Source of the DNA: Candidatus Flemingiibacterium sp.
GTDB taxonomy: Bacteria > Bacillota > Clostridia > Oscillospirales > CAG-272
Assembly: GCA_045534235.1 (NCBI GenBank)
Contig: JAZSJI010000085.1
Span: 1 to 47,336, forward strand
Reading direction: 5' to 3'
Length of the DNA stretch: 47,336 nucleotides
Part shown: positions 1 to 47,336 of the stretch, one piece after another
How the letters are laid out: every line of letters starts with the position of its first letter
Numbering within the stretch: position 1 is the first letter of the stretch
Program-made: the position numbers and the translations under genes
Notes under the pieces: model-generated
Seen by the model: the letters and a program-made list of their open reading frames with translations, nothing else
The model's database searches: none
Told to the model about the DNA's origin: nothing

Positions 1-1
1 C

Positions 2-811
2 ATCAAGTATCATCATCCCGAAGTTGGTGCTGCAGGCCAGTTTGAAATCGAGCCTATGTTAGGCCAGATGTCTAAAATGGCAGACGCAACCATGATGATT
101 AAATACATCATTCATAATACCGCATTAAAATACGGCAAGACTGCAACTTTTATGCCCAAGCCCGTATACAACGAAGCCGGCAACGGTATGCACGTGCATA
201 TGCTCCTTTTAAAAGACGGACAGCCTGTATTCTCAGACGATAACGGTTATTCACACTTAAGTGAAACCGCACACTACTTCATGGGCGGACTTTTAAAGCA
301 TATTTCATCACTTTGCGCATTAACCAATCCTTCCACCAACTCCTTCAAGAGATTGGTTCCCGGATTTGAGGCACCCGTTACCGTAGGTTATGCTACTTCT
401 AACAGAAGTGCGGTTATCCGCATTCCTGCATACGCAAAGAGCCCCGAAAAGAGAAGATTCGAGCTTCGTAACCCCGACGCTACCTGCAACCCGTACTTCT
501 GCTACGCGGCTATCCTTATGGCAGGTCTTGACGGTATCAAAAACAAGATCGATCCTCACGCAAACGGCTGGGGTCCGTACGACTTCAATCTTTTCCACTT
601 ATCAGACGAGGAAAAGGCGAAGCTTCAGGGACTTCCCACGTCGCTTCCCGAAGCACTTGATGCTCTCGAGGCAGATAATGACTACCTGACCGCAGGCGGC
701 GTATTCCCCACGGAACTTATTGTGAACTTCATTAAGGCAAAGCGTGCAGAGTGCGCAGAGCTTGCGAAGATCCCGCATCCCGCAGAGTTCGACAGATACT
801 ATAATCTTTAA
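2..811 (+). CDS. glnA: glutamine synthetase type I, C-terminal ~270 aa (5' end outside window)
   Basis: The frame is open from nt 2 (..IKYHHPEVGAAGQFEIEPMLGQ..), upstream of the ORF-track Met at 56. Motifs NPSTNSFKRLVPGFEAP, SNRSAVIRIP and RFELRNPD are GS-I hallmarks. TAA at 809-811 is followed by a terminator. Confidence 0.95.
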   Translation: MKYHHPEVGAAGQFEIEPMLGQMSKMADATMMIKYIIHNTALKYGKTATFMPKPVYNEAGNGMHVHMLLLKDGQPVFSDDNGYSHLSETAHYFMGGLLKHISSLCALTNPSTNSFKRLVPGFEAPVTVGYATSNRSAVIRIPAYAKSPEKRRFELRNPDATCNPYFCYAAILMAGLDGIKNKIDPHANGWGPYDFNLFHLSDEEKAKLQGLPTSLPEALDALEADNDYLTAGGVFPTELIVNFIKAKRAECAELAKIPHPAEFDRYYNL

Positions 812-820
812 TTTAGCAAC

Positions 821-856
821 AAAAAGCCTCGCTTTCGTATGAAAGCGAGGCTTTTA
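821..856. terminator. bidirectional intrinsic terminator after glnA
   Basis: Stem agcctcgctttc (825-836) / gaaagcgaggct (841-852), loop gtat. An A-run lies upstream and a T-run downstream. Confidence 0.7.
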
Positions 857-994
857 ACTTACGCGAGGGTTTTAGCGTTCGGGTATATTTTTGCTTGCAA
901 CGACGCACATTTTATCATAGGTGAGTCGATTTGCAGTAAAAAGTAAAGTATGCACACAAAAAGCGTGGACTACTTTTACATAGTCCTCAAGATA

Positions 995-1156
995 TTATTC
1001 TTCCTCGTCGTCGATTATAAGTCTGTTCTTAAAGCTTGATTTGAATGCCTTCAGCTTTTTGAGCGCATCCTCGAGATAAATAAAGCCCAAAACGATTGTT
1101 GCGACAAGGCTTACAACAGCGGCGCAAACCGCGATGATTCGGAGTGCTTTTCTCAT
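995..1156 (-). CDS. small hypothetical membrane protein, 53 aa (below ORF-track cutoff)
   Basis: Hand translation gives MRKALRIIAVCAAVVSLVATIVLGFIYLEDALKKLKAFKSSFKNRLIIDDEEE*. SD is aaaggaag, 8 nt before the ATG. It has one hydrophobic helix and its own promoter at 1239-1267. Confidence 0.45.
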   Translation of the reverse strand: MRKALRIIAVCAAVVSLVATIVLGFIYLEDALKKLKAFKSSFKNRLIIDDEEE

Positions 1157-1238
1157 ATTTATGCTTCCTTTCTGCGCTAAATCATTTTAATTGACGGATA
1201 AGTGAGGCTGTGCCTGCTTGTATCCGTGTGTTTACTTC

Positions 1239-1267
1239 AGTATACCACTATTTGTCGGAAAAATCAA
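1239..1267 (-). promoter_or_regulatory. sigma-A-type promoter for the 53-aa ORF
   Basis: Minus strand reads TTGATT-17 nt-TATACT with TGg immediately upstream of the -10 (extended -10). Confidence 0.45.
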
Positions 1268-1336
1268 TAGGTTTTGGTGAAAAAACGGCTTTGGACGGAT
1301 GGAACTTTGGGAATCGTTTAATGTTAGTCGAAAAGA

Positions 1337-1365
1337 TTGACAAGTAGTTCGAATTATTATATAAT
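1337..1365 (+). promoter_or_regulatory. consensus sigma-A promoter for the NusG_II/Gx operon
   Basis: TTGACA (1337-1342), 17-nt spacer, TATAAT (1360-1365), about 35 nt upstream of the ATG at 1401. Confidence 0.65.
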
Positions 1366-1400
1366 TATTATGTTATCTACTATACAAAGGGGGGCGGCAC

Positions 1401-1790
1401 ATGGGTGAGCTCACGTCTGATAAGCGTAAGATTCGCAACGATATAATATTCATAGCCGCGCTCGTTTTAATATCGGCTCTTGTCGGGCTTGGTTTTTATT
1501 TCTTTAGGACGGGTGGCGACACCGTTCGTGTGACGGTCAACGGAGAGCTTTACGGGGAGTTTTCGCTTGACGAGGACCGTACGCTTGAGATAATCTCGGA
1601 CGGCGGATACAACGTCCTCGTTATAAAGGACGGCGAGGCATACGTAGAAAGCGCGAGTTGTCCCGACGGAATATGCGCGGCACACAAGCCGATCTCGCGC
1701 AGTGGTGAGAGCATAGTGTGTCTTCCCAATAAGGTCGTAATTACTGCAAAAGCCCAAAATGACGGGGACGCACCCGATATTGTTGCGTGA
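1401..1790 (+). CDS. NusG domain II-containing membrane-anchored protein
   Basis: N-terminal TM helix, then VTVNGELYGEFSLDED...NVLVIKDGEAYVESASCPDGIC..HKPIS..GESIVCLPNKVVI, typical of NusG_II/DUF1312-like proteins. It is paired with a Gx transporter gene, as is usual in Firmicutes. Confidence 0.8.
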   Translation: MGELTSDKRKIRNDIIFIAALVLISALVGLGFYFFRTGGDTVRVTVNGELYGEFSLDEDRTLEIISDGGYNVLVIKDGEAYVESASCPDGICAAHKPISRSGESIVCLPNKVVITAKAQNDGDAPDIVA

Positions 1791-1798
1791 GGTGTGCG

Positions 1799-2305
1799 AT
1801 GAGAAATAAAAAAGTGGGGAAGCTCACCGTAATGGGACTTTGCGCCGCTATCGCGCTTATCCTTTCTTACGTCGAGGTTATGCTGCCGCCGATATTTTCG
1901 GCTGTCCCGGGAATAAAAATCGGACTTGCTAATATATGCGTGGTTTTCGCGCTTTATCGCTTCGGCGTTTTTGACGCCGCCATTATATCGCTCGTTAGAT
2001 TGATAGTAGTTGCCGCGCTGTTTGGTAACCCGATGACGTTTATTTACAGTCTTGCAGGCGCGGCTTTGAGCCTTGCGGTAATGGCGGTACTAAAACGTTT
2101 TAACTTTATGTCGGGCGTTGGAGTGAGCGTGGCGGGCGGCATAATGCACAACGTAGGGCAGGTGCTTGTTGCGATGGCGCTGCTCGGAACGGCTGAGATA
2201 GGCTACTATATGGTCGTGCTTACGTTCACAGGCGTGCTCTCGGGCGTGTTCGTCGGACTTTGTGGCGGCCTGCTCATAAAATACCTTCCGAAAAATAAAT
2301 TCTGA
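1799..2305 (+). CDS. Gx transporter family protein (heptaprenyl diphosphate synthase component I-like)
   Basis: Polytopic membrane protein with LSYVEVMLPP...PGIKIGLANI...LVRLIV...GGIMHNVGQ. I prefer the ATG at 1799 (gagg SD 6 nt upstream) over the ORF-track GTG at 1787. Confidence 0.8.
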   Translation: MRNKKVGKLTVMGLCAAIALILSYVEVMLPPIFSAVPGIKIGLANICVVFALYRFGVFDAAIISLVRLIVVAALFGNPMTFIYSLAGAALSLAVMAVLKRFNFMSGVGVSVAGGIMHNVGQVLVAMALLGTAEIGYYMVVLTFTGVLSGVFVGLCGGLLIKYLPKNKF

Positions 2306-2322
2306 AAAAATCTTATTTCCTA

Positions 2323-2351
2323 TTTATTTGTCGCAAAATATATGATATAAT
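2323..2351 (+). promoter_or_regulatory. extended -10 promoter upstream of the VanY-like gene
   Basis: TGaTATAAT (2343-2351) with a weak -35 (tttatt) 17 nt upstream. Confidence 0.4.
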
Positions 2352-2389
2352 GGTACTATCAACGATAAACTGTATAAGGGTGAGAACAT

Positions 2390-3898
2390 ATGAATAATAA
2401 CCGTACGCCAAACGGCAATAACAGACCGACGGGCGCACAAAATAATATACCGCCGCGCCCCGCGCAGCGTCCGCAGTCGGCACAGCAGGGAGCGGCTCCG
2501 GCAAGACGTACTATGCCTAAAGCGCAGAAGGCACCCGCCAAGGTGCAGTCTCAGCCCAAGAAGGCTCCGGCAAAGCTTACTCCCGAGCAGGCAGCGATAA
2601 ATCGCCAGAGAAGGGAACGCGAAAAATATTATACTAAAAAGCGCCGCGCGGCAACACGAAAGCTTGTCGTGACAAGACTTATACTTTTTGCCGCGGTTTT
2701 CGTCATTATGGCGGCTATATCGGCAGGACTGTTCTTCCTTAACTTAAATCACGTGTCCTCGACCGATTCCTCACGGTATACGTATTTTATTGGCGAAGAA
2801 AAGACCACGCTTCCGTACGGTAAGGCGGTGCGTGACGGCAGAGTTTACGTAAGCTTTACCGACGTTGCAGAGATGTGTGACCTCGTTCCTATGGGCTCGA
2901 AAACAGAATCTCTGACGTACGTTATCAGAGGCGAAAACGAGGAAAAGATACGCTTTGTTATCGGCTCGCGCGAGGTTTACGTCAACGGAGTCGAGGCGCG
3001 TCTTGGCGCGGAGTGCTACTACGAGAACGATGCACTTTACGTGCCTGTAAGCTTTGTTGACGCATATTTCAAGGGGCTCACCGTAGAGGTAAACGAGAAT
3101 AAGCACGAGGTCGAGATATCGCGTATCATAACTAATCTTAACGAAAAGGGCAAGCTTCCCAAGGGCGAGGAGGCAGAGTATGCAAGCCTTTCGCTGCTTC
3201 TACAGTCCACAGAGGCGATAAAGCCGCTTGATGAGGCGGCAGAGGCTATGGCACAGATGCCCGATCTCGGATTTGTAAATAACCTCACTATGTACGAGGA
3301 GTATATGAATCCCGGCAATACCGACGAGTATCTTGTACTTGTCAGCCCCCAGCACAAGCTTGACTCCACCTACGTGCCGCAGGATCTCTATTTTACTGAT
3401 GCAACACGTCAGGACGGACGTGCAAAGCAGCAGCTTCGCCTATACGCGATGATGTCGCTTGAGGCGCTCTTTATGGAGATGAAGGCGGCAGGATACGAGG
3501 ACGTCAGCGTTACGAGTGCGTATCGCAGCTACAGCTATCAGGAGCAGCTTTTCAATCAGTATCTCGCACAGTATAACGGCGACTACGATTACGTTGCCAC
3601 GTTCTCGAATCCCCCCGGCTCAAGTGAGCATCAGACGGGACTTTGCGTTGATATGCACAACCTTCCCGGCGCGGACGTTTCCTTCGCGAACGAGCCGGCA
3701 TACACCTGGCTTCGTGAAAATTGTTGGAAGTTCGGCTTTATTCTGCGTTATCCGCAGGATAAGACCGAGATAACGGGTATATCCTTCGAGCCGTGGCATT
3801 ACCGCTTTGTCGGACGCTATCACGCGCAGAGAATGTATCAGTCGGGTATGTGTCTTGAGGAATACGTGGCGTATCTTAACGGACAGAGTATAGGTTAA
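2390..3898 (+). CDS. membrane-anchored D-alanyl-D-alanine carboxypeptidase (VanY / peptidase M15B) with copper-amine-oxidase-N-like stalk
   Basis: Pro/Gln/Lys-rich N-terminus and a TM helix (LILFAAVFVIMAAISAGLFFL). Stalk motif DALYVPVSFVDAYF. The C-terminus has SAYRSYSYQEQLF, SEHQTGLCVDM and FEPWHYRFVG, the Zn ligands of VanY. Confidence 0.85.
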   Translation: MNNNRTPNGNNRPTGAQNNIPPRPAQRPQSAQQGAAPARRTMPKAQKAPAKVQSQPKKAPAKLTPEQAAINRQRREREKYYTKKRRAATRKLVVTRLILFAAVFVIMAAISAGLFFLNLNHVSSTDSSRYTYFIGEEKTTLPYGKAVRDGRVYVSFTDVAEMCDLVPMGSKTESLTYVIRGENEEKIRFVIGSREVYVNGVEARLGAECYYENDALYVPVSFVDAYFKGLTVEVNENKHEVEISRIITNLNEKGKLPKGEEAEYASLSLLLQSTEAIKPLDEAAEAMAQMPDLGFVNNLTMYEEYMNPGNTDEYLVLVSPQHKLDSTYVPQDLYFTDATRQDGRAKQQLRLYAMMSLEALFMEMKAAGYEDVSVTSAYRSYSYQEQLFNQYLAQYNGDYDYVATFSNPPGSSEHQTGLCVDMHNLPGADVSFANEPAYTWLRENCWKFGFILRYPQDKTEITGISFEPWHYRFVGRYHAQRMYQSGMCLEEYVAYLNGQSIG

Positions 3899-3901
3899 TA
3901 T

Positions 3902-4822
3902 ATGAACATTTGCACACTTACTAAGGACCTTTGCGGTCGATTCGGCTATGAGAGGGGACTTGACATAATCGCGGCGGCAGGCTTTGAGTCGGTCGACGTC
4001 AGCCTGTTTTACCCCGTTGACTCGGGTATTCTCACCGAGGACGACGACACGGTCCGCGAGTATTTTTCGAATATCCGCAAAATGATCGAACATCGCGGAA
4101 TGTACGTCTATCAGACGCATTCACCGTATCCGACTATTGTTGAGGATCACGAGAAAAATCCGCTTATTTACGCGGCGCTTAAAAAGGCACTGCTTGCATC
4201 AAGCGTGCTCGGCGCACGCCATTCGGTGGTCCACCCGTCGCACAGAGGAATAACATCGGACGGCAGATTTATAAAGCAGCTTTATTCAAACGATAAGGAG
4301 CTTGCCAGGGAAACGAATATCAAGTTTTATTCGGGGCTGATACCTTATCTTTACGAGTACGATATAAAGATCGCGATAGAGAATATGTGGGCAAACGATC
4401 CCGCTAAAAACAATCTAATCTGTCCTTCGGTCTGCTCAAGCCCGTACGAGATGGTAGACTACATCGACACGATGAACTCGCTTTGTAAGGACGAGCGGTT
4501 CGTTGCCTGCCTTGACGTTGGACACACCAATCTCTCTTGCCGCGATATGTCGGTGCGTGAGATAGTAAACGTGCTTGGACACAGACTAAAGTCGCTTCAC
4601 GTTCACGATAACGACGGACTTCATGACAGTCATACCGCGCCCGGATACGGCAACATTGACTGGGAAGGCTTCTGCCTCGGACTTCGCGACGTGGGATATA
4701 CGGGCGATTTCGTGTACGAGGCACATACGTTCCACCTTAAGTTCGCTGACGAGGTCGTTCCGTATTCGGCGGCGCTTCTATATCAGATAGCACGAAAAAT
4801 GTGCGATAAATACGGGCTTTAA
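3902..4822 (+). CDS. sugar phosphate isomerase/epimerase (xylose-isomerase-like TIM barrel)
   Basis: Motifs HSVVHPS, KIAIENMW and SLHVHDNDGLHDSHTAPGYGNIDW are typical of the AP_endonuc_2 family. Confidence 0.85.
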   Translation: MNICTLTKDLCGRFGYERGLDIIAAAGFESVDVSLFYPVDSGILTEDDDTVREYFSNIRKMIEHRGMYVYQTHSPYPTIVEDHEKNPLIYAALKKALLASSVLGARHSVVHPSHRGITSDGRFIKQLYSNDKELARETNIKFYSGLIPYLYEYDIKIAIENMWANDPAKNNLICPSVCSSPYEMVDYIDTMNSLCKDERFVACLDVGHTNLSCRDMSVREIVNVLGHRLKSLHVHDNDGLHDSHTAPGYGNIDWEGFCLGLRDVGYTGDFVYEAHTFHLKFADEVVPYSAALLYQIARKMCDKYGL

Positions 4823-4850
4823 TGCCGATTTAGTTTGTTAAAATGTATAT

Positions 4851-4880
4851 GCGCGGCGCACAACTGTGCGCCGCGCTTGT
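4851..4880 (+). terminator. GC-rich hairpin after the isomerase gene
   Basis: gcgcggcgcac / gtgcgccgcgc, an 11-bp stem with loop aact. The U-tract is weak (ttgt). Confidence 0.55.
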
Positions 4881-4905
4881 CATACATCACGAAAATTCAC
4901 CAAAA

Positions 4906-4940
4906 AGCCGCGCGGCTCTTGACAAAGCGCGGCTTTTTTC
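4906..4940 (+). terminator. second intrinsic terminator, overlapping the lysC promoter
   Basis: agccgcgc / gcgcggct, an 8-bp stem with a 13-nt loop, followed by tttttt. Confidence 0.5.
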
Positions 4941-4947
4941 ATATAAT
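4919..4947 (+). promoter_or_regulatory. consensus sigma-A promoter of the lysC operon
   Basis: TTGACA (4919-4924), 17 nt, TATAAT (4942-4947). Confidence 0.65.
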
Positions 4948-5004
4948 ATAATATGTGCATCTATTTTTTGTAAACTAAAATACTTATATATATGAGGTAT
5001 CATC

Positions 5005-6318
5005 GTGTTAAAGGTTGTAAAATTTGGCGGAAGCTCGCTTGCTGACGCTACACAGTTTAAGAAGGTTGCCGCTATTATAAAGGCAGAGCCCGAGCGTCGT
5101 TACATTGTGCCCTCTGCCCCCGGAAAGCGCCACAAGAGCGACACAAAGGTTACCGATATGCTTTATGCTTGCTATGAGATGGCGGCAAGAGGCGAGGATA
5201 TTTCGGCTCCCTTCTCCGAGATTGAGGCAAGATATAACGGAATTATCACCGAGCTTGGTCTTGATTTCTCGCTTGAGAATGACTTCCACCTTATTAAGAA
5301 TGCGTTTATCCACAAAGCGGGACGCGACTTTGCGGCAAGCCGCGGAGAATATCTCAACGGTAAGATACTTGCAAAGTACCTTAATGTCGATTTTATCGAC
5401 GCGGCAGAGGTAATATTCTTCAACGATAACGGTCAGTTTGACTCGGAGCGTACGAACAAGGTGCTTAGCGCGGAGCTTAAGAAGCACGATTATGCGGTTA
5501 TCCCCGGATTCTACGGTTCTATGCCCAACGATACAATCAAGACCTTCTCTCGCGGCGGCTCGGATATTACGGGATCTATCGTTGCGCGTGCGGCGGCTTG
5601 CGACATTTACGAGAACTGGACGGACGTTGACGGATTCTTAATGGGCGATCCGAGAATTATCGATGACCCTCGCGTCATAAACGAGATCACTTATCACGAG
5701 CTTCGTGAGCTTTCGTATATGGGCGCGACCGTTCTCCACGAGGACGCTATATTCCCCGTGCGCATCGCAGGTATACCGATAAATATTAAAAACACAAACA
5801 ATCCCGAGGCTCGCGGCACGTTTATCGTTGCATCGAGCGACAAGTATGATACGGGCAACGTTATAACGGGTGTTGCTGGCAAAAAGAATTTCTCGGTTCT
5901 CAATATCGAAAAGGATATGATGAATTCCGAGATCGGATTCGGCAGACGCGTGCTCGAGGTGCTTGAGAACAACGGCATTGGCTTTGAACATCTCCCGTCG
6001 GGTATCGACAATATGAGTATTATACTCAATACTAAGGAGCTTGAGGGCAAGCGCGATACTATTAAAAATGCTATCTGCCGTGCGGTAAACCCCGATACTA
6101 TCTCCATTGAGGACGGTCTTGCGCTCGTTGCAGTCGTAGGACGTGCAATGGTAAAGGCGAAGGGTACCGCGGCACGCGTATTCAAGGCGATAAGCGGTGC
6201 AGGCATCAATATCCGTATGATTGACCAGGGCTCAAGCGAAATCAGCATTATCGTCGGCGTCGAGGAGCAGGACTTTGAGGACGCACTCCGCGCGATTTAT
6301 CAGGAATTTGTTTACTAA
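5005..6318 (+). CDS. lysC: aspartate kinase
   Basis: GTG start with a gagg SD. Motifs VVKFGGSSLADA, VPSAPG, FSRGGSD. The C-terminal ACT-like region has VAVVGRAM...GINIRMIDQGSSEISI. Confidence 0.93.
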   Translation: MLKVVKFGGSSLADATQFKKVAAIIKAEPERRYIVPSAPGKRHKSDTKVTDMLYACYEMAARGEDISAPFSEIEARYNGIITELGLDFSLENDFHLIKNAFIHKAGRDFAASRGEYLNGKILAKYLNVDFIDAAEVIFFNDNGQFDSERTNKVLSAELKKHDYAVIPGFYGSMPNDTIKTFSRGGSDITGSIVARAAACDIYENWTDVDGFLMGDPRIIDDPRVINEITYHELRELSYMGATVLHEDAIFPVRIAGIPINIKNTNNPEARGTFIVASSDKYDTGNVITGVAGKKNFSVLNIEKDMMNSEIGFGRRVLEVLENNGIGFEHLPSGIDNMSIILNTKELEGKRDTIKNAICRAVNPDTISIEDGLALVAVVGRAMVKAKGTAARVFKAISGAGINIRMIDQGSSEISIIVGVEEQDFEDALRAIYQEFVY

Positions 6319-6335
6319 AAAAGAAGGCGAAACGG

Positions 6336-7142
6336 TTGTATAAAATATTCGATATTCACACGCACACGTATCCCGAAAAAATAGCCGATAAGGCTGTCAC
6401 AAGTCTTAACGCGTTTTACGAGTTCGTGTGCGAGGGTAAAGGCACGTACGCCGAGCTTGCCGAACGTGGCAGGACACACGGTGTCGTTGGAATGCTGCTT
6501 TTCTCTGTGGCGACCAATGCGCATCAGGTGGAAAAGGTCAATGATTCTATCGCCGCACTCGCAAAAAAATCGCGTGATGAGGGCTTTGAAACTGTTGGAT
6601 TTATGGGAATGCACCAGGATTTCCCCGATTTCGCGGCAGAGGTTGAAAGAGCCGAATCGCTCGGACTTCGCGGCGTTAAGATACACCCCGATATTCAGGG
6701 CGTTGACGTTGACTGTCCGCGTATGATGGAGCTCTGTGAGATAATCGAGGGGCGTATGCCGCTTTATTTGCATATGGGCGACCCAAGACCGCAGTACCGC
6801 TTCTCCGAGCCGAGAAAGCTTGCGCATCTGCTTGAGTGCTTCCCGAAGCTTGAGGTCGTGGCGGCACATCTTGGCGGTTACGGCGTGGCAGACGAGGCCA
6901 TTGAATATCTAGCCGGCAGACCTAACGTGTGGTACGACACATCAAGTGCAATTTGGTCGATGACACCAGAGAGGGCAGAGTACGTAATCCATAAGCTTGG
7001 CACGGATCGCGTGATGTTCGGCACGGACTATCCCGTTAAGAATATCGAGGGTGAAGTCGAACGCTTCATGAAAATAGACCTCGCCGAAAAAGAGCGTGAG
7101 GATATATTCTATAATAACGCAAAGAGATTTTTGAAATTATGA
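6336..7142 (+). CDS. amidohydrolase-family metal-dependent hydrolase (Amidohydro_2-like TIM barrel)
   Basis: TTG start after aagaagg. Motifs FDIHTHTYP, GVKIHPD, LYLHMG, AAHLGG, WYDTSS and MFGTDYP. Confidence 0.85.
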   Translation: MYKIFDIHTHTYPEKIADKAVTSLNAFYEFVCEGKGTYAELAERGRTHGVVGMLLFSVATNAHQVEKVNDSIAALAKKSRDEGFETVGFMGMHQDFPDFAAEVERAESLGLRGVKIHPDIQGVDVDCPRMMELCEIIEGRMPLYLHMGDPRPQYRFSEPRKLAHLLECFPKLEVVAAHLGGYGVADEAIEYLAGRPNVWYDTSSAIWSMTPERAEYVIHKLGTDRVMFGTDYPVKNIEGEVERFMKIDLAEKEREDIFYNNAKRFLKL

Positions 7143-8236
7143 AAATATGTCATTCGGTAAAGGAAATTTCCGTTTGCTGCGATATGTGGCAAACATTAAA
7201 AGAAAGCACAAAACCGATAGTGATGTACGGAATGGGAAACGGCGCGGATAAAATCCTCGCCGTTTTTGATAAGAAAGGCATCGAAGTCGCAGATTTCTTC
7301 GCCTCCGACGGGTTTGTGCGCCATCAGCTCTTTCACGGTAAGACCGTTATGAGCTATGCGGAAATATGCGAAAAATACGATGATTTCATCGTCGTAGTGT
7401 CGTTCGGATCAAGTTTATCCGACGTGCTCGCGAACATTTACCGCATCGACGCCGAGCGAGAGATGTATATTCCCGACGTGCCTGTCGTTGACGGCAGCGA
7501 TGTGTTTGACCTTGCGTTTTTTGAGCGTCATCTTTACGAGCTTAATGAGGCGTGCGACTGCCTCGCGGACGAGCTCTCAAAGCAAACCTTTTGCGATGTG
7601 ATACTGTATCGCTTAACGGGTAAGCTGGAATATCTCCGCCGCCATACAGTGACGCCGCGCGACGTGATGTGCGGTGTTCTGCACGCGGACAAGTACCGTC
7701 ATACTGCCGACCTTGGCGCGTACAACGGCGACAGTATACGCGAGCTTTGTGAGTATGCACCGAATATTGAGAGTATTGTCGCATTTGAACCCGACGCGCG
7801 CAATTATAAGAAGCTGACGGCTTTTTGTGAGGACGTATCCTTCAAGGTTGAGGCATATAACTACGCCGCGTGGGACAGCGAAAAGACGCTCGAATTTACC
7901 TCGGGCGGCAATCGTAACTCGACGCTTATCGGCTCGGTTGGCGTTATGACGGGGGCGAAGATAAAGAGCGTCGAAGCCGCGCGCCTTGACAGCGTTTACA
8001 CGGGCGAGTGCGACTATATCAAATACGACGTTGAGGGTGCGGAATACGAAGCGCTCATCGGATCAAAAGAGGTTATCGCACGTGAGCATCCCGAGCTTCT
8101 TGTGTCGCTTTACCACAAGAGCGAGGATATTTACCGTCTGCCGCTGTTGGTGCGCGATATTGGGTATACGAAGCTGTATCTGCGCAGATACGAATACGTT
8201 CCCGCGTGGGATCTGAATCTTTTAGCAATAGAATAG
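7139..8236 (+). CDS. FkbM-family methyltransferase
   Basis: ATGA overlap with the upstream stop. Motifs ADLGAYNGDS, VAFEPDARNYKKL and DYIKYDVEGAEYEALIGS. Confidence 0.85.
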   Translation: MKICHSVKEISVCCDMWQTLKESTKPIVMYGMGNGADKILAVFDKKGIEVADFFASDGFVRHQLFHGKTVMSYAEICEKYDDFIVVVSFGSSLSDVLANIYRIDAEREMYIPDVPVVDGSDVFDLAFFERHLYELNEACDCLADELSKQTFCDVILYRLTGKLEYLRRHTVTPRDVMCGVLHADKYRHTADLGAYNGDSIRELCEYAPNIESIVAFEPDARNYKKLTAFCEDVSFKVEAYNYAAWDSEKTLEFTSGGNRNSTLIGSVGVMTGAKIKSVEAARLDSVYTGECDYIKYDVEGAEYEALIGSKEVIAREHPELLVSLYHKSEDIYRLPLLVRDIGYTKLYLRRYEYVPAWDLNLLAIE

Positions 8237-8250
8237 TACCGATAGAGAAA

Positions 8251-8284
8251 GGACTCATCCGCCACGGATGAGTCCCGATTTTTT
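8251..8284. terminator. bidirectional terminator between the FkbM and GH2 genes
   Basis: ggactcatccg / cggatgagtcc, an 11-bp stem with loop cca. cgatttttt lies downstream and an A-rich run upstream. Confidence 0.7.
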
Positions 8285-11200
8285 ATATGCCTACTGTTTT
8301 TGCATCTGCGTTCCACGCCGAAACACGAATTTTACCTACGTGCTTCCTCATGCTGATTTTGATGTCGCGGCTTTCACCGGGCTCCAGCCAAAAGAAGTTA
8401 TCCTCATAGGTCATAAACTCTTCACTGCCGGGTGCTTCAATCGCAATCTGATATGCCGGCTTGCTGCCTGTGACGGATACGGTCATGACGCCGGTCATGT
8501 CCGTATCGCGCATGAACACCGCTTCGAGTGAGGTTCTTGTATTGCGGACATCCGATATCCACGGTCCGTTTTCAAGATACGGCGTTGACTCACACGGCTC
8601 ACCTGCACGCGGACAGTAGAAGCTGCGAGAAAGGAGTGTGCCGCTGCCGTCAATAAGATCTGCAAGCAGGAAGTATACCTGATCACCTGCATCCTTGGGG
8701 ATAGCATAGCAAAACGCGTCAAAATGCGATACGCCGTCTGCGCAAACGTTTACGCTTTGCGTTTTACTTGCGATGCAGTTAAGACGGATATCGTAAAGGC
8801 GCATATTAAGTGTTGCGCCTGTTAGCGCTAAACCCGTTTCATTATGTACGAACGGTCTTGCTTCAAATGTTGTACCCGGACGGGTGAAGCAATCGTCAAA
8901 GAGTGCACCGACGTGAAGCGGCTCAAATGAGCGTTTTTTGAAATAGTAAGATATTTTCGGTACACCGAAGTAGTCAATGTAGGACCAGCACATGGTATTT
9001 GGATCGCTGACGTTGGCAACCCAGCTCATGGAAAGGGTACAGTCAGGCCACCTTGAGCGCCACCAATCCTGCCCGAACTGTGTGAGCAGTCCTTGCGCCG
9101 TCTGCATATACGAAATGAACTCATGCCAATTTTTCGGAATACCGCAATCGGACATGGGGGGGATTTCGATTTGCATAAGCGCGCGGTTGCCGGTGTTCAG
9201 ATGCGCATCATGGAGCGAATATGCGCTCTCACGGCACTTTACGTCCGAACGTGCCCATTTGTTGTAGCCGTGAAGCTCTGTATTTTCGGGTATATCCGGC
9301 GGAAAGAGTAAAAGCTCTTCTTGCGGGATTATCTTTTTTAGTGTGTCGTAGTGCGGCGGAGTCGCCATGGAAAACTCCGTTACGGCGACGGCATCCTCAT
9401 CCAGATAGTGAGAATAATATTTGTATATTCCGTCTTTACTCCAGTTGACGTCATACGAATGTCTGTCGCCGCCGTGCGGACAGGCACGGTGAAACTCTAT
9501 CTCCGGCATCAGCTCGTTACATATGTCGCGTATCAGGTCAACGATCTCGCGGTTTTCATCGCAATCGGGATCAAATTCGTTGCCTGCGCACAGCATACCG
9601 AGCGAAGCGTGTGTGCGAATGCGCAGCAGATTGGTACGGACAGCTTCCCGAAGTGCCTCGCGGTTTATATTGGTGTAATAGCCGTTCGCCATTAAAAATT
9701 CCTGCCATACCAATATACCGTACTCATCGCACTTTTCATAAAAATCATCCGTTTCGATAAGCCCTGCGCCCCAAGGACGGATAAAGTTCATATTAGCATC
9801 TCTGATGCGTCCGAGCAGTAATTCATAGCGTTCGGGTGTCAGACGCAGAAGAAGGTCTACGGGCATCCAGTTTGAGCCCTTGCCGAAGAACGGCTTCCCA
9901 TTTACAGAGAATATCCAATTGTACTTATTCTCGATGGGGCCCGGATTTGGTGCGGGAAGAGTTTCGAGCTTGCGGATTCCAACGCGGCGGGACAGCGTTG
10001 AGGTGTCAATCACCGTGCCGTCCGACGCACGCAAAGCAGCATCTATACGCACGTCGTAAAGCGGTTGATCTCCGAGCGTATTCGGCCACCACAAAAGCGG
10101 ATTCGTTACCTCAAAGGTGCATTTGTGCTTAAGCGTACCGCACTCTGCCGGCAAGACAGAGCTGCTTTTGTATTCTCTGCCGTCGGGTGAAACCAGGGTG
10201 CACAAAATCTCTGCGGTGTATGATACATCCTCGGGCATGGATACGTCTACTTCCAAGTCACATACAGCTGTGTTTTCTAAAAGACTGCGAGTTGTGAAAT
10301 GCGGATTTACAGCCTTGAAGCCACTGTCAGCCTCCACGGTTACGTTACGCCATATACCGAGCGTTGTGATGTCCATGTTAAAGTGCCATCTGTGTAGGAT
10401 CCACGGCTCGACATTATCATGATATGGGTGCGGAGAGGGTAAAACACATACGATGATTTCGTTGTCCTTGCCGTAGTTTACCTTGTCCGTTATATCAAGC
10501 TCGGGACCTGCCATTGTACCCTCATGGTATCCAAGGCACTCGCCGTTGAGGAAAAAGTATCCGTGGTATGCCACACCGCCGAAGACAAGATTCAGCTTGT
10601 CCCCGCTGTATTCCTCGGGAACTGTAAATGTCTTTTTGTATATCCAGCGCTGTAATTCCGCCCAATATGCCTTTTTGCCGTTATAGCCGTAGTATGGATC
10701 TTCGATAATTCCGGCGTTCAAAAGGGAGGATTGTACTGAACCCGGAATATCGGCGGGTATCCACTTTTCAACACGTTCTATTTCATCGAGAGTCATTTCC
10801 GGACGTCTGTTGAAAACATTCTCCGAAAAATCCTCGCTGAACAGCACAGCTCCGGTTTCAAAATCCGTATAACGGACCTCCCTAAAGCTGCCGCGACCTT
10901 TTTTTGCTTCAAGAAACGTATATCTGCCCTCAAAATGTCCTATTGGAAGCTCGGCTGCATATTTGCCGTCAATAAACAGAATAACGTTTGTATCTTTTAT
11001 GTCAGCGCGAATTGAGTAGGTAACACCTGCCGTAGCACACGTTCCGTCAAGCTCCGTATAAAGCTGCCGTGCGTCACGAAGCCCTGTTTCTATGCGTATG
11101 GGCGTGCCTATCTCAAATACCACAGCATAATGATTCCATCGCTGAATCTCGTAGCACAGACCGACCGCCAGCTTACAGTCATCGTCGAGTGCTTTAAGCG

Positions 11201-11393
11201 TACATTCGAATGTGTACGGCTGCTTTGGAGCGCACTCTGCCCACATCATCGCGCCGTAGCGAGTACGGATGCCGGTTGCCCAGCCGTCCTTTACGCTCCA
11301 GTTTCCGTATGCTGCGCGCCAACGCGTGAGGCAGGATGCATCAGGATACCATCCGAGCTGCCAACCGGTTGATATATCGATCTTTTTAAGCAT
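8283..11393 (-). CDS. glycoside hydrolase family 2 protein (beta-mannosidase/exo-glucosaminidase-like), cytoplasmic, with an inserted N-terminal jelly-roll module
   Basis: IPADIPGSVQSSLLNAGIIEDPYYGYN and GVAYHGYFFLNGECLGYHEG (GH2 N-domain). NFIRPWGAGLIETDDFYEKCDEYGILVWQEF and LCAGNEF (TIM barrel). There is no signal peptide. A GGAG SD lies inside the end of the upstream gene. Confidence 0.85.
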   Translation of the reverse strand: MLKKIDISTGWQLGWYPDASCLTRWRAAYGNWSVKDGWATGIRTRYGAMMWAECAPKQPYTFECTLKALDDDCKLAVGLCYEIQRWNHYAVVFEIGTPIRIETGLRDARQLYTELDGTCATAGVTYSIRADIKDTNVILFIDGKYAAELPIGHFEGRYTFLEAKKGRGSFREVRYTDFETGAVLFSEDFSENVFNRRPEMTLDEIERVEKWIPADIPGSVQSSLLNAGIIEDPYYGYNGKKAYWAELQRWIYKKTFTVPEEYSGDKLNLVFGGVAYHGYFFLNGECLGYHEGTMAGPELDITDKVNYGKDNEIIVCVLPSPHPYHDNVEPWILHRWHFNMDITTLGIWRNVTVEADSGFKAVNPHFTTRSLLENTAVCDLEVDVSMPEDVSYTAEILCTLVSPDGREYKSSSVLPAECGTLKHKCTFEVTNPLLWWPNTLGDQPLYDVRIDAALRASDGTVIDTSTLSRRVGIRKLETLPAPNPGPIENKYNWIFSVNGKPFFGKGSNWMPVDLLLRLTPERYELLLGRIRDANMNFIRPWGAGLIETDDFYEKCDEYGILVWQEFLMANGYYTNINREALREAVRTNLLRIRTHASLGMLCAGNEFDPDCDENREIVDLIRDICNELMPEIEFHRACPHGGDRHSYDVNWSKDGIYKYYSHYLDEDAVAVTEFSMATPPHYDTLKKIIPQEELLLFPPDIPENTELHGYNKWARSDVKCRESAYSLHDAHLNTGNRALMQIEIPPMSDCGIPKNWHEFISYMQTAQGLLTQFGQDWWRSRWPDCTLSMSWVANVSDPNTMCWSYIDYFGVPKISYYFKKRSFEPLHVGALFDDCFTRPGTTFEARPFVHNETGLALTGATLNMRLYDIRLNCIASKTQSVNVCADGVSHFDAFCYAIPKDAGDQVYFLLADLIDGSGTLLSRSFYCPRAGEPCESTPYLENGPWISDVRNTRTSLEAVFMRDTDMTGVMTVSVTGSKPAYQIAIEAPGSEEFMTYEDNFFWLEPGESRDIKISMRKHVGKIRVSAWNADAKTVGI

Positions 11394-11910
11394 TGTTTTT
11401 CTCCTTGTCGGGGCGTTTCGTTCTGTATCGGTAAAGACCTATGATTGATGAGGTTATTGCTATCACCTCGTTGACTGCCGCACCGTATGCGCTGAAATAT
11501 ATGTCATACAGAAGAACTAACGTTGAGGTAACGATAATGCTTCTCCGTAAATTTTGAACGTTTGGGAAATATAAAAACAGCGTATTGACCGCCAAGGCAA
11601 CGATCAGCAGGAGTGAAACAGGTCCTTGCCAGGTTACGGCGCCTGCCGCAATCATAACGCCCGCAAGCACGTACGGCCAGAATGAATATGAGAAAATCTT
11701 CAGATTCTTTTTGTAAATTATAAAGTTTCTCAAAATGCAGATGATATTCAAAAGTAATCCGGAGTATGCGCCGAGCAAAAGATAGCTTATGCATAGGCTC
11801 GCTGATAATAAGGTCTGCACGGTAAGTACGGTTTTGTGCTCCTTGCACTGATATGAGATAAACGCAAATATTACCGCAAACCAACCGATTATTTGTCCTG
11901 CAAGAATCAT
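11386..11910 (-). CDS. YgjV-family inner membrane protein
   Basis: ILAGQIIGWFAVIFAFISYQCKEHKTVLTVQ...ISYLLLGAYSG. It has 5-6 predicted TM segments and overlaps the GH2 start by 8 nt (ATGCTTAA). Confidence 0.8.
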   Translation of the reverse strand: MILAGQIIGWFAVIFAFISYQCKEHKTVLTVQTLLSASLCISYLLLGAYSGLLLNIICILRNFIIYKKNLKIFSYSFWPYVLAGVMIAAGAVTWQGPVSLLLIVALAVNTLFLYFPNVQNLRRSIIVTSTLVLLYDIYFSAYGAAVNEVIAITSSIIGLYRYRTKRPDKEKNNA

Positions 11911-11961
11911 ACTGAAAATCTCCTTGTTGTGTTTTTATGGATAAAACCACAGTCTAAATAT

Positions 11962-11989
11962 ATTATACATGCCTTTTATGATTTGTCAA
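11962..11989 (-). promoter_or_regulatory. sigma-A promoter for the ygjV-GH2 operon
   Basis: Minus strand reads TTGACA-16 nt-TATAAT, about 45 nt upstream of the ATG at 11910 (SD aaggag). Confidence 0.55.
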
Positions 11990-12028
11990 TATAAATTCAC
12001 TTGTCCAAGCGGAAATTTTTTCGCCGCC

Positions 12029-12057
12029 TTTACTTTTATTACGTTTTGTGATATACT
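12029..12057 (+). promoter_or_regulatory. extended -10 promoter of uvrBA
   Basis: TTTACT-17 nt-TATACT with TGa immediately upstream of the -10. Confidence 0.5.
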
Positions 12058-12066
12058 TTAAGTATA
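12052..12066. promoter_or_regulatory. 7-1-7 perfect palindrome overlapping the uvrBA -10 (possible operator)
   Basis: TATACTT-T-AAGTATA, read directly from the sequence. Confidence 0.3.
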
Positions 12067-12102
12067 CGGCATGTCCGCAGCGATAATTTTAGGGAGGCAG
12101 TT

Positions 12103-14091
12103 ATGGATAGATTTAAGCTTCATTCTCCGTATAAACCGACAGGCGATCAGCCTGCCGCTATCGAGCGCCTCTCTGCAGGCGTGCTTGCAGGTATGAAAAA
12201 TCAGACGCTTCTCGGTGTTACCGGCTCGGGTAAGACCTTTACAATGGCGAACATCATCGCCGAGGTCAACCGCCCGACGCTCGTTCTTGCACATAACAAA
12301 ACCCTCGCGGCACAGCTTTGTTCAGAGTTTCGCGAGTTCTTCCCCGAGAATGCCGTGGAGTTTTTCGTGTCGTACTACGACTACTATCAGCCCGAGGCTT
12401 ATATTCCGGGTAAGGATATGTATATAGAAAAGGACAGCTCGGTCAACGACGAGATAGATATGCTCCGTCACAGCGCGACGAGTGCGCTTTTTGAGCGGCG
12501 CGACGTTATTATTGTGTCGAGCGTGTCGTGCATCTACTCGCTTGGTGATCCGGCGGAGTATCAGTCGATGTTTATCGCGGTACGCCCCGGTATGGTTATG
12601 GAGCGCGACGAGTTTACAAGGCGGCTTATTTCGATGTCCTATGACCGCAACGATATGAACTTTGTGCGTGACAAATTCAGAGTGCGCGGCGACGTTGTTG
12701 AGGTGCTTCCTGCATCGAGCGGCGATAAGGCGATACGCGTGGAATTTTTCGGTGACGAGATCGAGCGCGTGTCCGAAATAAACACCGTTACGGGCGAGCT
12801 GCTTCGCACGCTTTCATACGCGGCGATATACCCCGCGACGCACTATGCGGTGTCAGATGAGCGCCGTGAGAAGGCGCTACGTGAGATAGAGGAGGAGCTT
12901 GTAGAGCGAGTGGACTTCTTTCGCTCACAGAATAAGTTACTTGAAGCACAGCGCATCGAGGAGCGTACGCGGTATGATCTTGAAATGCTCCGTGAGATCG
13001 GATTCTGCTCGGGCGTTGAAAACTATTCGCGCGTTATGGCAGGACGCGAGCCCGGCTCGACGCCGTACACTCTGCTTGACTATTTCCCGAAGGATTTTCT
13101 CCTGTTCGTTGACGAGTCACACGTTACTCTGCCGCAGGTCAAGGGTATGAGCGGCGGCGATCGCGCGAGAAAAAAGAACCTCGTCGAGTTCGGCTTCCGA
13201 CTTCCGTCGGCGTTTGACAACAGACCGCTCTTTTTCGACGAGTTTGAAAGTAAGATAAACCAAGCTATATTCGTCAGCGCAACCCCTGCGGAGTATGAAA
13301 AGACACATTCCGAGCAGACGGTTGAGCAGATAATCCGCCCGACGGGACTTCTTGATCCTGAGGTAGAGGTGCGCCCTGTTGAAGGACAGATCGACGACCT
13401 TATAGGCGAGATAAACGCGCGTGTCGAGCGCGGCGAGAGGGTGCTTATAACCACGCTCACGAAGAAAATGGCAGAGGATCTCACCGAGTATCTCGAAATG
13501 AACCTTATAAAGGTTAAGTATATCCACCACAACATTGAAACGATGGAGCGCAGCGAGATAATACGCGATCTGCGCCTTGGCGTTTTCGACGTGCTCGTGG
13601 GAATCAACCTGCTTCGTGAGGGACTTGACATTCCCGAGGGGTCGCTCGTTGCGATACTCGATGCGGACAAGGAGGGCTTCCTTCGCTCTGAAACCTCGCT
13701 TATACAGACGATAGGTCGTGCTGCGCGTAACTCGGACGGTAAGGTTATAATGTACGCTGATACAGTAACTCCGTCAATGCGTGCGGCTATCGACGAAACC
13801 AACCGCCGCCGCGAGCTTCAGAAAGCTTATAACGATGCTAACGGTATCACGCCGCAGACTATTAAAAAGAGTGTGCGCGATCTTATAGAGATCGGCAAGA
13901 AGGAAGCGGAGGCATCGCCCGAAAAACGCTTCAAGGAAGCTATCGCGGACAAGAAAAAGCTCACGAAGGACGAGCGTCAGGCGCTAATCGACGAGCTTAC
14001 GGTCGAAATGCGTGCGGCGGCAAAGAAGCTCGAATTCGAGCGCGCCGCGTACCTGCGTGACAAGATAAAGAATTTGCAGGGAATTATTTAA
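12103..14091 (+). CDS. uvrB: excinuclease ABC subunit B
   Basis: Motifs [17 protein letters not shown] and DESH, helicase motifs, and a C-terminal UVR domain ([13 protein letters not shown]). Confidence 0.97.
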
Positions 14092-14106
14092 ATTCAGGAG
14101 TAAACA

Positions 14107-16944
14107 ATGGCAGATTTAATTATGCGCGGTGTTCGCGTACACAATCTAAAGGACGTTGATTTAACGATTCCGCGCGACAAGCTTGTGGTGCTTACGGGAC
14201 TTTCCGGTTCGGGCAAATCCTCACTTGCGTTTGATACTATCTACGCCGAGGGACACCGCCGCTTCGTCGAGTCCTTGTCGAGCTATGCGAGAATGTTTTT
14301 AGGTCAGCTTGACAAGCCCGATCTCGACTCTATCGAAGGGCTTTCACCCGCGATATCAATAGATCAGAAAACAACGTCCAAAAACCCGCGATCGACCGTG
14401 GGTACGGTCACTGAGATATATGACTACCTGCGTTTGCTTTACGCGCGCGTGGGTATACCGCACTGCCCCGTATGCGGCAAGGAGATACGTCAGCAAACGG
14501 TCGATCAGATAATCGACCGCATAATGACGCTTCCAGAGGGCACGCGCTTTATGGTGCTCGCGCCTATGGTGCGCGGCAAAAAGGGTATGCACGAAAAGAT
14601 ATTCGAGGACGCGAAAAAGAGCGGCTATGTTCGTGTGCGTGTGGACGGAGCCATGTATGACCTTGGCGAGGAGATAAAGCTCGACAAAAATATCAAGCAT
14701 ACCGTGGAAATAGTCGTCGATCGACTCGTACGCCGCGAGGATATGCGCTCACGACTTGCGGACTCGGTTGAAACCGCACTTGCACTGACTGACGGCAACC
14801 TTGTCGTTTCGGTAGTGCTTCGCGACGGGGAAGAGTTCGAGGGTGAAACGGAAATGTCATTCTCGCAGAGTTATGCGTGCGAGGAGCACGGTATAAGCGT
14901 GGGTGAGCTGTCGCCGCGAATGTTCTCTTTCAACAATCCGTTCGGTGCGTGCGAGAGATGCGCGGGACTTGGCGAAATGAGAACCGTATCCGCAGAGAAG
15001 GTCGTACCCGACAAATCGCTGTCGCTTCGCGAGGGCGCCATTGCCGTCAACGGCTTTAAGTCGCTCGATGAGCAGAGCTGGAACGGACCGCTTTTCGAGG
15101 CGGTTGCCAAAAAGCACGGCTTCACGCTTGATATGCCGCTTTGCGAGTACACGGACAAGCAGTTAAAGGTGCTGCTATACGGCTCGGGTAACGAGCTTTA
15201 TGAAATAACCCGATACTGGGAGGGCGTCGCAAAGCATCAGCGCGTCAAGTTCGACGGCGTGGTGAATATGATACAGCAGCGCTTCGACCAGTCACAGCAC
15301 GAGTACTACGAGGAATTTATCGAGGATACGCCGTGTCCCGACTGTCACGGCAAGCGCCTTAACCCGATGTCGCTTGCGGTTACGGTCGGCGGTATAAATA
15401 TTGACGATTTTTGCCGTATGTCTGTATCAAAGGCGCTCGAGTTTGTAAACGGCCTCACGTTCACCGAAACCGAGATGACTATCGCACGAGAGATAATTAA
15501 AGAGGTGAAATCTCGCCTCGGATTTCTCGAGAGCGTCGGACTTGAATATCTCACGCTCGCGCGCAAGGCAGGCACGCTGTCGGGCGGCGAGGCACAGCGC
15601 ATACGTCTTGCGACGCAGATAGGCTCATCGCTTATGGGTGTGCTTTACATCCTCGACGAGCCGAGCATCGGTCTGCATCAGCGTGACAACTCCAAGCTTA
15701 TCGCGACGCTTAAGCGTCTGCGTGACGCGGGCAACAGCCTTATAGTCGTCGAGCACGACGAGGAAACGATGGAGTCGTCCGACTACATCGTCGACATTGG
15801 ACCGGGTGCAGGCATACACGGCGGAGAGATAGTCGCCGCAGGTACGCCTGACGAGATCAAGGCGCACCCGACCTCCATTACGGGCGCATATTTGTCGGGC
15901 AGGGAAAAGATAGCCGTTCCGGTGCTTCGCCGTTCGGGTAACGGAAAATTCCTCAAGGTTGTCGGCGCACAGCAGAACAACCTCAAAAATATAGACGTAA
16001 AAATCCCTCTCGGACTTTTCTGCTGTGTTACGGGCGTATCAGGCTCGGGCAAATCCTCGCTCGTGAACTCGATACTTTACCAGGTGCTCGCTCACGAGCT
16101 TAACCGCGCGCACACTTATCCCGGCAGGCACAAGCGCATCGAGGGCATAGAAAATCTCGATAAGATAATCGCCATCGACCAAAGCCCGATAGGGCGTACG
16201 CCGCGCTCAAATCCGGCTACGTATACGGGACTTTTCACCGATATACGCGAGCTTTTCGCCAAAACGACCGACGCAAAAATGCGCGGCTATACGTCGGGGC
16301 GCTTCTCGTTCAACGTGAAGGGCGGACGCTGTGAGGCGTGCGAGGGCGACGGAGTCAAGTGCATCGAGATGCACTTTTTGCCCGACGTTTACGTCACCTG
16401 CGACGTATGTATGGGCAAGCGCTACAACCGCGACACGCTCGAGGTTAAATACAAGGGCAAGAATATATCCGACGTGCTTGAGATGACCGTCGAGGAGGGG
16501 CTTGAGTTCTTCGCGCACCTGCCGCGTCTTGCGCGCAAGCTTCAGACTCTCTTTGACGTAGGACTCGGTTATATCAAGATAGGTCAGTCATCGACCACTC
16601 TTTCGGGCGGTGAGGCACAGCGCGTCAAGCTTGCAACCGAGCTTGCAAAGCGCTCTACGGGCAAGACTATCTATATCCTCGACGAGCCGACGACGGGACT
16701 TCATATGGCGGACGTCAAGAAGCTTATCGAGGTGCTTCAGCGACTTGTCGACGCAGGTAATACGGTGCTCGTTATCGAGCATAACCTCGATATGATAAAG
16801 ACTGCCGACTATATCATCGACCTCGGTCCCGAGGGCGGTGACGGAGGCGGCGAGGTCATCGCGACGGGTACGCCCGAGGAGGTTGCCGAGTGCGAGCGCT
16901 CGTACACGGGACAGTATTTGAAGAAGATAATGAAGAAAAAATAA
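14107..16944 (+). CDS. uvrA: excinuclease ABC subunit A
   Basis: Two ABC modules ([18 protein letters not shown]; LSGGEAQR twice) and Zn-finger CxxC pairs (CPVCG, CERCAG, CPDCHG, CEACEG). Confidence 0.97.
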
Positions 16945-16949
16945 AAAGT

Positions 16950-16979
16950 GGCTGTTGCGCTTGGCGCAACAGCCTTTTT
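16950..16979. terminator. bidirectional terminator after uvrA
   Basis: ggctgttgcgc / gcgcaacagcc, an 11-bp stem, flanked by aaaaa upstream and ttttt downstream. Confidence 0.75.
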
Positions 16980-17210
16980 CTACGCACACGCAAGGTCGGA
17001 CACAGCAGCGTCGAGCTGTTCGGGCGAGAGGGCGAGGACGTTTATGAGGTCGACGAACCATTCAATCGCGTCACGTGCGCGGAAAATATCAGGTATGACT
17101 CGCTCGGGCGTGAGCGAGCCTTTTCTGTATACGGCAATGCCCCATACCCGGCGCATATTACCGCGCTCGTCGAAGGTGGTGGTTGCGTGAGTTGTGTAAA
17201 AATACTTCAT
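16980..17210 (-). CDS. small conserved hypothetical protein, 76 aa (paralog A; possibly DUF6514-like)
   Basis: GGAG SD 6 nt upstream. It aligns without gaps to the upstream 76-aa ORF (GIA.Y, IPDIF, NVL.L, L.D.V.D). Confidence 0.7.
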   Translation of the reverse strand: MKYFYTTHATTTFDERGNMRRVWGIAVYRKGSLTPERVIPDIFRARDAIEWFVDLINVLALSPEQLDAAVSDLACA

Positions 17211-17234
17211 AACATTCTCCTTCGTAAAATTTTT

Positions 17235-17465
17235 TTATGCGTTGACGACGTCGTAAACTACGTCGTCAAGGTGGTCTATGTCAAGCCCGAGCACGTTGCA
17301 GGCACGGATGAAGCTTTCGGCCTCGCCGCGATCTGTGAAGATATCGGGGATAGCGCGGCAGGGAACGGTATCGCCCGATTTGTAGGCCGCGATGCCGAAT
17401 GTGGTCTGTGCGATGCCGTCCTCCGTTATGATAGTCGATTCCGTGAGCTTGTAAACGTAGTGCAT
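17235..17465 (-). CDS. small conserved hypothetical protein, 76 aa (paralog B; possibly DUF6514-like)
   Basis: aggag SD. It lies 24 nt upstream of paralog A on the same strand. Confidence 0.7.
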   Translation of the reverse strand: MHYVYKLTESTIITEDGIAQTTFGIAAYKSGDTVPCRAIPDIFTDRGEAESFIRACNVLGLDIDHLDDVVYDVVNA

Positions 17466-17513
17466 TTTTATTTCTCCTAACTGTAAAAAATTAATAAATT
17501 TGTCAGTAAATAT

Positions 17514-17542
17514 ATGATACTATAAAATGCTGTAAAAATCAA
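17514..17542 (-). promoter_or_regulatory. candidate promoter of the 76-aa tandem pair
   Basis: Minus strand reads TTGATT-17 nt-TATCAT. Confidence 0.4.
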
Positions 17543-17704
17543 TAGAAAAAGTAAAAAATGTATCAAGATTCGTGAGCGGATTTCGACAAAAATAGACAGT
17601 TTGTACAATGCGAGCATACAGCGTGACGAAAATAGTCGATTGCTGTAAATATTTCACATAAGACTCATTCCAAAATTGGGAAAATGTGTCATGAGGATAA
17701 GGAG

Positions 17705-17733
17705 CAAAAAAAGGAGGAGCGATGCTCCTCCTC
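17705..17733 (-). terminator. intrinsic terminator after the SleB-like gene
   Basis: Minus-strand RNA reads gaggaggagc-auc-gcuccuccu followed by UUUUUUU. Confidence 0.7.
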
Positions 17734-17747
17734 GATGTGATATATAT

Positions 17748-18563
17748 TTATGAATAGAAGTCGTGACAGCCGACGGTCATCAGATAGGGACGGTTGGCAG
17801 GCACCCAAAAGTTGGTTGCTCGCTCGGGGTTGAGAAAATACATCGCGCTGCGCGAAATGTAATAGGAGTCAAGGCAGAGCTTTGCCGCGACGATGCTATC
17901 CGCAGTCGGCACGTTATATACCGTGCCGTTTTCGGTTGGAGTAAACTGCACGCCCCATTCGCGGTCGAAAATAACGCCGTATATTGTATTCGGGAACTCT
18001 TCGCTTTCAACGCGGTTCAAGACGACGTTTCCGACGAGGATTTTTCCGTCCATCGGCTCACTGCCTGCCTCTGCGCTGATTATCCGAGAGAGCCAATAGA
18101 CCTCGTCGGAGCTGTAAAACTCGTCGCCGCTTATGATACTCTCGCCCGCGGTGGCGTAAAGGTCGACCGAGCGTGTATCGGCGCGCCATTCTACGTTGGC
18201 GTTATACGCCTTTGCGAGCGTGCGTATCGGAACGTAGAGCATACCGCTGACGTTTACGACGTTATTGCCGCCAAGATAACGTCCTGCTGCCTCGATGTAG
18301 CAGTCGCCCGCCCGAGCGCTTATCGTCGCAAACGGCGTCGTGGCACGCATTACCGCCGCGTCACCGCTTACCTTTGCGTTGCCGAACGAAAGCGACTCAT
18401 TTGCCGCATCGAACGGTACATACGTGGTCGAGCCGATGAGCAAGGCACCAATTTCGGTGTCCGCGCCGTTAAGTCGTACGTCTATGCTCTCGTATGCGTG
18501 AGTGCCGACGCTAAAGAGCGCGGCACATAACACGGCGCATATTATTAATCGTAATTTTTTCAT
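17748..18563 (-). CDS. secreted cell wall hydrolase (SleB/CwlJ Hydrolase_2 domain) with copper-amine-oxidase-N-like stalk
   Basis: Signal peptide MKKLRLIICAVLCAALFSVGTHA. Stalk motifs TTYVPFDAA and MLYVPIRTLAKAY. Catalytic core LSRIISAEAGSEPMDGKILVGNVVLNRVESEEFPNTIYGVIF. Confidence 0.85.
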   Translation of the reverse strand: MKKLRLIICAVLCAALFSVGTHAYESIDVRLNGADTEIGALLIGSTTYVPFDAANESLSFGNAKVSGDAAVMRATTPFATISARAGDCYIEAAGRYLGGNNVVNVSGMLYVPIRTLAKAYNANVEWRADTRSVDLYATAGESIISGDEFYSSDEVYWLSRIISAEAGSEPMDGKILVGNVVLNRVESEEFPNTIYGVIFDREWGVQFTPTENGTVYNVPTADSIVAAKLCLDSYYISRSAMYFLNPERATNFWVPANRPYLMTVGCHDFYS

Positions 18564-18580
18564 TTGTTACCTCCTCGTGT

Positions 18581-18618
18581 AAAATAAAAACGCGTGCGGT
18601 AGCGTTTACCGCACGCGT
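18581..18618 (-). terminator. intrinsic terminator after proS
   Basis: 12-bp stem acgcgtgcggta / taccgcacgcgt. On the minus strand it is followed by uuuuuauuuu. Confidence 0.7.
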
Positions 18619-18625
18619 ATATTTT

Positions 18626-18654
18626 ATCATAAATGAGGTAGCATTTCAATGCAA
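18626..18654 (-). promoter_or_regulatory. candidate promoter for the SleB-like gene, immediately upstream of the proS terminator hairpin
   Basis: Minus strand reads TTGCAT-17 nt-TATGAT. Confidence 0.4.
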
Positions 18655-18698
18655 AATATATGGTATGGAAAGTAAGGAAATGCTTGCCTATATAAGGC

Positions 18699-20141
18699 TT
18701 AATATGCCTTGCCCCAGTAAACGAGGTGCTTTGCAGGCTTACCGCAGCAAACGCACTTGTCGCCGTTAGCCGTCTGGTCAAGCGGCATACAGCGAGAGCC
18801 GACGCCCGTTACTTCCTTTACCTTGTCCTCGCACTCCTCGTCGCCGCACCACATAGCGCGAACGAATCCGTCGCCATTCTCGGCGAGCTTATTTACGATC
18901 TCGTCCATAGTCGAGCAGTCGTAGGTGCGCGCCTCGCGGTTTGCAAGAGCCTTTTCGTAAAGGCCGTCGCGTACTGCCTGAAGTCTTTCTGCGGCAGCAG
19001 CCTCAAGATTTTCAAGGCTGACGATGGTCTTTTCTCTGTCGTGACGGGTAACTATAACGCACTGATTTGCCTCCATATCGCGAGGACCGATCTCGATGCG
19101 TACCGGAACACCCTTCATTTCGTACTCTGCATACTTCCATCCGGGCGACTGATCGGAGTCGTCGAGCTTTACGCGGATACCTGCAGCCTTAAGTCTGTTG
19201 GCAATAGAGGTGGCCGCCTCAATAACGCCTTCCTTGTGAGCCGCAACGGGGATAACTACGGCTTGAATAGGAGCGACTGCCGGCGGGAGAACAAGACCGT
19301 TGTCGTCGCCGTGAGTCATTATGATGCCGCCTATCATTCTCGTGGTGCAGCCCCAAGAGGTCTGCGAGGGATATTCAAGCTTGTTGTCCTTCGAGGTGAA
19401 GGTAATGTCGAACGCACGGGCAAAGCCGTCGCCGAAGAAGTGAGAGGTTGCCGCTTGGAGTGCCTTGCCGTCGTGCATAAGTGCCTCGATAGCATAGGTA
19501 TCCTCTGCGCCTGCGAACTTATCGGAAGGAGTTTTTACACCCTTGACAACCGGGATAGCAAGATCCTTTTCGTGGAAGTCCGCATACACGTTAAGCATCT
19601 GTACGGTTTCTGCACGAGCCTCCTCTGCGGTTGCGTGCATAGTGTGACCTTCCTGCCACAAAAATTCACGCGAGCGAAGGAAGGGGCGAGTTGTCTTTTC
19701 CCAGCGCACTACCGAGCACCACTGATTGTAGAGCTTGGGAAGGTCACGGTAGGATCTGATTATGTTAGCGAAATGCTCGCAGAAAAGCGTTTCAGAGGTC
19801 GGGCGTACGCAAAGACGCTCTGTAAGGCGCTCACTTCCTCCGTGCGTTACCCAGGCAACCTCGGGCGCGACGCCCTCAACGTGGTCCTTCTCCTTCTGAA
19901 GAAGCGACTCGGGAATAAACATCGGCATATATACGTTCTCGTGACCGAGCGCCTTGAAGCGATCGTCGAGATTTTTCTGAATAAGCTCCCAGATAGCGTA
20001 GCCGTAGGGGCGGATTATCATACAGCCCTTTACGCTGGAGTAGTCGATAAGATCGGCTTTTTTACAAATGTCTGTGTACCACTGCGCGAAGTCGACGTCC
20101 ATAGAGGTTATCGCTTCAACGAGCTTTTTGTCGTTTGCCAT
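18699..20141 (-). CDS. proS: proline--tRNA ligase, archaeal/eukaryote-like type
   Basis: [52 protein letters not shown], class II motifs, a C-terminal Cys cluster and a ...YWGKAY end. I use the ATG at 20141. The ORF-track start (GTG 20243) adds 34 non-conserved residues that lie inside the leader. Confidence 0.93.
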
Positions 20142-20305
20142 TTTTAATAACCAATGCTTTCGCTTTGCGAAAGCTTCCTTTCTTGTGGAATTGTGGGTGG
20201 TTTTGCGAAGCAAAATCTTTGCACGGCGTGCAAAGAAAGCCACAAAACACTGCGTGAAAATTTATTTTTCACGCTAATTGTCCTTTCATAATTTGGAATA
20301 TATTT

Positions 20306-20334
20306 ATTATACATTTATTTTCTTTATATGTCAA
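20306..20334 (-). promoter_or_regulatory. consensus sigma-A promoter of proS
   Basis: Minus strand reads TTGACA-17 nt-TATAAT, about 160 nt upstream of the proS ATG. Confidence 0.6.
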
Positions 20335-20365
20335 TAGGTGCGCTCAAAAATATCGACTTTAAGCA

Positions 20366-21307
20366 TCACTCTGAAAGACCATCGCGCGTGGCAACGAGCG
20401 TAATCTTCTTGCCGTCGCTGCGAAGGATTATACTGCTCATTTTGTCGGTACGGTATATTTCTGTGCAGCCGCCACTGCGAAGCCTTTCCAATACCTCGTG
20501 GCGAGGATGCCCGAAGTCGTTATACTCACCGGAGGACACCACCGAAACGATTGGTGTAACTGCGTCAATAAATTGTGCACACGTTGACGTGTTGGAGCCG
20601 TGGTGCGCGATCTTGAGAAAATCGCAGTCGAGCTCGCCGTCTTGGTACGTGTCAACGAGCGCGCGCTCAATATCTTCGCTTATGTCACCTGTTAAGAGAA
20701 ACGATGTCTCACCGAACGTGAGCTTCATAACGAGGCTCATATCGTTCTCATCTTCGACATTATCTATCGGTGTCAGTGCGATGAATGATATATCGCCGAG
20801 CGAAAACGTATCGCCTCTTTCGGGATGGATTATGTTCGGTACGTTGCCGCTTTTCATCTCAAGCAGCATTGATTCAATGTCGAGATTGATCTCCTCTACG
20901 TATGGTATGATAATAGCAGAAACTTCAAAGTTGTCAAGCACTGCGTCAGCGCCGCCGATATGGTCGCTGTGCGGATGCGAGCAGATGAGATAGTCTACTG
21001 CTTTGACGCCGCACGCACGAAGGTGCGCGACGAGCTCATTTTCTGAATCGTTCGTACCCGTGTCGACAAGGATATTGCCGTCACACGACTGAATAAGTAT
21101 CGCATCGCCTTGACCTACGTCTATGACGTGAATGAATATTTCGCCGTCACCTAAAGAAGTCGAGAACGCGCGTGAATATTCAAGCGCGTTCTCAAATTTG
21201 TTTATTAGCTTTGGCAGGGTTCCGTTTATCGCGAGCAGGGCAACTACGGCCGCCGCGGTGATAACAAACGAAATCGCCGAGGATATAAAACGTTTTGCCT
21301 TTCGCAT
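20366..21307 (-). CDS. membrane-anchored MBL-fold metallo-hydrolase (ComEC/Rec2 C-terminal-domain-like)
   Basis: N-terminal TM helix. Motifs HVIDVGQGDAILIQ, ICSHPHSDHIGG and KIAHHGS. Confidence 0.85.
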   Translation of the reverse strand: MRKAKRFISSAISFVITAAAVVALLAINGTLPKLINKFENALEYSRAFSTSLGDGEIFIHVIDVGQGDAILIQSCDGNILVDTGTNDSENELVAHLRACGVKAVDYLICSHPHSDHIGGADAVLDNFEVSAIIIPYVEEINLDIESMLLEMKSGNVPNIIHPERGDTFSLGDISFIALTPIDNVEDENDMSLVMKLTFGETSFLLTGDISEDIERALVDTYQDGELDCDFLKIAHHGSNTSTCAQFIDAVTPIVSVVSSGEYNDFGHPRHEVLERLRSGGCTEIYRTDKMSSIILRSDGKKITLVATRDGLSE

Positions 21308-21308
21308 A

Positions 21309-23459
21309 TCAGAATTTCATAGTCAGTGAGATACGGTTCTTTTTGAGGTCTACCGACTTTATCTTGACCTCGACCACGTCGCCGACTGCAAGTTTTTCGC
21401 TCGGGTGCTTGATGAATTTATCGCATATCTCCGAAATATGCACAAGTCCGTCGTGGTGAACTCCGATGTCAACGAATGCACCGAAGTCGATTACGTTGCG
21501 TACCGTGCCCGTAAGGATCATATCCGGCTTCAGGTCGCTGATATCGAGAACGTCGTCACGAAGCACGGTCTGCGGCAGGCTGTCGCGCACGTCGCGACCG
21601 GGCTTTTCAAGCTCACCGATTATATCAGCAAGAGTAGGCTCGCCGACGGATAATTCCTCGCAAAGCGCTTTGATTCCGACGGATTTAACCTTCTCACGAA
21701 GTCCGCCAAGGCGCGACGCACGAACGTCATCTGCGGTGTATTCAAACTTCTTGAGAAGTGCCTTTGCAATAGGATAGCTCTCGGGGTGCACGCCCGTACA
21801 GTCGAGTATTTCATCGGAGCCGGAAACACGTAAAAATCCTGCACACTGCTCGAACGCCTTGTCGCCGATACGCGGCACCTTCTTTATTGCCGCACGCGAC
21901 TTGAACTCGCCGTTCTCCTCGCGGTACTTAACGATATTCTTTGCCGAGGTAGCATTGATACCCGCAACGTACGAGAGCAGGGAATAGGACGCGGTGTTTA
22001 CGTCCACGCCGACTGCGTTAACGCAGTCCTCGACGACACCGCCGAGTGCTTCGTCAAGGCGCGCAGGCTTCATATCGTGCTGATACTGTCCGACACCGAT
22101 AGCCTTGGGATCGATTTTAACAAGCTCTGCAAGCGGATCCTGCAGGCGTCTTGCTATAGATATCGCACTTCTTTGCATAACGTCAAAGTCCGGGAACTCC
22201 TCGGTTGCCTGCTTCGATGCGGAGTAGACCGACGCACCCGCCTCGCTGATAACGGCGTATTTTACGTCAGCGTCGATTTCCTTAAGAAGCTCTGCTATGA
22301 ATATTTCGCTTTCTTTTGATGCAGTGCCGTTACCGATCGCGATAACGCCGACGTTGTGCTTTTCGATAAGGCGCTTTACGATGCGCTTCGATTCTTCGGT
22401 ACGCGACTGCGGCTTCATCGGGTAGATAACGGCGGTGTCGAGCACCTTGCCCGTCTTGTCAACGACGGCGAGCTTACAGCCGTTGCGGTAGCCGGGATCG
22501 TATCCGAGCGCGGTCTTGCCCTTGAGTGGCGGCTGCATAAGCAGGTTCTTTAAGTTTACCTCGAACACCTTGAGCGCACCCTCGCACGCATCGTCAAAGA
22601 GTGACGAGCGTATCTCGCGCTCGATAGACGGTGCGATAAGGCGGTCGTAGCTGTCAACTATAGCACGCTCGACGTAGGGCTTTGCCGGACTTGCACCCTT
22701 TTTAAGAAGTCTGTTATAAAGATTGTTGAGAATTATATCGGGGGATACGTTTACGGACACCTTTAAGAATTCCTCCTTCTCGCCGCGGTTAAGCGCGAGA
22801 ATACGGTGGCCGGGGAGCTTCTTTAGAGGCTCCTTGTAGTCGTAGTACTGCGAGTATACCGAGTCCTCTTCCGTTGCGCCGACGGAGATTATCTCGCCGT
22901 TCATAAACGTCAGATTACGGATGATCTTACGGTAGTTTGCATTATCGGAAATATCCTCTGCGATAATGTCGCACGCACCGTTAAATGCGTCCTCGGCGGT
23001 TTCGACGCCCTTTTCTGCATCAATAAGTGATGCAGCAAGCTCGTCGAGCGTCGGCGAGTAGGAGTCCTCCTGCGCAAATATCGCCTCTGCAAGCGGCTCA
23101 AGTCCGCGCTCGCGCGCAACCGACGCACGCGTTTTACGCTTCGGGCGGAAGGGGCGGTAGATGTCCTCAACCTCGGTGAGGATGGCCGCCGCGTTAAGCG
23201 CCGCCTCAATCTCGGGCGTCATCTTGCCCTGCTCGGTGATAAGCGCGTGGACCTCTGCCTTACGGGCTTCGAGGTTGCGAAGGTATGTAAGGCGTTCGGA
23301 AAGGTCGCGGAGCTTTTCGTCGTCAAGCGAGCCGGTTACTTCCTTACGGTAACGCGCGATAAAGGGAATCGTATTGCCGTCGTCGATAAGCTCGACGGTG
23401 TTTTTGACTTGTTCTATGCCGATGGATAATTCCTCGGCGAGTTTTGCTATTATATCCAT
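21309..23459 (-). CDS. tex: Tex-like transcription accessory protein (S1 RNA-binding domain protein, YhgF family)
   Basis: The N-terminus has IPFIARYRKE. There are YqgF-like and HhH regions, and a C-terminal S1 domain (GTVRNVIDFGAFVDIGVHHDGLVHISE). Confidence 0.93.
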   Translation of the reverse strand: MDIIAKLAEELSIGIEQVKNTVELIDDGNTIPFIARYRKEVTGSLDDEKLRDLSERLTYLRNLEARKAEVHALITEQGKMTPEIEAALNAAAILTEVEDIYRPFRPKRKTRASVARERGLEPLAEAIFAQEDSYSPTLDELAASLIDAEKGVETAEDAFNGACDIIAEDISDNANYRKIIRNLTFMNGEIISVGATEEDSVYSQYYDYKEPLKKLPGHRILALNRGEKEEFLKVSVNVSPDIILNNLYNRLLKKGASPAKPYVERAIVDSYDRLIAPSIEREIRSSLFDDACEGALKVFEVNLKNLLMQPPLKGKTALGYDPGYRNGCKLAVVDKTGKVLDTAVIYPMKPQSRTEESKRIVKRLIEKHNVGVIAIGNGTASKESEIFIAELLKEIDADVKYAVISEAGASVYSASKQATEEFPDFDVMQRSAISIARRLQDPLAELVKIDPKAIGVGQYQHDMKPARLDEALGGVVEDCVNAVGVDVNTASYSLLSYVAGINATSAKNIVKYREENGEFKSRAAIKKVPRIGDKAFEQCAGFLRVSGSDEILDCTGVHPESYPIAKALLKKFEYTADDVRASRLGGLREKVKSVGIKALCEELSVGEPTLADIIGELEKPGRDVRDSLPQTVLRDDVLDISDLKPDMILTGTVRNVIDFGAFVDIGVHHDGLVHISEICDKFIKHPSEKLAVGDVVEVKIKSVDLKKNRISLTMKF

Positions 23460-23471
23460 AATAATCTCCGT

Positions 23472-24179
23472 TTACATTAAAAATGATCTTAAATGTGCTT
23501 CCTCGTCAGCGGTAAGCTCGCGCCACTGTCCGCGCGAAAGGGAAGTGTCAAGCGGCAGCCCTGCGAACTCAACGCGCTCAAGGTAGACGACCTTGTTGCA
23601 CACAGCCTCAAGCATACGCTTGACCTGGTGGAATTTGCCCTCGGTCAGCGTAAGGTAGCCTGATGCGCCGTCGTCGCAAAGTGTTAGCTTTGCGGGCTTT
23701 GTAAGCTCCCCGTCGAGCGTTACACCGTTTTCAAGGCGTTTTTTGTCCTCGTCGGTAATATGGCGCTCGGCTTTGAAATAGTATACCTTCGACACGTGAT
23801 GCTTTGGCGACAATAGTCTGTGGCAAAGCTCGCCGTCGTTGGTGAGAATAAGCAACCCGAGCGTGTTTTTGTCGAGTCGACCGCACGGGAAAAGCCCAAG
23901 ACGGCGTTCGCGCTCACCGAGCAGCTCGAGCACTGTGCGCTCGCGTATATCATCGGTGGCGGACACGTAGCCCTCGGGCTTGTTAAGCATTATATAGGTG
24001 AAGGGCTTGTAAACTACCCTTTGGCCGAGATACGTTATCTCGTTTTTCTCTGTGTCAACGTGCATATCGGCGGACTTGACGGCAACGCCGTCTACGCATA
24101 TCTTGCCCGCTCTTGCCGCTTTTCGCGTTTCGGTACGCGAAAGCAGGCCCATTTCTGAAAATAATTTATCTATTCTCAT
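23472..24179 (-). CDS. rsuA: pseudouridine synthase, RsuA/RluB family (16S rRNA Psi516 synthase-like)
   Basis: MRIDKLFSEMGLLSRTE (S4 domain) and GRLDKNTLGLLILTNDGEL (catalytic Asp). I use the ATG at 24179, which overlaps the upstream stop as TAATG. The ORF-track start at 24209 adds 10 aa. Confidence 0.88.
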   Translation of the reverse strand: MRIDKLFSEMGLLSRTETRKAARAGKICVDGVAVKSADMHVDTEKNEITYLGQRVVYKPFTYIMLNKPEGYVSATDDIRERTVLELLGERERRLGLFPCGRLDKNTLGLLILTNDGELCHRLLSPKHHVSKVYYFKAERHITDEDKKRLENGVTLDGELTKPAKLTLCDDGASGYLTLTEGKFHQVKRMLEAVCNKVVYLERVEFAGLPLDTSLSRGQWRELTADEEAHLRSFLM

Positions 24180-24580
24180 TACGTGAACAGCGATATAAGC
24201 GCATTGCAAACGAATATTGCCGCAACTCCGAAAACGAAAAGCGCGACAAAGAACGATAGCAGAAAATCTCCGAGTGTGGTGCGCTCTCGCTGACGGCGAG
24301 ACCTCTTACGGCGTGTAGCCGAGGAGAACTTCTGCGGTGCGGGAGCGTTTTTTGTGCCGTTTGACGGCGGCTTCATCGGGCGAAGCCGTTCTGCTGACGG
24401 CGGCGTCAGGGTGCGCACCTGCGGATTTTGTCCGTAACGCATCTGCTGTACCTGCACACGCGGTTGCGGCTGTCCCTGCGGGTGTCCTTGCACAGGGCGT
24501 TGCTGCGGGGCGTATTGCGGCTGTCTTTGCGGTTGATTTGGTGCCTTTGGTGTGCGCTCACGCATCGGAAAGTTTGGCAT
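24179..24580 (-). CDS. Pro/Gln-rich tail-anchored membrane protein, hypothetical (133 aa)
   Basis: GGAGG SD 10 nt upstream. About 100 aa of P/Q/R-rich low complexity are followed by a single C-terminal TM helix (FLLSFFVALFVFGVAAIFVCNALISLF). It is translationally coupled to rsuA. Confidence 0.6.
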   Translation of the reverse strand: MPNFPMRERTPKAPNQPQRQPQYAPQQRPVQGHPQGQPQPRVQVQQMRYGQNPQVRTLTPPSAERLRPMKPPSNGTKNAPAPQKFSSATRRKRSRRQRERTTLGDFLLSFFVALFVFGVAAIFVCNALISLFT

Positions 24581-24648
24581 ACGTCGCTTACCTCCATAGT
24601 GATGGCGTCAATATTACGATGATATTATTGACTGCATAAGTATATTTT

Positions 24649-24676
24649 ATCATAACATGCTCGAAAAGTAAAGCAA
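24649..24676 (-). promoter_or_regulatory. candidate promoter of the PQ-protein/rsuA/tex/MBL operon
   Basis: Minus strand reads TTGCTT-16 nt-TATGAT with TGt upstream of the -10. Confidence 0.4.
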
Positions 24677-24764
24677 AGTGAGAAATTTTTTTCATACTGA
24701 CGGGAAAAAGGCGATTTCTTTCCAAAATATCGGCAAAATTACCCGTAAAAATTTTCAAAAACGC

Positions 24765-24793
24765 TTGCAATTCTCATTTTGTTGTGGTATAAT
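24765..24793 (+). promoter_or_regulatory. sigma-A promoter of rplS
   Basis: TTGCAA-17 nt-TATAAT with TGg (extended -10). Confidence 0.6.
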
Positions 24794-24899
24794 ATAAGGG
24801 CTGTGTGTCCGTATGGACGCTGGGCGAGGGTGGTCCTCTGCGACAATGCTCTGCACGAACACCTTCCAAACACTTAAATTTTTTAAGGAGGAAGCCAAA

Positions 24900-25241
24900 A
24901 TGGATTTAATTAAGGCTTTAACTAATGAGCAGCTCAAGGAAAATGCCCCTGTACTTAACGTTGGTGACACCGTTAAGATCCACAACAAGATCAAAGAGGG
25001 CAACAGAGAGAGAATTCAGATGTTCGAGGGTACCATCATCGCTAAGAATGGCGGCGGTATCTCCGAGACCTTCACCGTAAGACGTGTTTCCTACGGCTGC
25101 GGCGTTGAGAAGACCTTCCCGGTACATTCTCCCAACGTTGAAAAGGTTGAGATCATCAGACGCGGTAAGGTTCGCCGTGCAAAGCTGTACTATCTCCGTG
25201 ACCGTGTGGGCAAGAGCTCCAAGGTTAAGGAACAGCTCTAA
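24900..25241 (+). CDS. rplS: 50S ribosomal protein L19
   Basis: [48 protein letters not shown]...[14 protein letters not shown]. The aaggagg SD lies 8 nt before the ATG at 24900. The ORF-track start at 24813 is a 29-aa leader artefact. Confidence 0.95.
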
Positions 25242-25264
25242 TTTCTCAAAGAAAAAGCAAAATT

Positions 25265-25292
25265 GGCTGCCGTACGGCAGCCTTTTTGTTTT
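25265..25292 (+). terminator. intrinsic terminator after rplS
   Basis: ggctgc-cgtacg-gcagcc followed by tttttgtttt. Confidence 0.7.
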
Positions 25293-25340
25293 GCCGTAAC
25301 ACAAATATTATGTAAAATCGCGCGATTAACAAATTATCCG

Positions 25341-25369
25341 TTGCATTTTTTGTCGAAATGTGTTACAAT
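25341..25369 (+). promoter_or_regulatory. sigma-A promoter of the 811-aa surface protein gene
   Basis: TTGCAT-17 nt-TACAAT with TGt upstream of the -10. Confidence 0.6.
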
Positions 25370-25416
25370 ATATTAAAGTATAATAGTCGGCTTCGACACA
25401 ACTCGGAGGTCAGGGT

Positions 25417-27852
25417 ATGAAATATAACGTAAAAAACAGAATTAAGGCGGTATTTGCCGTAATTGCGGCTATGCTCACGCTGATGCTTTTAGTGGGCGCG
25501 GTGAGCGCTGACGCAGAGAATGTGGGAACGATCACCTCGGTCGAGCTTACAAAAAGCCAGAGCGAGGTTGCTATTGAAATATCGCTGACGAAGGAATACG
25601 TTAAGGCGAACAAGCCTGATACGATGTATATTTTTGAGCTTTTGCCGCACGAATCTACGTCGGCTATAAATTCAATGAAGCCCGTCAAGGAGTTTAAGCT
25701 TGCCGAGAAGACTACGGTTAAGATCCCCTTCTACAACGGCAATATGACGAGGCTTTATTCGAAGTTCGTCGTTGCCGAAAAGGCGGACGACGGCACGTAT
25801 AACATAATAACGGCGGCGAAATACATTGAAAACGTGTCTGCCCTTGCAAAGAATACCGAGGCTTATCCCGAGCGCGCGAGCAAGAAGGGACTTCAGGTGC
25901 AGATGTTTGGTGACGCACAGCAGCTCGGTGTCGCTCATACGGTGGTAAACGTAGCGCTTAACGAGTATCTGCACGGAGAAAGCTCCGACGCGGCACAATC
26001 GTTTGTATACAACGGACAGACGTTTTACGTTGACAGCGCGAAGATCGCCCTGCTTGACCATAAGGTGAAAACCTACACCGATGCCGGCATAAACGTGTAT
26101 TTCAACATCATACTTACAGCGCCCGCTGAAAATGCTCACCCGAATATCGCAAGCCTTTACTGTGAGGGCGTATCCGCAGACGCAACTCTTTACGCTCTTA
26201 ACACTAAAAATGAAACCGCGATGAAATCGTACCAGGCGTTCATGGATTATCTCGCGTCGAGATATACTCGCGAGGACCGTGCTCACGGCTTCGTTCCTGC
26301 GTTTATCGTTGGCTTCGAGGTGAACTCCAACAGAGTATGGAACAACGCGGGCGACGTTGATATGACAAGCTATATCTACTCGTACTGCACAGCATTCCGA
26401 GTAGCGTACACCGCGATGACGTCGCATTACGCGAACGGACGTGTATATATCTCGCTCGGCAACAATTTTAACGCGGCTGTAAGCGACCTTTCCGTCACGG
26501 CAAATTCGCTGCAGGATTATCCCGCAAAGGCCTTTCTTGACACCTTCGCTTCCGTAATTAGAAATGCCGGTGATATACCGTGGGGCCTTTCAATAAATCC
26601 GCATCCGTCCACGCCGGGACTTACAGAGTTTTGGAACGACGAATACGCAACGGACGACTTTGAAACGCCGTTCATTACTATGAAAAACCTCGGCACGCTC
26701 ACGCGTTATATGTCCGAGGAGGCGCTTCTTTATAACTCCTCGATAAGAAGTATAATTATCGGCGAATTCGGACTTTCAGGCGATCCGTCGAGCGATGAGG
26801 CTATGACGATGCAGGCAGCGGCATATGCACTTGCGTACTATGCGGTTGAGCAGAATGACGATATTGACGCGTTTATTTATCACCGCCACGTTGACCATTC
26901 TGCGGAGGCGCAGTACTACGGACTTTGGACGAACGTACCCGACAGCACCGTAGAGCCGCTCGCAAAAAAGCCGATCTACAACGTATTTTCTCTTATTGAT
27001 ACGCAAAAGAGTGAAGAGGTTACCGCATTTGTAAAGCACACGGTCGGAACGGGCGCGTTCGGTATGTTTATGTCGGAAAACGTCAAGTATAAGCAGTTTA
27101 ACGACCGTGCCGTTTTTGAAGGAGTGCGTGCAGAGGACGGTGACTTTAAGCGCGGCTATAAGGAAAAGATTTTGTTTGATCTTACCGAAGGAAAACTGTG
27201 CGACTTCTATCCTACGGACGGTGCGCAGTACGTTGAGCTTCGCTCCTTCGGAGATGCCTCTGAAACGATGCTTTACGCAAAGCTTCCCGATGTACCGAAC
27301 GGTTATACCGGTATCGGCAACTCGGTCTTTGACGAGGGTGCGCTCAAAAAAGCACACTATATCACCCTTCGCATTATGGTCGCAACCCCTGCTGACGTTG
27401 GTTCGATGAACCTTATGCTTCGCCTGCAGGATAACGGCTACGGCGAGGATATTGGTGCCGTATACGAGGGCGAGGTTACCGTAACACCGAACGTATGGAA
27501 CGACGTAAGCTTTAATATCAAGGACTTCTCTGCAAAGACTGACGGCGAGATAGACCTTATGAAGCTTTGGGTGAGCAACGCAGACAGTGATAACGTAATT
27601 GGCGAGTACGGCATAAGACTCGAGTCGGTAACGCTTCATGTGAGGCGCGGAATTGGCGTTGTAGGTTGGATATTCATTGTGCTTCTGATACTTGTAGCTC
27701 TTGCGGTAGGAGCATACGGAGCGCTCTTCCTTCGCGCAAGATACATCAGAAAAAAGCGCCGTGAGGCGGCAATGCTTAGACGGCAGGAAATGATGCGTAC
27801 GCAGCAGATGCAGCGCGGACAAACGCAGTATCCGCCGCAGAACAGACAATAA
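25417..27852 (+). CDS. large secreted, C-terminally membrane-anchored protein with TIM-barrel glycosidase-like core (DUF5722-like?), function unknown
   Basis: ggaggt SD. Signal peptide AVFAVIAAMLTLMLLVGAVSADA. The core has FIVGFEVNS and SIIIGEFGLSG. A C-terminal beta-sandwich-like region is followed by a TM helix (VVGWIFIVLLILVALAVGAYGALFL) and an R/K/Q-rich tail. Confidence 0.8.
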   Translation: MKYNVKNRIKAVFAVIAAMLTLMLLVGAVSADAENVGTITSVELTKSQSEVAIEISLTKEYVKANKPDTMYIFELLPHESTSAINSMKPVKEFKLAEKTTVKIPFYNGNMTRLYSKFVVAEKADDGTYNIITAAKYIENVSALAKNTEAYPERASKKGLQVQMFGDAQQLGVAHTVVNVALNEYLHGESSDAAQSFVYNGQTFYVDSAKIALLDHKVKTYTDAGINVYFNIILTAPAENAHPNIASLYCEGVSADATLYALNTKNETAMKSYQAFMDYLASRYTREDRAHGFVPAFIVGFEVNSNRVWNNAGDVDMTSYIYSYCTAFRVAYTAMTSHYANGRVYISLGNNFNAAVSDLSVTANSLQDYPAKAFLDTFASVIRNAGDIPWGLSINPHPSTPGLTEFWNDEYATDDFETPFITMKNLGTLTRYMSEEALLYNSSIRSIIIGEFGLSGDPSSDEAMTMQAAAYALAYYAVEQNDDIDAFIYHRHVDHSAEAQYYGLWTNVPDSTVEPLAKKPIYNVFSLIDTQKSEEVTAFVKHTVGTGAFGMFMSENVKYKQFNDRAVFEGVRAEDGDFKRGYKEKILFDLTEGKLCDFYPTDGAQYVELRSFGDASETMLYAKLPDVPNGYTGIGNSVFDEGALKKAHYITLRIMVATPADVGSMNLMLRLQDNGYGEDIGAVYEGEVTVTPNVWNDVSFNIKDFSAKTDGEIDLMKLWVSNADSDNVIGEYGIRLESVTLHVRRGIGVVGWIFIVLLILVALAVGAYGALFLRARYIRKKRREAAMLRRQEMMRTQQMQRGQTQYPPQNRQ

Positions 27853-27855
27853 ATT

Positions 27856-27888
27856 AAAGCCCTTTGGCATACGCCAAAGGGCTTTTCG
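27856..27888. terminator. bidirectional terminator
   Basis: aaagccctttggc / gccaaagggcttt, a 13-bp stem with loop atac. Confidence 0.7.
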
Positions 27889-28734
27889 TTATCCGCCTAT
27901 TCGTGTGATAAGCACTATCTCGTCAAACAGCATCATTTTGATGTAGGAAAGATATTCACGCATCATACTGATATAGTAATTGAATACGCTTGGTGACGGG
28001 CAGGTGCAGGTGTCCATCGGGAAGTCGTAGCGATTTGACAGTATCCCGATTCGCGGAAGATGAAAGTCGTTCGATACGCCGATTATACGCTTGTCAGCCA
28101 TTCCAAGCTCTTTGAGAAGCTCTTTTGTGAAACGCACGTTTTCGCTTGTGGAGCGAGCGTTTGGCTCCATTATAATGCGCTCCTCTGCTATCCCGCGGTT
28201 AATAAGATACGCGCGCATCGCTATGCACTCCGCGACGGTTTCACTCGCCCCCTGCGCGCCGCTTACCACGCATACCGCATCAGACAGAGCTACCAAAAGC
28301 TCATATGCCGCGTCAAGACGGTTTTGGAGCGCTTTGCTTGGCGTCATACCGTTCGTGTAGGCGCCGAAAACGAGCACGACTGTGTCTTCCCCCGTATTAC
28401 TATCGGCGGCATATTGCTCGGCGTAATATTCGGGCGATTTCGATGGGTAAAGTCCGATGAACGCCCAAAATGCAACTACAGTTACAACATACAGACAAAG
28501 CAGTGAAGTAAAAATTATATGAAGCGGCTTGAAGGCGCGTCCGAGCAGTCGCGCAAGCTGCCTGTGAAACACTATCGGAAGGCAAACACACGCAATTGCC
28601 AAAAGCGCGTAAGGAGCCATTTTGATCGCTTCAATTCCGATGCCGCAGAGCATTAGGTACACGAAATAGTATATAAATACAAACCCTGCCGCGATAAGCG
28701 TTATTTTTTCAAGGAGCGACAGCTTATTTTTCAT
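27889..28734 (-). CDS. YdcF-family (DUF218) membrane protein
   Basis: MKNKLSLLEKITLIAAGFVFIYYF.. with 4 TM segments, then a DUF218 core (VVLVFGA, VVSGAQG, ARSTSEN, IGVSNDFHLPR). I use the ATG at 28734, which overlaps the upstream gene by 11 nt. The ORF-track start at 28851 lies inside the upstream CDS. Confidence 0.8.
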   Translation of the reverse strand: MKNKLSLLEKITLIAAGFVFIYYFVYLMLCGIGIEAIKMAPYALLAIACVCLPIVFHRQLARLLGRAFKPLHIIFTSLLCLYVVTVVAFWAFIGLYPSKSPEYYAEQYAADSNTGEDTVVLVFGAYTNGMTPSKALQNRLDAAYELLVALSDAVCVVSGAQGASETVAECIAMRAYLINRGIAEERIIMEPNARSTSENVRFTKELLKELGMADKRIIGVSNDFHLPRIGILSNRYDFPMDTCTCPSPSVFNYYISMMREYLSYIKMMLFDEIVLITRIGG

Positions 28735-29914
28735 TTTCGCGTACCAGCTTATCAAGGTATGGCGATACGCCGAGAGAAGCGCAGATTTGCTCGTAATCGG
28801 CAAGCGCCGCGGCACATTTTGCGCCGCTCGGGTTTGCGATTTTCGTCGCACGTATCATAAGATTTTTCGGCGTGTCATCGGGATCTATGAGCTCAAGCGT
28901 GGTAACGCTGTAGCCAACCGATTCAAGACGCTTTACGCGAAGTGCGTCGGTTGCGGCATCGCATAGCTTTTGCTTTAAGATCGGGTGATCGAGTATAAAA
29001 GCGAGGTCGCCCTTGAGTGTTGCGTCGGACGCTTTTTCGGACAATTGCTTTGACATTTCGTGGTGACAGCAGGGAGTTGATAAGATAATTCCCGCGCCCC
29101 ATTTTATCGCATTCGCGAGTACGATGTCGGTCGCGATATCGCAGGCGTGGAGCGAGATGACCATATCGGGATGCTCAGGCGGCACGTATTCGTTGATGTT
29201 ACCGCTAACGAATTTGAGATGCTCGAAGCCTTGACGCTTTGCAACAGCATTGCAATATTCGATAACGTCTGCCTTGAGGTCAACGCCGTACATACGTATG
29301 CTTCTCTTTTTAATTACAGCAAAGTAGTAGTACACCGCAAAGGTGAGATAGCTTTTTCCGCAGCAAAGATCGTATATGACCGCCGGGCAATCGGTCGGGA
29401 GCTTATCCTCAACGTCGCGTACGATTTCGAGAAAACGGTTGATCTGACGGAATTTTGCCTGCTTTTTGTCGTGTATGCGTCCATTGGCGTCGGATATGCC
29501 AAGCTCGCGAAGGAAGCCTATGTCACGCGAGGTGTCAAGAATGTATTTTTTGCCCTCGGAGCTTACCTCGGCAGCGACTGCGTCAGCCTTGCGCTTATCG
29601 GATATGTGTACAGAGCCGGATTTTGAACGCTTTATCTCTGCCTCTCCTGCGGTGGTTATTATATTGACCTGCTTATAATCCTCGAGCGCCATACGGCAAA
29701 GCTCTGCGACGTCAAGAGGTAGATTTCGGCGAAAGGTCTTGTTGTCCTTCGTGAAGCGCTCGAGCATAATATATACGGTGCCGTCACCCTTTTTAGTGAG
29801 TGAGGCGACCTCTTTTTGCGTGTTTTTATCCTCGGCTTTTGAGAATACGGCCTTTTTTAGCGTGCGCCGCGATAAAACGTCCTCAAAGAGCGCGGCGATC
29901 TTTTCGTTTGGCAT
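28724..29914 (-). CDS. class I SAM-dependent methyltransferase (Methyltransf_32-like) with N-terminal uncharacterised domain
   Basis: Motifs KFRQINRFLE, VIYDLCCGKSYLTF, MYGVDLK and VISLHACDIATD. Confidence 0.8.
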   Translation of the reverse strand: MPNEKIAALFEDVLSRRTLKKAVFSKAEDKNTQKEVASLTKKGDGTVYIMLERFTKDNKTFRRNLPLDVAELCRMALEDYKQVNIITTAGEAEIKRSKSGSVHISDKRKADAVAAEVSSEGKKYILDTSRDIGFLRELGISDANGRIHDKKQAKFRQINRFLEIVRDVEDKLPTDCPAVIYDLCCGKSYLTFAVYYYFAVIKKRSIRMYGVDLKADVIEYCNAVAKRQGFEHLKFVSGNINEYVPPEHPDMVISLHACDIATDIVLANAIKWGAGIILSTPCCHHEMSKQLSEKASDATLKGDLAFILDHPILKQKLCDAATDALRVKRLESVGYSVTTLELIDPDDTPKNLMIRATKIANPSGAKCAAALADYEQICASLGVSPYLDKLVRENEK

Positions 29915-30092
29915 TGTACTTACCTCACAAGTTAGTCTTATAGCACAAGTATATCACAAAGCGCGCGAAAAGTACATCAGTTTATTGTAAATTTTCATAA
30001 ACGCTTAATATTTACAAATTGAGGGTTTACTTTTTTTGACGTATGGTGTAGAATTTTTATACAGAATACTTATATTTTGCAGGAGGCAAGCT

Positions 30093-31007
30093 ATGACGTT
30101 TGGAAAATTTATGAAGGCCGTCGGTTCGGCGTTTATGTATTTCGGTATCTATCTTGCGTGGCAATATTTCGTAGTTTCTTCGGCGATGACGGGCGCGCAG
30201 GTTGCATTCTCGCTCGCCGGAATGAAGGATATTATAGCCGCGGCGCTTGAGGGCGTGGAATACAGCTACGATCAAATAATGGAGGCTACGCTTGGCGCGA
30301 CGATGAACGCAAGCGCGTGGCTTTTAGAGCAAACGGTTTTGCTTACGATAGTGGCAGGTGTTTTAGCGATCGCAACGTACGTGGTTATGTTTGTTTTCAG
30401 AAAAAAGAATCCCCTTCGCGAGGTTGGCATTGCAAAGATGCCGATTCCCGTTTACTTCGGTATGGTTCTTTTCGGCGTTGCGCTTAATCTTGCCGTGTCG
30501 TTTCTTTTGCCGCTTATACCGTTCCCCGAGGTGCTTTGGGATAATTACGCGGCGCAGTCGGAAATGCTTTTTGGCGCGAGAGTGTGGACGGTTATTCTGA
30601 CCGTGATTATTGCACCGATACTCGAGGAGGTTGTTTTCCGTGGACTTATGCACACGAGGTTTAAGCGGTGTATGCCCGTGATAGTGTCGATGATAATTTC
30701 CGCGCTGATATTCGGATTTATGCATATGGCTTTGATAGCGGTAGTTTACGCATCACTTCTCGGATTTTTACTTGCGTGGGTGTTCGAAAAATACAATTCG
30801 CTGCTTGCGAGCATACTCGTTCACTTCGGATTCAATCTCTGCGCCATTTTGCTCGAGGGATTTGAGGATATCCCTCTGCCCGTATGCATTGCGGCGGTGG
30901 TCATATCGCTTATCGGTATCGTAATCGTGCAGATAACCGGAAAGGGACGTATTTTCAAATCACGTTCAAAAGAGCCTGCTTTGTGTGACGGCGTCGCTGA
31001 TGCGTGA
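30093..31007 (+). CDS. CPBP-family intramembrane glutamic endopeptidase (CAAX protease/Abi family)
   Basis: aggagg SD before the ATG at 30093. Motifs ILEEVVFRGLMH, FGFMH and VHFGFN. Confidence 0.85.
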   Translation: MTFGKFMKAVGSAFMYFGIYLAWQYFVVSSAMTGAQVAFSLAGMKDIIAAALEGVEYSYDQIMEATLGATMNASAWLLEQTVLLTIVAGVLAIATYVVMFVFRKKNPLREVGIAKMPIPVYFGMVLFGVALNLAVSFLLPLIPFPEVLWDNYAAQSEMLFGARVWTVILTVIIAPILEEVVFRGLMHTRFKRCMPVIVSMIISALIFGFMHMALIAVVYASLLGFLLAWVFEKYNSLLASILVHFGFNLCAILLEGFEDIPLPVCIAAVVISLIGIVIVQITGKGRIFKSRSKEPALCDGVADA

Positions 31008-31045
31008 GTACGGCGCAAAAATATTCATAAGTTTACAATTTACTC

Positions 31046-31074
31046 TTGAAATTATGCCGATAATAGGGTATAAT
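31046..31074 (+). promoter_or_regulatory. sigma-A promoter of yajC
   Basis: TTGAAA-17 nt-TATAAT. Confidence 0.6.
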
Positions 31075-31105
31075 GGTTTGAACAATAATTTTTTCGGAGG
31101 TTTTT

Positions 31106-31447
31106 ATGCTTAATTTATTTCTTACGGCAGACGCCGCTGCGGGCACCGATGCTGCTGCAGGCTTAATGGGCAGTCAGGGCATTACCACTATCATTATGCT
31201 TGTCGTTATGGTTGCGGTGTTCTACTTCTTTATGTACAGACCGCAGAAAAAGCAGGAGAAGGCAACTAACGATATGCGCAACTCCCTGCAGGTCGGTGAT
31301 GAGATCACCACTATCGGCGGTATCATCGGCAAGGTCGTCAGCATCAAGGAAGAGACCGCTATGATCGAAACCGGTCGCGACGGCACCAAGATCCGTATTC
31401 TCAAGAGCGCTATCAAGAGCGTTGACGTAAAAGCAGAGGATTGCTGA
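31106..31447 (+). CDS. yajC: preprotein translocase subunit YajC
   Basis: TM helix, then FYFFMYRPQKKQEK...LQVGDEITTIGGIIGKVVSI. Confidence 0.9.
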   Translation: MLNLFLTADAAAGTDAAAGLMGSQGITTIIMLVVMVAVFYFFMYRPQKKQEKATNDMRNSLQVGDEITTIGGIIGKVVSIKEETAMIETGRDGTKIRILKSAIKSVDVKAEDC

Positions 31448-31459
31448 CATAATTTGTTT

Positions 31460-31509
31460 CCTCCCGTCATATAGATTAGCAAACAGTCTATATCGGGAGG
31501 GATTTTTTT
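31460..31509 (+). terminator. long hairpin + T7 run after yajC; its 3' arm contains the SD of the next gene
   Basis: cctcccg-tc-atataga ... tctatat-cgggagg, followed by gattttttt. Confidence 0.55.
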
Positions 31510-31975
31510 GCTTAAAAAAGATACGAAAAGCGAGCTGTCTGTGGGTTCGATGCTATTTTCAGCACTGAAGGGAATGGTCGTCGGCGTATTAGTGACGCTT
31601 GTGCTCTCACTCATTTTTACCGCGATCGCGCTTGCTTTTGATGATCCGAAATCTGTTGTTGATCTGCTTTCATACGCTACTCTTGCCATAAGCGCGCTTT
31701 TTGTGGGAATAATCGCAGTTAAAAGTGACGGCGAACACAGAGTGACGGCTTCGCTGATCGGTGGCATTATGTACGTGATTTTATTATTCATTATTTCGCT
31801 GTTCATGAGCGGTGAGGGCGTGCCGTCGCCGATTTTGAGGGTGCTCGTTTGGGCACTCAGTATCGGTGTTTGTATACTCGGCGGTGCAATAGGCAAGGGC
31901 AGACGGACACGTGTCGGAGATGGGAAAAACAGCCCGACGGAACTCGCTAGACGCAAGCTTGCCAAAAGGAAATGA
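31508..31975 (+). CDS. TIGR04086-like membrane protein (YrzE-like), yajC-linked
   Basis: TTG start 7 nt after gggaggg. Four TM helices and a basic C-terminal tail. Its position just downstream of yajC resembles the Bacillus yajC-yrzE arrangement (from memory). Confidence 0.7.
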   Translation: MLKKDTKSELSVGSMLFSALKGMVVGVLVTLVLSLIFTAIALAFDDPKSVVDLLSYATLAISALFVGIIAVKSDGEHRVTASLIGGIMYVILLFIISLFMSGEGVPSPILRVLVWALSIGVCILGGAIGKGRRTRVGDGKNSPTELARRKLAKRK

Positions 31976-31980
31976 CAGAA

Positions 31981-32012
31981 ACGGCTCTTGCAGTATTTGC
32001 AAGAGCCGTTTT
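31981..32012. terminator. bidirectional terminator
   Basis: acggctcttgca / tgcaagagccgt, a 12-bp stem, followed by tttg. Confidence 0.7.
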
Positions 32013-32017
32013 GTACT

Positions 32018-32443
32018 TTACAAAAATCTCGCTAAATTGTCGGCGGTGCTCTTCTCGAAGTCAAGTATTTCCTCGGCGAGCTTTCGTGCCTGTCCCGTCG
32101 GCTCGTTTGCGTTGAACTGCTTTTCGATGTTGATGATGCCCATAGTGGCACCGTTTATCATCATTTCGGCAATGTGGGAGGTCGTAGTGTCGAGCATAGT
32201 GTTGAACACCATACCCATTTTCGAGCCTGCCTTTGCCATCATACCCGGCTCCTCGGGCTTGAGCCCGCGCTCGGCGAGCAGGTCTGCCGCGCGGCTCGAG
32301 TATTCGCGGTAGCGCTCAAGCTCGTGCGTCATCTCCGCGCGCATTTCGGGATCGGACGCCTTGTCCATAAGGTCAATTATCGCATCGCCGCCCATAGTCG
32401 TATTTTTGTAAAGCTCTTGAAGGAGCGTTTCGTTTTTGTCCAT
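32018..32443 (-). CDS. conserved hypothetical helical protein, 141 aa
   Basis: MDKNETLLQELYKNTTMGGDAIIDLMDKASDPEMRAEMTHELERYREYSS.. The heptad-like helical composition suggests a four-helix bundle. I chose the ATG at 32443 because the ORF-track N-terminal extension runs through the metA terminator. Confidence 0.6.
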   Translation of the reverse strand: MDKNETLLQELYKNTTMGGDAIIDLMDKASDPEMRAEMTHELERYREYSSRAADLLAERGLKPEEPGMMAKAGSKMGMVFNTMLDTTTSHIAEMMINGATMGIINIEKQFNANEPTGQARKLAEEILDFEKSTADNLARFL

Positions 32444-32461
32444 AATATCATTACCCAATAC

Positions 32462-32494
32462 AAATAAAATACCGCGAGCATTTGCTCGCGGTAT
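32462..32494 (-). terminator. intrinsic terminator after metA
   Basis: Minus-strand RNA reads auaccgcgagc-aaau-gcucgcgguau followed by uuuauuug. Confidence 0.7.
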
Positions 32495-32521
32495 TAGTGT
32501 TTGCGTTATAAGCAAAAATAT

Positions 32522-33445
32522 TTACGCTTTTGAAAGATCGTCGAGGTCGTACGGCGTATTCTGATAAACGAAATAATTAAGCCAATTTGAGAAAAGCAGA
32601 TTTGCGTGACCTCTCCATACGTTCGGCGGACGTCGCTGCGGATCGTTGTTCGGGAAATAGTTGTACGGCACCTCAATGGGAAGCCCCTTGTCTACGTCGC
32701 GGAAATATTCCTTCGAAAGCGTGTCATAGTCGTACTCCGAATGTCCCGTAACAAAGAGCATACGTGAGTTTTTAGCCGCAATGATGTAAGGACCTGCTAT
32801 ATCGCTTCTTGCGATAAGCTCAATGTCGCTAACTCTCGTTATCTCGGACTCGGCGATACCCGTGTGACGCGAATGAGGCGCGTAGAATATTTCGTCAAAG
32901 CCGCGCACGATCGGGTGGTTGGGACGCAGAGCGTAATGCTCGAAAACGCCGAACATTTTTTTGTCAAGCGGGTGCTTTTTCACGCCGTAGTGATAGTAAA
33001 GTCCCGCCTGCGCAGCCCAGCAGATATGCAGAGTGGAGAAAACGTGCGTTTTTGACCATTCCATAATGTCGCAAAGCTCGTCCCAGTAGGTGACGTCGTG
33101 GAAATCGAGATTTTCAACGGGTGCGCCCGTGATGATAAGACCGTCGAAGTTCTCGCTGCGTATATCGTCGAAATTTTTGTAAAAGGCCTCCATATGCTCC
33201 TTGGCGGTGTGCGTGGAGCGGTGGGTGGCCGTTTGAAGCAGGGTGATCTTTATCTGCAAGGAGCTATTGGAGAGCAGGCGAATAAGCTGCGTTTCTGTAG
33301 TTATCTTAGTGGGCATAAGGTTGAGCACAGCTATTTTAAGCGGACGGATATCCTGATGCTCCGCTCTGAAGTCGCTCATAACGAAAATGTTTTCCTGCTC
33401 GAGCGTTTGTGCTGCCGGAAGCCCCGCGGGTATCTTAATGGGCAT
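32522..33445 (-). CDS. metA: homoserine O-acyltransferase (MetA family)
   Basis: [28 protein letters not shown] and the active-site region [15 protein letters not shown]. Confidence 0.93.
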
Positions 33446-33482
33446 ATACGTTCCTCCGTATGTTTATCGCATAATTACACTA

Positions 33483-33511
33483 ATTGTACCATAAAAAAAA
33501 CGATTTTGCAA
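33483..33511 (-). promoter_or_regulatory. sigma-A promoter of metA
   Basis: Minus strand reads TTGCAA-17 nt-TACAAT with TGg. The leader is only about 30 nt, leaving no room for a riboswitch. Confidence 0.55.
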
Positions 33512-33570
33512 CACTTATCAAAAAAATATATAAGCGAGTGTATTTTTTTGGAGGAAAATCGAAAAAAGAA

Positions 33571-33599
33571 TTGCATTTTGCAGATATAAATGATATAAT
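33571..33599 (+). promoter_or_regulatory. sigma-A promoter of the 1039-aa surface protein gene
   Basis: TTGCAT-17 nt-TATAAT. Confidence 0.6.
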
Positions 33600-33677
33600 A
33601 AATATAAATATACTCATAGTGGCACGAAAGTATGTGCTTTCGAGCGATAGGCTTTACGAAAACTATGCGAAAGGGCG

Positions 33678-36600
33678 GTGTACGACTTGTCAGGTAGAAC
33701 GAATACTGCGAGGGCTTTTAGACTTGTTGTTGTGCTATTATCCGCTCTTTTGATAACTGCTGTTTGCGCCGTATCTCTTTCGGCTGATGAAATGCGTATA
33801 ATATCCGGCTTCTCGGGTGAGGATAAGGTCTCGTGGATGCCGGGCGATAACGTCGCATCTGTGGGGCTTTCGGATTTTTCATGGGAGCAGGACGGTCACG
33901 CGTATAAGCGCTCATGTCTTGAGGTTGTCGGCAGGTACGCCCCGCGCGATGCTTTGCGTGCAACCGTAGCAAGCTTTGCCGAGCCGCTTGATCTTACCGA
34001 ATACCATACAATGTCATTCGACATTTACGTGCCCCTGCTCGCAAACGATAGCGACGCCGTATTCCTCGCACGTCTGACACTTGTTTCGACGAGTGGTGAG
34101 AGCACGGAGCATCTTCAGATAATCGAGGGCGGCAAGTGGACTAACATTGAGGCGTACATCGGCTCGTGGGACGCAAGACGCGACATCGCCAAGGCAGAGA
34201 TCGCACTTGCAATAGATACATCGCTTGGGGGCAGCTCGGTTGATCGCTTCTACGTGGACGATGTTTGCGTGTCCGATCCCGTAGACCGCGACATGACTGA
34301 GAGGTATCTGTTCGATGCATACAAGATTGATGGTGGCTCTGCGACAGTTGCAGAGGATAAATCCAAAATATCGATAGTATCCGACACCGAGGGGATGCTT
34401 TCGCTTGAGGCAACGGTGTTCACACCTGAGCTTGATTATTCGCTTAATTGCCTGCGTATCCGCCTCGCAAATTATACTGAAAGCGATACGCTTACGCTTC
34501 ACTATTCCACGTCCGACTCACAGGCAACCACCGAGGACAAGATCGTAACCGTACCGATCGAACCCAACTCGGACGTTCGTGACTATTTGGTATTTGTCGG
34601 TGACGCCGCACAGTTGCGAAGTATAAAGCTGATATTGAACTCGGCTGTGGGACATGTTGAGATAATTTCAATAAATGCGATAAGTGCATATGAGCCAAGT
34701 GAATATATCACCTGCGGGGAGCTTACGTCTTGCACCGTAAGCGACGATCTTGCTACGGTTAAATTTTCCGGCGTGGTTGACCGCGAAACAGCTATAAATA
34801 ACAGGGACGGATATATTGCGATATTCCCTCACGAATCGGAAACGCTTCCGAGCGCAGAGGATCTTTTGAAGCTTTCGCCTCTCGTGAAAACCCAGATGAC
34901 CACTCGCTTTGAACTTTTATGGAAGCTACCGAAGGACGGTACTTACGACATTACCACGCGTTTTCTTGCGGTATCGGTAGGAGAGAGTGGAGAGTATAGT
35001 CTTATATGTCCGCCGTTTTACATACAGAATGCGGACAAGATAGGCGATAAGTCAACTGCACTTGCTCCGGACGCAAAGGGCTTTGCATCCAATGATATTT
35101 CTATTGTTGGAAACGTTGGTGCAACGCTGACCTTGCTTGAGCTTGATGCGCAAAGACTTTTCGTGCAAAAAAGCGATGCGGAGCCGTACGTATACCGCGG
35201 TGAGGCATATTATTTCGACGGTGCGTATCTTGATGCGATTAATTCGAAGATGGACGTTCTGGCTGCTGACGGGGTGCAGGTGCTTCTGCGGCTTTACGGT
35301 TGGAGGCTTACTGATAGCGCGCGGCTTGATGCGTTTTATGCCGAGGACAGCTACGTTGACTACTCCAAGGTAAACCGCTACAATGACGGAGGCGATTATA
35401 TCGCCGCTATAGGCGCATATATAGCCGAAAACTGGGTGGCTGACGGCAAAATTGTGGGTGTTGTATTCGGTGAGGGCGAAAATATCGTCGTGGGACAGAG
35501 CTCACTTTCGGATATGGTGGAAAACACTGCAGACTGTCTGCGTACTCTCTATTTTGCCCTTGTACAGGCTAATCCCGAAATCAAGCTTTACGTTTCGCTG
35601 TCAGACCTTTATACATCTGACGTGCACATAAGTGACGGTGAAATAGGGCTTGATGTTTATCTGCCGGCGCTTACTTTGCAGACGGCACAGTACGGGCAGT
35701 TCCCGTGGGAAATAGCTATTGAAAAGGTATATCGCGTCGGAAGTCATTCGCGTGAGTACATAAGTGTGGATAACTCTGCTGCGGTCCGTGACGTTCTCAC
35801 GAACAACGGTGCCTCGGATAAGCATATGATATTCATCGACCATACGTATTTTGCTTTCGCAAGCCGTAAGGTCGACAATGTAACGAACTACGTTCTTGGA
35901 ACGTACGGTGCGTTGTTCTGCGATTACATCGACGCGTATATCGCCGCTACCGGCTCGCGAGCAGATGAGATAGTTGACAGCGTGCGGTACATATATACGG
36001 CCGAGGCGTATGCTGTTGAGAACGTAGTCAAGGCTGCACTTGAAATAGACGATTTTTCCGATGTTATACCGGGCTTTGACGGGGGCAAGATACCGAAAAA
36101 GCGTGTTGTGTTCAATACGGCAAATAATACTGCGCCTACCGGTACGCTTGGATCGTTTGGCTACTATCGCTTTGACGGCGTTTCCAGCATTGGCGGCCTT
36201 TCGCCGAGCTATTACAGCCGTGAGCTTCGCGTGGCAAACGATGGCGGAAACGTACTGAACGTAGTTCTTGACGCTTCACTCTGGGGCGACGTTTCGAGTG
36301 CATCTTGGCTTGGTATAGGGCACAACTTCGATATTACTGAGGATCTGACGCTTACACCGGTTCTTGCGATCACTCTTAAGGTGGAGGACATTTTACCGCA
36401 ATCCCTTTCAAGTGTTACGGTAAATGTGGTTTTGAAGGGCGAGAATGAGCGTTTTGTATCGAGTGCCGCCGTTGCAGTCGGCGAGTGGACTACGGTATAC
36501 GTTGACACGCACGGCTTCAAGTCGGCGAAGGATACCGAGAGTTTGCAAATATTTGTCGGCGGCACAAGCGTTTCAAGTGCGATACTCAAGATAAAAAGTA

Positions 36601-36797
36601 TAGACGGCTTGTCAAGCGAGTACAACGATGAATCTCTTGCCAAGGTCATAGCGAAAGCGCGCGAAAAAAAGGCTGATCCCGATGCGGGAATAGACTATGG
36701 CGCATATCTCCCCATAGCACTCGGAGTGCTTGTGATTGCTGCAACGGTTATCGTCGTAGTGATGCTTACAAAGAAAAGATATAAGGAAAACGAATAA
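33678..36797 (+). CDS. very large secreted, C-terminally membrane-anchored protein; distant paralog of 25417-27852 with extra N-terminal beta-sandwich modules
   Basis: GTG at 33678 (or in-frame TTG at 33687) after aagggcgg. Signal peptide RLVVVLLSALLITAVCAVSLSA. It shares these blocks with the 811-aa protein: IFPHES, YVYRGEAYYFDG, FPWEIAIE. It ends in a TM helix (LPIALGVLVIAATVIVVVML) followed by TKKRYKENE. Confidence 0.8.
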   Translation: MYDLSGRTNTARAFRLVVVLLSALLITAVCAVSLSADEMRIISGFSGEDKVSWMPGDNVASVGLSDFSWEQDGHAYKRSCLEVVGRYAPRDALRATVASFAEPLDLTEYHTMSFDIYVPLLANDSDAVFLARLTLVSTSGESTEHLQIIEGGKWTNIEAYIGSWDARRDIAKAEIALAIDTSLGGSSVDRFYVDDVCVSDPVDRDMTERYLFDAYKIDGGSATVAEDKSKISIVSDTEGMLSLEATVFTPELDYSLNCLRIRLANYTESDTLTLHYSTSDSQATTEDKIVTVPIEPNSDVRDYLVFVGDAAQLRSIKLILNSAVGHVEIISINAISAYEPSEYITCGELTSCTVSDDLATVKFSGVVDRETAINNRDGYIAIFPHESETLPSAEDLLKLSPLVKTQMTTRFELLWKLPKDGTYDITTRFLAVSVGESGEYSLICPPFYIQNADKIGDKSTALAPDAKGFASNDISIVGNVGATLTLLELDAQRLFVQKSDAEPYVYRGEAYYFDGAYLDAINSKMDVLAADGVQVLLRLYGWRLTDSARLDAFYAEDSYVDYSKVNRYNDGGDYIAAIGAYIAENWVADGKIVGVVFGEGENIVVGQSSLSDMVENTADCLRTLYFALVQANPEIKLYVSLSDLYTSDVHISDGEIGLDVYLPALTLQTAQYGQFPWEIAIEKVYRVGSHSREYISVDNSAAVRDVLTNNGASDKHMIFIDHTYFAFASRKVDNVTNYVLGTYGALFCDYIDAYIAATGSRADEIVDSVRYIYTAEAYAVENVVKAALEIDDFSDVIPGFDGGKIPKKRVVFNTANNTAPTGTLGSFGYYRFDGVSSIGGLSPSYYSRELRVANDGGNVLNVVLDASLWGDVSSASWLGIGHNFDITEDLTLTPVLAITLKVEDILPQSLSSVTVNVVLKGENERFVSSAAVAVGEWTTVYVDTHGFKSAKDTESLQIFVGGTSVSSAILKIKSIDGLSSEYNDESLAKVIAKAREKKADPDAGIDYGAYLPIALGVLVIAATVIVVVMLTKKRYKENE

Positions 36798-36802
36798 ACA
36801 TT

Positions 36803-37348
36803 ATGCTAAAACGGAATTTGAATACGGAAACTCCGATAGAGGACCTGCCGATACGGCTCTTCGGGGTTGTACGCGAGTCAATAGTTGACGGACCGCAGCT
36901 TCGGTACGTCATATTCGTGCAGGGGTGTCCGCATAAATGCTATAATTGCCACAACCCAGAGTCGCACGCATATGAGGGCGGCAAGGTTACCACGACTGCA
37001 AAGCTTTGGGCAGATATACAGAAAAATCCGCTGATAAAGGGCATAACCTTCAGCGGCGGCGAGCCGTTCCTTTGGGGACACGAGCTTGCGCTGATCGCAA
37101 GAAAGGCGCGGGAGCACGGACTTGATATAATGACTTACAGCGGATTTACGTACGAGCACCTCTTAAAAAAGAGCGAAACCGAGCCGTCGGTGCACGAGCT
37201 TCTCACAGAAACGAACTATCTTGTCGACGGCCGCTACGTTGATGCAAAGCGAGATCTTAGCCTTAAGTTCCGCGGAAGCACCAATCAGCGAATACTCGAC
37301 GTTACCTGCTATCCGAACTCAACGTCGGCACAGCAGATAGAGCTTTAA
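36803..37348 (+). CDS. nrdG: anaerobic ribonucleoside-triphosphate reductase activating protein (radical SAM)
   Basis: VDGPQLRYVIFVQGCPHKCYNCHNPESH (CxxxCxxC cluster) and GITFSGGEPF. About 180 aa, typical of NrdG. Confidence 0.88.
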   Translation: MLKRNLNTETPIEDLPIRLFGVVRESIVDGPQLRYVIFVQGCPHKCYNCHNPESHAYEGGKVTTTAKLWADIQKNPLIKGITFSGGEPFLWGHELALIARKAREHGLDIMTYSGFTYEHLLKKSETEPSVHELLTETNYLVDGRYVDAKRDLSLKFRGSTNQRILDVTCYPNSTSAQQIEL

Positions 37349-37390
37349 ACCAATAAACATAAAAATATATTTACACAAGGAGATATAAAA

Positions 37391-38557
37391 ATGTCTGACG
37401 CATATTTATCGCGTGGCGTTTCCGCCACCAAGGACGAGGTACACAGCGCAATATCGAAGCAGGATAAGGGTGTATTCGCAGGCGCATTCTGCAAGATTAT
37501 TCCCGACCCCTGCGGAGATCCAGATTACTGTGCGGCTATGCACGCCGACGGTGCCGGCACAAAATCCTCGCTCGCATACATAAAGTACAAGGAAACCGGT
37601 GACCTCTCCGCGTTTTATAATATCGCGCAGGACTCCGTTGTTATGAATCTTGACGACCTGCTTTGCATCGGTGCCACCGACGGATTCGTGCTTTCGAACA
37701 CTATCGGACGCAACGCTCACCGTGTAAACGGCGAGGCTATTAAGGCGGTTATCGACGGCTATACCGAATTCTGCGAAATGCTTGGTACGTACGGCGTGGG
37801 CATCACTATGTCCGGCGGCGAGACCGCAGACGTCGGCGATCTTGTAAACACGCTTATCGTTGACTCGACCTTCTTTGTAAGAATGAAGCGCAGTGACGTT
37901 ATCGACTGCGACAATATCAAGGCAGGCGACGTTATCGTGGGCTTTGCTTCCTACGGTAAGGCAAACTACGAGAAGGCGTACAATGCGGGTATGGGTAGTA
38001 ACGGTCTTACCGCAGCGCGTCACCTTATGCTCTCGCACGAATATGCGGCAAAGTATCCCGAAACCTACTCGAACACTATCGACGAGTCGAAGGTCTACTG
38101 CGGCGCGTACGGCGTGAACGATATTCTTCCCGGCACCGACGTTTCCGTGGTTGATGCAATCCTTTCGCCTACCCGTACATATGCACCCATCATCAAGGCT
38201 ATACTTGATGAAAAGCGCTCTGCTGTACACGGCATGATTCACTGCACCGGCGGCGGCCAGGCAAAGTGCAAGAATTTCGGTGCGGGCATCCATTATATCA
38301 AGGACAACCTTTTTGATACTCCTCCGCTTTTCGCGGCTATCTGGAAGAATGCGGATATCGGCGACAAGGAGATGTATCAGGTGTTCAATATGGGTCACCG
38401 TATGGAGCTTTACTGCGATGCGGCTGACGCACAGTTTATGATCGACACCGCAAAGAAGTTTGGCGTTGAAGCAAAGATCGTCGGACGCTGTGAGGCATCG
38501 GCTGACGGTAAAAATCACGTAACAATTACCGATAAGGGAAATACCTACGAATATTAA
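37391..38557 (+). CDS. AIR synthase-related protein / long-form phosphoribosylformylglycinamidine cyclo-ligase-like
   Basis: aaggag SD. LSRGVSATKDEVHSAI..FCKIIPD...MHADGAGTKSSLAYI. PurM N and C domains. Confidence 0.85.
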   Translation: MSDAYLSRGVSATKDEVHSAISKQDKGVFAGAFCKIIPDPCGDPDYCAAMHADGAGTKSSLAYIKYKETGDLSAFYNIAQDSVVMNLDDLLCIGATDGFVLSNTIGRNAHRVNGEAIKAVIDGYTEFCEMLGTYGVGITMSGGETADVGDLVNTLIVDSTFFVRMKRSDVIDCDNIKAGDVIVGFASYGKANYEKAYNAGMGSNGLTAARHLMLSHEYAAKYPETYSNTIDESKVYCGAYGVNDILPGTDVSVVDAILSPTRTYAPIIKAILDEKRSAVHGMIHCTGGGQAKCKNFGAGIHYIKDNLFDTPPLFAAIWKNADIGDKEMYQVFNMGHRMELYCDAADAQFMIDTAKKFGVEAKIVGRCEASADGKNHVTITDKGNTYEY

Positions 38558-38576
38558 TTTTCAGGGAGATGTGCGT

Positions 38577-39512
38577 ATGAAAAAAAGAATACTTGTCGTA
38601 AGCTCTGCCAACATCGATTTTGTTATGAAGGTGGGAAAGCTTCCTGCGGCAGGGCAGACAGTTATGGAGCCGCGAGGATATTCCTACGTGCCGGGCGGCA
38701 AGGGTGCTAATGCGGCGCTTGCTCTGGCACGCCTCGGTGCGGACAGCGTATTCTGCGCCAAGCTTGGAAACGATGCACACGCACAGCAGCTTCGTGCGCT
38801 CTATAATGACGAGGGGATTGATACGCGCTTTCTCCAAAACGACCGAAACGCCGCAACGGGACTTGCTTCGATAATCGTTGAGGAAAACGGTGTTAACCGT
38901 ATTATCGTTTATCCCGGTGCGAATAATAATCTCACCGTGGACGACGTTGAAGATGCGATGACTTGTTTGCCCGATGCGGTATTCCTTCAGATGGAGATTC
39001 CGGACGAGGCGGTTATTGCCGCAACTAAATTCGCAAAGAAGAAAAATATACCGGTATTTCTCGACACGGGCGCTACAAGACCGGACTTTCCGCTTGATTT
39101 GCTCGGACCGCTCGAGGTGATCTCTCCGAACGAGAGCGAAACCTTCACGCTTACAGGCATTATGCCGACAAATGCGACAGAGTGTCTTCGCGCGGCAGAT
39201 AAGCTTATGCAGCGTGTTGATGCGAAGTACGTCATTATAAAGCTTGGCGCTCGCGGCGCATATGTGTATAACGGCAAAATGTCGCGTCTTATTTCCGCGT
39301 ACGAAACCAATGTTGTTGACACTACTGCAGCAGGTGACGCGTTTACCGCGGCACTCACGCTTGAGTATCTTAATTCGGGCGATATATACCGCGCCGTTAA
39401 ATATGCGAATGCGGTAGGTGCTATAGTGGTGAGTCGCGAGGGCGCGTCTACTTCGCTCCCCACCGCGCGTCAGGTTGAAGCATTTATTGAAAGAAACGGA
39501 ATTGTATTATAA
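38577..39512 (+). CDS. rbsK: ribokinase (PfkB family)
   Basis: ATG at 38577 after gggag. Motifs VVSSANIDFV, GGKGANAA and DTTAAGDAFTAAL. Confidence 0.88.
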   Translation: MKKRILVVSSANIDFVMKVGKLPAAGQTVMEPRGYSYVPGGKGANAALALARLGADSVFCAKLGNDAHAQQLRALYNDEGIDTRFLQNDRNAATGLASIIVEENGVNRIIVYPGANNNLTVDDVEDAMTCLPDAVFLQMEIPDEAVIAATKFAKKKNIPVFLDTGATRPDFPLDLLGPLEVISPNESETFTLTGIMPTNATECLRAADKLMQRVDAKYVIIKLGARGAYVYNGKMSRLISAYETNVVDTTAAGDAFTAALTLEYLNSGDIYRAVKYANAVGAIVVSREGASTSLPTARQVEAFIERNGIVL

Positions 39513-39928
39513 TGGCAGAAAGAATTTTAGGCGTTGACTTCGGCGATCAGCGCACCGGACTTGCGGTAAGCGACCTTCTCGGTATGCTTGCAAACGGCAT
39601 AGGATACGTTAACTCAAACTATATGCCAAAAACCGTCGAGCTTGTCGCAGAGAAGGCAAAGGAGTATGGCGCCGTAAAGATCGTTGTAGGGCTTCCTATC
39701 AATATGAACGGTACGCTTGGTCCGCGTGCCGAGCACGCAAAGGAGTTTGCGGCGATGCTCGGCGATGCTACGGGGTTACCTATAGAGATGTTCGACGAGC
39801 GCTGCAGCACAATGGCGGCTCATCAGATACTCAACTTCACCGATACGCGCGGAAAGAAGCGTAAGGCGGCGGTCGACACGCTGTCCGCACAGATAATACT
39901 TCAGAATTACCTCGATTCAAAAAGGTAA
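39512..39928 (+). CDS. ruvX: Holliday junction resolvase-like RuvX (YqgF)
   Basis: TAATG overlap with rbsK. Motifs ILGVDFGDQRTGLAVSD and IVVGLPINMNG. Confidence 0.92.
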   Translation: MAERILGVDFGDQRTGLAVSDLLGMLANGIGYVNSNYMPKTVELVAEKAKEYGAVKIVVGLPINMNGTLGPRAEHAKEFAAMLGDATGLPIEMFDERCSTMAAHQILNFTDTRGKKRKAAVDTLSAQIILQNYLDSKR

Positions 39929-39932
39929 AAAT

Positions 39933-39970
39933 ATTCCCTTGAAATAACCCGAAGGTCGTTTCAAGGGAAT
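39933..39970. terminator. bidirectional terminator
   Basis: attcccttgaaa / tttcaagggaat, a 12-bp stem with a 14-nt loop. Confidence 0.7.
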
Positions 39971-39974
39971 GTGT

Positions 39975-40925
39975 TTATTGTTCGGTATCCTCACTCGGGC
40001 GCGTATCGCTGTAAGCGTAGAGATCGACTGTGTGTGTACGGTAATATTCCGCAAGCACAGCGCAGGAATCTCTGTTTAAGTGTATGCCGTCCTCAATCGT
40101 ATTTTCACTTGCCATTGTTCCGTCGTCAAGCGAGAACAGAGAAAGCGGATCAAGCAAAAACAGCCTGTTTTTTGCGACGTATTTTCTGATGAGCGCGTTG
40201 AATGCGACACACTTTTCATTCGTGATTCCAAAGAGTGTCGTTCTTGAAGCACGGTCGGTAACCGGAAGAACCAGCTGAACGTATATTGGCACGTCGGTTA
40301 CACTTCGGATATTCTTTATTAAGGTATCAAATGCAGCTATATATCCCTCCGGACTCCAACCAAGCTCGTTGAGCCCTGTTGAAATGTATATCGAGTGGTA
40401 GTTTCCACTTTCGAGCTCGAGTGCTTCAAGCACGGTATATTCGCGAAGGGCATTTGCTTCTTCGTCCTTCATTCGGATGTACGTCTTCGTATTTATAGAC
40501 GCGATATTTAGACCGGATGCCGAAAAATCGTAGCTCGGCTTTATGTTGGACAGCAGGATCAAGCCCTTAGTTCGCGAGTCACCGATGAATACGGTATCAT
40601 TAAAATAACTGAAGCTTACCGGTGCGCTTTCGGGTACCGGCTGCGTGAAATCGTACGGGGTGAGCGGCGGAGGAGGAATGTCGTCTTCGGTAAGATGTCC
40701 CTCGAGCACCGCATATTCAGCGGTAAGCGCCGGCTCTGGTGTCGGTGACGCTGCGTATTCGAAATTGTAATCGACGAACAGGAAAGAAGTAAACACCGCG
40801 GCCAAAATCAGCGCACCTATAGACACGAGAAGCTTTAGCAAAAGCGACACGATGCTTGCCTCGGGCTTTCCGCTTGACGGCTGTGAGCCTTGCGGATATA
40901 TATTCATTTGTGTGTGGCTTTTCAA
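39975..40925 (-). CDS. membrane-anchored SGNH/GDSL-family hydrolase
   Basis: TM helix IVSLLLKLLVSIGALILAAVFTSFLF. Motifs VFIGDSRT (block I), STGLNELG (block III) and EDGIHLN (block V). The start is TTG at 40925 (6 nt after aaagggggga) or ATG at 40907. The ORF-track start at 41000 lies upstream of the predicted transcription start. Confidence 0.75.
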   Translation of the reverse strand: MKSHTQMNIYPQGSQPSSGKPEASIVSLLLKLLVSIGALILAAVFTSFLFVDYNFEYAASPTPEPALTAEYAVLEGHLTEDDIPPPPLTPYDFTQPVPESAPVSFSYFNDTVFIGDSRTKGLILLSNIKPSYDFSASGLNIASINTKTYIRMKDEEANALREYTVLEALELESGNYHSIYISTGLNELGWSPEGYIAAFDTLIKNIRSVTDVPIYVQLVLPVTDRASRTTLFGITNEKCVAFNALIRKYVAKNRLFLLDPLSLFSLDDGTMASENTIEDGIHLNRDSCAVLAEYYRTHTVDLYAYSDTRPSEDTEQ

Positions 40926-40968
40926 GCGGATCCCCCCTTTCGTATGGCGTAATATTTTCCTAAAATCA

Positions 40969-40997
40969 ATTATAGCACAAATAAATACAACTTTCAA
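40969..40997 (-). promoter_or_regulatory. sigma-A promoter of the SGNH hydrolase gene
   Basis: Minus strand reads TTGAAA-17 nt-TATAAT with TGc. Confidence 0.55.
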
Positions 40998-41013
40998 CAA
41001 GAAATACGGAAAA

Positions 41014-41643
41014 ATGAAAATTAATTATCAATCTATCCTCGATACAGAACTTGAGAAAATTAAATCGGGCACAAGTGCGCCAAGGCTCCTTTTGCACGCG
41101 TGCTGTGCGCCTTGTTCAAGCTACGTTCTTGAATATCTTACGCGGTATTTCGATATTACCGTGTACTTTTACAATCCGAATATTACCGATGTGCTCGAAT
41201 ATAAAAAACGCGCTGATGAGCTTCTGCGTCTTATCACGCTTTTGCCGCACCAAAATAAAATAGAGCTTATCGTGTGCCCTCATACGCCCGAGCGCTTTTT
41301 TGCATTTACGGGCGGTCTTGAGAAACTTCCCGAGGGTGGCGCGAGATGCTTTTCCTGCTACAGAGAGCGCCTTGACGCGACCGCTCGCTATGCGGCAGAG
41401 CACGCAGGAGCGTACGACTATTTCGCGACGACGCTTACGGTAAGTCCGTACAAAAACGCGGCGAAGCTTAACGAGATAGGTGAAGAGCTTGCAGGCGAGT
41501 ACGGTGTGAGCTGGCTTGCGTCCGACTTTAAAAAGCGCGAGGGATATAAGCGTTCGATAGAGCTCTCTCGCGAGTACGGGCTGTACCGTCAGGATTTCTG
41601 CGGCTGTGAATTTTCGAGGCAGTACAAGTATGGAAACGATTAA
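41014..41643 (+). CDS. queH: epoxyqueuosine reductase QueH (DUF208)
   Basis: MKINYQ...LLLHACCAPCSSYVLEYL... and YRQDFCGCEFS. I use the ATG at 41014. The ORF-track N-terminus overlaps the divergent promoter. Confidence 0.88.
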   Translation: MKINYQSILDTELEKIKSGTSAPRLLLHACCAPCSSYVLEYLTRYFDITVYFYNPNITDVLEYKKRADELLRLITLLPHQNKIELIVCPHTPERFFAFTGGLEKLPEGGARCFSCYRERLDATARYAAEHAGAYDYFATTLTVSPYKNAAKLNEIGEELAGEYGVSWLASDFKKREGYKRSIELSREYGLYRQDFCGCEFSRQYKYGND

Positions 41644-42328
41644 GCTTGGCGACGCGCTATGCACAGTTAAACGCTCAAATCGGCGTACTGTCGGAATGCG
41701 CGTTGCAAAGGACGGCACACCCGAGATACTCGCGCCTAAATATGCAAGCACTGGCGAGCTGATTCGGTTGTGTGCACCGTATGAAGAAAAGCTCATCAAA
41801 ATGAGCAAAAAGCAGATAGAGATAAACGCAGAGAGGGAAGCGTTCTCGCTTTCCTACGGCTCGCGCGTACGAGTGCTTGGCGGCGAGCGTGAGATACGTG
41901 TGGGCAAGCGTGGCTTTATCAGCTATGACGATGAGGCGTTCAACGTACCGCCGAATCTTACCGGAGAGCAGATACGTATCGCGGTACTGAAGCTGTACAA
42001 GTTGCTTGCCAAAAACTATCTTGCCGAGCGTGCACTTCATTTAGCGAACACAATGGGGCTTTCCGTCAGCGCCGTAAAGATAAACTCCGCCAAAACGCAT
42101 TGGGCGACCTGCTCAAAAAAATCGTCGTTTAATTTTTCGTGGTACACCGTAATGGCAGAGCCCGCGGCAGTGGATTATATTATAATCCACGAGCTGTGTC
42201 ATATGCGTGAGTTCAATCATTCAACTCGCTTTTGGACAGAGGTGGAAAAATATTGCCCGGATTACAAACAGCACAAGGCCTATCTCAAGAGGCTGTGGCA
42301 GGAGATAATGCGCGAGCGCTGGGAATGA
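41630..42328 (+). CDS. YgjP-like metal-dependent hydrolase (DUF45 / M48-like)
   Basis: The ATG at 41630 overlaps queH by 14 nt. It carries the HExxH motif IIHELCHMREFNHSTRFW. Confidence 0.85.
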   Translation: METIKLGDALCTVKRSNRRTVGMRVAKDGTPEILAPKYASTGELIRLCAPYEEKLIKMSKKQIEINAEREAFSLSYGSRVRVLGGEREIRVGKRGFISYDDEAFNVPPNLTGEQIRIAVLKLYKLLAKNYLAERALHLANTMGLSVSAVKINSAKTHWATCSKKSSFNFSWYTVMAEPAAVDYIIIHELCHMREFNHSTRFWTEVEKYCPDYKQHKAYLKRLWQEIMRERWE

Positions 42329-42344
42329 CAACGCAAAATTCCTC

Positions 42345-42373
42345 TTGCAAAGTCGGATGCGGTGTGGTATAAT
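42345..42373 (+). promoter_or_regulatory. sigma-A promoter of the second ygjV-like gene
   Basis: TTGCAA-17 nt-TATAAT with TGg. Confidence 0.6.
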
Positions 42374-42408
42374 TAAGCTTAGTTAATTAATTGTTTTGAG
42401 GAATCGTT

Positions 42409-42942
42409 ATGAACTATATTGCACAGGCGGTCGGACTTTTCGCGGTGGCGACCTTCCTTTTGAGCTATCAGCAGAAAAAACGTAAAAATATAATTCTTCT
42501 TAACGCAACGTCAAGGGTGTTATACATAATTCAGTATATATTGCTCGGTGCCTATGCGGGCGCGGTGCTTGACATTCTCGGCACGGTTTCATCCGTAGCG
42601 GCGCAGAATAAGGATAAAGGCTTTATTAAACGGCACACAAGGCTGACGGTAGCTATTATAAATGCTCTGATTTTCGCGGCGGGTATCGCTGTAATGATAT
42701 TGACGCACGATAAATTCGGCCTGTTTTCGATAGCGGGCGTTCTTTTGCATACGAGCGCTTTCTGGATAAACGACGAGAAGATAATTCGAAGAGTATCCTT
42801 CCTCGGCTCGCCGTTCTGGCTCATTTACAATATCGCAAGTACAGCCTGGGGCTCGGCTATAGGCGACGTGCTGACGATGGTTTCTATAGGAATAGCAATT
42901 TACAGATACGATATAAAAGGCGTTAAAAATAACAAAGAATAA
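42409..42942 (+). CDS. YgjV-family inner membrane protein (second copy)
   Basis: [29 protein letters not shown]...[12 protein letters not shown]. The layout matches 11386-11910. Confidence 0.8.
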
Positions 42943-42959
42943 ACGGTAGGAGGACTACT

Positions 42960-44453
42960 ATGTATCAGAAGGACACACATAAAATATGGCTCGCAACGGG
43001 CGACAATCGCGTTTATCTCGAGCCGTCGATGGCTAACCGCCACGGACTTATCGCGGGTGCAACGGGTACGGGTAAGACCGTAACACTTAAGGTGCTCGCG
43101 GAATCCTTTTCGGATATGGGCGTGCCCGTTTTCGTTGCTGACATCAAGGGCGACCTTTCGGGTATGTGCACACCCGGCTCGGAAAATAAGCACATCCGCC
43201 GCAGCATCGACACGATGGGTATAACCGATTTTAACTATACCACATATCCCGTACAGTTTTGGGACGTATACGGCAAGCAGGGACTTCCCGTGCGCACAAC
43301 GATTTCGGAGATGGGCCCTGAGCTTCTTTCGCGTCTTCTCGGACTTAGCGAAGCGCAGAGCGGAGTGCTTCGCATAGTGTTCCGTATAGCAGACGATAAG
43401 GATCTCCTGCTTGTCGACCTTAAAGACCTTCGCGCGATGGTGCAGTACGTCGGCGACAACGCGAAAGAGTATAAGCTTACTTACGGCAACATCTCCACAC
43501 AGTCGGTCGGCGCGATACAGCGTGCGCTTCTCACACTCGAGGATGAGGGCGGAGAAGTGTTCTTCGGTGAGCCGTCGCTTGATCTTTCCGATTGGGTGGA
43601 TTGGGATGCTGACGGACGCGGTATGATGAACATTCTTGAGTGCTCGGAGCTGTTCCAGCATCCGTTGCTTTACGGTACGTTCCTTCTTTGGATGCTTTCC
43701 GAAATATACGAAATGCTTCCCGAGGCGGGCGACCTTGACAAGCCGAAGCTCGCGTTTTTCTTCGACGAGGCACATCTCCTCTTTGATGACGCTCCAAAGG
43801 CGCTCGTTGACAAGGTAGAGCAGGTGGCACGACTCATACGCTCGAAGGGCGTCAGCGTGTGGTTTATCACTCAGAATCCCACCGACATTCCCGATAATGT
43901 GCTCGGTCAGATAGGCAACCGTGTACAGCACGCACTCCGCGCGTACACGCCCAACGATCAGAAGGCGCTTAATGCCGCGGCGAGATCCTTCAGAACAAAT
44001 CCGAAGTTTGATACCGCCGAGGCGATACAGGCACTCGGTGTCGGCGAGGCGCTCGTCAGCGTACTCGATGCGGACGGCGTTCCGTCTATCGTTGAGAGGG
44101 CAAATATTTTGCCTCCGAAGAGTAGTATGAAGGCGGTAGAGCCCGTAATGCTTCAGAGCGTTGTGCTTGCAAGCACGCTTCGCGATAAGTATAGTAGCGA
44201 AGAGGACCGCGAGTCTGCCTACGAGCAGATAACCGAACAGCGCGAGGAGGAGGCAAAACAAGCCGCAGAGCAAGCGGAAAAGGAAGCCAAGGAAAAAGAA
44301 AAAGAAAAAAAGGCTACTGCGAAAAAGAAAACTACCTCAAGTCGCAAAAAGACTACTGTGCTTGAAAAAGCAGTAAACAGTACGGCGAATACCATCGGCC
44401 GCGAGATCGGCAAAAAAATAGTTCGCGGACTTTTTGATACGTTCTTCAAATAA
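42960..44453 (+). CDS. HerA-like P-loop NTPase (DUF853 / YjgR family)
   Basis: ggaggac SD. Walker A GATGTGKT, Walker [13 protein letters not shown], and a K/E-rich C-terminal tail. Confidence 0.85.
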
Positions 44454-44461
44454 TAAAGATA

Positions 44462-44506
44462 GCCTGCAAGCGCTTTTATATCGCGCTTGCAGGCGTATTG
44501 TTTTTT
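44462..44506. terminator. terminator between the herA-like and lipoprotein genes
   Basis: gcctgcaagcgc / gcgcttgcaggc, a 12-bp stem, followed by gtattgtttttt. Confidence 0.7.
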
Positions 44507-44511
44507 GCGGC

Positions 44512-46629
44512 TTAATTAAATCCCGTTATCTCGAAGCGTATCAGCTTTCCTTCACCGGCGAGCTGAACGAAGCTTACTCCCGTCAGGTCTATGTTTGAAC
44601 CGGAGTCAATACGCATAAGGTTGCCGTTTGAATCAAACAGCTTGACCTTGACGCCGTCGTTCACGAGAAGGGACAGCTTATCATAGGTTTTGCCCTTGTA
44701 TTCGGTAAGATACTTGTTGCCCGCATCAAGACCTATGTAAAGGTCACGGTACAAAATTCCGTTTTCGGAGAAGAAGTGGAGTACGGTTGGCTTATAGTGG
44801 ATTCCCAAAGCGTCAAACTTGGGATAGAGGTTAAATTTTTCAGCGCCGCGCAGATCTACCGTGTAATGTTCGTTGTTAAGCATTTCTTCGTTTGGCTTAA
44901 GCCACTCGTAGAAACCGTCGAATACACTCTCGCCGTATGCCAGATAGAAGGCTTCAAGGATCTTTTCATTTGGCAGTCGGTCGCTGCCCTTACTGTTTTT
45001 GTAGAAGGGGTAGCTTTCCTCAAGCTTGTATATCCAATCCGTGTAGTTGCCGAAGGTTTCGTCAAGATACCACATCAGACGGAAGCCTATAACGTAGTTT
45101 GCGTTGGAGGAGTATTCAAACGTATTGTCTATCCAATACTCCATCGGATGCTCGTAGAGCTTGCTGTAGTCGTGAACGTACATATCTCCGACTGATTGAA
45201 CTGTGAGATCTACGCTCTCTGCCAGGTCGGGGTAGTTTTGAGCGATATATTTTTGCGTTTTGTAGGTAGTATAGGTGGATATTCCCTCCATCGCCCATTG
45301 GCAGTAGAACCAATTGGATTGGCGAAGCTGAAGGACGTGAGAGCATTCGTGAATGAGGGTGTCGAGCTTTATGATGTCGCCGGAGGAAATTACCGCGCCG
45401 CTCGCACCTGCATATGCTTCGTGGAATTCACTCTCAATAGCTGCGTTCTTCTTAACCTCGACGAGTGTGAGCGCTTCCGTGCCCCTCGGATTCCAAAAGC
45501 TGAACTTTTTATTATATTCCGGATTGCCCTCAAACTTCATTCCGGAAACGGTTTCCATAACGCTTGTGACAATGTTAAGAGTTTCCCTAAGATCGTCCGG
45601 TACGTAAACTCCCGCGTCGATCTTAAGCTCAAGGTGGTCTGTTATCAGTACCGTTGGTTCTTTGGTTATAGTTCCCGAAGGGAAGCTTACGCTTGTCTTT
45701 TCAAGCTTCGGTATAACCTCCTGCGGGACTAAAATTTTCCCGCATCTCGTACAGTGCTTGCCCTCTGTAAGACCGGGGGTGCTGTAGGTTGCCGCTATCT
45801 CTCTGTCAATGACCTCGATGTGACCAAGTGCGGGTATAACTGATCTTTCTGTGAAGAAAGTGCCGCATATGTCGCAGTAGCTACTCTCTGTATAGCCGTC
45901 CGCTTCGCACGTGGGCTCGGCTGCATCTTCGGTTACAATGACGTGCTCTGATTTGGCAATAGGTTCCTGCTCGACTAGTATTTCATTACATACAGAGCAG
46001 TGTTTGCCCTCGGTAAGGCCTTCTGTTAAGCAGGTAGGCTCAACGGCTTCAGTGATCACCTCAACGTGAGCGCTTTTGGCAACAGGCTCCTGTACTACGA
46101 TAACTTCACCGCATACAGAGCAGCTCTGGCCTCTTGTAAGACCCTCTGAGGTGCAGGTAGGAGCGACTGCCGTTAGTGTAACGGGAATGTGCTCAAGCTT
46201 TGCGATGGTTTCTCTGCCGGAGAAGATTTCACCGCATACGGTGCATTCTTTACCGGCTGTGCGGCCTTCGGTGGAGCAGGTCGGAGCGGTTTCGTCAAGC
46301 GCGAGGATGTTGTGCCCTGTTTTTGAGATAGTCACCTGTGCAACCAAGATCTCGCCGCATACAGAGCAATGCGAGCCCTCGGTGAGTCCCTCTGACAAAC
46401 AGGTGGGGTTAACAGGCTCATCAATGACGACCGTGTGCCCCTTCTTTTGAATAAGCTCTTGAGCGAATATAATCTCGTTGCATCCGGAGCAGTGCGCACC
46501 CTCGGTTAATCCATTTTCCGTACACGTTGCAGGTACTGCGTGGTCTACGACGGGAGTGTGCTTATGAGAGCAACCTGCGAGCACGAGCAGGATTGCGGAA
46601 AATATCAATAACGCGAATATTTTTTTCAT
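44512..46629 (-). CDS. lipoprotein with seven His/Cys3 repeats and a C-terminal HExxH domain, function unknown
   Basis: The ATG at 46629 follows agagagga. Lipobox LLVLAGC. Seven 41-aa repeats are followed by a domain carrying HECSH. The ORF-track start at 46683 adds 18 aa with no SD and lies partly upstream of the predicted transcription start. Confidence 0.8.
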   Translation of the reverse strand: MKKIFALLIFSAILLVLAGCSHKHTPVVDHAVPATCTENGLTEGAHCSGCNEIIFAQELIQKKGHTVVIDEPVNPTCLSEGLTEGSHCSVCGEILVAQVTISKTGHNILALDETAPTCSTEGRTAGKECTVCGEIFSGRETIAKLEHIPVTLTAVAPTCTSEGLTRGQSCSVCGEVIVVQEPVAKSAHVEVITEAVEPTCLTEGLTEGKHCSVCNEILVEQEPIAKSEHVIVTEDAAEPTCEADGYTESSYCDICGTFFTERSVIPALGHIEVIDREIAATYSTPGLTEGKHCTRCGKILVPQEVIPKLEKTSVSFPSGTITKEPTVLITDHLELKIDAGVYVPDDLRETLNIVTSVMETVSGMKFEGNPEYNKKFSFWNPRGTEALTLVEVKKNAAIESEFHEAYAGASGAVISSGDIIKLDTLIHECSHVLQLRQSNWFYCQWAMEGISTYTTYKTQKYIAQNYPDLAESVDLTVQSVGDMYVHDYSKLYEHPMEYWIDNTFEYSSNANYVIGFRLMWYLDETFGNYTDWIYKLEESYPFYKNSKGSDRLPNEKILEAFYLAYGESVFDGFYEWLKPNEEMLNNEHYTVDLRGAEKFNLYPKFDALGIHYKPTVLHFFSENGILYRDLYIGLDAGNKYLTEYKGKTYDKLSLLVNDGVKVKLFDSNGNLMRIDSGSNIDLTGVSFVQLAGEGKLIRFEITGFN
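45700..46560 (-). repeat. 7 x 123-bp in-frame tandem coding repeat (41-aa units)
   Basis: Each unit begins with His: HTPVVDH.., HTVVIDE.., HNILALD.., HIPVTLT.., HVEVITE.., HVIVTED.., HIEVIDR... Each contains (P/A)TC-x3-G-x-T-x-G-x2-C-x2-C. Confidence 0.85.
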
Positions 46630-46697
46630 ATATATCCTCTCTTTAACAAAGATTGGTAAACAGTATGAAAACCTCTGTTTCAAAACAATACCTTTAA

Positions 46698-46726
46698 ATT
46701 ATATCACGAATTTTACTGATTTGCAA
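46698..46726 (-). promoter_or_regulatory. consensus sigma-A promoter of the lipoprotein gene
   Basis: Minus strand reads TTGCAA-17 nt-TATAAT, about 60 nt upstream of the ATG. Confidence 0.6.
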
Positions 46727-46739
46727 TATCTTTTTACAC

Positions 46740-46761
46740 AAAAAAGGTGCTCAAAAGCACC
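46740..46761 (-). terminator. short minus-strand terminator upstream of the lipoprotein promoter
   Basis: Minus-strand RNA reads ggugcu-uuug-agcacc followed by uuuuuu. Confidence 0.45.
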
Positions 46762-46875
46762 CTATAAATCTATTATATCATATAACTCATATATTTGTAA
46801 ACTCCTTTTTGGTCAAAAATATTACTTTCTGCCTTTTGCATAAAAATTTGTTGTGTAGTTTTTACAATTTGCCAA

Positions 46876-46904
46876 TTGAAAAACGGGAAAATATATGCTA
46901 TACT
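46876..46904 (+). promoter_or_regulatory. sigma-A promoter of an ORF-less transcription unit
   Basis: TTGAAA-17 nt-TATACT with TGc (extended -10). Confidence 0.55.
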
Positions 46905-46910
46905 ATAGAC

Positions 46911-47306
46911 ACAGAGAAGGAGGACAGTCCAATGGGCTAGATAAAAACAAAAATCCCGGCAAGGTGTTCAGATCACAGGTCGAGTTCAGGTTAAACAAAA
47001 AACACGGCGGTGTTACGCTTAACATAGATTTGTGAGATCTCTTTAATCAAATTGTGGTAGAAAAGGTAAGAATAGTGATCTGAAGGCGGACTTGCCAATC
47101 ACCCGACGCAGCTTAAGTAAAAGCATAACAAACGGTATTCTCGTTAGAGAAAGAATAAGATGAAAAGAAAGTGTTTTAGCAGCAGATGTGAGCGGCGGAA
47201 GGGTAGAAAAACGAAAGTGAGGATAACAAAAGATGTTAGATATCAAGAGTGAACAGAAATAACCCTTGATTGTAGATGTGAAACTGCAATCAGGGGTTAT
47301 TTTTTT
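46911..47306 (+). ncRNA. candidate ~400-nt non-coding RNA or long regulatory leader (unclassified)
   Basis: It is bounded by the promoter at 46876-46904 and a strong terminator at 47259-47306. There is no plus-strand ORF of 60 aa or more, and the longest hand-found ORF is 30 aa with no SD. The plus strand is purine-rich with local hairpins. Confidence 0.35.
47259..47306 (+). terminator. strong intrinsic terminator
   Basis: ataacccttgattg / caatcaggggttat, a 14-bp stem with one G-U pair and a 14-nt loop, followed by ttttttt. Confidence 0.75.
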
Positions 47307-47336
47307 ATGCTTTTTAAAAAGGTACACTAAATAAAT

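Follow-up and report, generated by a model that had tools for sequence, protein, structure and literature searches.

Metallopeptidases of the M1 type have a gluzincin fold in which HExxH lies on one helix and the following helix carries the Glu ligand within an EG motif. In the four-domain M1 enzymes a beta-sandwich (domain III) directly follows the catalytic domain, an N-terminal beta domain (I) and a C-terminal helical domain (IV) complete the molecule, and GxMEN, located upstream of HExxH, serves as exopeptidase motif. Enzymes of the LTA4H (leukotriene A4 hydrolase) type are bifunctional, and LTA4H has epoxide hydrolase activity. The M4 enzymes (aureolysin, thermolysin, LasB, vibriolysin) are secreted bacterial endopeptidases with a two-lobed, open-cleft gluzincin fold. 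Zinc ribbons and knuckles are all-beta modules of ~40 aa in which a CxxC knuckle occupies a hairpin turn and is joined by two further ligands, and rod-forming spacers (SasG/Aap G5-E, Big_2, fn3, Pro/Thr linkers) are found between the anchor and the head of Gram-positive surface proteins. A third HExxH group, the secreted BSP/PR-17 proteins (PF04450, 'peptidase of plants and bacteria'), is represented by BSP/PRp27, which binds metal through HExxH, is absent from MEROPS and has not been demonstrated to carry out proteolysis (PMC9322406). An intact HExxH motif is therefore no proof of a protease.

Here we describe a lipoprotein gene from the window, by which we mean the whole stretch of 47,336 nt that was analysed. 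The host is a gut bacterium of the Clostridia, uncultured and closely related to Candidatus Flemingiibacterium. The overall description that we favor, and consider somewhat probable, is a lipid-anchored surface protein in which a stalk of zinc modules carries an M1-related zinc metallopeptidase head.

The gene, its surroundings and the lipobox

The open reading frame and its translation give a lipoprotein precursor of 705 aa encoded on the minus strand (44512..46629, stop codon included). NCBI holds the exact protein sequence and a 99.1%-identical 705-aa allele (P0171), both without a name, and the NCBI call for the P0171 allele has the same 705-aa frame. A ribosome-binding site read from the sequence, AGAGAGG (46636..46642, minus strand), lies 6 nt before the ATG at 46629. 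A sigma-70-type promoter-like site, TTGCAA-17-TATAAT with a TG extension (46698..46726, minus strand), is located ~69 nt upstream of the ATG; it is a consensus match only, with 10/12 hexamer matches. Downstream of the gene, a bidirectional terminator hairpin with a 12-bp stem (~44462..44494; -25.9 kcal/mol, z=-5.48) occupies the 58-nt gap that separates the gene from a convergent HerA-like gene and is able to act both ways. Hairpin prediction also gave a terminator-like structure upstream of the promoter (46744..46763, minus strand). The preliminary description had the gene under its own consensus promoter and insulated by terminators on both sides. The promoter, as a consensus match, and the downstream terminator stand; for the upstream hairpin, no gene on its own strand is an obvious candidate for termination, because all genes upstream of the lipoprotein gene on a sister contig (L017) are on the opposite strand. 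The view of a stand-alone gene is nevertheless supported by the promoter, the downstream terminator and the absence of a conserved neighbor from five other contexts. The search for a conserved operon partner covered loci L001-L016 and four further loci and found none beyond synteny with one congeneric MAG. The syntenic ortholog in L001 is 61% identical and its neighbors are 59-98% identical (HerA 85%, PfkB 88%), a pattern that fits a diverging surface protein. A search of the window and the upstream leader against Rfam matched no family.

The N-terminus contains a putative lipoprotein signal peptide (aa 1-19) followed by the lipobox Cys20 (LLVLAG/C; 46570..46629, minus strand). A lipoprotein N-terminus was defined by a positively charged n-region, a hydrophobic h-region and, in the first ~35 aa, a lipobox [LVI][ASTVI][GAS]C. 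This definition is matched by MKKIFALLIFSAILLVLAG/C20, with MKK as n-region, IFALLIFSAILLVLA as h-region and LAG-C20. Lipobox-type N-termini are kept in nearly all full-length close homologues, which agrees with the earlier assignment of the product as a lipoprotein; the ORF, ATG, lipobox, repeats and HExxH were all located where that assignment had placed them. On export, Cys20 would be lipidated and the signal peptide removed, and the lipid tether would put the protein on the outer face of the cytoplasmic membrane.

The 41-aa His-Cys repeat

Seven back-to-back units of exactly 41 aa each cover aa 24-310. This part of the preliminary description is borne out by a mean pairwise unit identity of 44%, compared to 7.3 +/- 0.9% in 2,000 shuffles. 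Six of the units (aa 24-269; 45823..46560, minus strand) have the complete four-ligand pattern H-x11-C-x10-C-x2-C and are putative Zn(His,Cys3) all-beta stalk modules. The seventh (aa 270-310; 45700..45822, minus strand) adjoins the catalytic domain and has H270, C293 and C296, with Y282 replacing the first Cys; the array is therefore better described as six full units and one three-ligand cap, and the claim of a His and three Cys in every unit holds for six of the seven. In most close homologues, too, the unit next to the catalytic domain lacks Cys1, and such units also end arrays in unrelated proteins. Unit-to-unit DNA identity is merely 42-64%, and TRF detected nothing in the repeat DNA since the units are too diverged. 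Judged from these values, the array is old and diverged rather than recently amplified.

The AF2 model of the array is all-beta with no helix, with pLDDT of at least 90 for most units and pTM 0.46; unit 3 was poorly modeled (pLDDT ~50). The predicted secondary structure places His1 and Cys13 on either side of one hairpin and CxxC at the turn of another, as in zinc ribbons. Foldseek of the whole array against the PDB returned beta-propeller noise only (TM ~0.07). Neither Pfam (2025 copy) nor NCBIfam (2026) nor the PDB sequences give the repeat a name, as had been anticipated, and its sole Pfam echoes are partial CxxC zinc-knuckle and zinc-ribbon matches. A literature search yielded no description of the repeat, and likewise none of the peptidase family or the genus, although the search covered open-access texts and such a null is not proof of absence. 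At least 4,610 Clostridia surface proteins (protein clusters) contain the repeat, which confirms the earlier statement that similar units are found repeatedly in the large surface proteins of Clostridia from the gut. Its companion modules include LRR_5 (BspA), InlB B-repeat, SLH, cohesin, dockerin, Big_2, fn3, VanY and choline-binding modules. Two candidate relatives were rejected. Kazal-type inhibitor repeats (E=0.23-0.31) have six Cys in three disulfides and a central alpha-helix, versus three Cys per unit here and no helix in the AF2 model. Hits to designed WD40 proteins in the PDB are an artefact, because one weak match of 32-38 aa (per-repeat E ~5-200) is summed over 7-13 identical blades.

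The ligands are conserved in the consensus of 621 units, which were chosen by the H-x11-C-x10-C-x2-C pattern, and the His of the next unit follows in 556 of them. In an independent set of CxxC-anchored units, Cys1 was present in 752/858, and 701 of those 752 had their own His. Co-loss counts first suggested a trailing-His model, in which the following unit supplies the His of each zinc site. However, these counts are confounded, both because Cys1-less caps are terminal by nature and because the trailing His usually opens another short H-x5-9-CxxC module, and the test on true array ends reversed the model. True array starts have the leading His in 10/10 cases, and true ends lack it (0/4); these are small numbers, with the ends coming from one lineage. 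The His of each unit thus appears to pair with the Cys triad that follows it, in agreement with the phasing within one unit that had been proposed at the outset.

We infer that the His and three Cys of a unit bind zinc. Each full unit would probably be held by one Zn2+ via its own His1, Cys13, Cys24 and Cys27, and the cap module would carry three of the four ligands. Disulfides are frequent in extracytoplasmic proteins of many organisms. Given that the protein is extracytoplasmic and that the spacing gives a weak Kazal-like match (E=0.23), the Cys of the repeat could instead form disulfides or stay as free thiols in a module with no metal. We regard this as unlikely. The number of Cys per unit is odd (three) and a His is conserved together with them, CxxC repeatedly produces partial matches to zinc-knuckle and zinc-ribbon models, and the placement of His1/Cys13 and CxxC on the AF2 hairpins resembles zinc ribbons. 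The hosts, to judge by their taxonomy, are strict gut anaerobes.

The stalk position of the peptidase homologues is informative for the role of the array: it is occupied by 0-5 units, by Pro/Thr-rich linkers or by another Cys-rich repeat, and only 46/191 family members have full repeat unit(s). The substitution of Pro/Thr linkers for the repeat suggests that it acts as a stalk. The units would be a beads-on-a-string spacer that moves the enzyme from the membrane into or through the cell wall. One could also argue that the repeats themselves serve in binding or adhesion, with a ligand of host, dietary or bacterial origin, and that the peptidase is accessory. Their company of LRR_5/BspA, InlB B-repeat, cohesin and dockerin would fit such a role, and each of the old, diverged units may be under its own selection. 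However, homologues swap the repeats for Pro/Thr linkers or drop them while the catalytic domain stays, the copy number spans 0 to 7, and the conservation of the unit is concentrated on a His/Cys/Gly/Thr framework and not on a surface patch. We therefore give the adhesion role a low probability and retain the stalk. The repeat is abundant yet nameless, and its definition would improve the annotation of a large part of the surface proteins that uncultured gut Clostridia have. It also offers a test of zinc-stapled mini-domains as extracellular wall-spanning stalks.

The catalytic domain and the C-terminal beta-sandwich

The part following the repeats was previously taken as a single domain of ~395 aa. 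AF2 and Foldseek divide it into two, a gluzincin catalytic domain (aa 311-~586; 44872..45699, minus strand), in which an N-terminal alpha/beta subdomain precedes a helical subdomain, and a beta-sandwich (aa ~587-705; 44515..44871, minus strand) at the position of M1 domain III. The AF2 model of the C-terminal part has pLDDT 93.5 and pTM 0.93. AlphaFold and Foldseek had been proposed as a check of this part, and they returned an enzyme fold with M1 and M4 enzymes as best matches: the top PDB hits were IRAP (E=6.8e-5, prob 0.99), ERAP1 and aureolysin/thermolysin-type M4 enzymes. The IRAP/ERAP1 alignments extend over the whole query, sandwich included. The top BFVD hit was an M61 catalytic domain. 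At the sequence level, Pfam and NCBIfam gave no model above cut-off for the window protein, and a Pfam scan of 15 close members (the window protein and 14 homologues) found nothing. A profile from close members alone likewise found nothing in the PDB, and the link to M1 emerges only with a broader profile. The catalytic-only family profile matched LTA4H-type enzymes (E=2.2e-6) and the cold-active aminopeptidase ColAP (E=4.9e-6) over ~145 residues, and the next PDB hits were ERAP2, PSA, APN and IRAP. In the AF2 model HExxH is on helix 113-127 and E138 is on helix 134-155 (domain numbering), the arrangement of gluzincins, clan MA(E). The fold and the conserved ligands confirm that the HExxH domain is a real gluzincin. 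By model and profile we take the catalytic domain to be remotely homologous to that of M1 enzymes, and the C-terminal part is probably a zinc protease, a distant and unnamed M1 relative.

The HECSH motif (aa 427-431; 45337..45351, minus strand), which the family profile aligns with the HExxH of LTA4H, provides the predicted zinc ligands H427 and H431 and the predicted general base E428. The predicted third zinc ligand is E448 (45286..45288, minus strand), which follows HExxH in an HExxH-x16-E arrangement within the EGISTY motif and is aligned to the Glu of the LTA4H NEG motif. QWAMEGISTY, which had been placed 14 residues after HECSH, actually starts 12 residues after it, and its relevant Glu is E448. 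Y512 (45094..45096, minus strand) is aligned with Tyr383 in the LTA4H PYEKGF motif and is predicted to be the catalytic Tyr that stabilizes the transition state. The peptidase family has 341 representative clusters, carries no name and shows the consensus ExGxAYAxxxGxxISSGD upstream of HExxH. The suggested check of HECSH conservation was favorable: the HECSH ligands and E448 are kept in 41/42 close homologues, E428 does not vary across the 42 close sequences, and H-E-H-E is intact in 150/168 family members. The position of Y512 is Tyr in 143/144 active-type members versus 3/18 ligand-lacking members, and in 31 diverse active-type members the only invariant residues are H427, E428, H431, E448, Y512 and F573. 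The ligand-lacking members lost their ligands together, and the neighboring structural GF persists in them. The wider family contains a catalytically dead subclade, so the catalytic fold can also serve non-enzymatic roles.

H427, H431 and E448 would bind the catalytic zinc, E428 would activate water and Y512 would stabilize the transition state, and the C-terminal beta-sandwich probably helps to hold the substrate. Alternatively, the C-terminal domain could be a binding module or a metalloprotein that does not cleave proteins, or it could have a non-peptidase activity. The LTA4H-type enzymes, which are its nearest solved sequence relatives, are generally known as bifunctional. The dead subclade and BSP/PRp27, for which no cleavage was found (PMC9322406), also speak for this alternative. 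A mere scaffold is hard to reconcile with joint selection on the full H/E/H/E/Tyr set (150/168 and 143/144) and with the invariance of E428, and we find such a function improbable. As a peptidase, the protein would more probably be an endopeptidase with an open cleft, cutting extracellular proteins or peptides, than a classical aminopeptidase, since GxMEN and M1 domains I and IV, which close the site onto peptide N-termini, are missing.

In Foldseek the beta-sandwich weakly resembles F-type fucose lectins and the ColH collagen-binding domain. The F-type lectin matches have prob 0.8-0.89 and E ~0.03-0.05, with TM ~0.27-0.29 over 80 columns, and no CBM or lectin Pfam match was found in the window protein and 14 close homologues. 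The sandwich is possibly a substrate-binding module. The resemblance to fucose-binding modules, together with the gut habitat and weak Peptidase_M60 matches in two distant members (E=0.0065), could indicate a glycoprotein-targeting peptidase of the mucinase type (M60-like) with the sandwich as its lectin. We consider this very unlikely, because the M60 hits are below cut-off with no single stretch that passes, the lectin likeness is as low as the TM values above, and the sandwich occupies the place of M1 domain III. The BSP-like label of the preliminary description, for which distant member P0285 (20.8 bits, E=3.6e-4, PF04450 profile positions 29-137) and the HExxH...EG layout of both could be cited, is very unlikely to hold, as the best score is below the PF04450 cut-off of 23.8, the window protein and 14 close homologues have no hit at E<=10 and only 1/36 distant members has one, the domain is larger (~275 + 120 aa versus ~200 aa), M1 is backed by structure and a stronger profile match, and the HExxH...EGxxxY layout is common to clan MA(E) and not BSP-specific.

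Returning to an M1-related peptidase on a zinc stalk, we offer a more specific joint reading tentatively. An undescribed two-domain M1-offshoot endopeptidase would be combined with an undescribed 41-aa His-Cys3 zinc stalk module. On the peptidase side, an aminopeptidase scaffold may have kept its zinc ligands and catalytic Tyr, shed GxMEN and domains I and IV, and become an endopeptidase with an open cleft on the surface of gut Clostridia. On the repeat side, tandem arrays with a dedicated three-ligand cap may form a metal-dependent, rigid, wall-crossing stalk. The predictions are ~seven Zn per molecule and inactive E428Q and Y512F mutants. Such a family would mean that an M1 catalytic core can occur in the absence of those domains to which M1 enzymes owe their exopeptidase character, and would add a candidate class of surface proteases for gut anaerobes of livestock and wild herbivores. 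Current understanding is not overturned by this; an annotation gap is filled.

Comparison with known systems

The catalytic domain of the lipoprotein has in common with M1 enzymes the gluzincin fold, through which they are also its best Foldseek hits, the zinc ligands on two successive helices, an invariant Tyr at the place of LTA4H Tyr383 and, as inferred from Foldseek, a domain III-like sandwich directly after it. However, a G.MEN regex matches 0/191 family members, domains I and IV are missing from a model that consists of the catalytic domain and the sandwich only, and the Glu ligand follows HExxH by x16 compared to x18 in M1. The PF01433 gathering cut-off of 27.7 bits is not reached: the best score is 17.4, in distant member P0290, and the window protein and 14 close homologues have no hit. 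The lipid anchor and the repeat stalk also set the lipoprotein apart from M1 enzymes.

The M4 enzymes have a similar two-lobed open-cleft fold (Foldseek E=5e-4 to 2e-2), and like them the lipoprotein would be a secreted bacterial endopeptidase. In sequence, hhalign against thermolysin, using a manually entered thermolysin sequence, aligned the HExxH helix only (14 columns, probability 0.6%). There is no Peptidase_M4 or M4_C Pfam hit and the lipoprotein has no propeptide. Its Tyr is of the M1 type, in contrast to the thermolysin His231 arrangement in M4. BSP/PR-17 proteins such as PRp27 are, like the lipoprotein, secreted clan MA proteins with HExxH followed by an EG-type Glu, but BSP is a single domain of ~200 aa and the lipoprotein family is below the PF04450 cut-off in every member tested.

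The repeat is similar to zinc ribbons and knuckles in its size of ~40 aa, its all-beta structure and its CxxC at a hairpin turn with two further ligands. It differs from them in the H-x11-C-x10-C-x2-C pattern with a single CxxC and in forming tandem arrays that are long and extracellular; with the repeat, every named family stays below its cut-off, and searches by sequence and by fold gave no relative in the PDB. With the rod-forming spacers it shares the place between anchor and head and a variable copy number, and it is interchangeable with Pro/Thr linkers in homologues. SasG/Aap give only faint Foldseek echoes (prob at most 0.2) with no detectable homology, and compared to these spacers the repeat module is much smaller and is based on Cys and His.

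Coding frame and genomic context

The minus-strand ORF at 44512-46629 encodes 705 aa by translation of the window, and the ATG at 46629 (-), the lipobox and the HECSH motif (aa 427-431; nt 45337-45351, minus strand) all lie where the preliminary description had placed them. The start codon is preceded by the ribosome-binding site AGAGAGG, 6 nt 5' of the ATG. NCBI holds both the exact target sequence and a 99.1%-identical allele (P0171), each in the 705-aa frame and each unnamed; the contig of the exact match (47,336 bp) coincides in full with the window. The N-terminus, MKKIFALLIFSAILLVLAG followed by C20, is a textbook lipoprotein signal. A promoter-like site (TTGCAA-17-TATAAT with a TG extension) was matched on the minus strand ~69 nt upstream of the ATG. 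The 58 nt between the target and the convergent gene for a HerA-like ATPase are occupied by a hairpin with a 12-bp stem (-25.9 kcal/mol, z=-5.5), which has U-rich flanks on both strands. The target is flanked by unrelated housekeeping genes (HerA_C, YgjV, YgjP-like, QueH, GDSL lipase and PfkB). Synteny was found with one congeneric MAG (locus L001, Candidatus Flemingiibacterium), to which the target is 61% identical and the neighbours 59-98% (HerA 85%, PfkB 88%); at 15 other loci and on four additional contigs, the neighbouring genes matched neither those of the window nor those of any other locus compared. The gene does stand alone, as had been claimed, in view of its own promoter-like site, the convergent-gap hairpin and the lack of conserved neighbours.

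Several other features of the window were recorded. The GDSL-like lipase at 39975-41000 (-) is 59% identical to its L001 counterpart, about as diverged as the target, with cytoplasmic neighbours at 71-98%; judging from these values, lipase and target may both be fast-evolving exported proteins. A terminator-like hairpin at 46744-46763 (-) lies directly upstream of the target promoter, and in the sister contig L017 the genes upstream of the target are all on the opposite strand, so that this hairpin has no obvious transcript to stop. In region 46876-47336 (+), a promoter-like TTGAAA-17-TATACT (46876-46904) precedes a leader of ~400 nt and, right at the end of the contig, a very strong terminator hairpin of 20 bp (47256-47303). 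The corresponding sequence in L017 continues into genes for a xanthine/uracil permease and a UPRTase. The region resembles an attenuator in the leader of a pyrimidine-salvage operon, and Rfam gave no family for the leader even at E<=1. The 1,039-aa ORF at 33678-36797 (+) is mostly unannotated, its only Pfam match being a partial DUF5722 at aa 467-681.

Fold and predicted catalytic residues of the C-terminal region

Neither the target protein nor 14 close homologues matched any Pfam or NCBIfam model above its cut-off. A word-indexed homology search returned 49 unnamed relatives, and an exhaustive profile search gave a family of 341 representative clusters (128 with E<=1e-30), whose origins, where given, are all gut Clostridia MAGs. 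The region had been described as a single domain of ~395 aa; it is present, but it comprises two domains. AlphaFold2 with the family alignment modelled it at pLDDT 93.5 and pTM 0.93 in three parts: an alpha/beta subdomain at the N-terminus, then a helical subdomain, and a beta-sandwich at the C-terminus. Within the helical subdomain, helix 113-127 bears HExxH and helix 134-155 bears E138 (domain numbering; add 310 for full length). Foldseek against the PDB ranked the M1 aminopeptidases IRAP (E=6.8e-5, prob 0.99) and ERAP1 first and M4 thermolysin-like enzymes after them, and an M61 catalytic domain was the best match in a viral structure library. Since the M1 alignments cover the whole query (416-425 columns) and those of M4 only 230-340 columns, the model suggests that the terminal beta-sandwich is the counterpart of M1 domain III. 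The isolated sandwich showed a weak likeness to F-type lectins and a collagen-binding domain.

Sequence profiles also show remote homology to M1. The close-family profile had no match in the PDB; the wider catalytic-domain profile, which includes distant members, matched LTA4H-type enzymes (E=2.2e-6 to 5.5e-6), a cold-active aminopeptidase (4.9e-6) and, more weakly, ERAP2, PSA, APN and IRAP, in every case via one stretch of ~145 residues. The alignment to LTA4H superposes HExxH, the EG Glu and the family 'nY.iGF' on LTA4H 'PYEKGF', the motif with the catalytic Tyr383 of that enzyme. Across 31 diverse active-type members, invariance is limited to H427, E428, H431, E448, Y512 and F573. The HExxH...EG layout proposed at the outset is correct as to HECSH, but the relevant Glu is E448, giving HExxH-x16-E. 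HExxH itself, on which the peptidase reading had been made to depend, is conserved among homologues, with H-E-H-E intact in 41 of 42 close homologues and 150 of 168 family members. Where ligands are lost they are lost jointly, and the Y512 position is Tyr in 3 of 18 ligand-less members versus 143 of 144 intact ones, while the structural GF beside it persists in both groups. This joint conservation and co-loss carries the signature of a putatively working catalytic set.

Both His, both Glu and the catalytic Tyr are gone from one subclade (P0247, P0250, P0251, P0254-P0256, P0258, P0262 and P0264; profile E ~1e-40 to 1e-61) that still keeps the fold motifs, and its members are apparent pseudo-peptidases. 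Local duplication occurs in the family: P0170 is a 1,172-aa single chain with two complete stalk-plus-peptidase modules, and tandem paralogues lie at two MAG loci, L013 (4018-5187, 5935-7167) and L015 (6001-7155, 7270-8145).

The 41-aa repeat array

Seven units, each exactly 41 aa, fill aa 24-310. The preliminary count of seven His+Cys3 units holds as to number, but in unit 7 Tyr282 replaces the first Cys. Mean pairwise identity between units is 44%, versus 7.3 +/- 0.9% in shuffles. At the DNA level the units share only 42-64% identity, and Tandem Repeats Finder reported nothing; the array is therefore old, and it has been maintained instead of arising by recent amplification. The consensus of 621 units is HTEViDxAVAPTCTetGLTEGKHCSVCneVLVaQexipAlG, and the repeat is modular, occurring in at least 4,610 proteins with companions such as LRR_5, SLH, cohesin, dockerin, Big_2, fn3, InlB B-repeat, VanY and choline-binding modules. 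Pfam labels on repeat proteins result from adding up partial CxxC-knuckle matches, no stretch of which passes by itself, and the PDB contains no relative of the repeat by sequence or by fold. AlphaFold2 rendered the array as small all-beta beads, with pLDDT >=90 for most units, unit 3 poor, and pTM 0.46.

A model in which each site uses the His of the next unit was first inferred, was then found to be confounded, and was reversed on true array ends. A leading His is present at 10 of 10 true array starts (at least 4 lineages), and a trailing His is absent after 4 of 4 full terminal triads, all four from one lineage; the predicted site is therefore His1, Cys13, Cys24 and Cys27 of one unit. The predicted secondary structure agrees, with His1 and Cys13 flanking the first hairpin and CxxC at the turn of a later one, and the original phasing of His and Cys triad within one unit is borne out. 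Three points argue for putative zinc binding by the units: an odd Cys count combined with a conserved His, matches that resemble zinc knuckles, and hosts that are anaerobes.

The segment between lipobox and catalytic domain varies across the family, consisting of 0-5 full units, of linkers rich in Pro and Thr, or of another Cys-rich repeat; a full unit occurs in only 46 of 191 members, and six or more in only 5. Mainly because the units interchange with these other segments, we infer that the array is a spacer. In most repeat-bearing members it ends in one cap unit without Cys1 adjoining the catalytic domain, and such a cap likewise ends arrays in unrelated proteins. In the stalk of P0041, P0044 and P0048 (N-terminal 85-150 aa) a denser Cys-rich repeat with 16-29 Cys (for example C-E-N-V-C-x2-C-G-x-C...C...K-C-x-G-H-H) replaces the His-Cys3 unit. 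Other surface proteins, P0076, P0081, P0123 and P0133 among many, interleave canonical 41-aa units with shorter related modules such as H-x5-9-C-x2-C-G and HTYDDKYDESCNVCGFIRDAECAH, or have such modules after the units. These shorter modules suggest that extracellular His/Cys mini-modules form a broader superfamily.

Proposed function and relation to known peptidases

After export the protein would be lipidated at Cys20, and six Zn(His,Cys3) beads plus the cap would form a rigid stalk projecting the enzyme outward. There an M1-like zinc peptidase, aided by the beta-sandwich, could act on extracellular proteins or peptides as presumed substrates.

The HExxH...EGxxxY layout is common to clan MA(E), and the BSP-like (PF04450) identity first suggested from it was not upheld, with no PF04450 match to the target or close homologues. 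In the distant member P0285 a match over 109 profile positions scored 20.8 bits, below the 23.8 cut-off, and Peptidase_MA_2, M60 and M90 matches among family members were weaker still; all of these are best read as clan-level echoes. BSP/PRp27 proteins bind metal through HExxH, with no proteolysis demonstrated (PMC9322406).

On membership tests the target protein falls outside M1, M4, BSP and M60. Neither the peptidase family nor the repeat has a name in any database searched, and no description was found in the literature searched. The parts (lipoprotein, gluzincin, Cys/His mini-domain and surface-protein stalk) are of known kinds, and the protein is a solid, testable annotation gap, not a surprise to specialists. 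The hallmarks that make M1 enzymes exopeptidases are GxMEN, domain I and domain IV; GxMEN occurs in 0 of 191 family members and neither domain is in the AlphaFold2 model, from which we infer an open-cleft endopeptidase.

What the first reader, a model, noticed from the sequence alone, without database searches (positions are those of the whole stretch)
46876..47306. Orphan promoter-to-terminator unit (~400 nt) with no credible ORF: candidate novel ncRNA or long leader
A good promoter (TTGAAA-17-TGcTATACT) and a very strong terminator (14-bp stem + T7) bracket about 396 nt. The ORF track shows no plus-strand ORF there, and hand translation gives nothing longer than 30 aa. The plus strand is conspicuously purine-rich, with runs such as gagaaagaataagatgaaaagaaag and ggcggaagggtagaaaaacgaaagtgaggataacaaaag. 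The only long ORF is therefore an F/L/S/P-rich antisense artefact. Local helices are visible: agatcaca (46971-46978) pairs with tgtga-ga-tct (47031-47040) and encloses aacac-ggcg-gtgtt; gtgat...atcac encloses ggc-ggactt-gcc. Short motifs recur: GTAGAAAA twice, AAGAATA twice, ACGC..CTTAA twice. By eye I could not match it to tmRNA, RNase P, SRP, 6S, T-box, cobalamin, glmS or the S/L-box riboswitches. Multiple GGA-containing purine tracts could also fit a protein-sponge type sRNA. Alternatively it is an unusually long attenuator leader for a gene beyond the window end.
Basis: partly seen in the sequence, partly recalled or inferred. Interest (0 to 1): 0.65.

Follow-up and report, generated by a model that had tools for sequence, protein, structure and literature searches.

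The report
Abundant RNA carrying two micro-ORFs
The "orphan" promoter-to-terminator unit is a real, free-standing and highly expressed ~400-nt RNA gene, one copy of an apparently undescribed family found in hundreds of gut Clostridia (Oscillospirales); it carries two tiny conserved reading frames built to hold ribosomes, and its function is unknown.

Summary
A sigma-70-type promoter (46876-46904) and a 20-bp/T7 terminator (47256-47306) bracket about 396 nt. In two gut metatranscriptomes this is the only part of the last 20 kb of the window with near-identical RNA contigs.

No Rfam 15 family matches it, in the window or in eight relatives. It is still not unique. Its 3' core occurs once per contig in at least 119 species-representative Oscillospirales genomes and more than 100 metagenome contigs. 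Neighbouring genes are not conserved, so it is a free-standing gene and not a leader.

"No credible ORF" is wrong in an interesting way. The family keeps two translation units:
- **5' unit:** an extended Shine-Dalgarno, AUG, one or two codons, then a stop (here AUG GGC UAG). The peptide varies freely and only the tiny length is kept.
- **3' unit:** a second Shine-Dalgarno and a 7-9-codon ORF (here MLDIKSEQK). Its stop codon always lies inside the 5' arm of the terminator stem.

Between them lies a fold supported by covariation.

My best reading is a ribosome-engaged dual-function RNA or micro-mRNA, with a 5' ribosome trap acting as stabiliser and a 3' micro-ORF coupled to the terminator hairpin. 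Translation and function were not tested here.

The parts
46876..46904 (+). Sigma-70-type promoter: -35 TTGAAA (46876-81), 17-nt spacer, extended -10 TGcTATACT (46896-46904). Predicted start about 46911.
   Evidence: A -10-like box lies 24-34 nt upstream of the ORF1 AUG in most of the 131 (of 135) unique family 5' modules that have one. Of those 131, 79 have an extended TG and 82 have a -35 TTGa.
46915..46924 (+). SD1: AGAAGGAGGA, a strong Shine-Dalgarno a few nt from the predicted 5' end, 8 nt before the AUG.
   Evidence: Read directly. It is conserved across the family as GAAAGGAAGGU or GAAAGGGUGAUACC. The complementarity to the 16S 3' tail rests on general knowledge of Firmicutes 16S, because no rRNA is in the window.
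46932..46940 (+). Mini-ORF1: AUG GGC UAG (Met-Gly-stop).
   Evidence: 135 of 150 unique 5' modules have SD + AUG + 1-2 sense codons + stop. There are about 40 different peptides (MYR, MNR, MEK, MRK, MG...), in 1-3 tandem copies.
46970..47081 (+). Lineage-specific long-range helix: AGAUCAC (46970-76) with GUGAUCU (47075-81).
   Evidence: Present in the minimum-free-energy fold. One compensatory change against L039 (GGAUCAC/GUGAUCC). Weak evidence: two sequences only.
47002..47029 (+). Motif m1: ACACGGCGGUGUUACGC followed by CAUAGAU, with a small helix GCG 47007-09 : CGC 47016-18.
   Evidence: Nearly invariant in 34 subgroup-A sequences. The helix is paired in 100% of cells, with 2 A-U compensations.
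47101..47204 (+). Long-range helix m2:m5 (47101-47109 with 47196-47204). In the window copy it is interrupted: ACCC/GGGU plus CGC/GCG.
   Evidence: Nine pairs, 7 of them with changes on both sides. One pair reads GC 11 / AU 10 / GU 7. 87% of cells are paired.
47138..47151 (+). Hairpin m3: UUCUC-GUUA-GAGAA.
   Evidence: 4 of 5 pairs show changes on both sides. A similar 5-bp hairpin with a UU-containing loop lies about 96 nt upstream of ORF2 in 66 of 186 unique regions, against 9.4 in shuffles, with 20 different stems.
47213..47222 (+). SD2: GAAAG-U-GAGG. With the following A/U it is a 10-nt complement of the 16S 3' tail carrying one bulged, freely varying base.
   Evidence: GAAAGNGAGG is invariant apart from N in the alignment. 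The bulge reading is my inference.
47233..47262 (+). Micro-ORF2: AUG UUA GAU AUC AAG AGU GAA CAG AAA UAA (MLDIKSEQK). The start codon sits in a small hairpin, G47232-U47236 : A47240-C47244.
   Evidence: Among 169 unique 3' modules ORF2 has 7-9 sense codons. Stop codons are TGA 73, TAA 56 and TAG 40.
47256..47306 (+). Intrinsic terminator: 20-bp stem, 8-nt loop, T7. The ORF2 stop codon (47260-62) lies 4 nt inside the 5' arm.
   Evidence: 15 of 20 pairs with changes on both sides. The stop lies at or inside the 5' arm of the stem in 169 of 169 unique modules, and its partner bases covary with it.

Best explanation
This is a free-standing gene for a very abundant RNA of about 400 nt. It belongs to a previously undescribed family that spans the Oscillospirales. 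The RNA works through ribosomes.

**Step 1.** A strong sigma-A promoter makes the RNA and its own terminator ends it.

**Step 2.** A few bases from the 5' end sits an extended Shine-Dalgarno, an AUG and only 1-2 further codons. This captures a ribosome that can hardly move before it terminates. Peptide identity is irrelevant. I infer that this acts as a ribosome trap that shields the 5' end from 5'-to-3' decay. It would work like the STAB-SD and ermC-leader stabilisers of Firmicutes, or the ribosome-bound mccA RNA.

**Step 3.** A folded middle part (helices GCG/CGC, m2:m5 and hairpin m3) sits just upstream of the second ribosome-binding site.

**Step 4.** A second Shine-Dalgarno drives a 7-9-codon ORF, fMet-Leu-Asp-(Ile/Thr/Asn)-Lys-Ser plus 0-3 residues. 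Its stop codon lies inside the terminator stem, so a terminating ribosome must melt most of the 3' hairpin. I infer that the RNA both yields a very short peptide in large amounts and has its 3'-end stability or conformation coupled to its own translation.

**Shown here:** the gene is real and transcribed. The family is broad. Neighbouring genes are not conserved. Start, frame and stop of both micro-ORFs are conserved. The fold shows covariation.

**Inferred:** actual translation, the stabiliser role, a role for the peptide, and the cellular function.
For: **Transcription.**
- Strain-level RNA contigs cover only this locus within 20 kb.
- The conserved 3' core reaches a summed contig depth of 10^5 to about 5x10^5 in gut metatranscriptomes, spread over hundreds of different contigs.

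**Family breadth.** They include Acutalibacteraceae, Oscillospiraceae, Ruminococcus, Ca. Fimenecus, Flemingiibacterium, Monoglobaceae and Feifaniaceae. A wobble-free pattern found more than 100 further metagenome copies.

**Free-standing.**
- The largest cluster of neighbouring proteins holds 20 members among the neighbours of the 119 loci.
- The downstream gene is on the same strand in 58 loci and the opposite strand in 45.
- The 400 nt downstream fall into 78 singletons among 197 loci, while all 193 elements form one cluster.
- In the close relative L039 the next gene has its own promoter, TTGACA-17-TATATT.

**ORF1.** 135 of 150 unique 5' modules keep SD + AUG + 1-2 codons + stop, with about 40 different peptides and 1-3 tandem copies.

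**ORF2.**
- SD2, the AUG and an in-frame stop are always present.
- All three stop codons are used. The stop is at or inside the terminator's 5' arm in 169 of 169 unique modules, and no module reads through it.
- Length variants differ by whole codons (7, 8 or 9).
- All variation at the free positions of the pattern scan is synonymous: TTA/TTG, ATC/ATT, AAG/AAA, AGT/AGC.

**Structure.** 91.7% of cells are paired, against 38-48% when partners are slid. 30 of 49 pairs show double changes, a count reached by 0 of 500 shuffles.

**Precedents.**
- Ribosome binding makes the 7-codon mccA RNA, which ends at an intrinsic terminator, exceptionally stable and abundant (PMC4231749).
- A three-codon uORF whose peptide may vary works purely through ribosome occupancy in the vmlR leader (PMC9226507).
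Against: - No direct evidence of translation (no Ribo-seq, toeprint or peptide) and none of RNA half-life.
- Codons 1-6 of ORF2 are conserved at the nucleotide level beyond what a peptide needs. In four DNA metagenomes only 47243, 47244, 47236 and 47231 vary. Synonymous GAC was never seen and CTN was rare (1-3%).
- The one freely varying base changes the amino acid (Ile to Thr or Asn in 20-45% of depth).
- Together these argue that an RNA-level constraint, from the initiation region or the start-codon hairpin, is at least as strong as a peptide constraint.
- The C-terminal residues and the length of the peptide vary. A 7-9-residue cytosolic peptide has no obvious partner.
- The middle region is not conserved in sequence across all subgroups. 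A peptide gene would not need 150-500 nt of it.
- All observed wobble changes are transitions, so mutation bias could contribute to the synonymous-only pattern.
- Contig depths are a poor measure of expression and sum over many species.
Confidence: 0.55

Rival explanations
1. It is a purely non-coding RNA, either a riboregulator or a protein- or 30S-binding sponge. The Shine-Dalgarno-like and AUG features would be RNA motifs, for example sites that bind the 16S 3' tail or a protein, and no peptide or translation event would matter.
For: - Nucleotide-level conservation of the ORF2 region includes the wobble sites.
- The fold is supported by covariation.
- The sequence is purine-rich and carries several SD-like tracts.
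- Abundance is very high, as for housekeeping RNAs.
Against: - An in-frame stop is kept in 169 of 169 modules while switching among TAA, TGA and TAG. No module has a sense codon at that stem position.
- ORF2 length changes only by whole codons.
- ORF1 always closes after 1-2 codons despite about 40 different sequences.
- SD-to-AUG spacing is kept in both units.
- There is no array of GGA hairpin loops.
Confidence: 0.15
2. It is a trans-acting sensor of translation state or of ribosome-targeting antibiotics. Ribosomes stalled at the start of mini-ORF1, as with lincosamides, pleuromutilins or streptogramin A, or on ORF2 at the terminator, would change the fold, stability or read-through of the RNA. 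The abundant RNA would then transmit that state.
For: - The 5' unit has the same anatomy as the vmlR uORF(MIN): an SD, three codons, and a peptide free to vary (variants MDN, MDK, MRK). That uORF senses antibiotics that arrest initiation (PMC9226507).
- The ORF2 stop inside the terminator stem is the geometry used by ribosome-dependent attenuators.
- ABC exporters are the most frequent downstream neighbours, forming the largest neighbour cluster (20 members).
Against: - No resistance gene (ABC-F or HflXr) or any other conserved gene lies downstream.
- No antiterminator alternative was found that covaries. The ORF2 segment AUCAAGAG resembles the 3' arm only in the CCCUUGA-type terminators. It stays invariant when the arms change.
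- The promoter looks constitutive.
Confidence: 0.15
3. It is a long cis-acting leader or attenuator of the gene just beyond the window end. In the closest relative that is a uracil permease-upp operon.
For: - In L039 the next genes are on the same strand: a 462-aa uracil/xanthine permease-like protein and a 209-aa Upp, starting 150 nt after the terminator.
- In 58 of 103 loci the downstream gene is co-oriented.
Against: - Downstream genes differ between loci and are convergent in 45 of 103.
- L039 has a near-consensus promoter between the terminator and the permease gene.
- No PyrR, T-box or riboswitch model matches.
- RNA contigs stop before 47298.
Confidence: 0.05
4. A conventional small protein is encoded instead, either by the 30-aa plus-strand ORF (47160-47252) or by the 94-aa antisense ORF (47043-47327).
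For: Both ORFs exist in the window.
Against: - Across 192 family members the longest sense ORF has a median of 32 aa and the longest antisense ORF ranges from 15 to 115 aa, so neither is conserved.
- The region holding most of both ORFs is the variable, purine-rich spacer.
- The 30-aa ORF is in a different frame from the conserved ORF2.
Confidence: 0.02

Closest known systems
mccA transcript of the microcin C operon (E. coli, H. pylori)
   Same: - A 7-codon ORF with its own SD is followed directly by an intrinsic terminator.
- The short transcript is highly abundant.
- Ribosome binding makes it exceptionally stable and controls termination (PMC4231749).
- ORF length is under selection (PMC6495379).
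   Different: - MccA peptides end in Asn and are followed by mccB-E. Here only 1 of 169 modules has a peptide ending in Asn, and no biosynthetic genes follow.
- The N-terminus, not the C-terminus, is conserved.
- The stop lies inside the stem.
- There is an additional 5' mini-ORF and 150-500 nt of RNA upstream.
Three-codon uORF attenuators of ABC-F resistance genes (B. subtilis vmlR uORF(MIN))
   Same: - An SD and a 3-codon ORF lie near the 5' end of a leader of a few hundred nt that ends in an intrinsic terminator.
- Peptide identity is variable (MIN, MDN, MDK, MRK).
- The element acts through ribosome occupancy at initiation (PMC9226507).
   Different: - Those are cis leaders of a resistance gene, with defined anti-antiterminator and antiterminator alternatives.
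- Here no conserved downstream gene exists, the RNA is free-standing, and it has a second conserved ORF.
5' mRNA stabilisers of Firmicutes (cryIIIA STAB-SD; ribosome stalled on the ermC leader)
   Same: An SD with extended complementarity to the 16S 3' end lies close to the 5' end. It is not used to make a meaningful protein.
   Different: - STAB-SD has no start codon or mini-ORF, and it stabilises a long downstream mRNA.
- Here the SD is coupled to a conserved AUG-N(1-2)-stop and the RNA is short.
Dual-function sRNAs (SR1/SR1P, RNAIII/hld, SgrS/SgrT; rnTrpL/peTrpL)
   Same: A free-standing or terminated small RNA that is both structured and carries a small translated ORF.
   Different: - Known examples encode 14-43 aa or more and have one ORF.
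- None has a stop codon embedded in the terminator stem or a 2-3-codon trap at the 5' end.
- No base-pairing target is known here.
tmRNA
   Same: An abundant housekeeping RNA that combines a folded domain with a roughly 10-codon internal reading frame read by ribosomes.
   Different: - tmRNA has a tRNA-like domain and no SD or AUG.
- ARAGORN finds nothing here, and the Rfam tmRNA models do not match.

Membership tests
Any Rfam 15 family (4227 models, including T-box, riboswitches, 6S, SRP, RNase P, tmRNA, OLE, ROOL, GOLLD, raiA, PyrR site) | Covariance-model score at or above the family gathering threshold. | tested here: not met
   - Zero hits in the whole window at gathering.
- Only chance-level hits, E >= 0.056 and far below gathering, on 46600-47336.
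- No hit on the element in 8 other family members.
tmRNA / tRNA-like RNAs | A tRNA-like acceptor/T-arm domain and a tag reading frame. | tested here: not met
   ARAGORN finds no tRNA or tmRNA in the window or in any of the 242 held sequences.
Ribosome-dependent attenuator of the vmlR type | An SD plus a uORF of at most 3 codons near the 5' end of the leader. | tested here: met
   AGAAGGAGGA-N7-AUG GGC UAG at 46915-46940. The unit is conserved in 135 of 150 unique modules.
Ribosome-dependent attenuator of the vmlR type | An intrinsic terminator followed, in the same operon, by the regulated resistance gene (ABC-F, HflXr or similar). | tested here: not met
   The terminator is present. However, downstream genes are unrelated and often convergent, and in L039 the next gene has its own promoter.
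Ribosome-dependent attenuator of the vmlR type | Mutually exclusive anti-antiterminator and antiterminator structures overlapped by the uORF. | tested here: inconclusive
   No conserved alternative pairing between the ORF1 region and the terminator was seen in the alignments. The 150-500-nt spacing makes a direct switch unlikely, but this was not searched exhaustively.
mccA-type precursor-peptide transcript | A roughly 7-codon ORF with an SD, immediately followed by an intrinsic terminator, giving an abundant short RNA. | tested here: met
   ORF2 has 7-9 codons with its stop in the terminator stem. The RNA is abundant.
mccA-type precursor-peptide transcript | A C-terminal Asn, and a downstream mccB (ThiF-like adenylyltransferase) with export and immunity genes. 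| tested here: not met
   The peptide ends in Asn in only 1 of 169 unique modules. No such gene appeared among the representatives of the ten largest neighbour clusters, judged by eye from their sequences.
STAB-SD-type 5' stabiliser | An SD-like sequence with extended complementarity to the 16S 3' end, close to the RNA 5' end. | tested here: met
   SD1 starts about 4 nt after the predicted start. The 16S tail sequence is taken from general knowledge and was not read from this genome.
STAB-SD-type 5' stabiliser | SD-dependent increase of RNA half-life, by blocking RNase J 5'-exonuclease. | not testable with these tools
   Needs rifampicin chase experiments with SD1 and AUG1 mutants.
Dual-function sRNA | A free-standing promoter-to-terminator gene. 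| tested here: met
Dual-function sRNA | A small ORF that is translated. | tested here: inconclusive
   The comparative signature is strong: SD, AUG, frame, all three stop codons, and no read-through in 169 modules. There are no ribosome or peptide data.
Dual-function sRNA | Base-pairing regulation of target mRNAs. | not tested
   No complete genome of a carrier was available for target prediction.
CsrB/RsmZ-type protein sponge | Many (more than 10) GGA motifs presented in hairpin loops. | tested here: not met
   My count on the sequence gives 5 GGA in 396 nt. Three belong to SD1 and SD2. None lies in the loops of the covariation-supported helices.

The most novel reading that the evidence does not exclude
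This may be a previously unrecognised housekeeping RNA of a dominant order of gut bacteria, whose business is the ribosome itself.

- A 5' "start-almost-stop" trap and a 3' micro-ORF that terminates inside the RNA's own terminator hairpin would make the RNA's stability or conformation a read-out of ribosome availability or of initiation block, for example by natural lincosamide- or pleuromutilin-type antibiotics.
- Alternatively, or in addition, the RNA would supply a very abundant formylated 7-9-residue peptide, fMLDxKS.., with a function of its own.

Either reading would be a new class of ribosome-engaged regulatory RNA, not another base-pairing sRNA.
Probability: 0.25. Interest if true: 0.9.

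Novelty: new variant of a known kind. Interest (0 to 1): 0.8.

Why it matters
Oscillospirales (Ruminococcus, Acutalibacteraceae, Oscillospiraceae and relatives) are among the most abundant gut bacteria of humans and livestock. Here is an unannotated gene that seems to be present once in hundreds of their species. In the metatranscriptomes examined it far out-expresses its neighbours.

It escapes both gene callers, because its ORFs are 2-9 codons, and RNA-family scans, because no Rfam model exists. Its design has no described counterpart that I could find: a ribosome trap at the 5' end, a folded core, and a micro-ORF whose stop codon is buried in the terminator stem.

If the reading is right, it offers three things:
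- a tractable natural example of translation used to control the fate of an RNA, or of a directly translated nonapeptide with a function;
- a new marker and handle for the physiology of poorly cultured gut commensals;
- a likely major confounder in metatranscriptome and Ribo-seq data that should be annotated.

Tried and rejected
- **Extending the window.** Exact-protein look-ups of two neighbouring genes found nothing on record. Context came instead from the close relative L039.
- **Similarity to phages and plasmids.** blastn of the region found no match in either collection.
- **Exact terminator string in genome contigs.** No hit. The terminator arms turned out to be the variable part.
- **18-mer scan of viral contigs.** Two hits, both chance matches inside coding regions.
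- **rRNA fragment or rRNA-operon leader as the source of the huge RNA depth.** I considered this because of a boxA-like CTCTTTAATCAA, and rejected it. There are no Rfam SSU or LSU hits. The same core lies in single-copy chromosomal contexts followed by its own terminator.
- **Antiterminator idea.** ORF2's AUCAAGAG could pair with the terminator 5' arm CCCUUGAU. I rejected it as a general mechanism because the arms change in many lineages while AUCAAGAG stays invariant.
- **T-box or serS relic.** MLDIK is also the usual SerS N-terminus; a real serS turned up as a chance hit in L143. There is no T-box model hit, and the order of elements is wrong for a T-box. I kept this only as a curiosity.
- **Calibrating abundance against other RNAs.** None of the 242 held sequences contains tmRNA, or matches my rRNA or RNase P sequence motifs, so no calibrator was available.
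- **Raw-read RNA runs for 5' and 3' end mapping.** None is available. All runs are held as contigs.
- **Literature.** Searches for the peptide, the core sequence and related keywords found nothing describing this RNA.
Full report
**1. The observation**

The promoter-like site TTGAAA-17-TATACT, with TG before the -10 box, is at 46876-46904. A terminator-like hairpin of 20 pairs (counting G-U) with an 8-nt loop is at 47256-47303, followed by TTTTTTT at 47300-47306. With a start about 7 nt after the -10 box, the unit is about 396 nt.

Within the transcript the longest plus-strand ORF is 30 aa. The plus strand is purine-rich and folds better than shuffles (z = -3.9). Rfam 15 gives nothing at gathering thresholds anywhere in the window and only noise at E-value thresholds. 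ARAGORN finds nothing. The description is therefore accurate, apart from a one-base offset in one helix.

**2. It is transcribed, and strongly**

Four gut metatranscriptomes hold parts of the region. Contigs were laid at 98% identity or more on window 27400-47336. Only the last bin, which contains this unit, has any RNA contigs: 46941-47221 in X1, 46922-47046 in X4, plus the 3' core. About 17 protein-coding genes have none.

At lower stringency, hundreds of different contigs pile up on two sub-segments. The strongest is 47213-47270, with summed depth from 10^5 to about 5x10^5. Contig depth is a crude measure and sums over species. Even so, DNA contamination cannot explain a signal confined to this locus.

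**3. It is a member of a large family**

There is one copy per contig. All are Oscillospirales-type Clostridia from human and ruminant guts. L039 (Ca. Flemingiibacterium sp.) is nearly identical to the window.

A second scan of metagenome contigs left the wobble positions free and returned more than 100 further copies. In four DNA gut metagenomes the core sums to depths of 450-2340. A substantial part of those communities therefore carries it.

There is no similarity to phages or plasmids. No Rfam family matches eight other members. No paper in the library contains the core sequence or the peptide.

**4. It is free-standing**

- Neighbouring proteins do not form a conserved set. The largest cluster is an ABC exporter with 20 members, among the neighbours of the 119 loci.
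- The downstream gene is co-oriented in 58 loci and convergent in 45.
- The 400 nt after the terminator fall into many small clusters and 78 singletons, whereas all 193 elements form one cluster.
- In L039 the next genes are a uracil permease-like gene and upp. A near-consensus promoter, TTGACA-17-TATATT, lies between the terminator and that gene.

The "long leader" alternative is therefore unlikely. The window itself is ordinary chromosome, carrying uvrB, uvrA, proS, tex, aspartokinase and others.

**5. The anatomy shared by the family**

*(a) Promoter.* A -10-like box lies 24-34 nt upstream of the first AUG in most members that have one (131 of 135 unique 5' modules). It often has an extended TG and a -35 TTGa.

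*(b) 5' translation unit.* A Shine-Dalgarno with unusually long complementarity to the 16S 3' tail is followed by AUG, one or two sense codons and a stop. Its forms are GAAAGGAAGGU.., GAAAGGGUGAUACC, and in the window AGAAGGAGGA. 135 of 150 unique modules have this unit. About 40 different peptides occur (MYR 36, MNR 16, MEK, MRK, MYK, MR, MG...). 16 RNAs carry two or three tandem copies. What is conserved is the ability to start and almost immediately stop, not the product. In the window the unit is AUG GGC UAG at 46932-46940.

*(c) Spacer.* Its length varies: ORF1-AUG to ORF2-AUG is 47-570 nt, with a median of 291. In the window's subgroup (34 non-redundant sequences, alignment A1) it contains conserved motifs and helices. 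For my proposed structure, 91.7% of cells are paired, against 38-48% when the partners are slid. 30 of 49 pairs show changes on both sides, a count that 0 of 500 shuffles reach.
- The long-range helix m2:m5 (window 47101-09 with 47196-204) has 7 of 9 pairs with double changes.
- Hairpin m3 (47138-51) has 4 of 5.
- A similar hairpin lies about 96 nt upstream of ORF2 in 66 of 186 unique regions from several subgroups, against 9.4 expected.
- Other subgroups have different, often A-rich spacers, so the middle is not universally conserved in sequence.

*(d) 3' translation unit.* SD2 is GAAAG-N-GAGG(U/A). I read it as the perfect 10-nt complement of the 16S tail with one bulged base, and that base is the only one that varies. 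After 7-11 variable nt comes AUG UUA GAU AUC AAG AGU plus 1-3 further codons and a stop.

Among 169 unique 3' modules the ORF has 7, 8 or 9 sense codons (2, 27 and 140 modules). The stop is TGA 73 times, TAA 56 and TAG 40. It starts between -1 and +12 nt, mostly +4 or +5, from the first paired base of the terminator stem. No module reads through. The partner bases in the 3' arm covary with the stop codon (TAA-UUA, UGA-UCA, UAG-CUA).

If A and G at the two variable stop positions were independent, about 17 of the 169 modules would carry UGG there. None does. This is my arithmetic and it ignores phylogenetic relatedness. In the window, ORF2 is 47233-47262 (MLDIKSEQK) and its stop lies 4 nt inside the stem.

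**6. Coding signal or RNA signal in ORF2?**

Both are present.

*For coding:*
- Start, frame and stop are preserved.
- Length changes are in whole codons.
- In the pattern scan, the free positions show only synonymous alternatives: TTG, ATT, AAA, AGC.

*For an RNA-level constraint:*
- In the unbiased metagenome pile-up only four positions vary at all.
- 47243 changes T to C in 18-36% of depth and T to A in 3-13%. This changes Ile to Thr or Asn.
- 47244 changes C to T, which is synonymous. 47236 (T to C) and 47231 (A to G) vary rarely.
- Synonymous GAC and ATA were never seen, and CTN was rare.

Part of this fits a small invariant hairpin that holds the start codon (G47232-U47236 with A47240-C47244). 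TTG lies in its loop, ATT keeps a G-U pair, and AAA and AGC lie outside it. The frequent change at 47243, however, breaks one pair.

I conclude that the whole initiation region, from SD2 to about +17, is constrained as RNA, most simply as a ribosome-binding site. The reading frame must also open and close where it does. The peptide's N-terminus is MLD(I/T/N)KS and its tail is free.

**7. Mechanism**

The two universal features are ribosome-loading units at the two ends.

*The 5' unit.* It has the anatomy of elements that act through ribosome occupancy alone. One example is the three-codon uORF(MIN) of the vmlR leader. Its peptide can be MDN, MDK or MRK, and its translation initiation is essential for induction (PMC9226507). 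Others, from my own knowledge, are the SD-type 5' stabilisers of Firmicutes.

*The 3' unit.* It resembles mccA, a 7-codon ORF followed by an intrinsic terminator. Ribosome binding makes that short transcript exceptionally stable and abundant (PMC4231749), and the ORF length is under selection (PMC6495379).

*My preferred reading.* The 5' trap keeps a ribosome on the 5' end and protects the RNA. ORF2 is translated, and a ribosome at its stop codon must open most of the 20-bp terminator hairpin. Translation and the integrity of the 3' end are therefore coupled. A very short formylated peptide is produced in quantity. The folded core next to SD2 may modulate this.

Which of these outputs is the function is not known: the peptide, the RNA, or the ribosome occupancy itself.

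**8. Rivals**

- **Pure ncRNA or sponge (0.15).** It does not explain the stop-codon behaviour.
- **Trans-acting sensor of translation stress or antibiotics (0.15).** This is attractive because of the vmlR-like unit. It lacks any conserved regulated gene or covarying alternative structure.
- **Leader of the downstream permease operon (0.05).** See section 4.
- **A conventional small protein on either strand (0.02).** Neither candidate is conserved.

**9. Comparison and novelty**

The element fails the defining tests for every known family I considered: Rfam models, tmRNA, the vmlR-type attenuator, mccA and the Csr sponge. It shares individual design elements with several of them.

It is best filed as a new family, and an unusual variant, within the broad kind "small RNAs that carry translated micro-ORFs". 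Its breadth, its expression level and its architecture make it worth experimental follow-up.

Noticed in passing
window 44512-46629 (- strand): A 705-aa predicted lipoprotein (MKKIFALLIFSAILLVLAGC...). It carries about nine tandem Cys-rich repeats of about 33 aa (..PTC(T/S)E.GLTEG.HCSVCGEIL..) and a large C-terminal domain. Its repeats attract cross-matching RNA contigs at 85% identity. The exact protein is not on record in the contig collection.
   Followed up: no
window 46698-46801 (- strand): The 250-nt AT-rich gap upstream of the RNA gene holds two strong minus-strand promoter-like sites: TTTACA-18-TATAAT at 46801-46772 and TTGCAA-17-TATAAT at 46726-46698. A minus-strand terminator-like hairpin (46763-46744) lies between them. 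This suggests a very short minus-strand transcript or a leader element ahead of the lipoprotein gene. One metatranscriptome (X4) has depth 17 in the 46740-46801 bin.
   Followed up: no
window 47233-47247; L143 7924-7960: The ORF2 N-terminus MLDIK is the same as the usual N-terminus of seryl-tRNA synthetase. A real serS (MLDIKRIRSNPEE..) turned up as a chance hit of the pattern scan. Position 4 is variable in both. This could be coincidence, mimicry of the serS initiation region, or an evolutionary origin.
   Followed up: partly
window 47018-47038 joined to 47202-47236 in RNA contigs: Many metatranscriptome contigs join the m1 segment directly to the SD2/ORF2 segment, skipping 170-205 nt. One does so even at 98% identity or more (47018 to 47213). 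These could be shorter family members in other species, processed or deleted isoforms, or assembly-graph artefacts across shared 31-mers.
   Followed up: no
L039 852-4817 (- strand), the likely continuation beyond the window end: In the near-identical relative, the RNA gene is followed by a uracil/xanthine permease-like gene with its own promoter, then upp, then a 583-aa ABC exporter. ABC exporters are also the most common downstream neighbours in other lineages, forming the largest neighbour cluster (20 members). This may simply reflect shared ancestry within Ca. Fimenecus.
   Followed up: partly
window 18699-20243 (- strand): A prolyl-tRNA synthetase gene with no T-box or other Rfam leader detected anywhere in the window.
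   Followed up: no
window 25417-27852 and 33678-36797: Two large DUF5722-containing proteins (811 and 1039 aa) lie in the same 12-kb stretch.
   Followed up: no
L033 5860-5932: A tRNA gene lies about 150 nt downstream of the family member in this Acutalibacteraceae contig.
   Followed up: no
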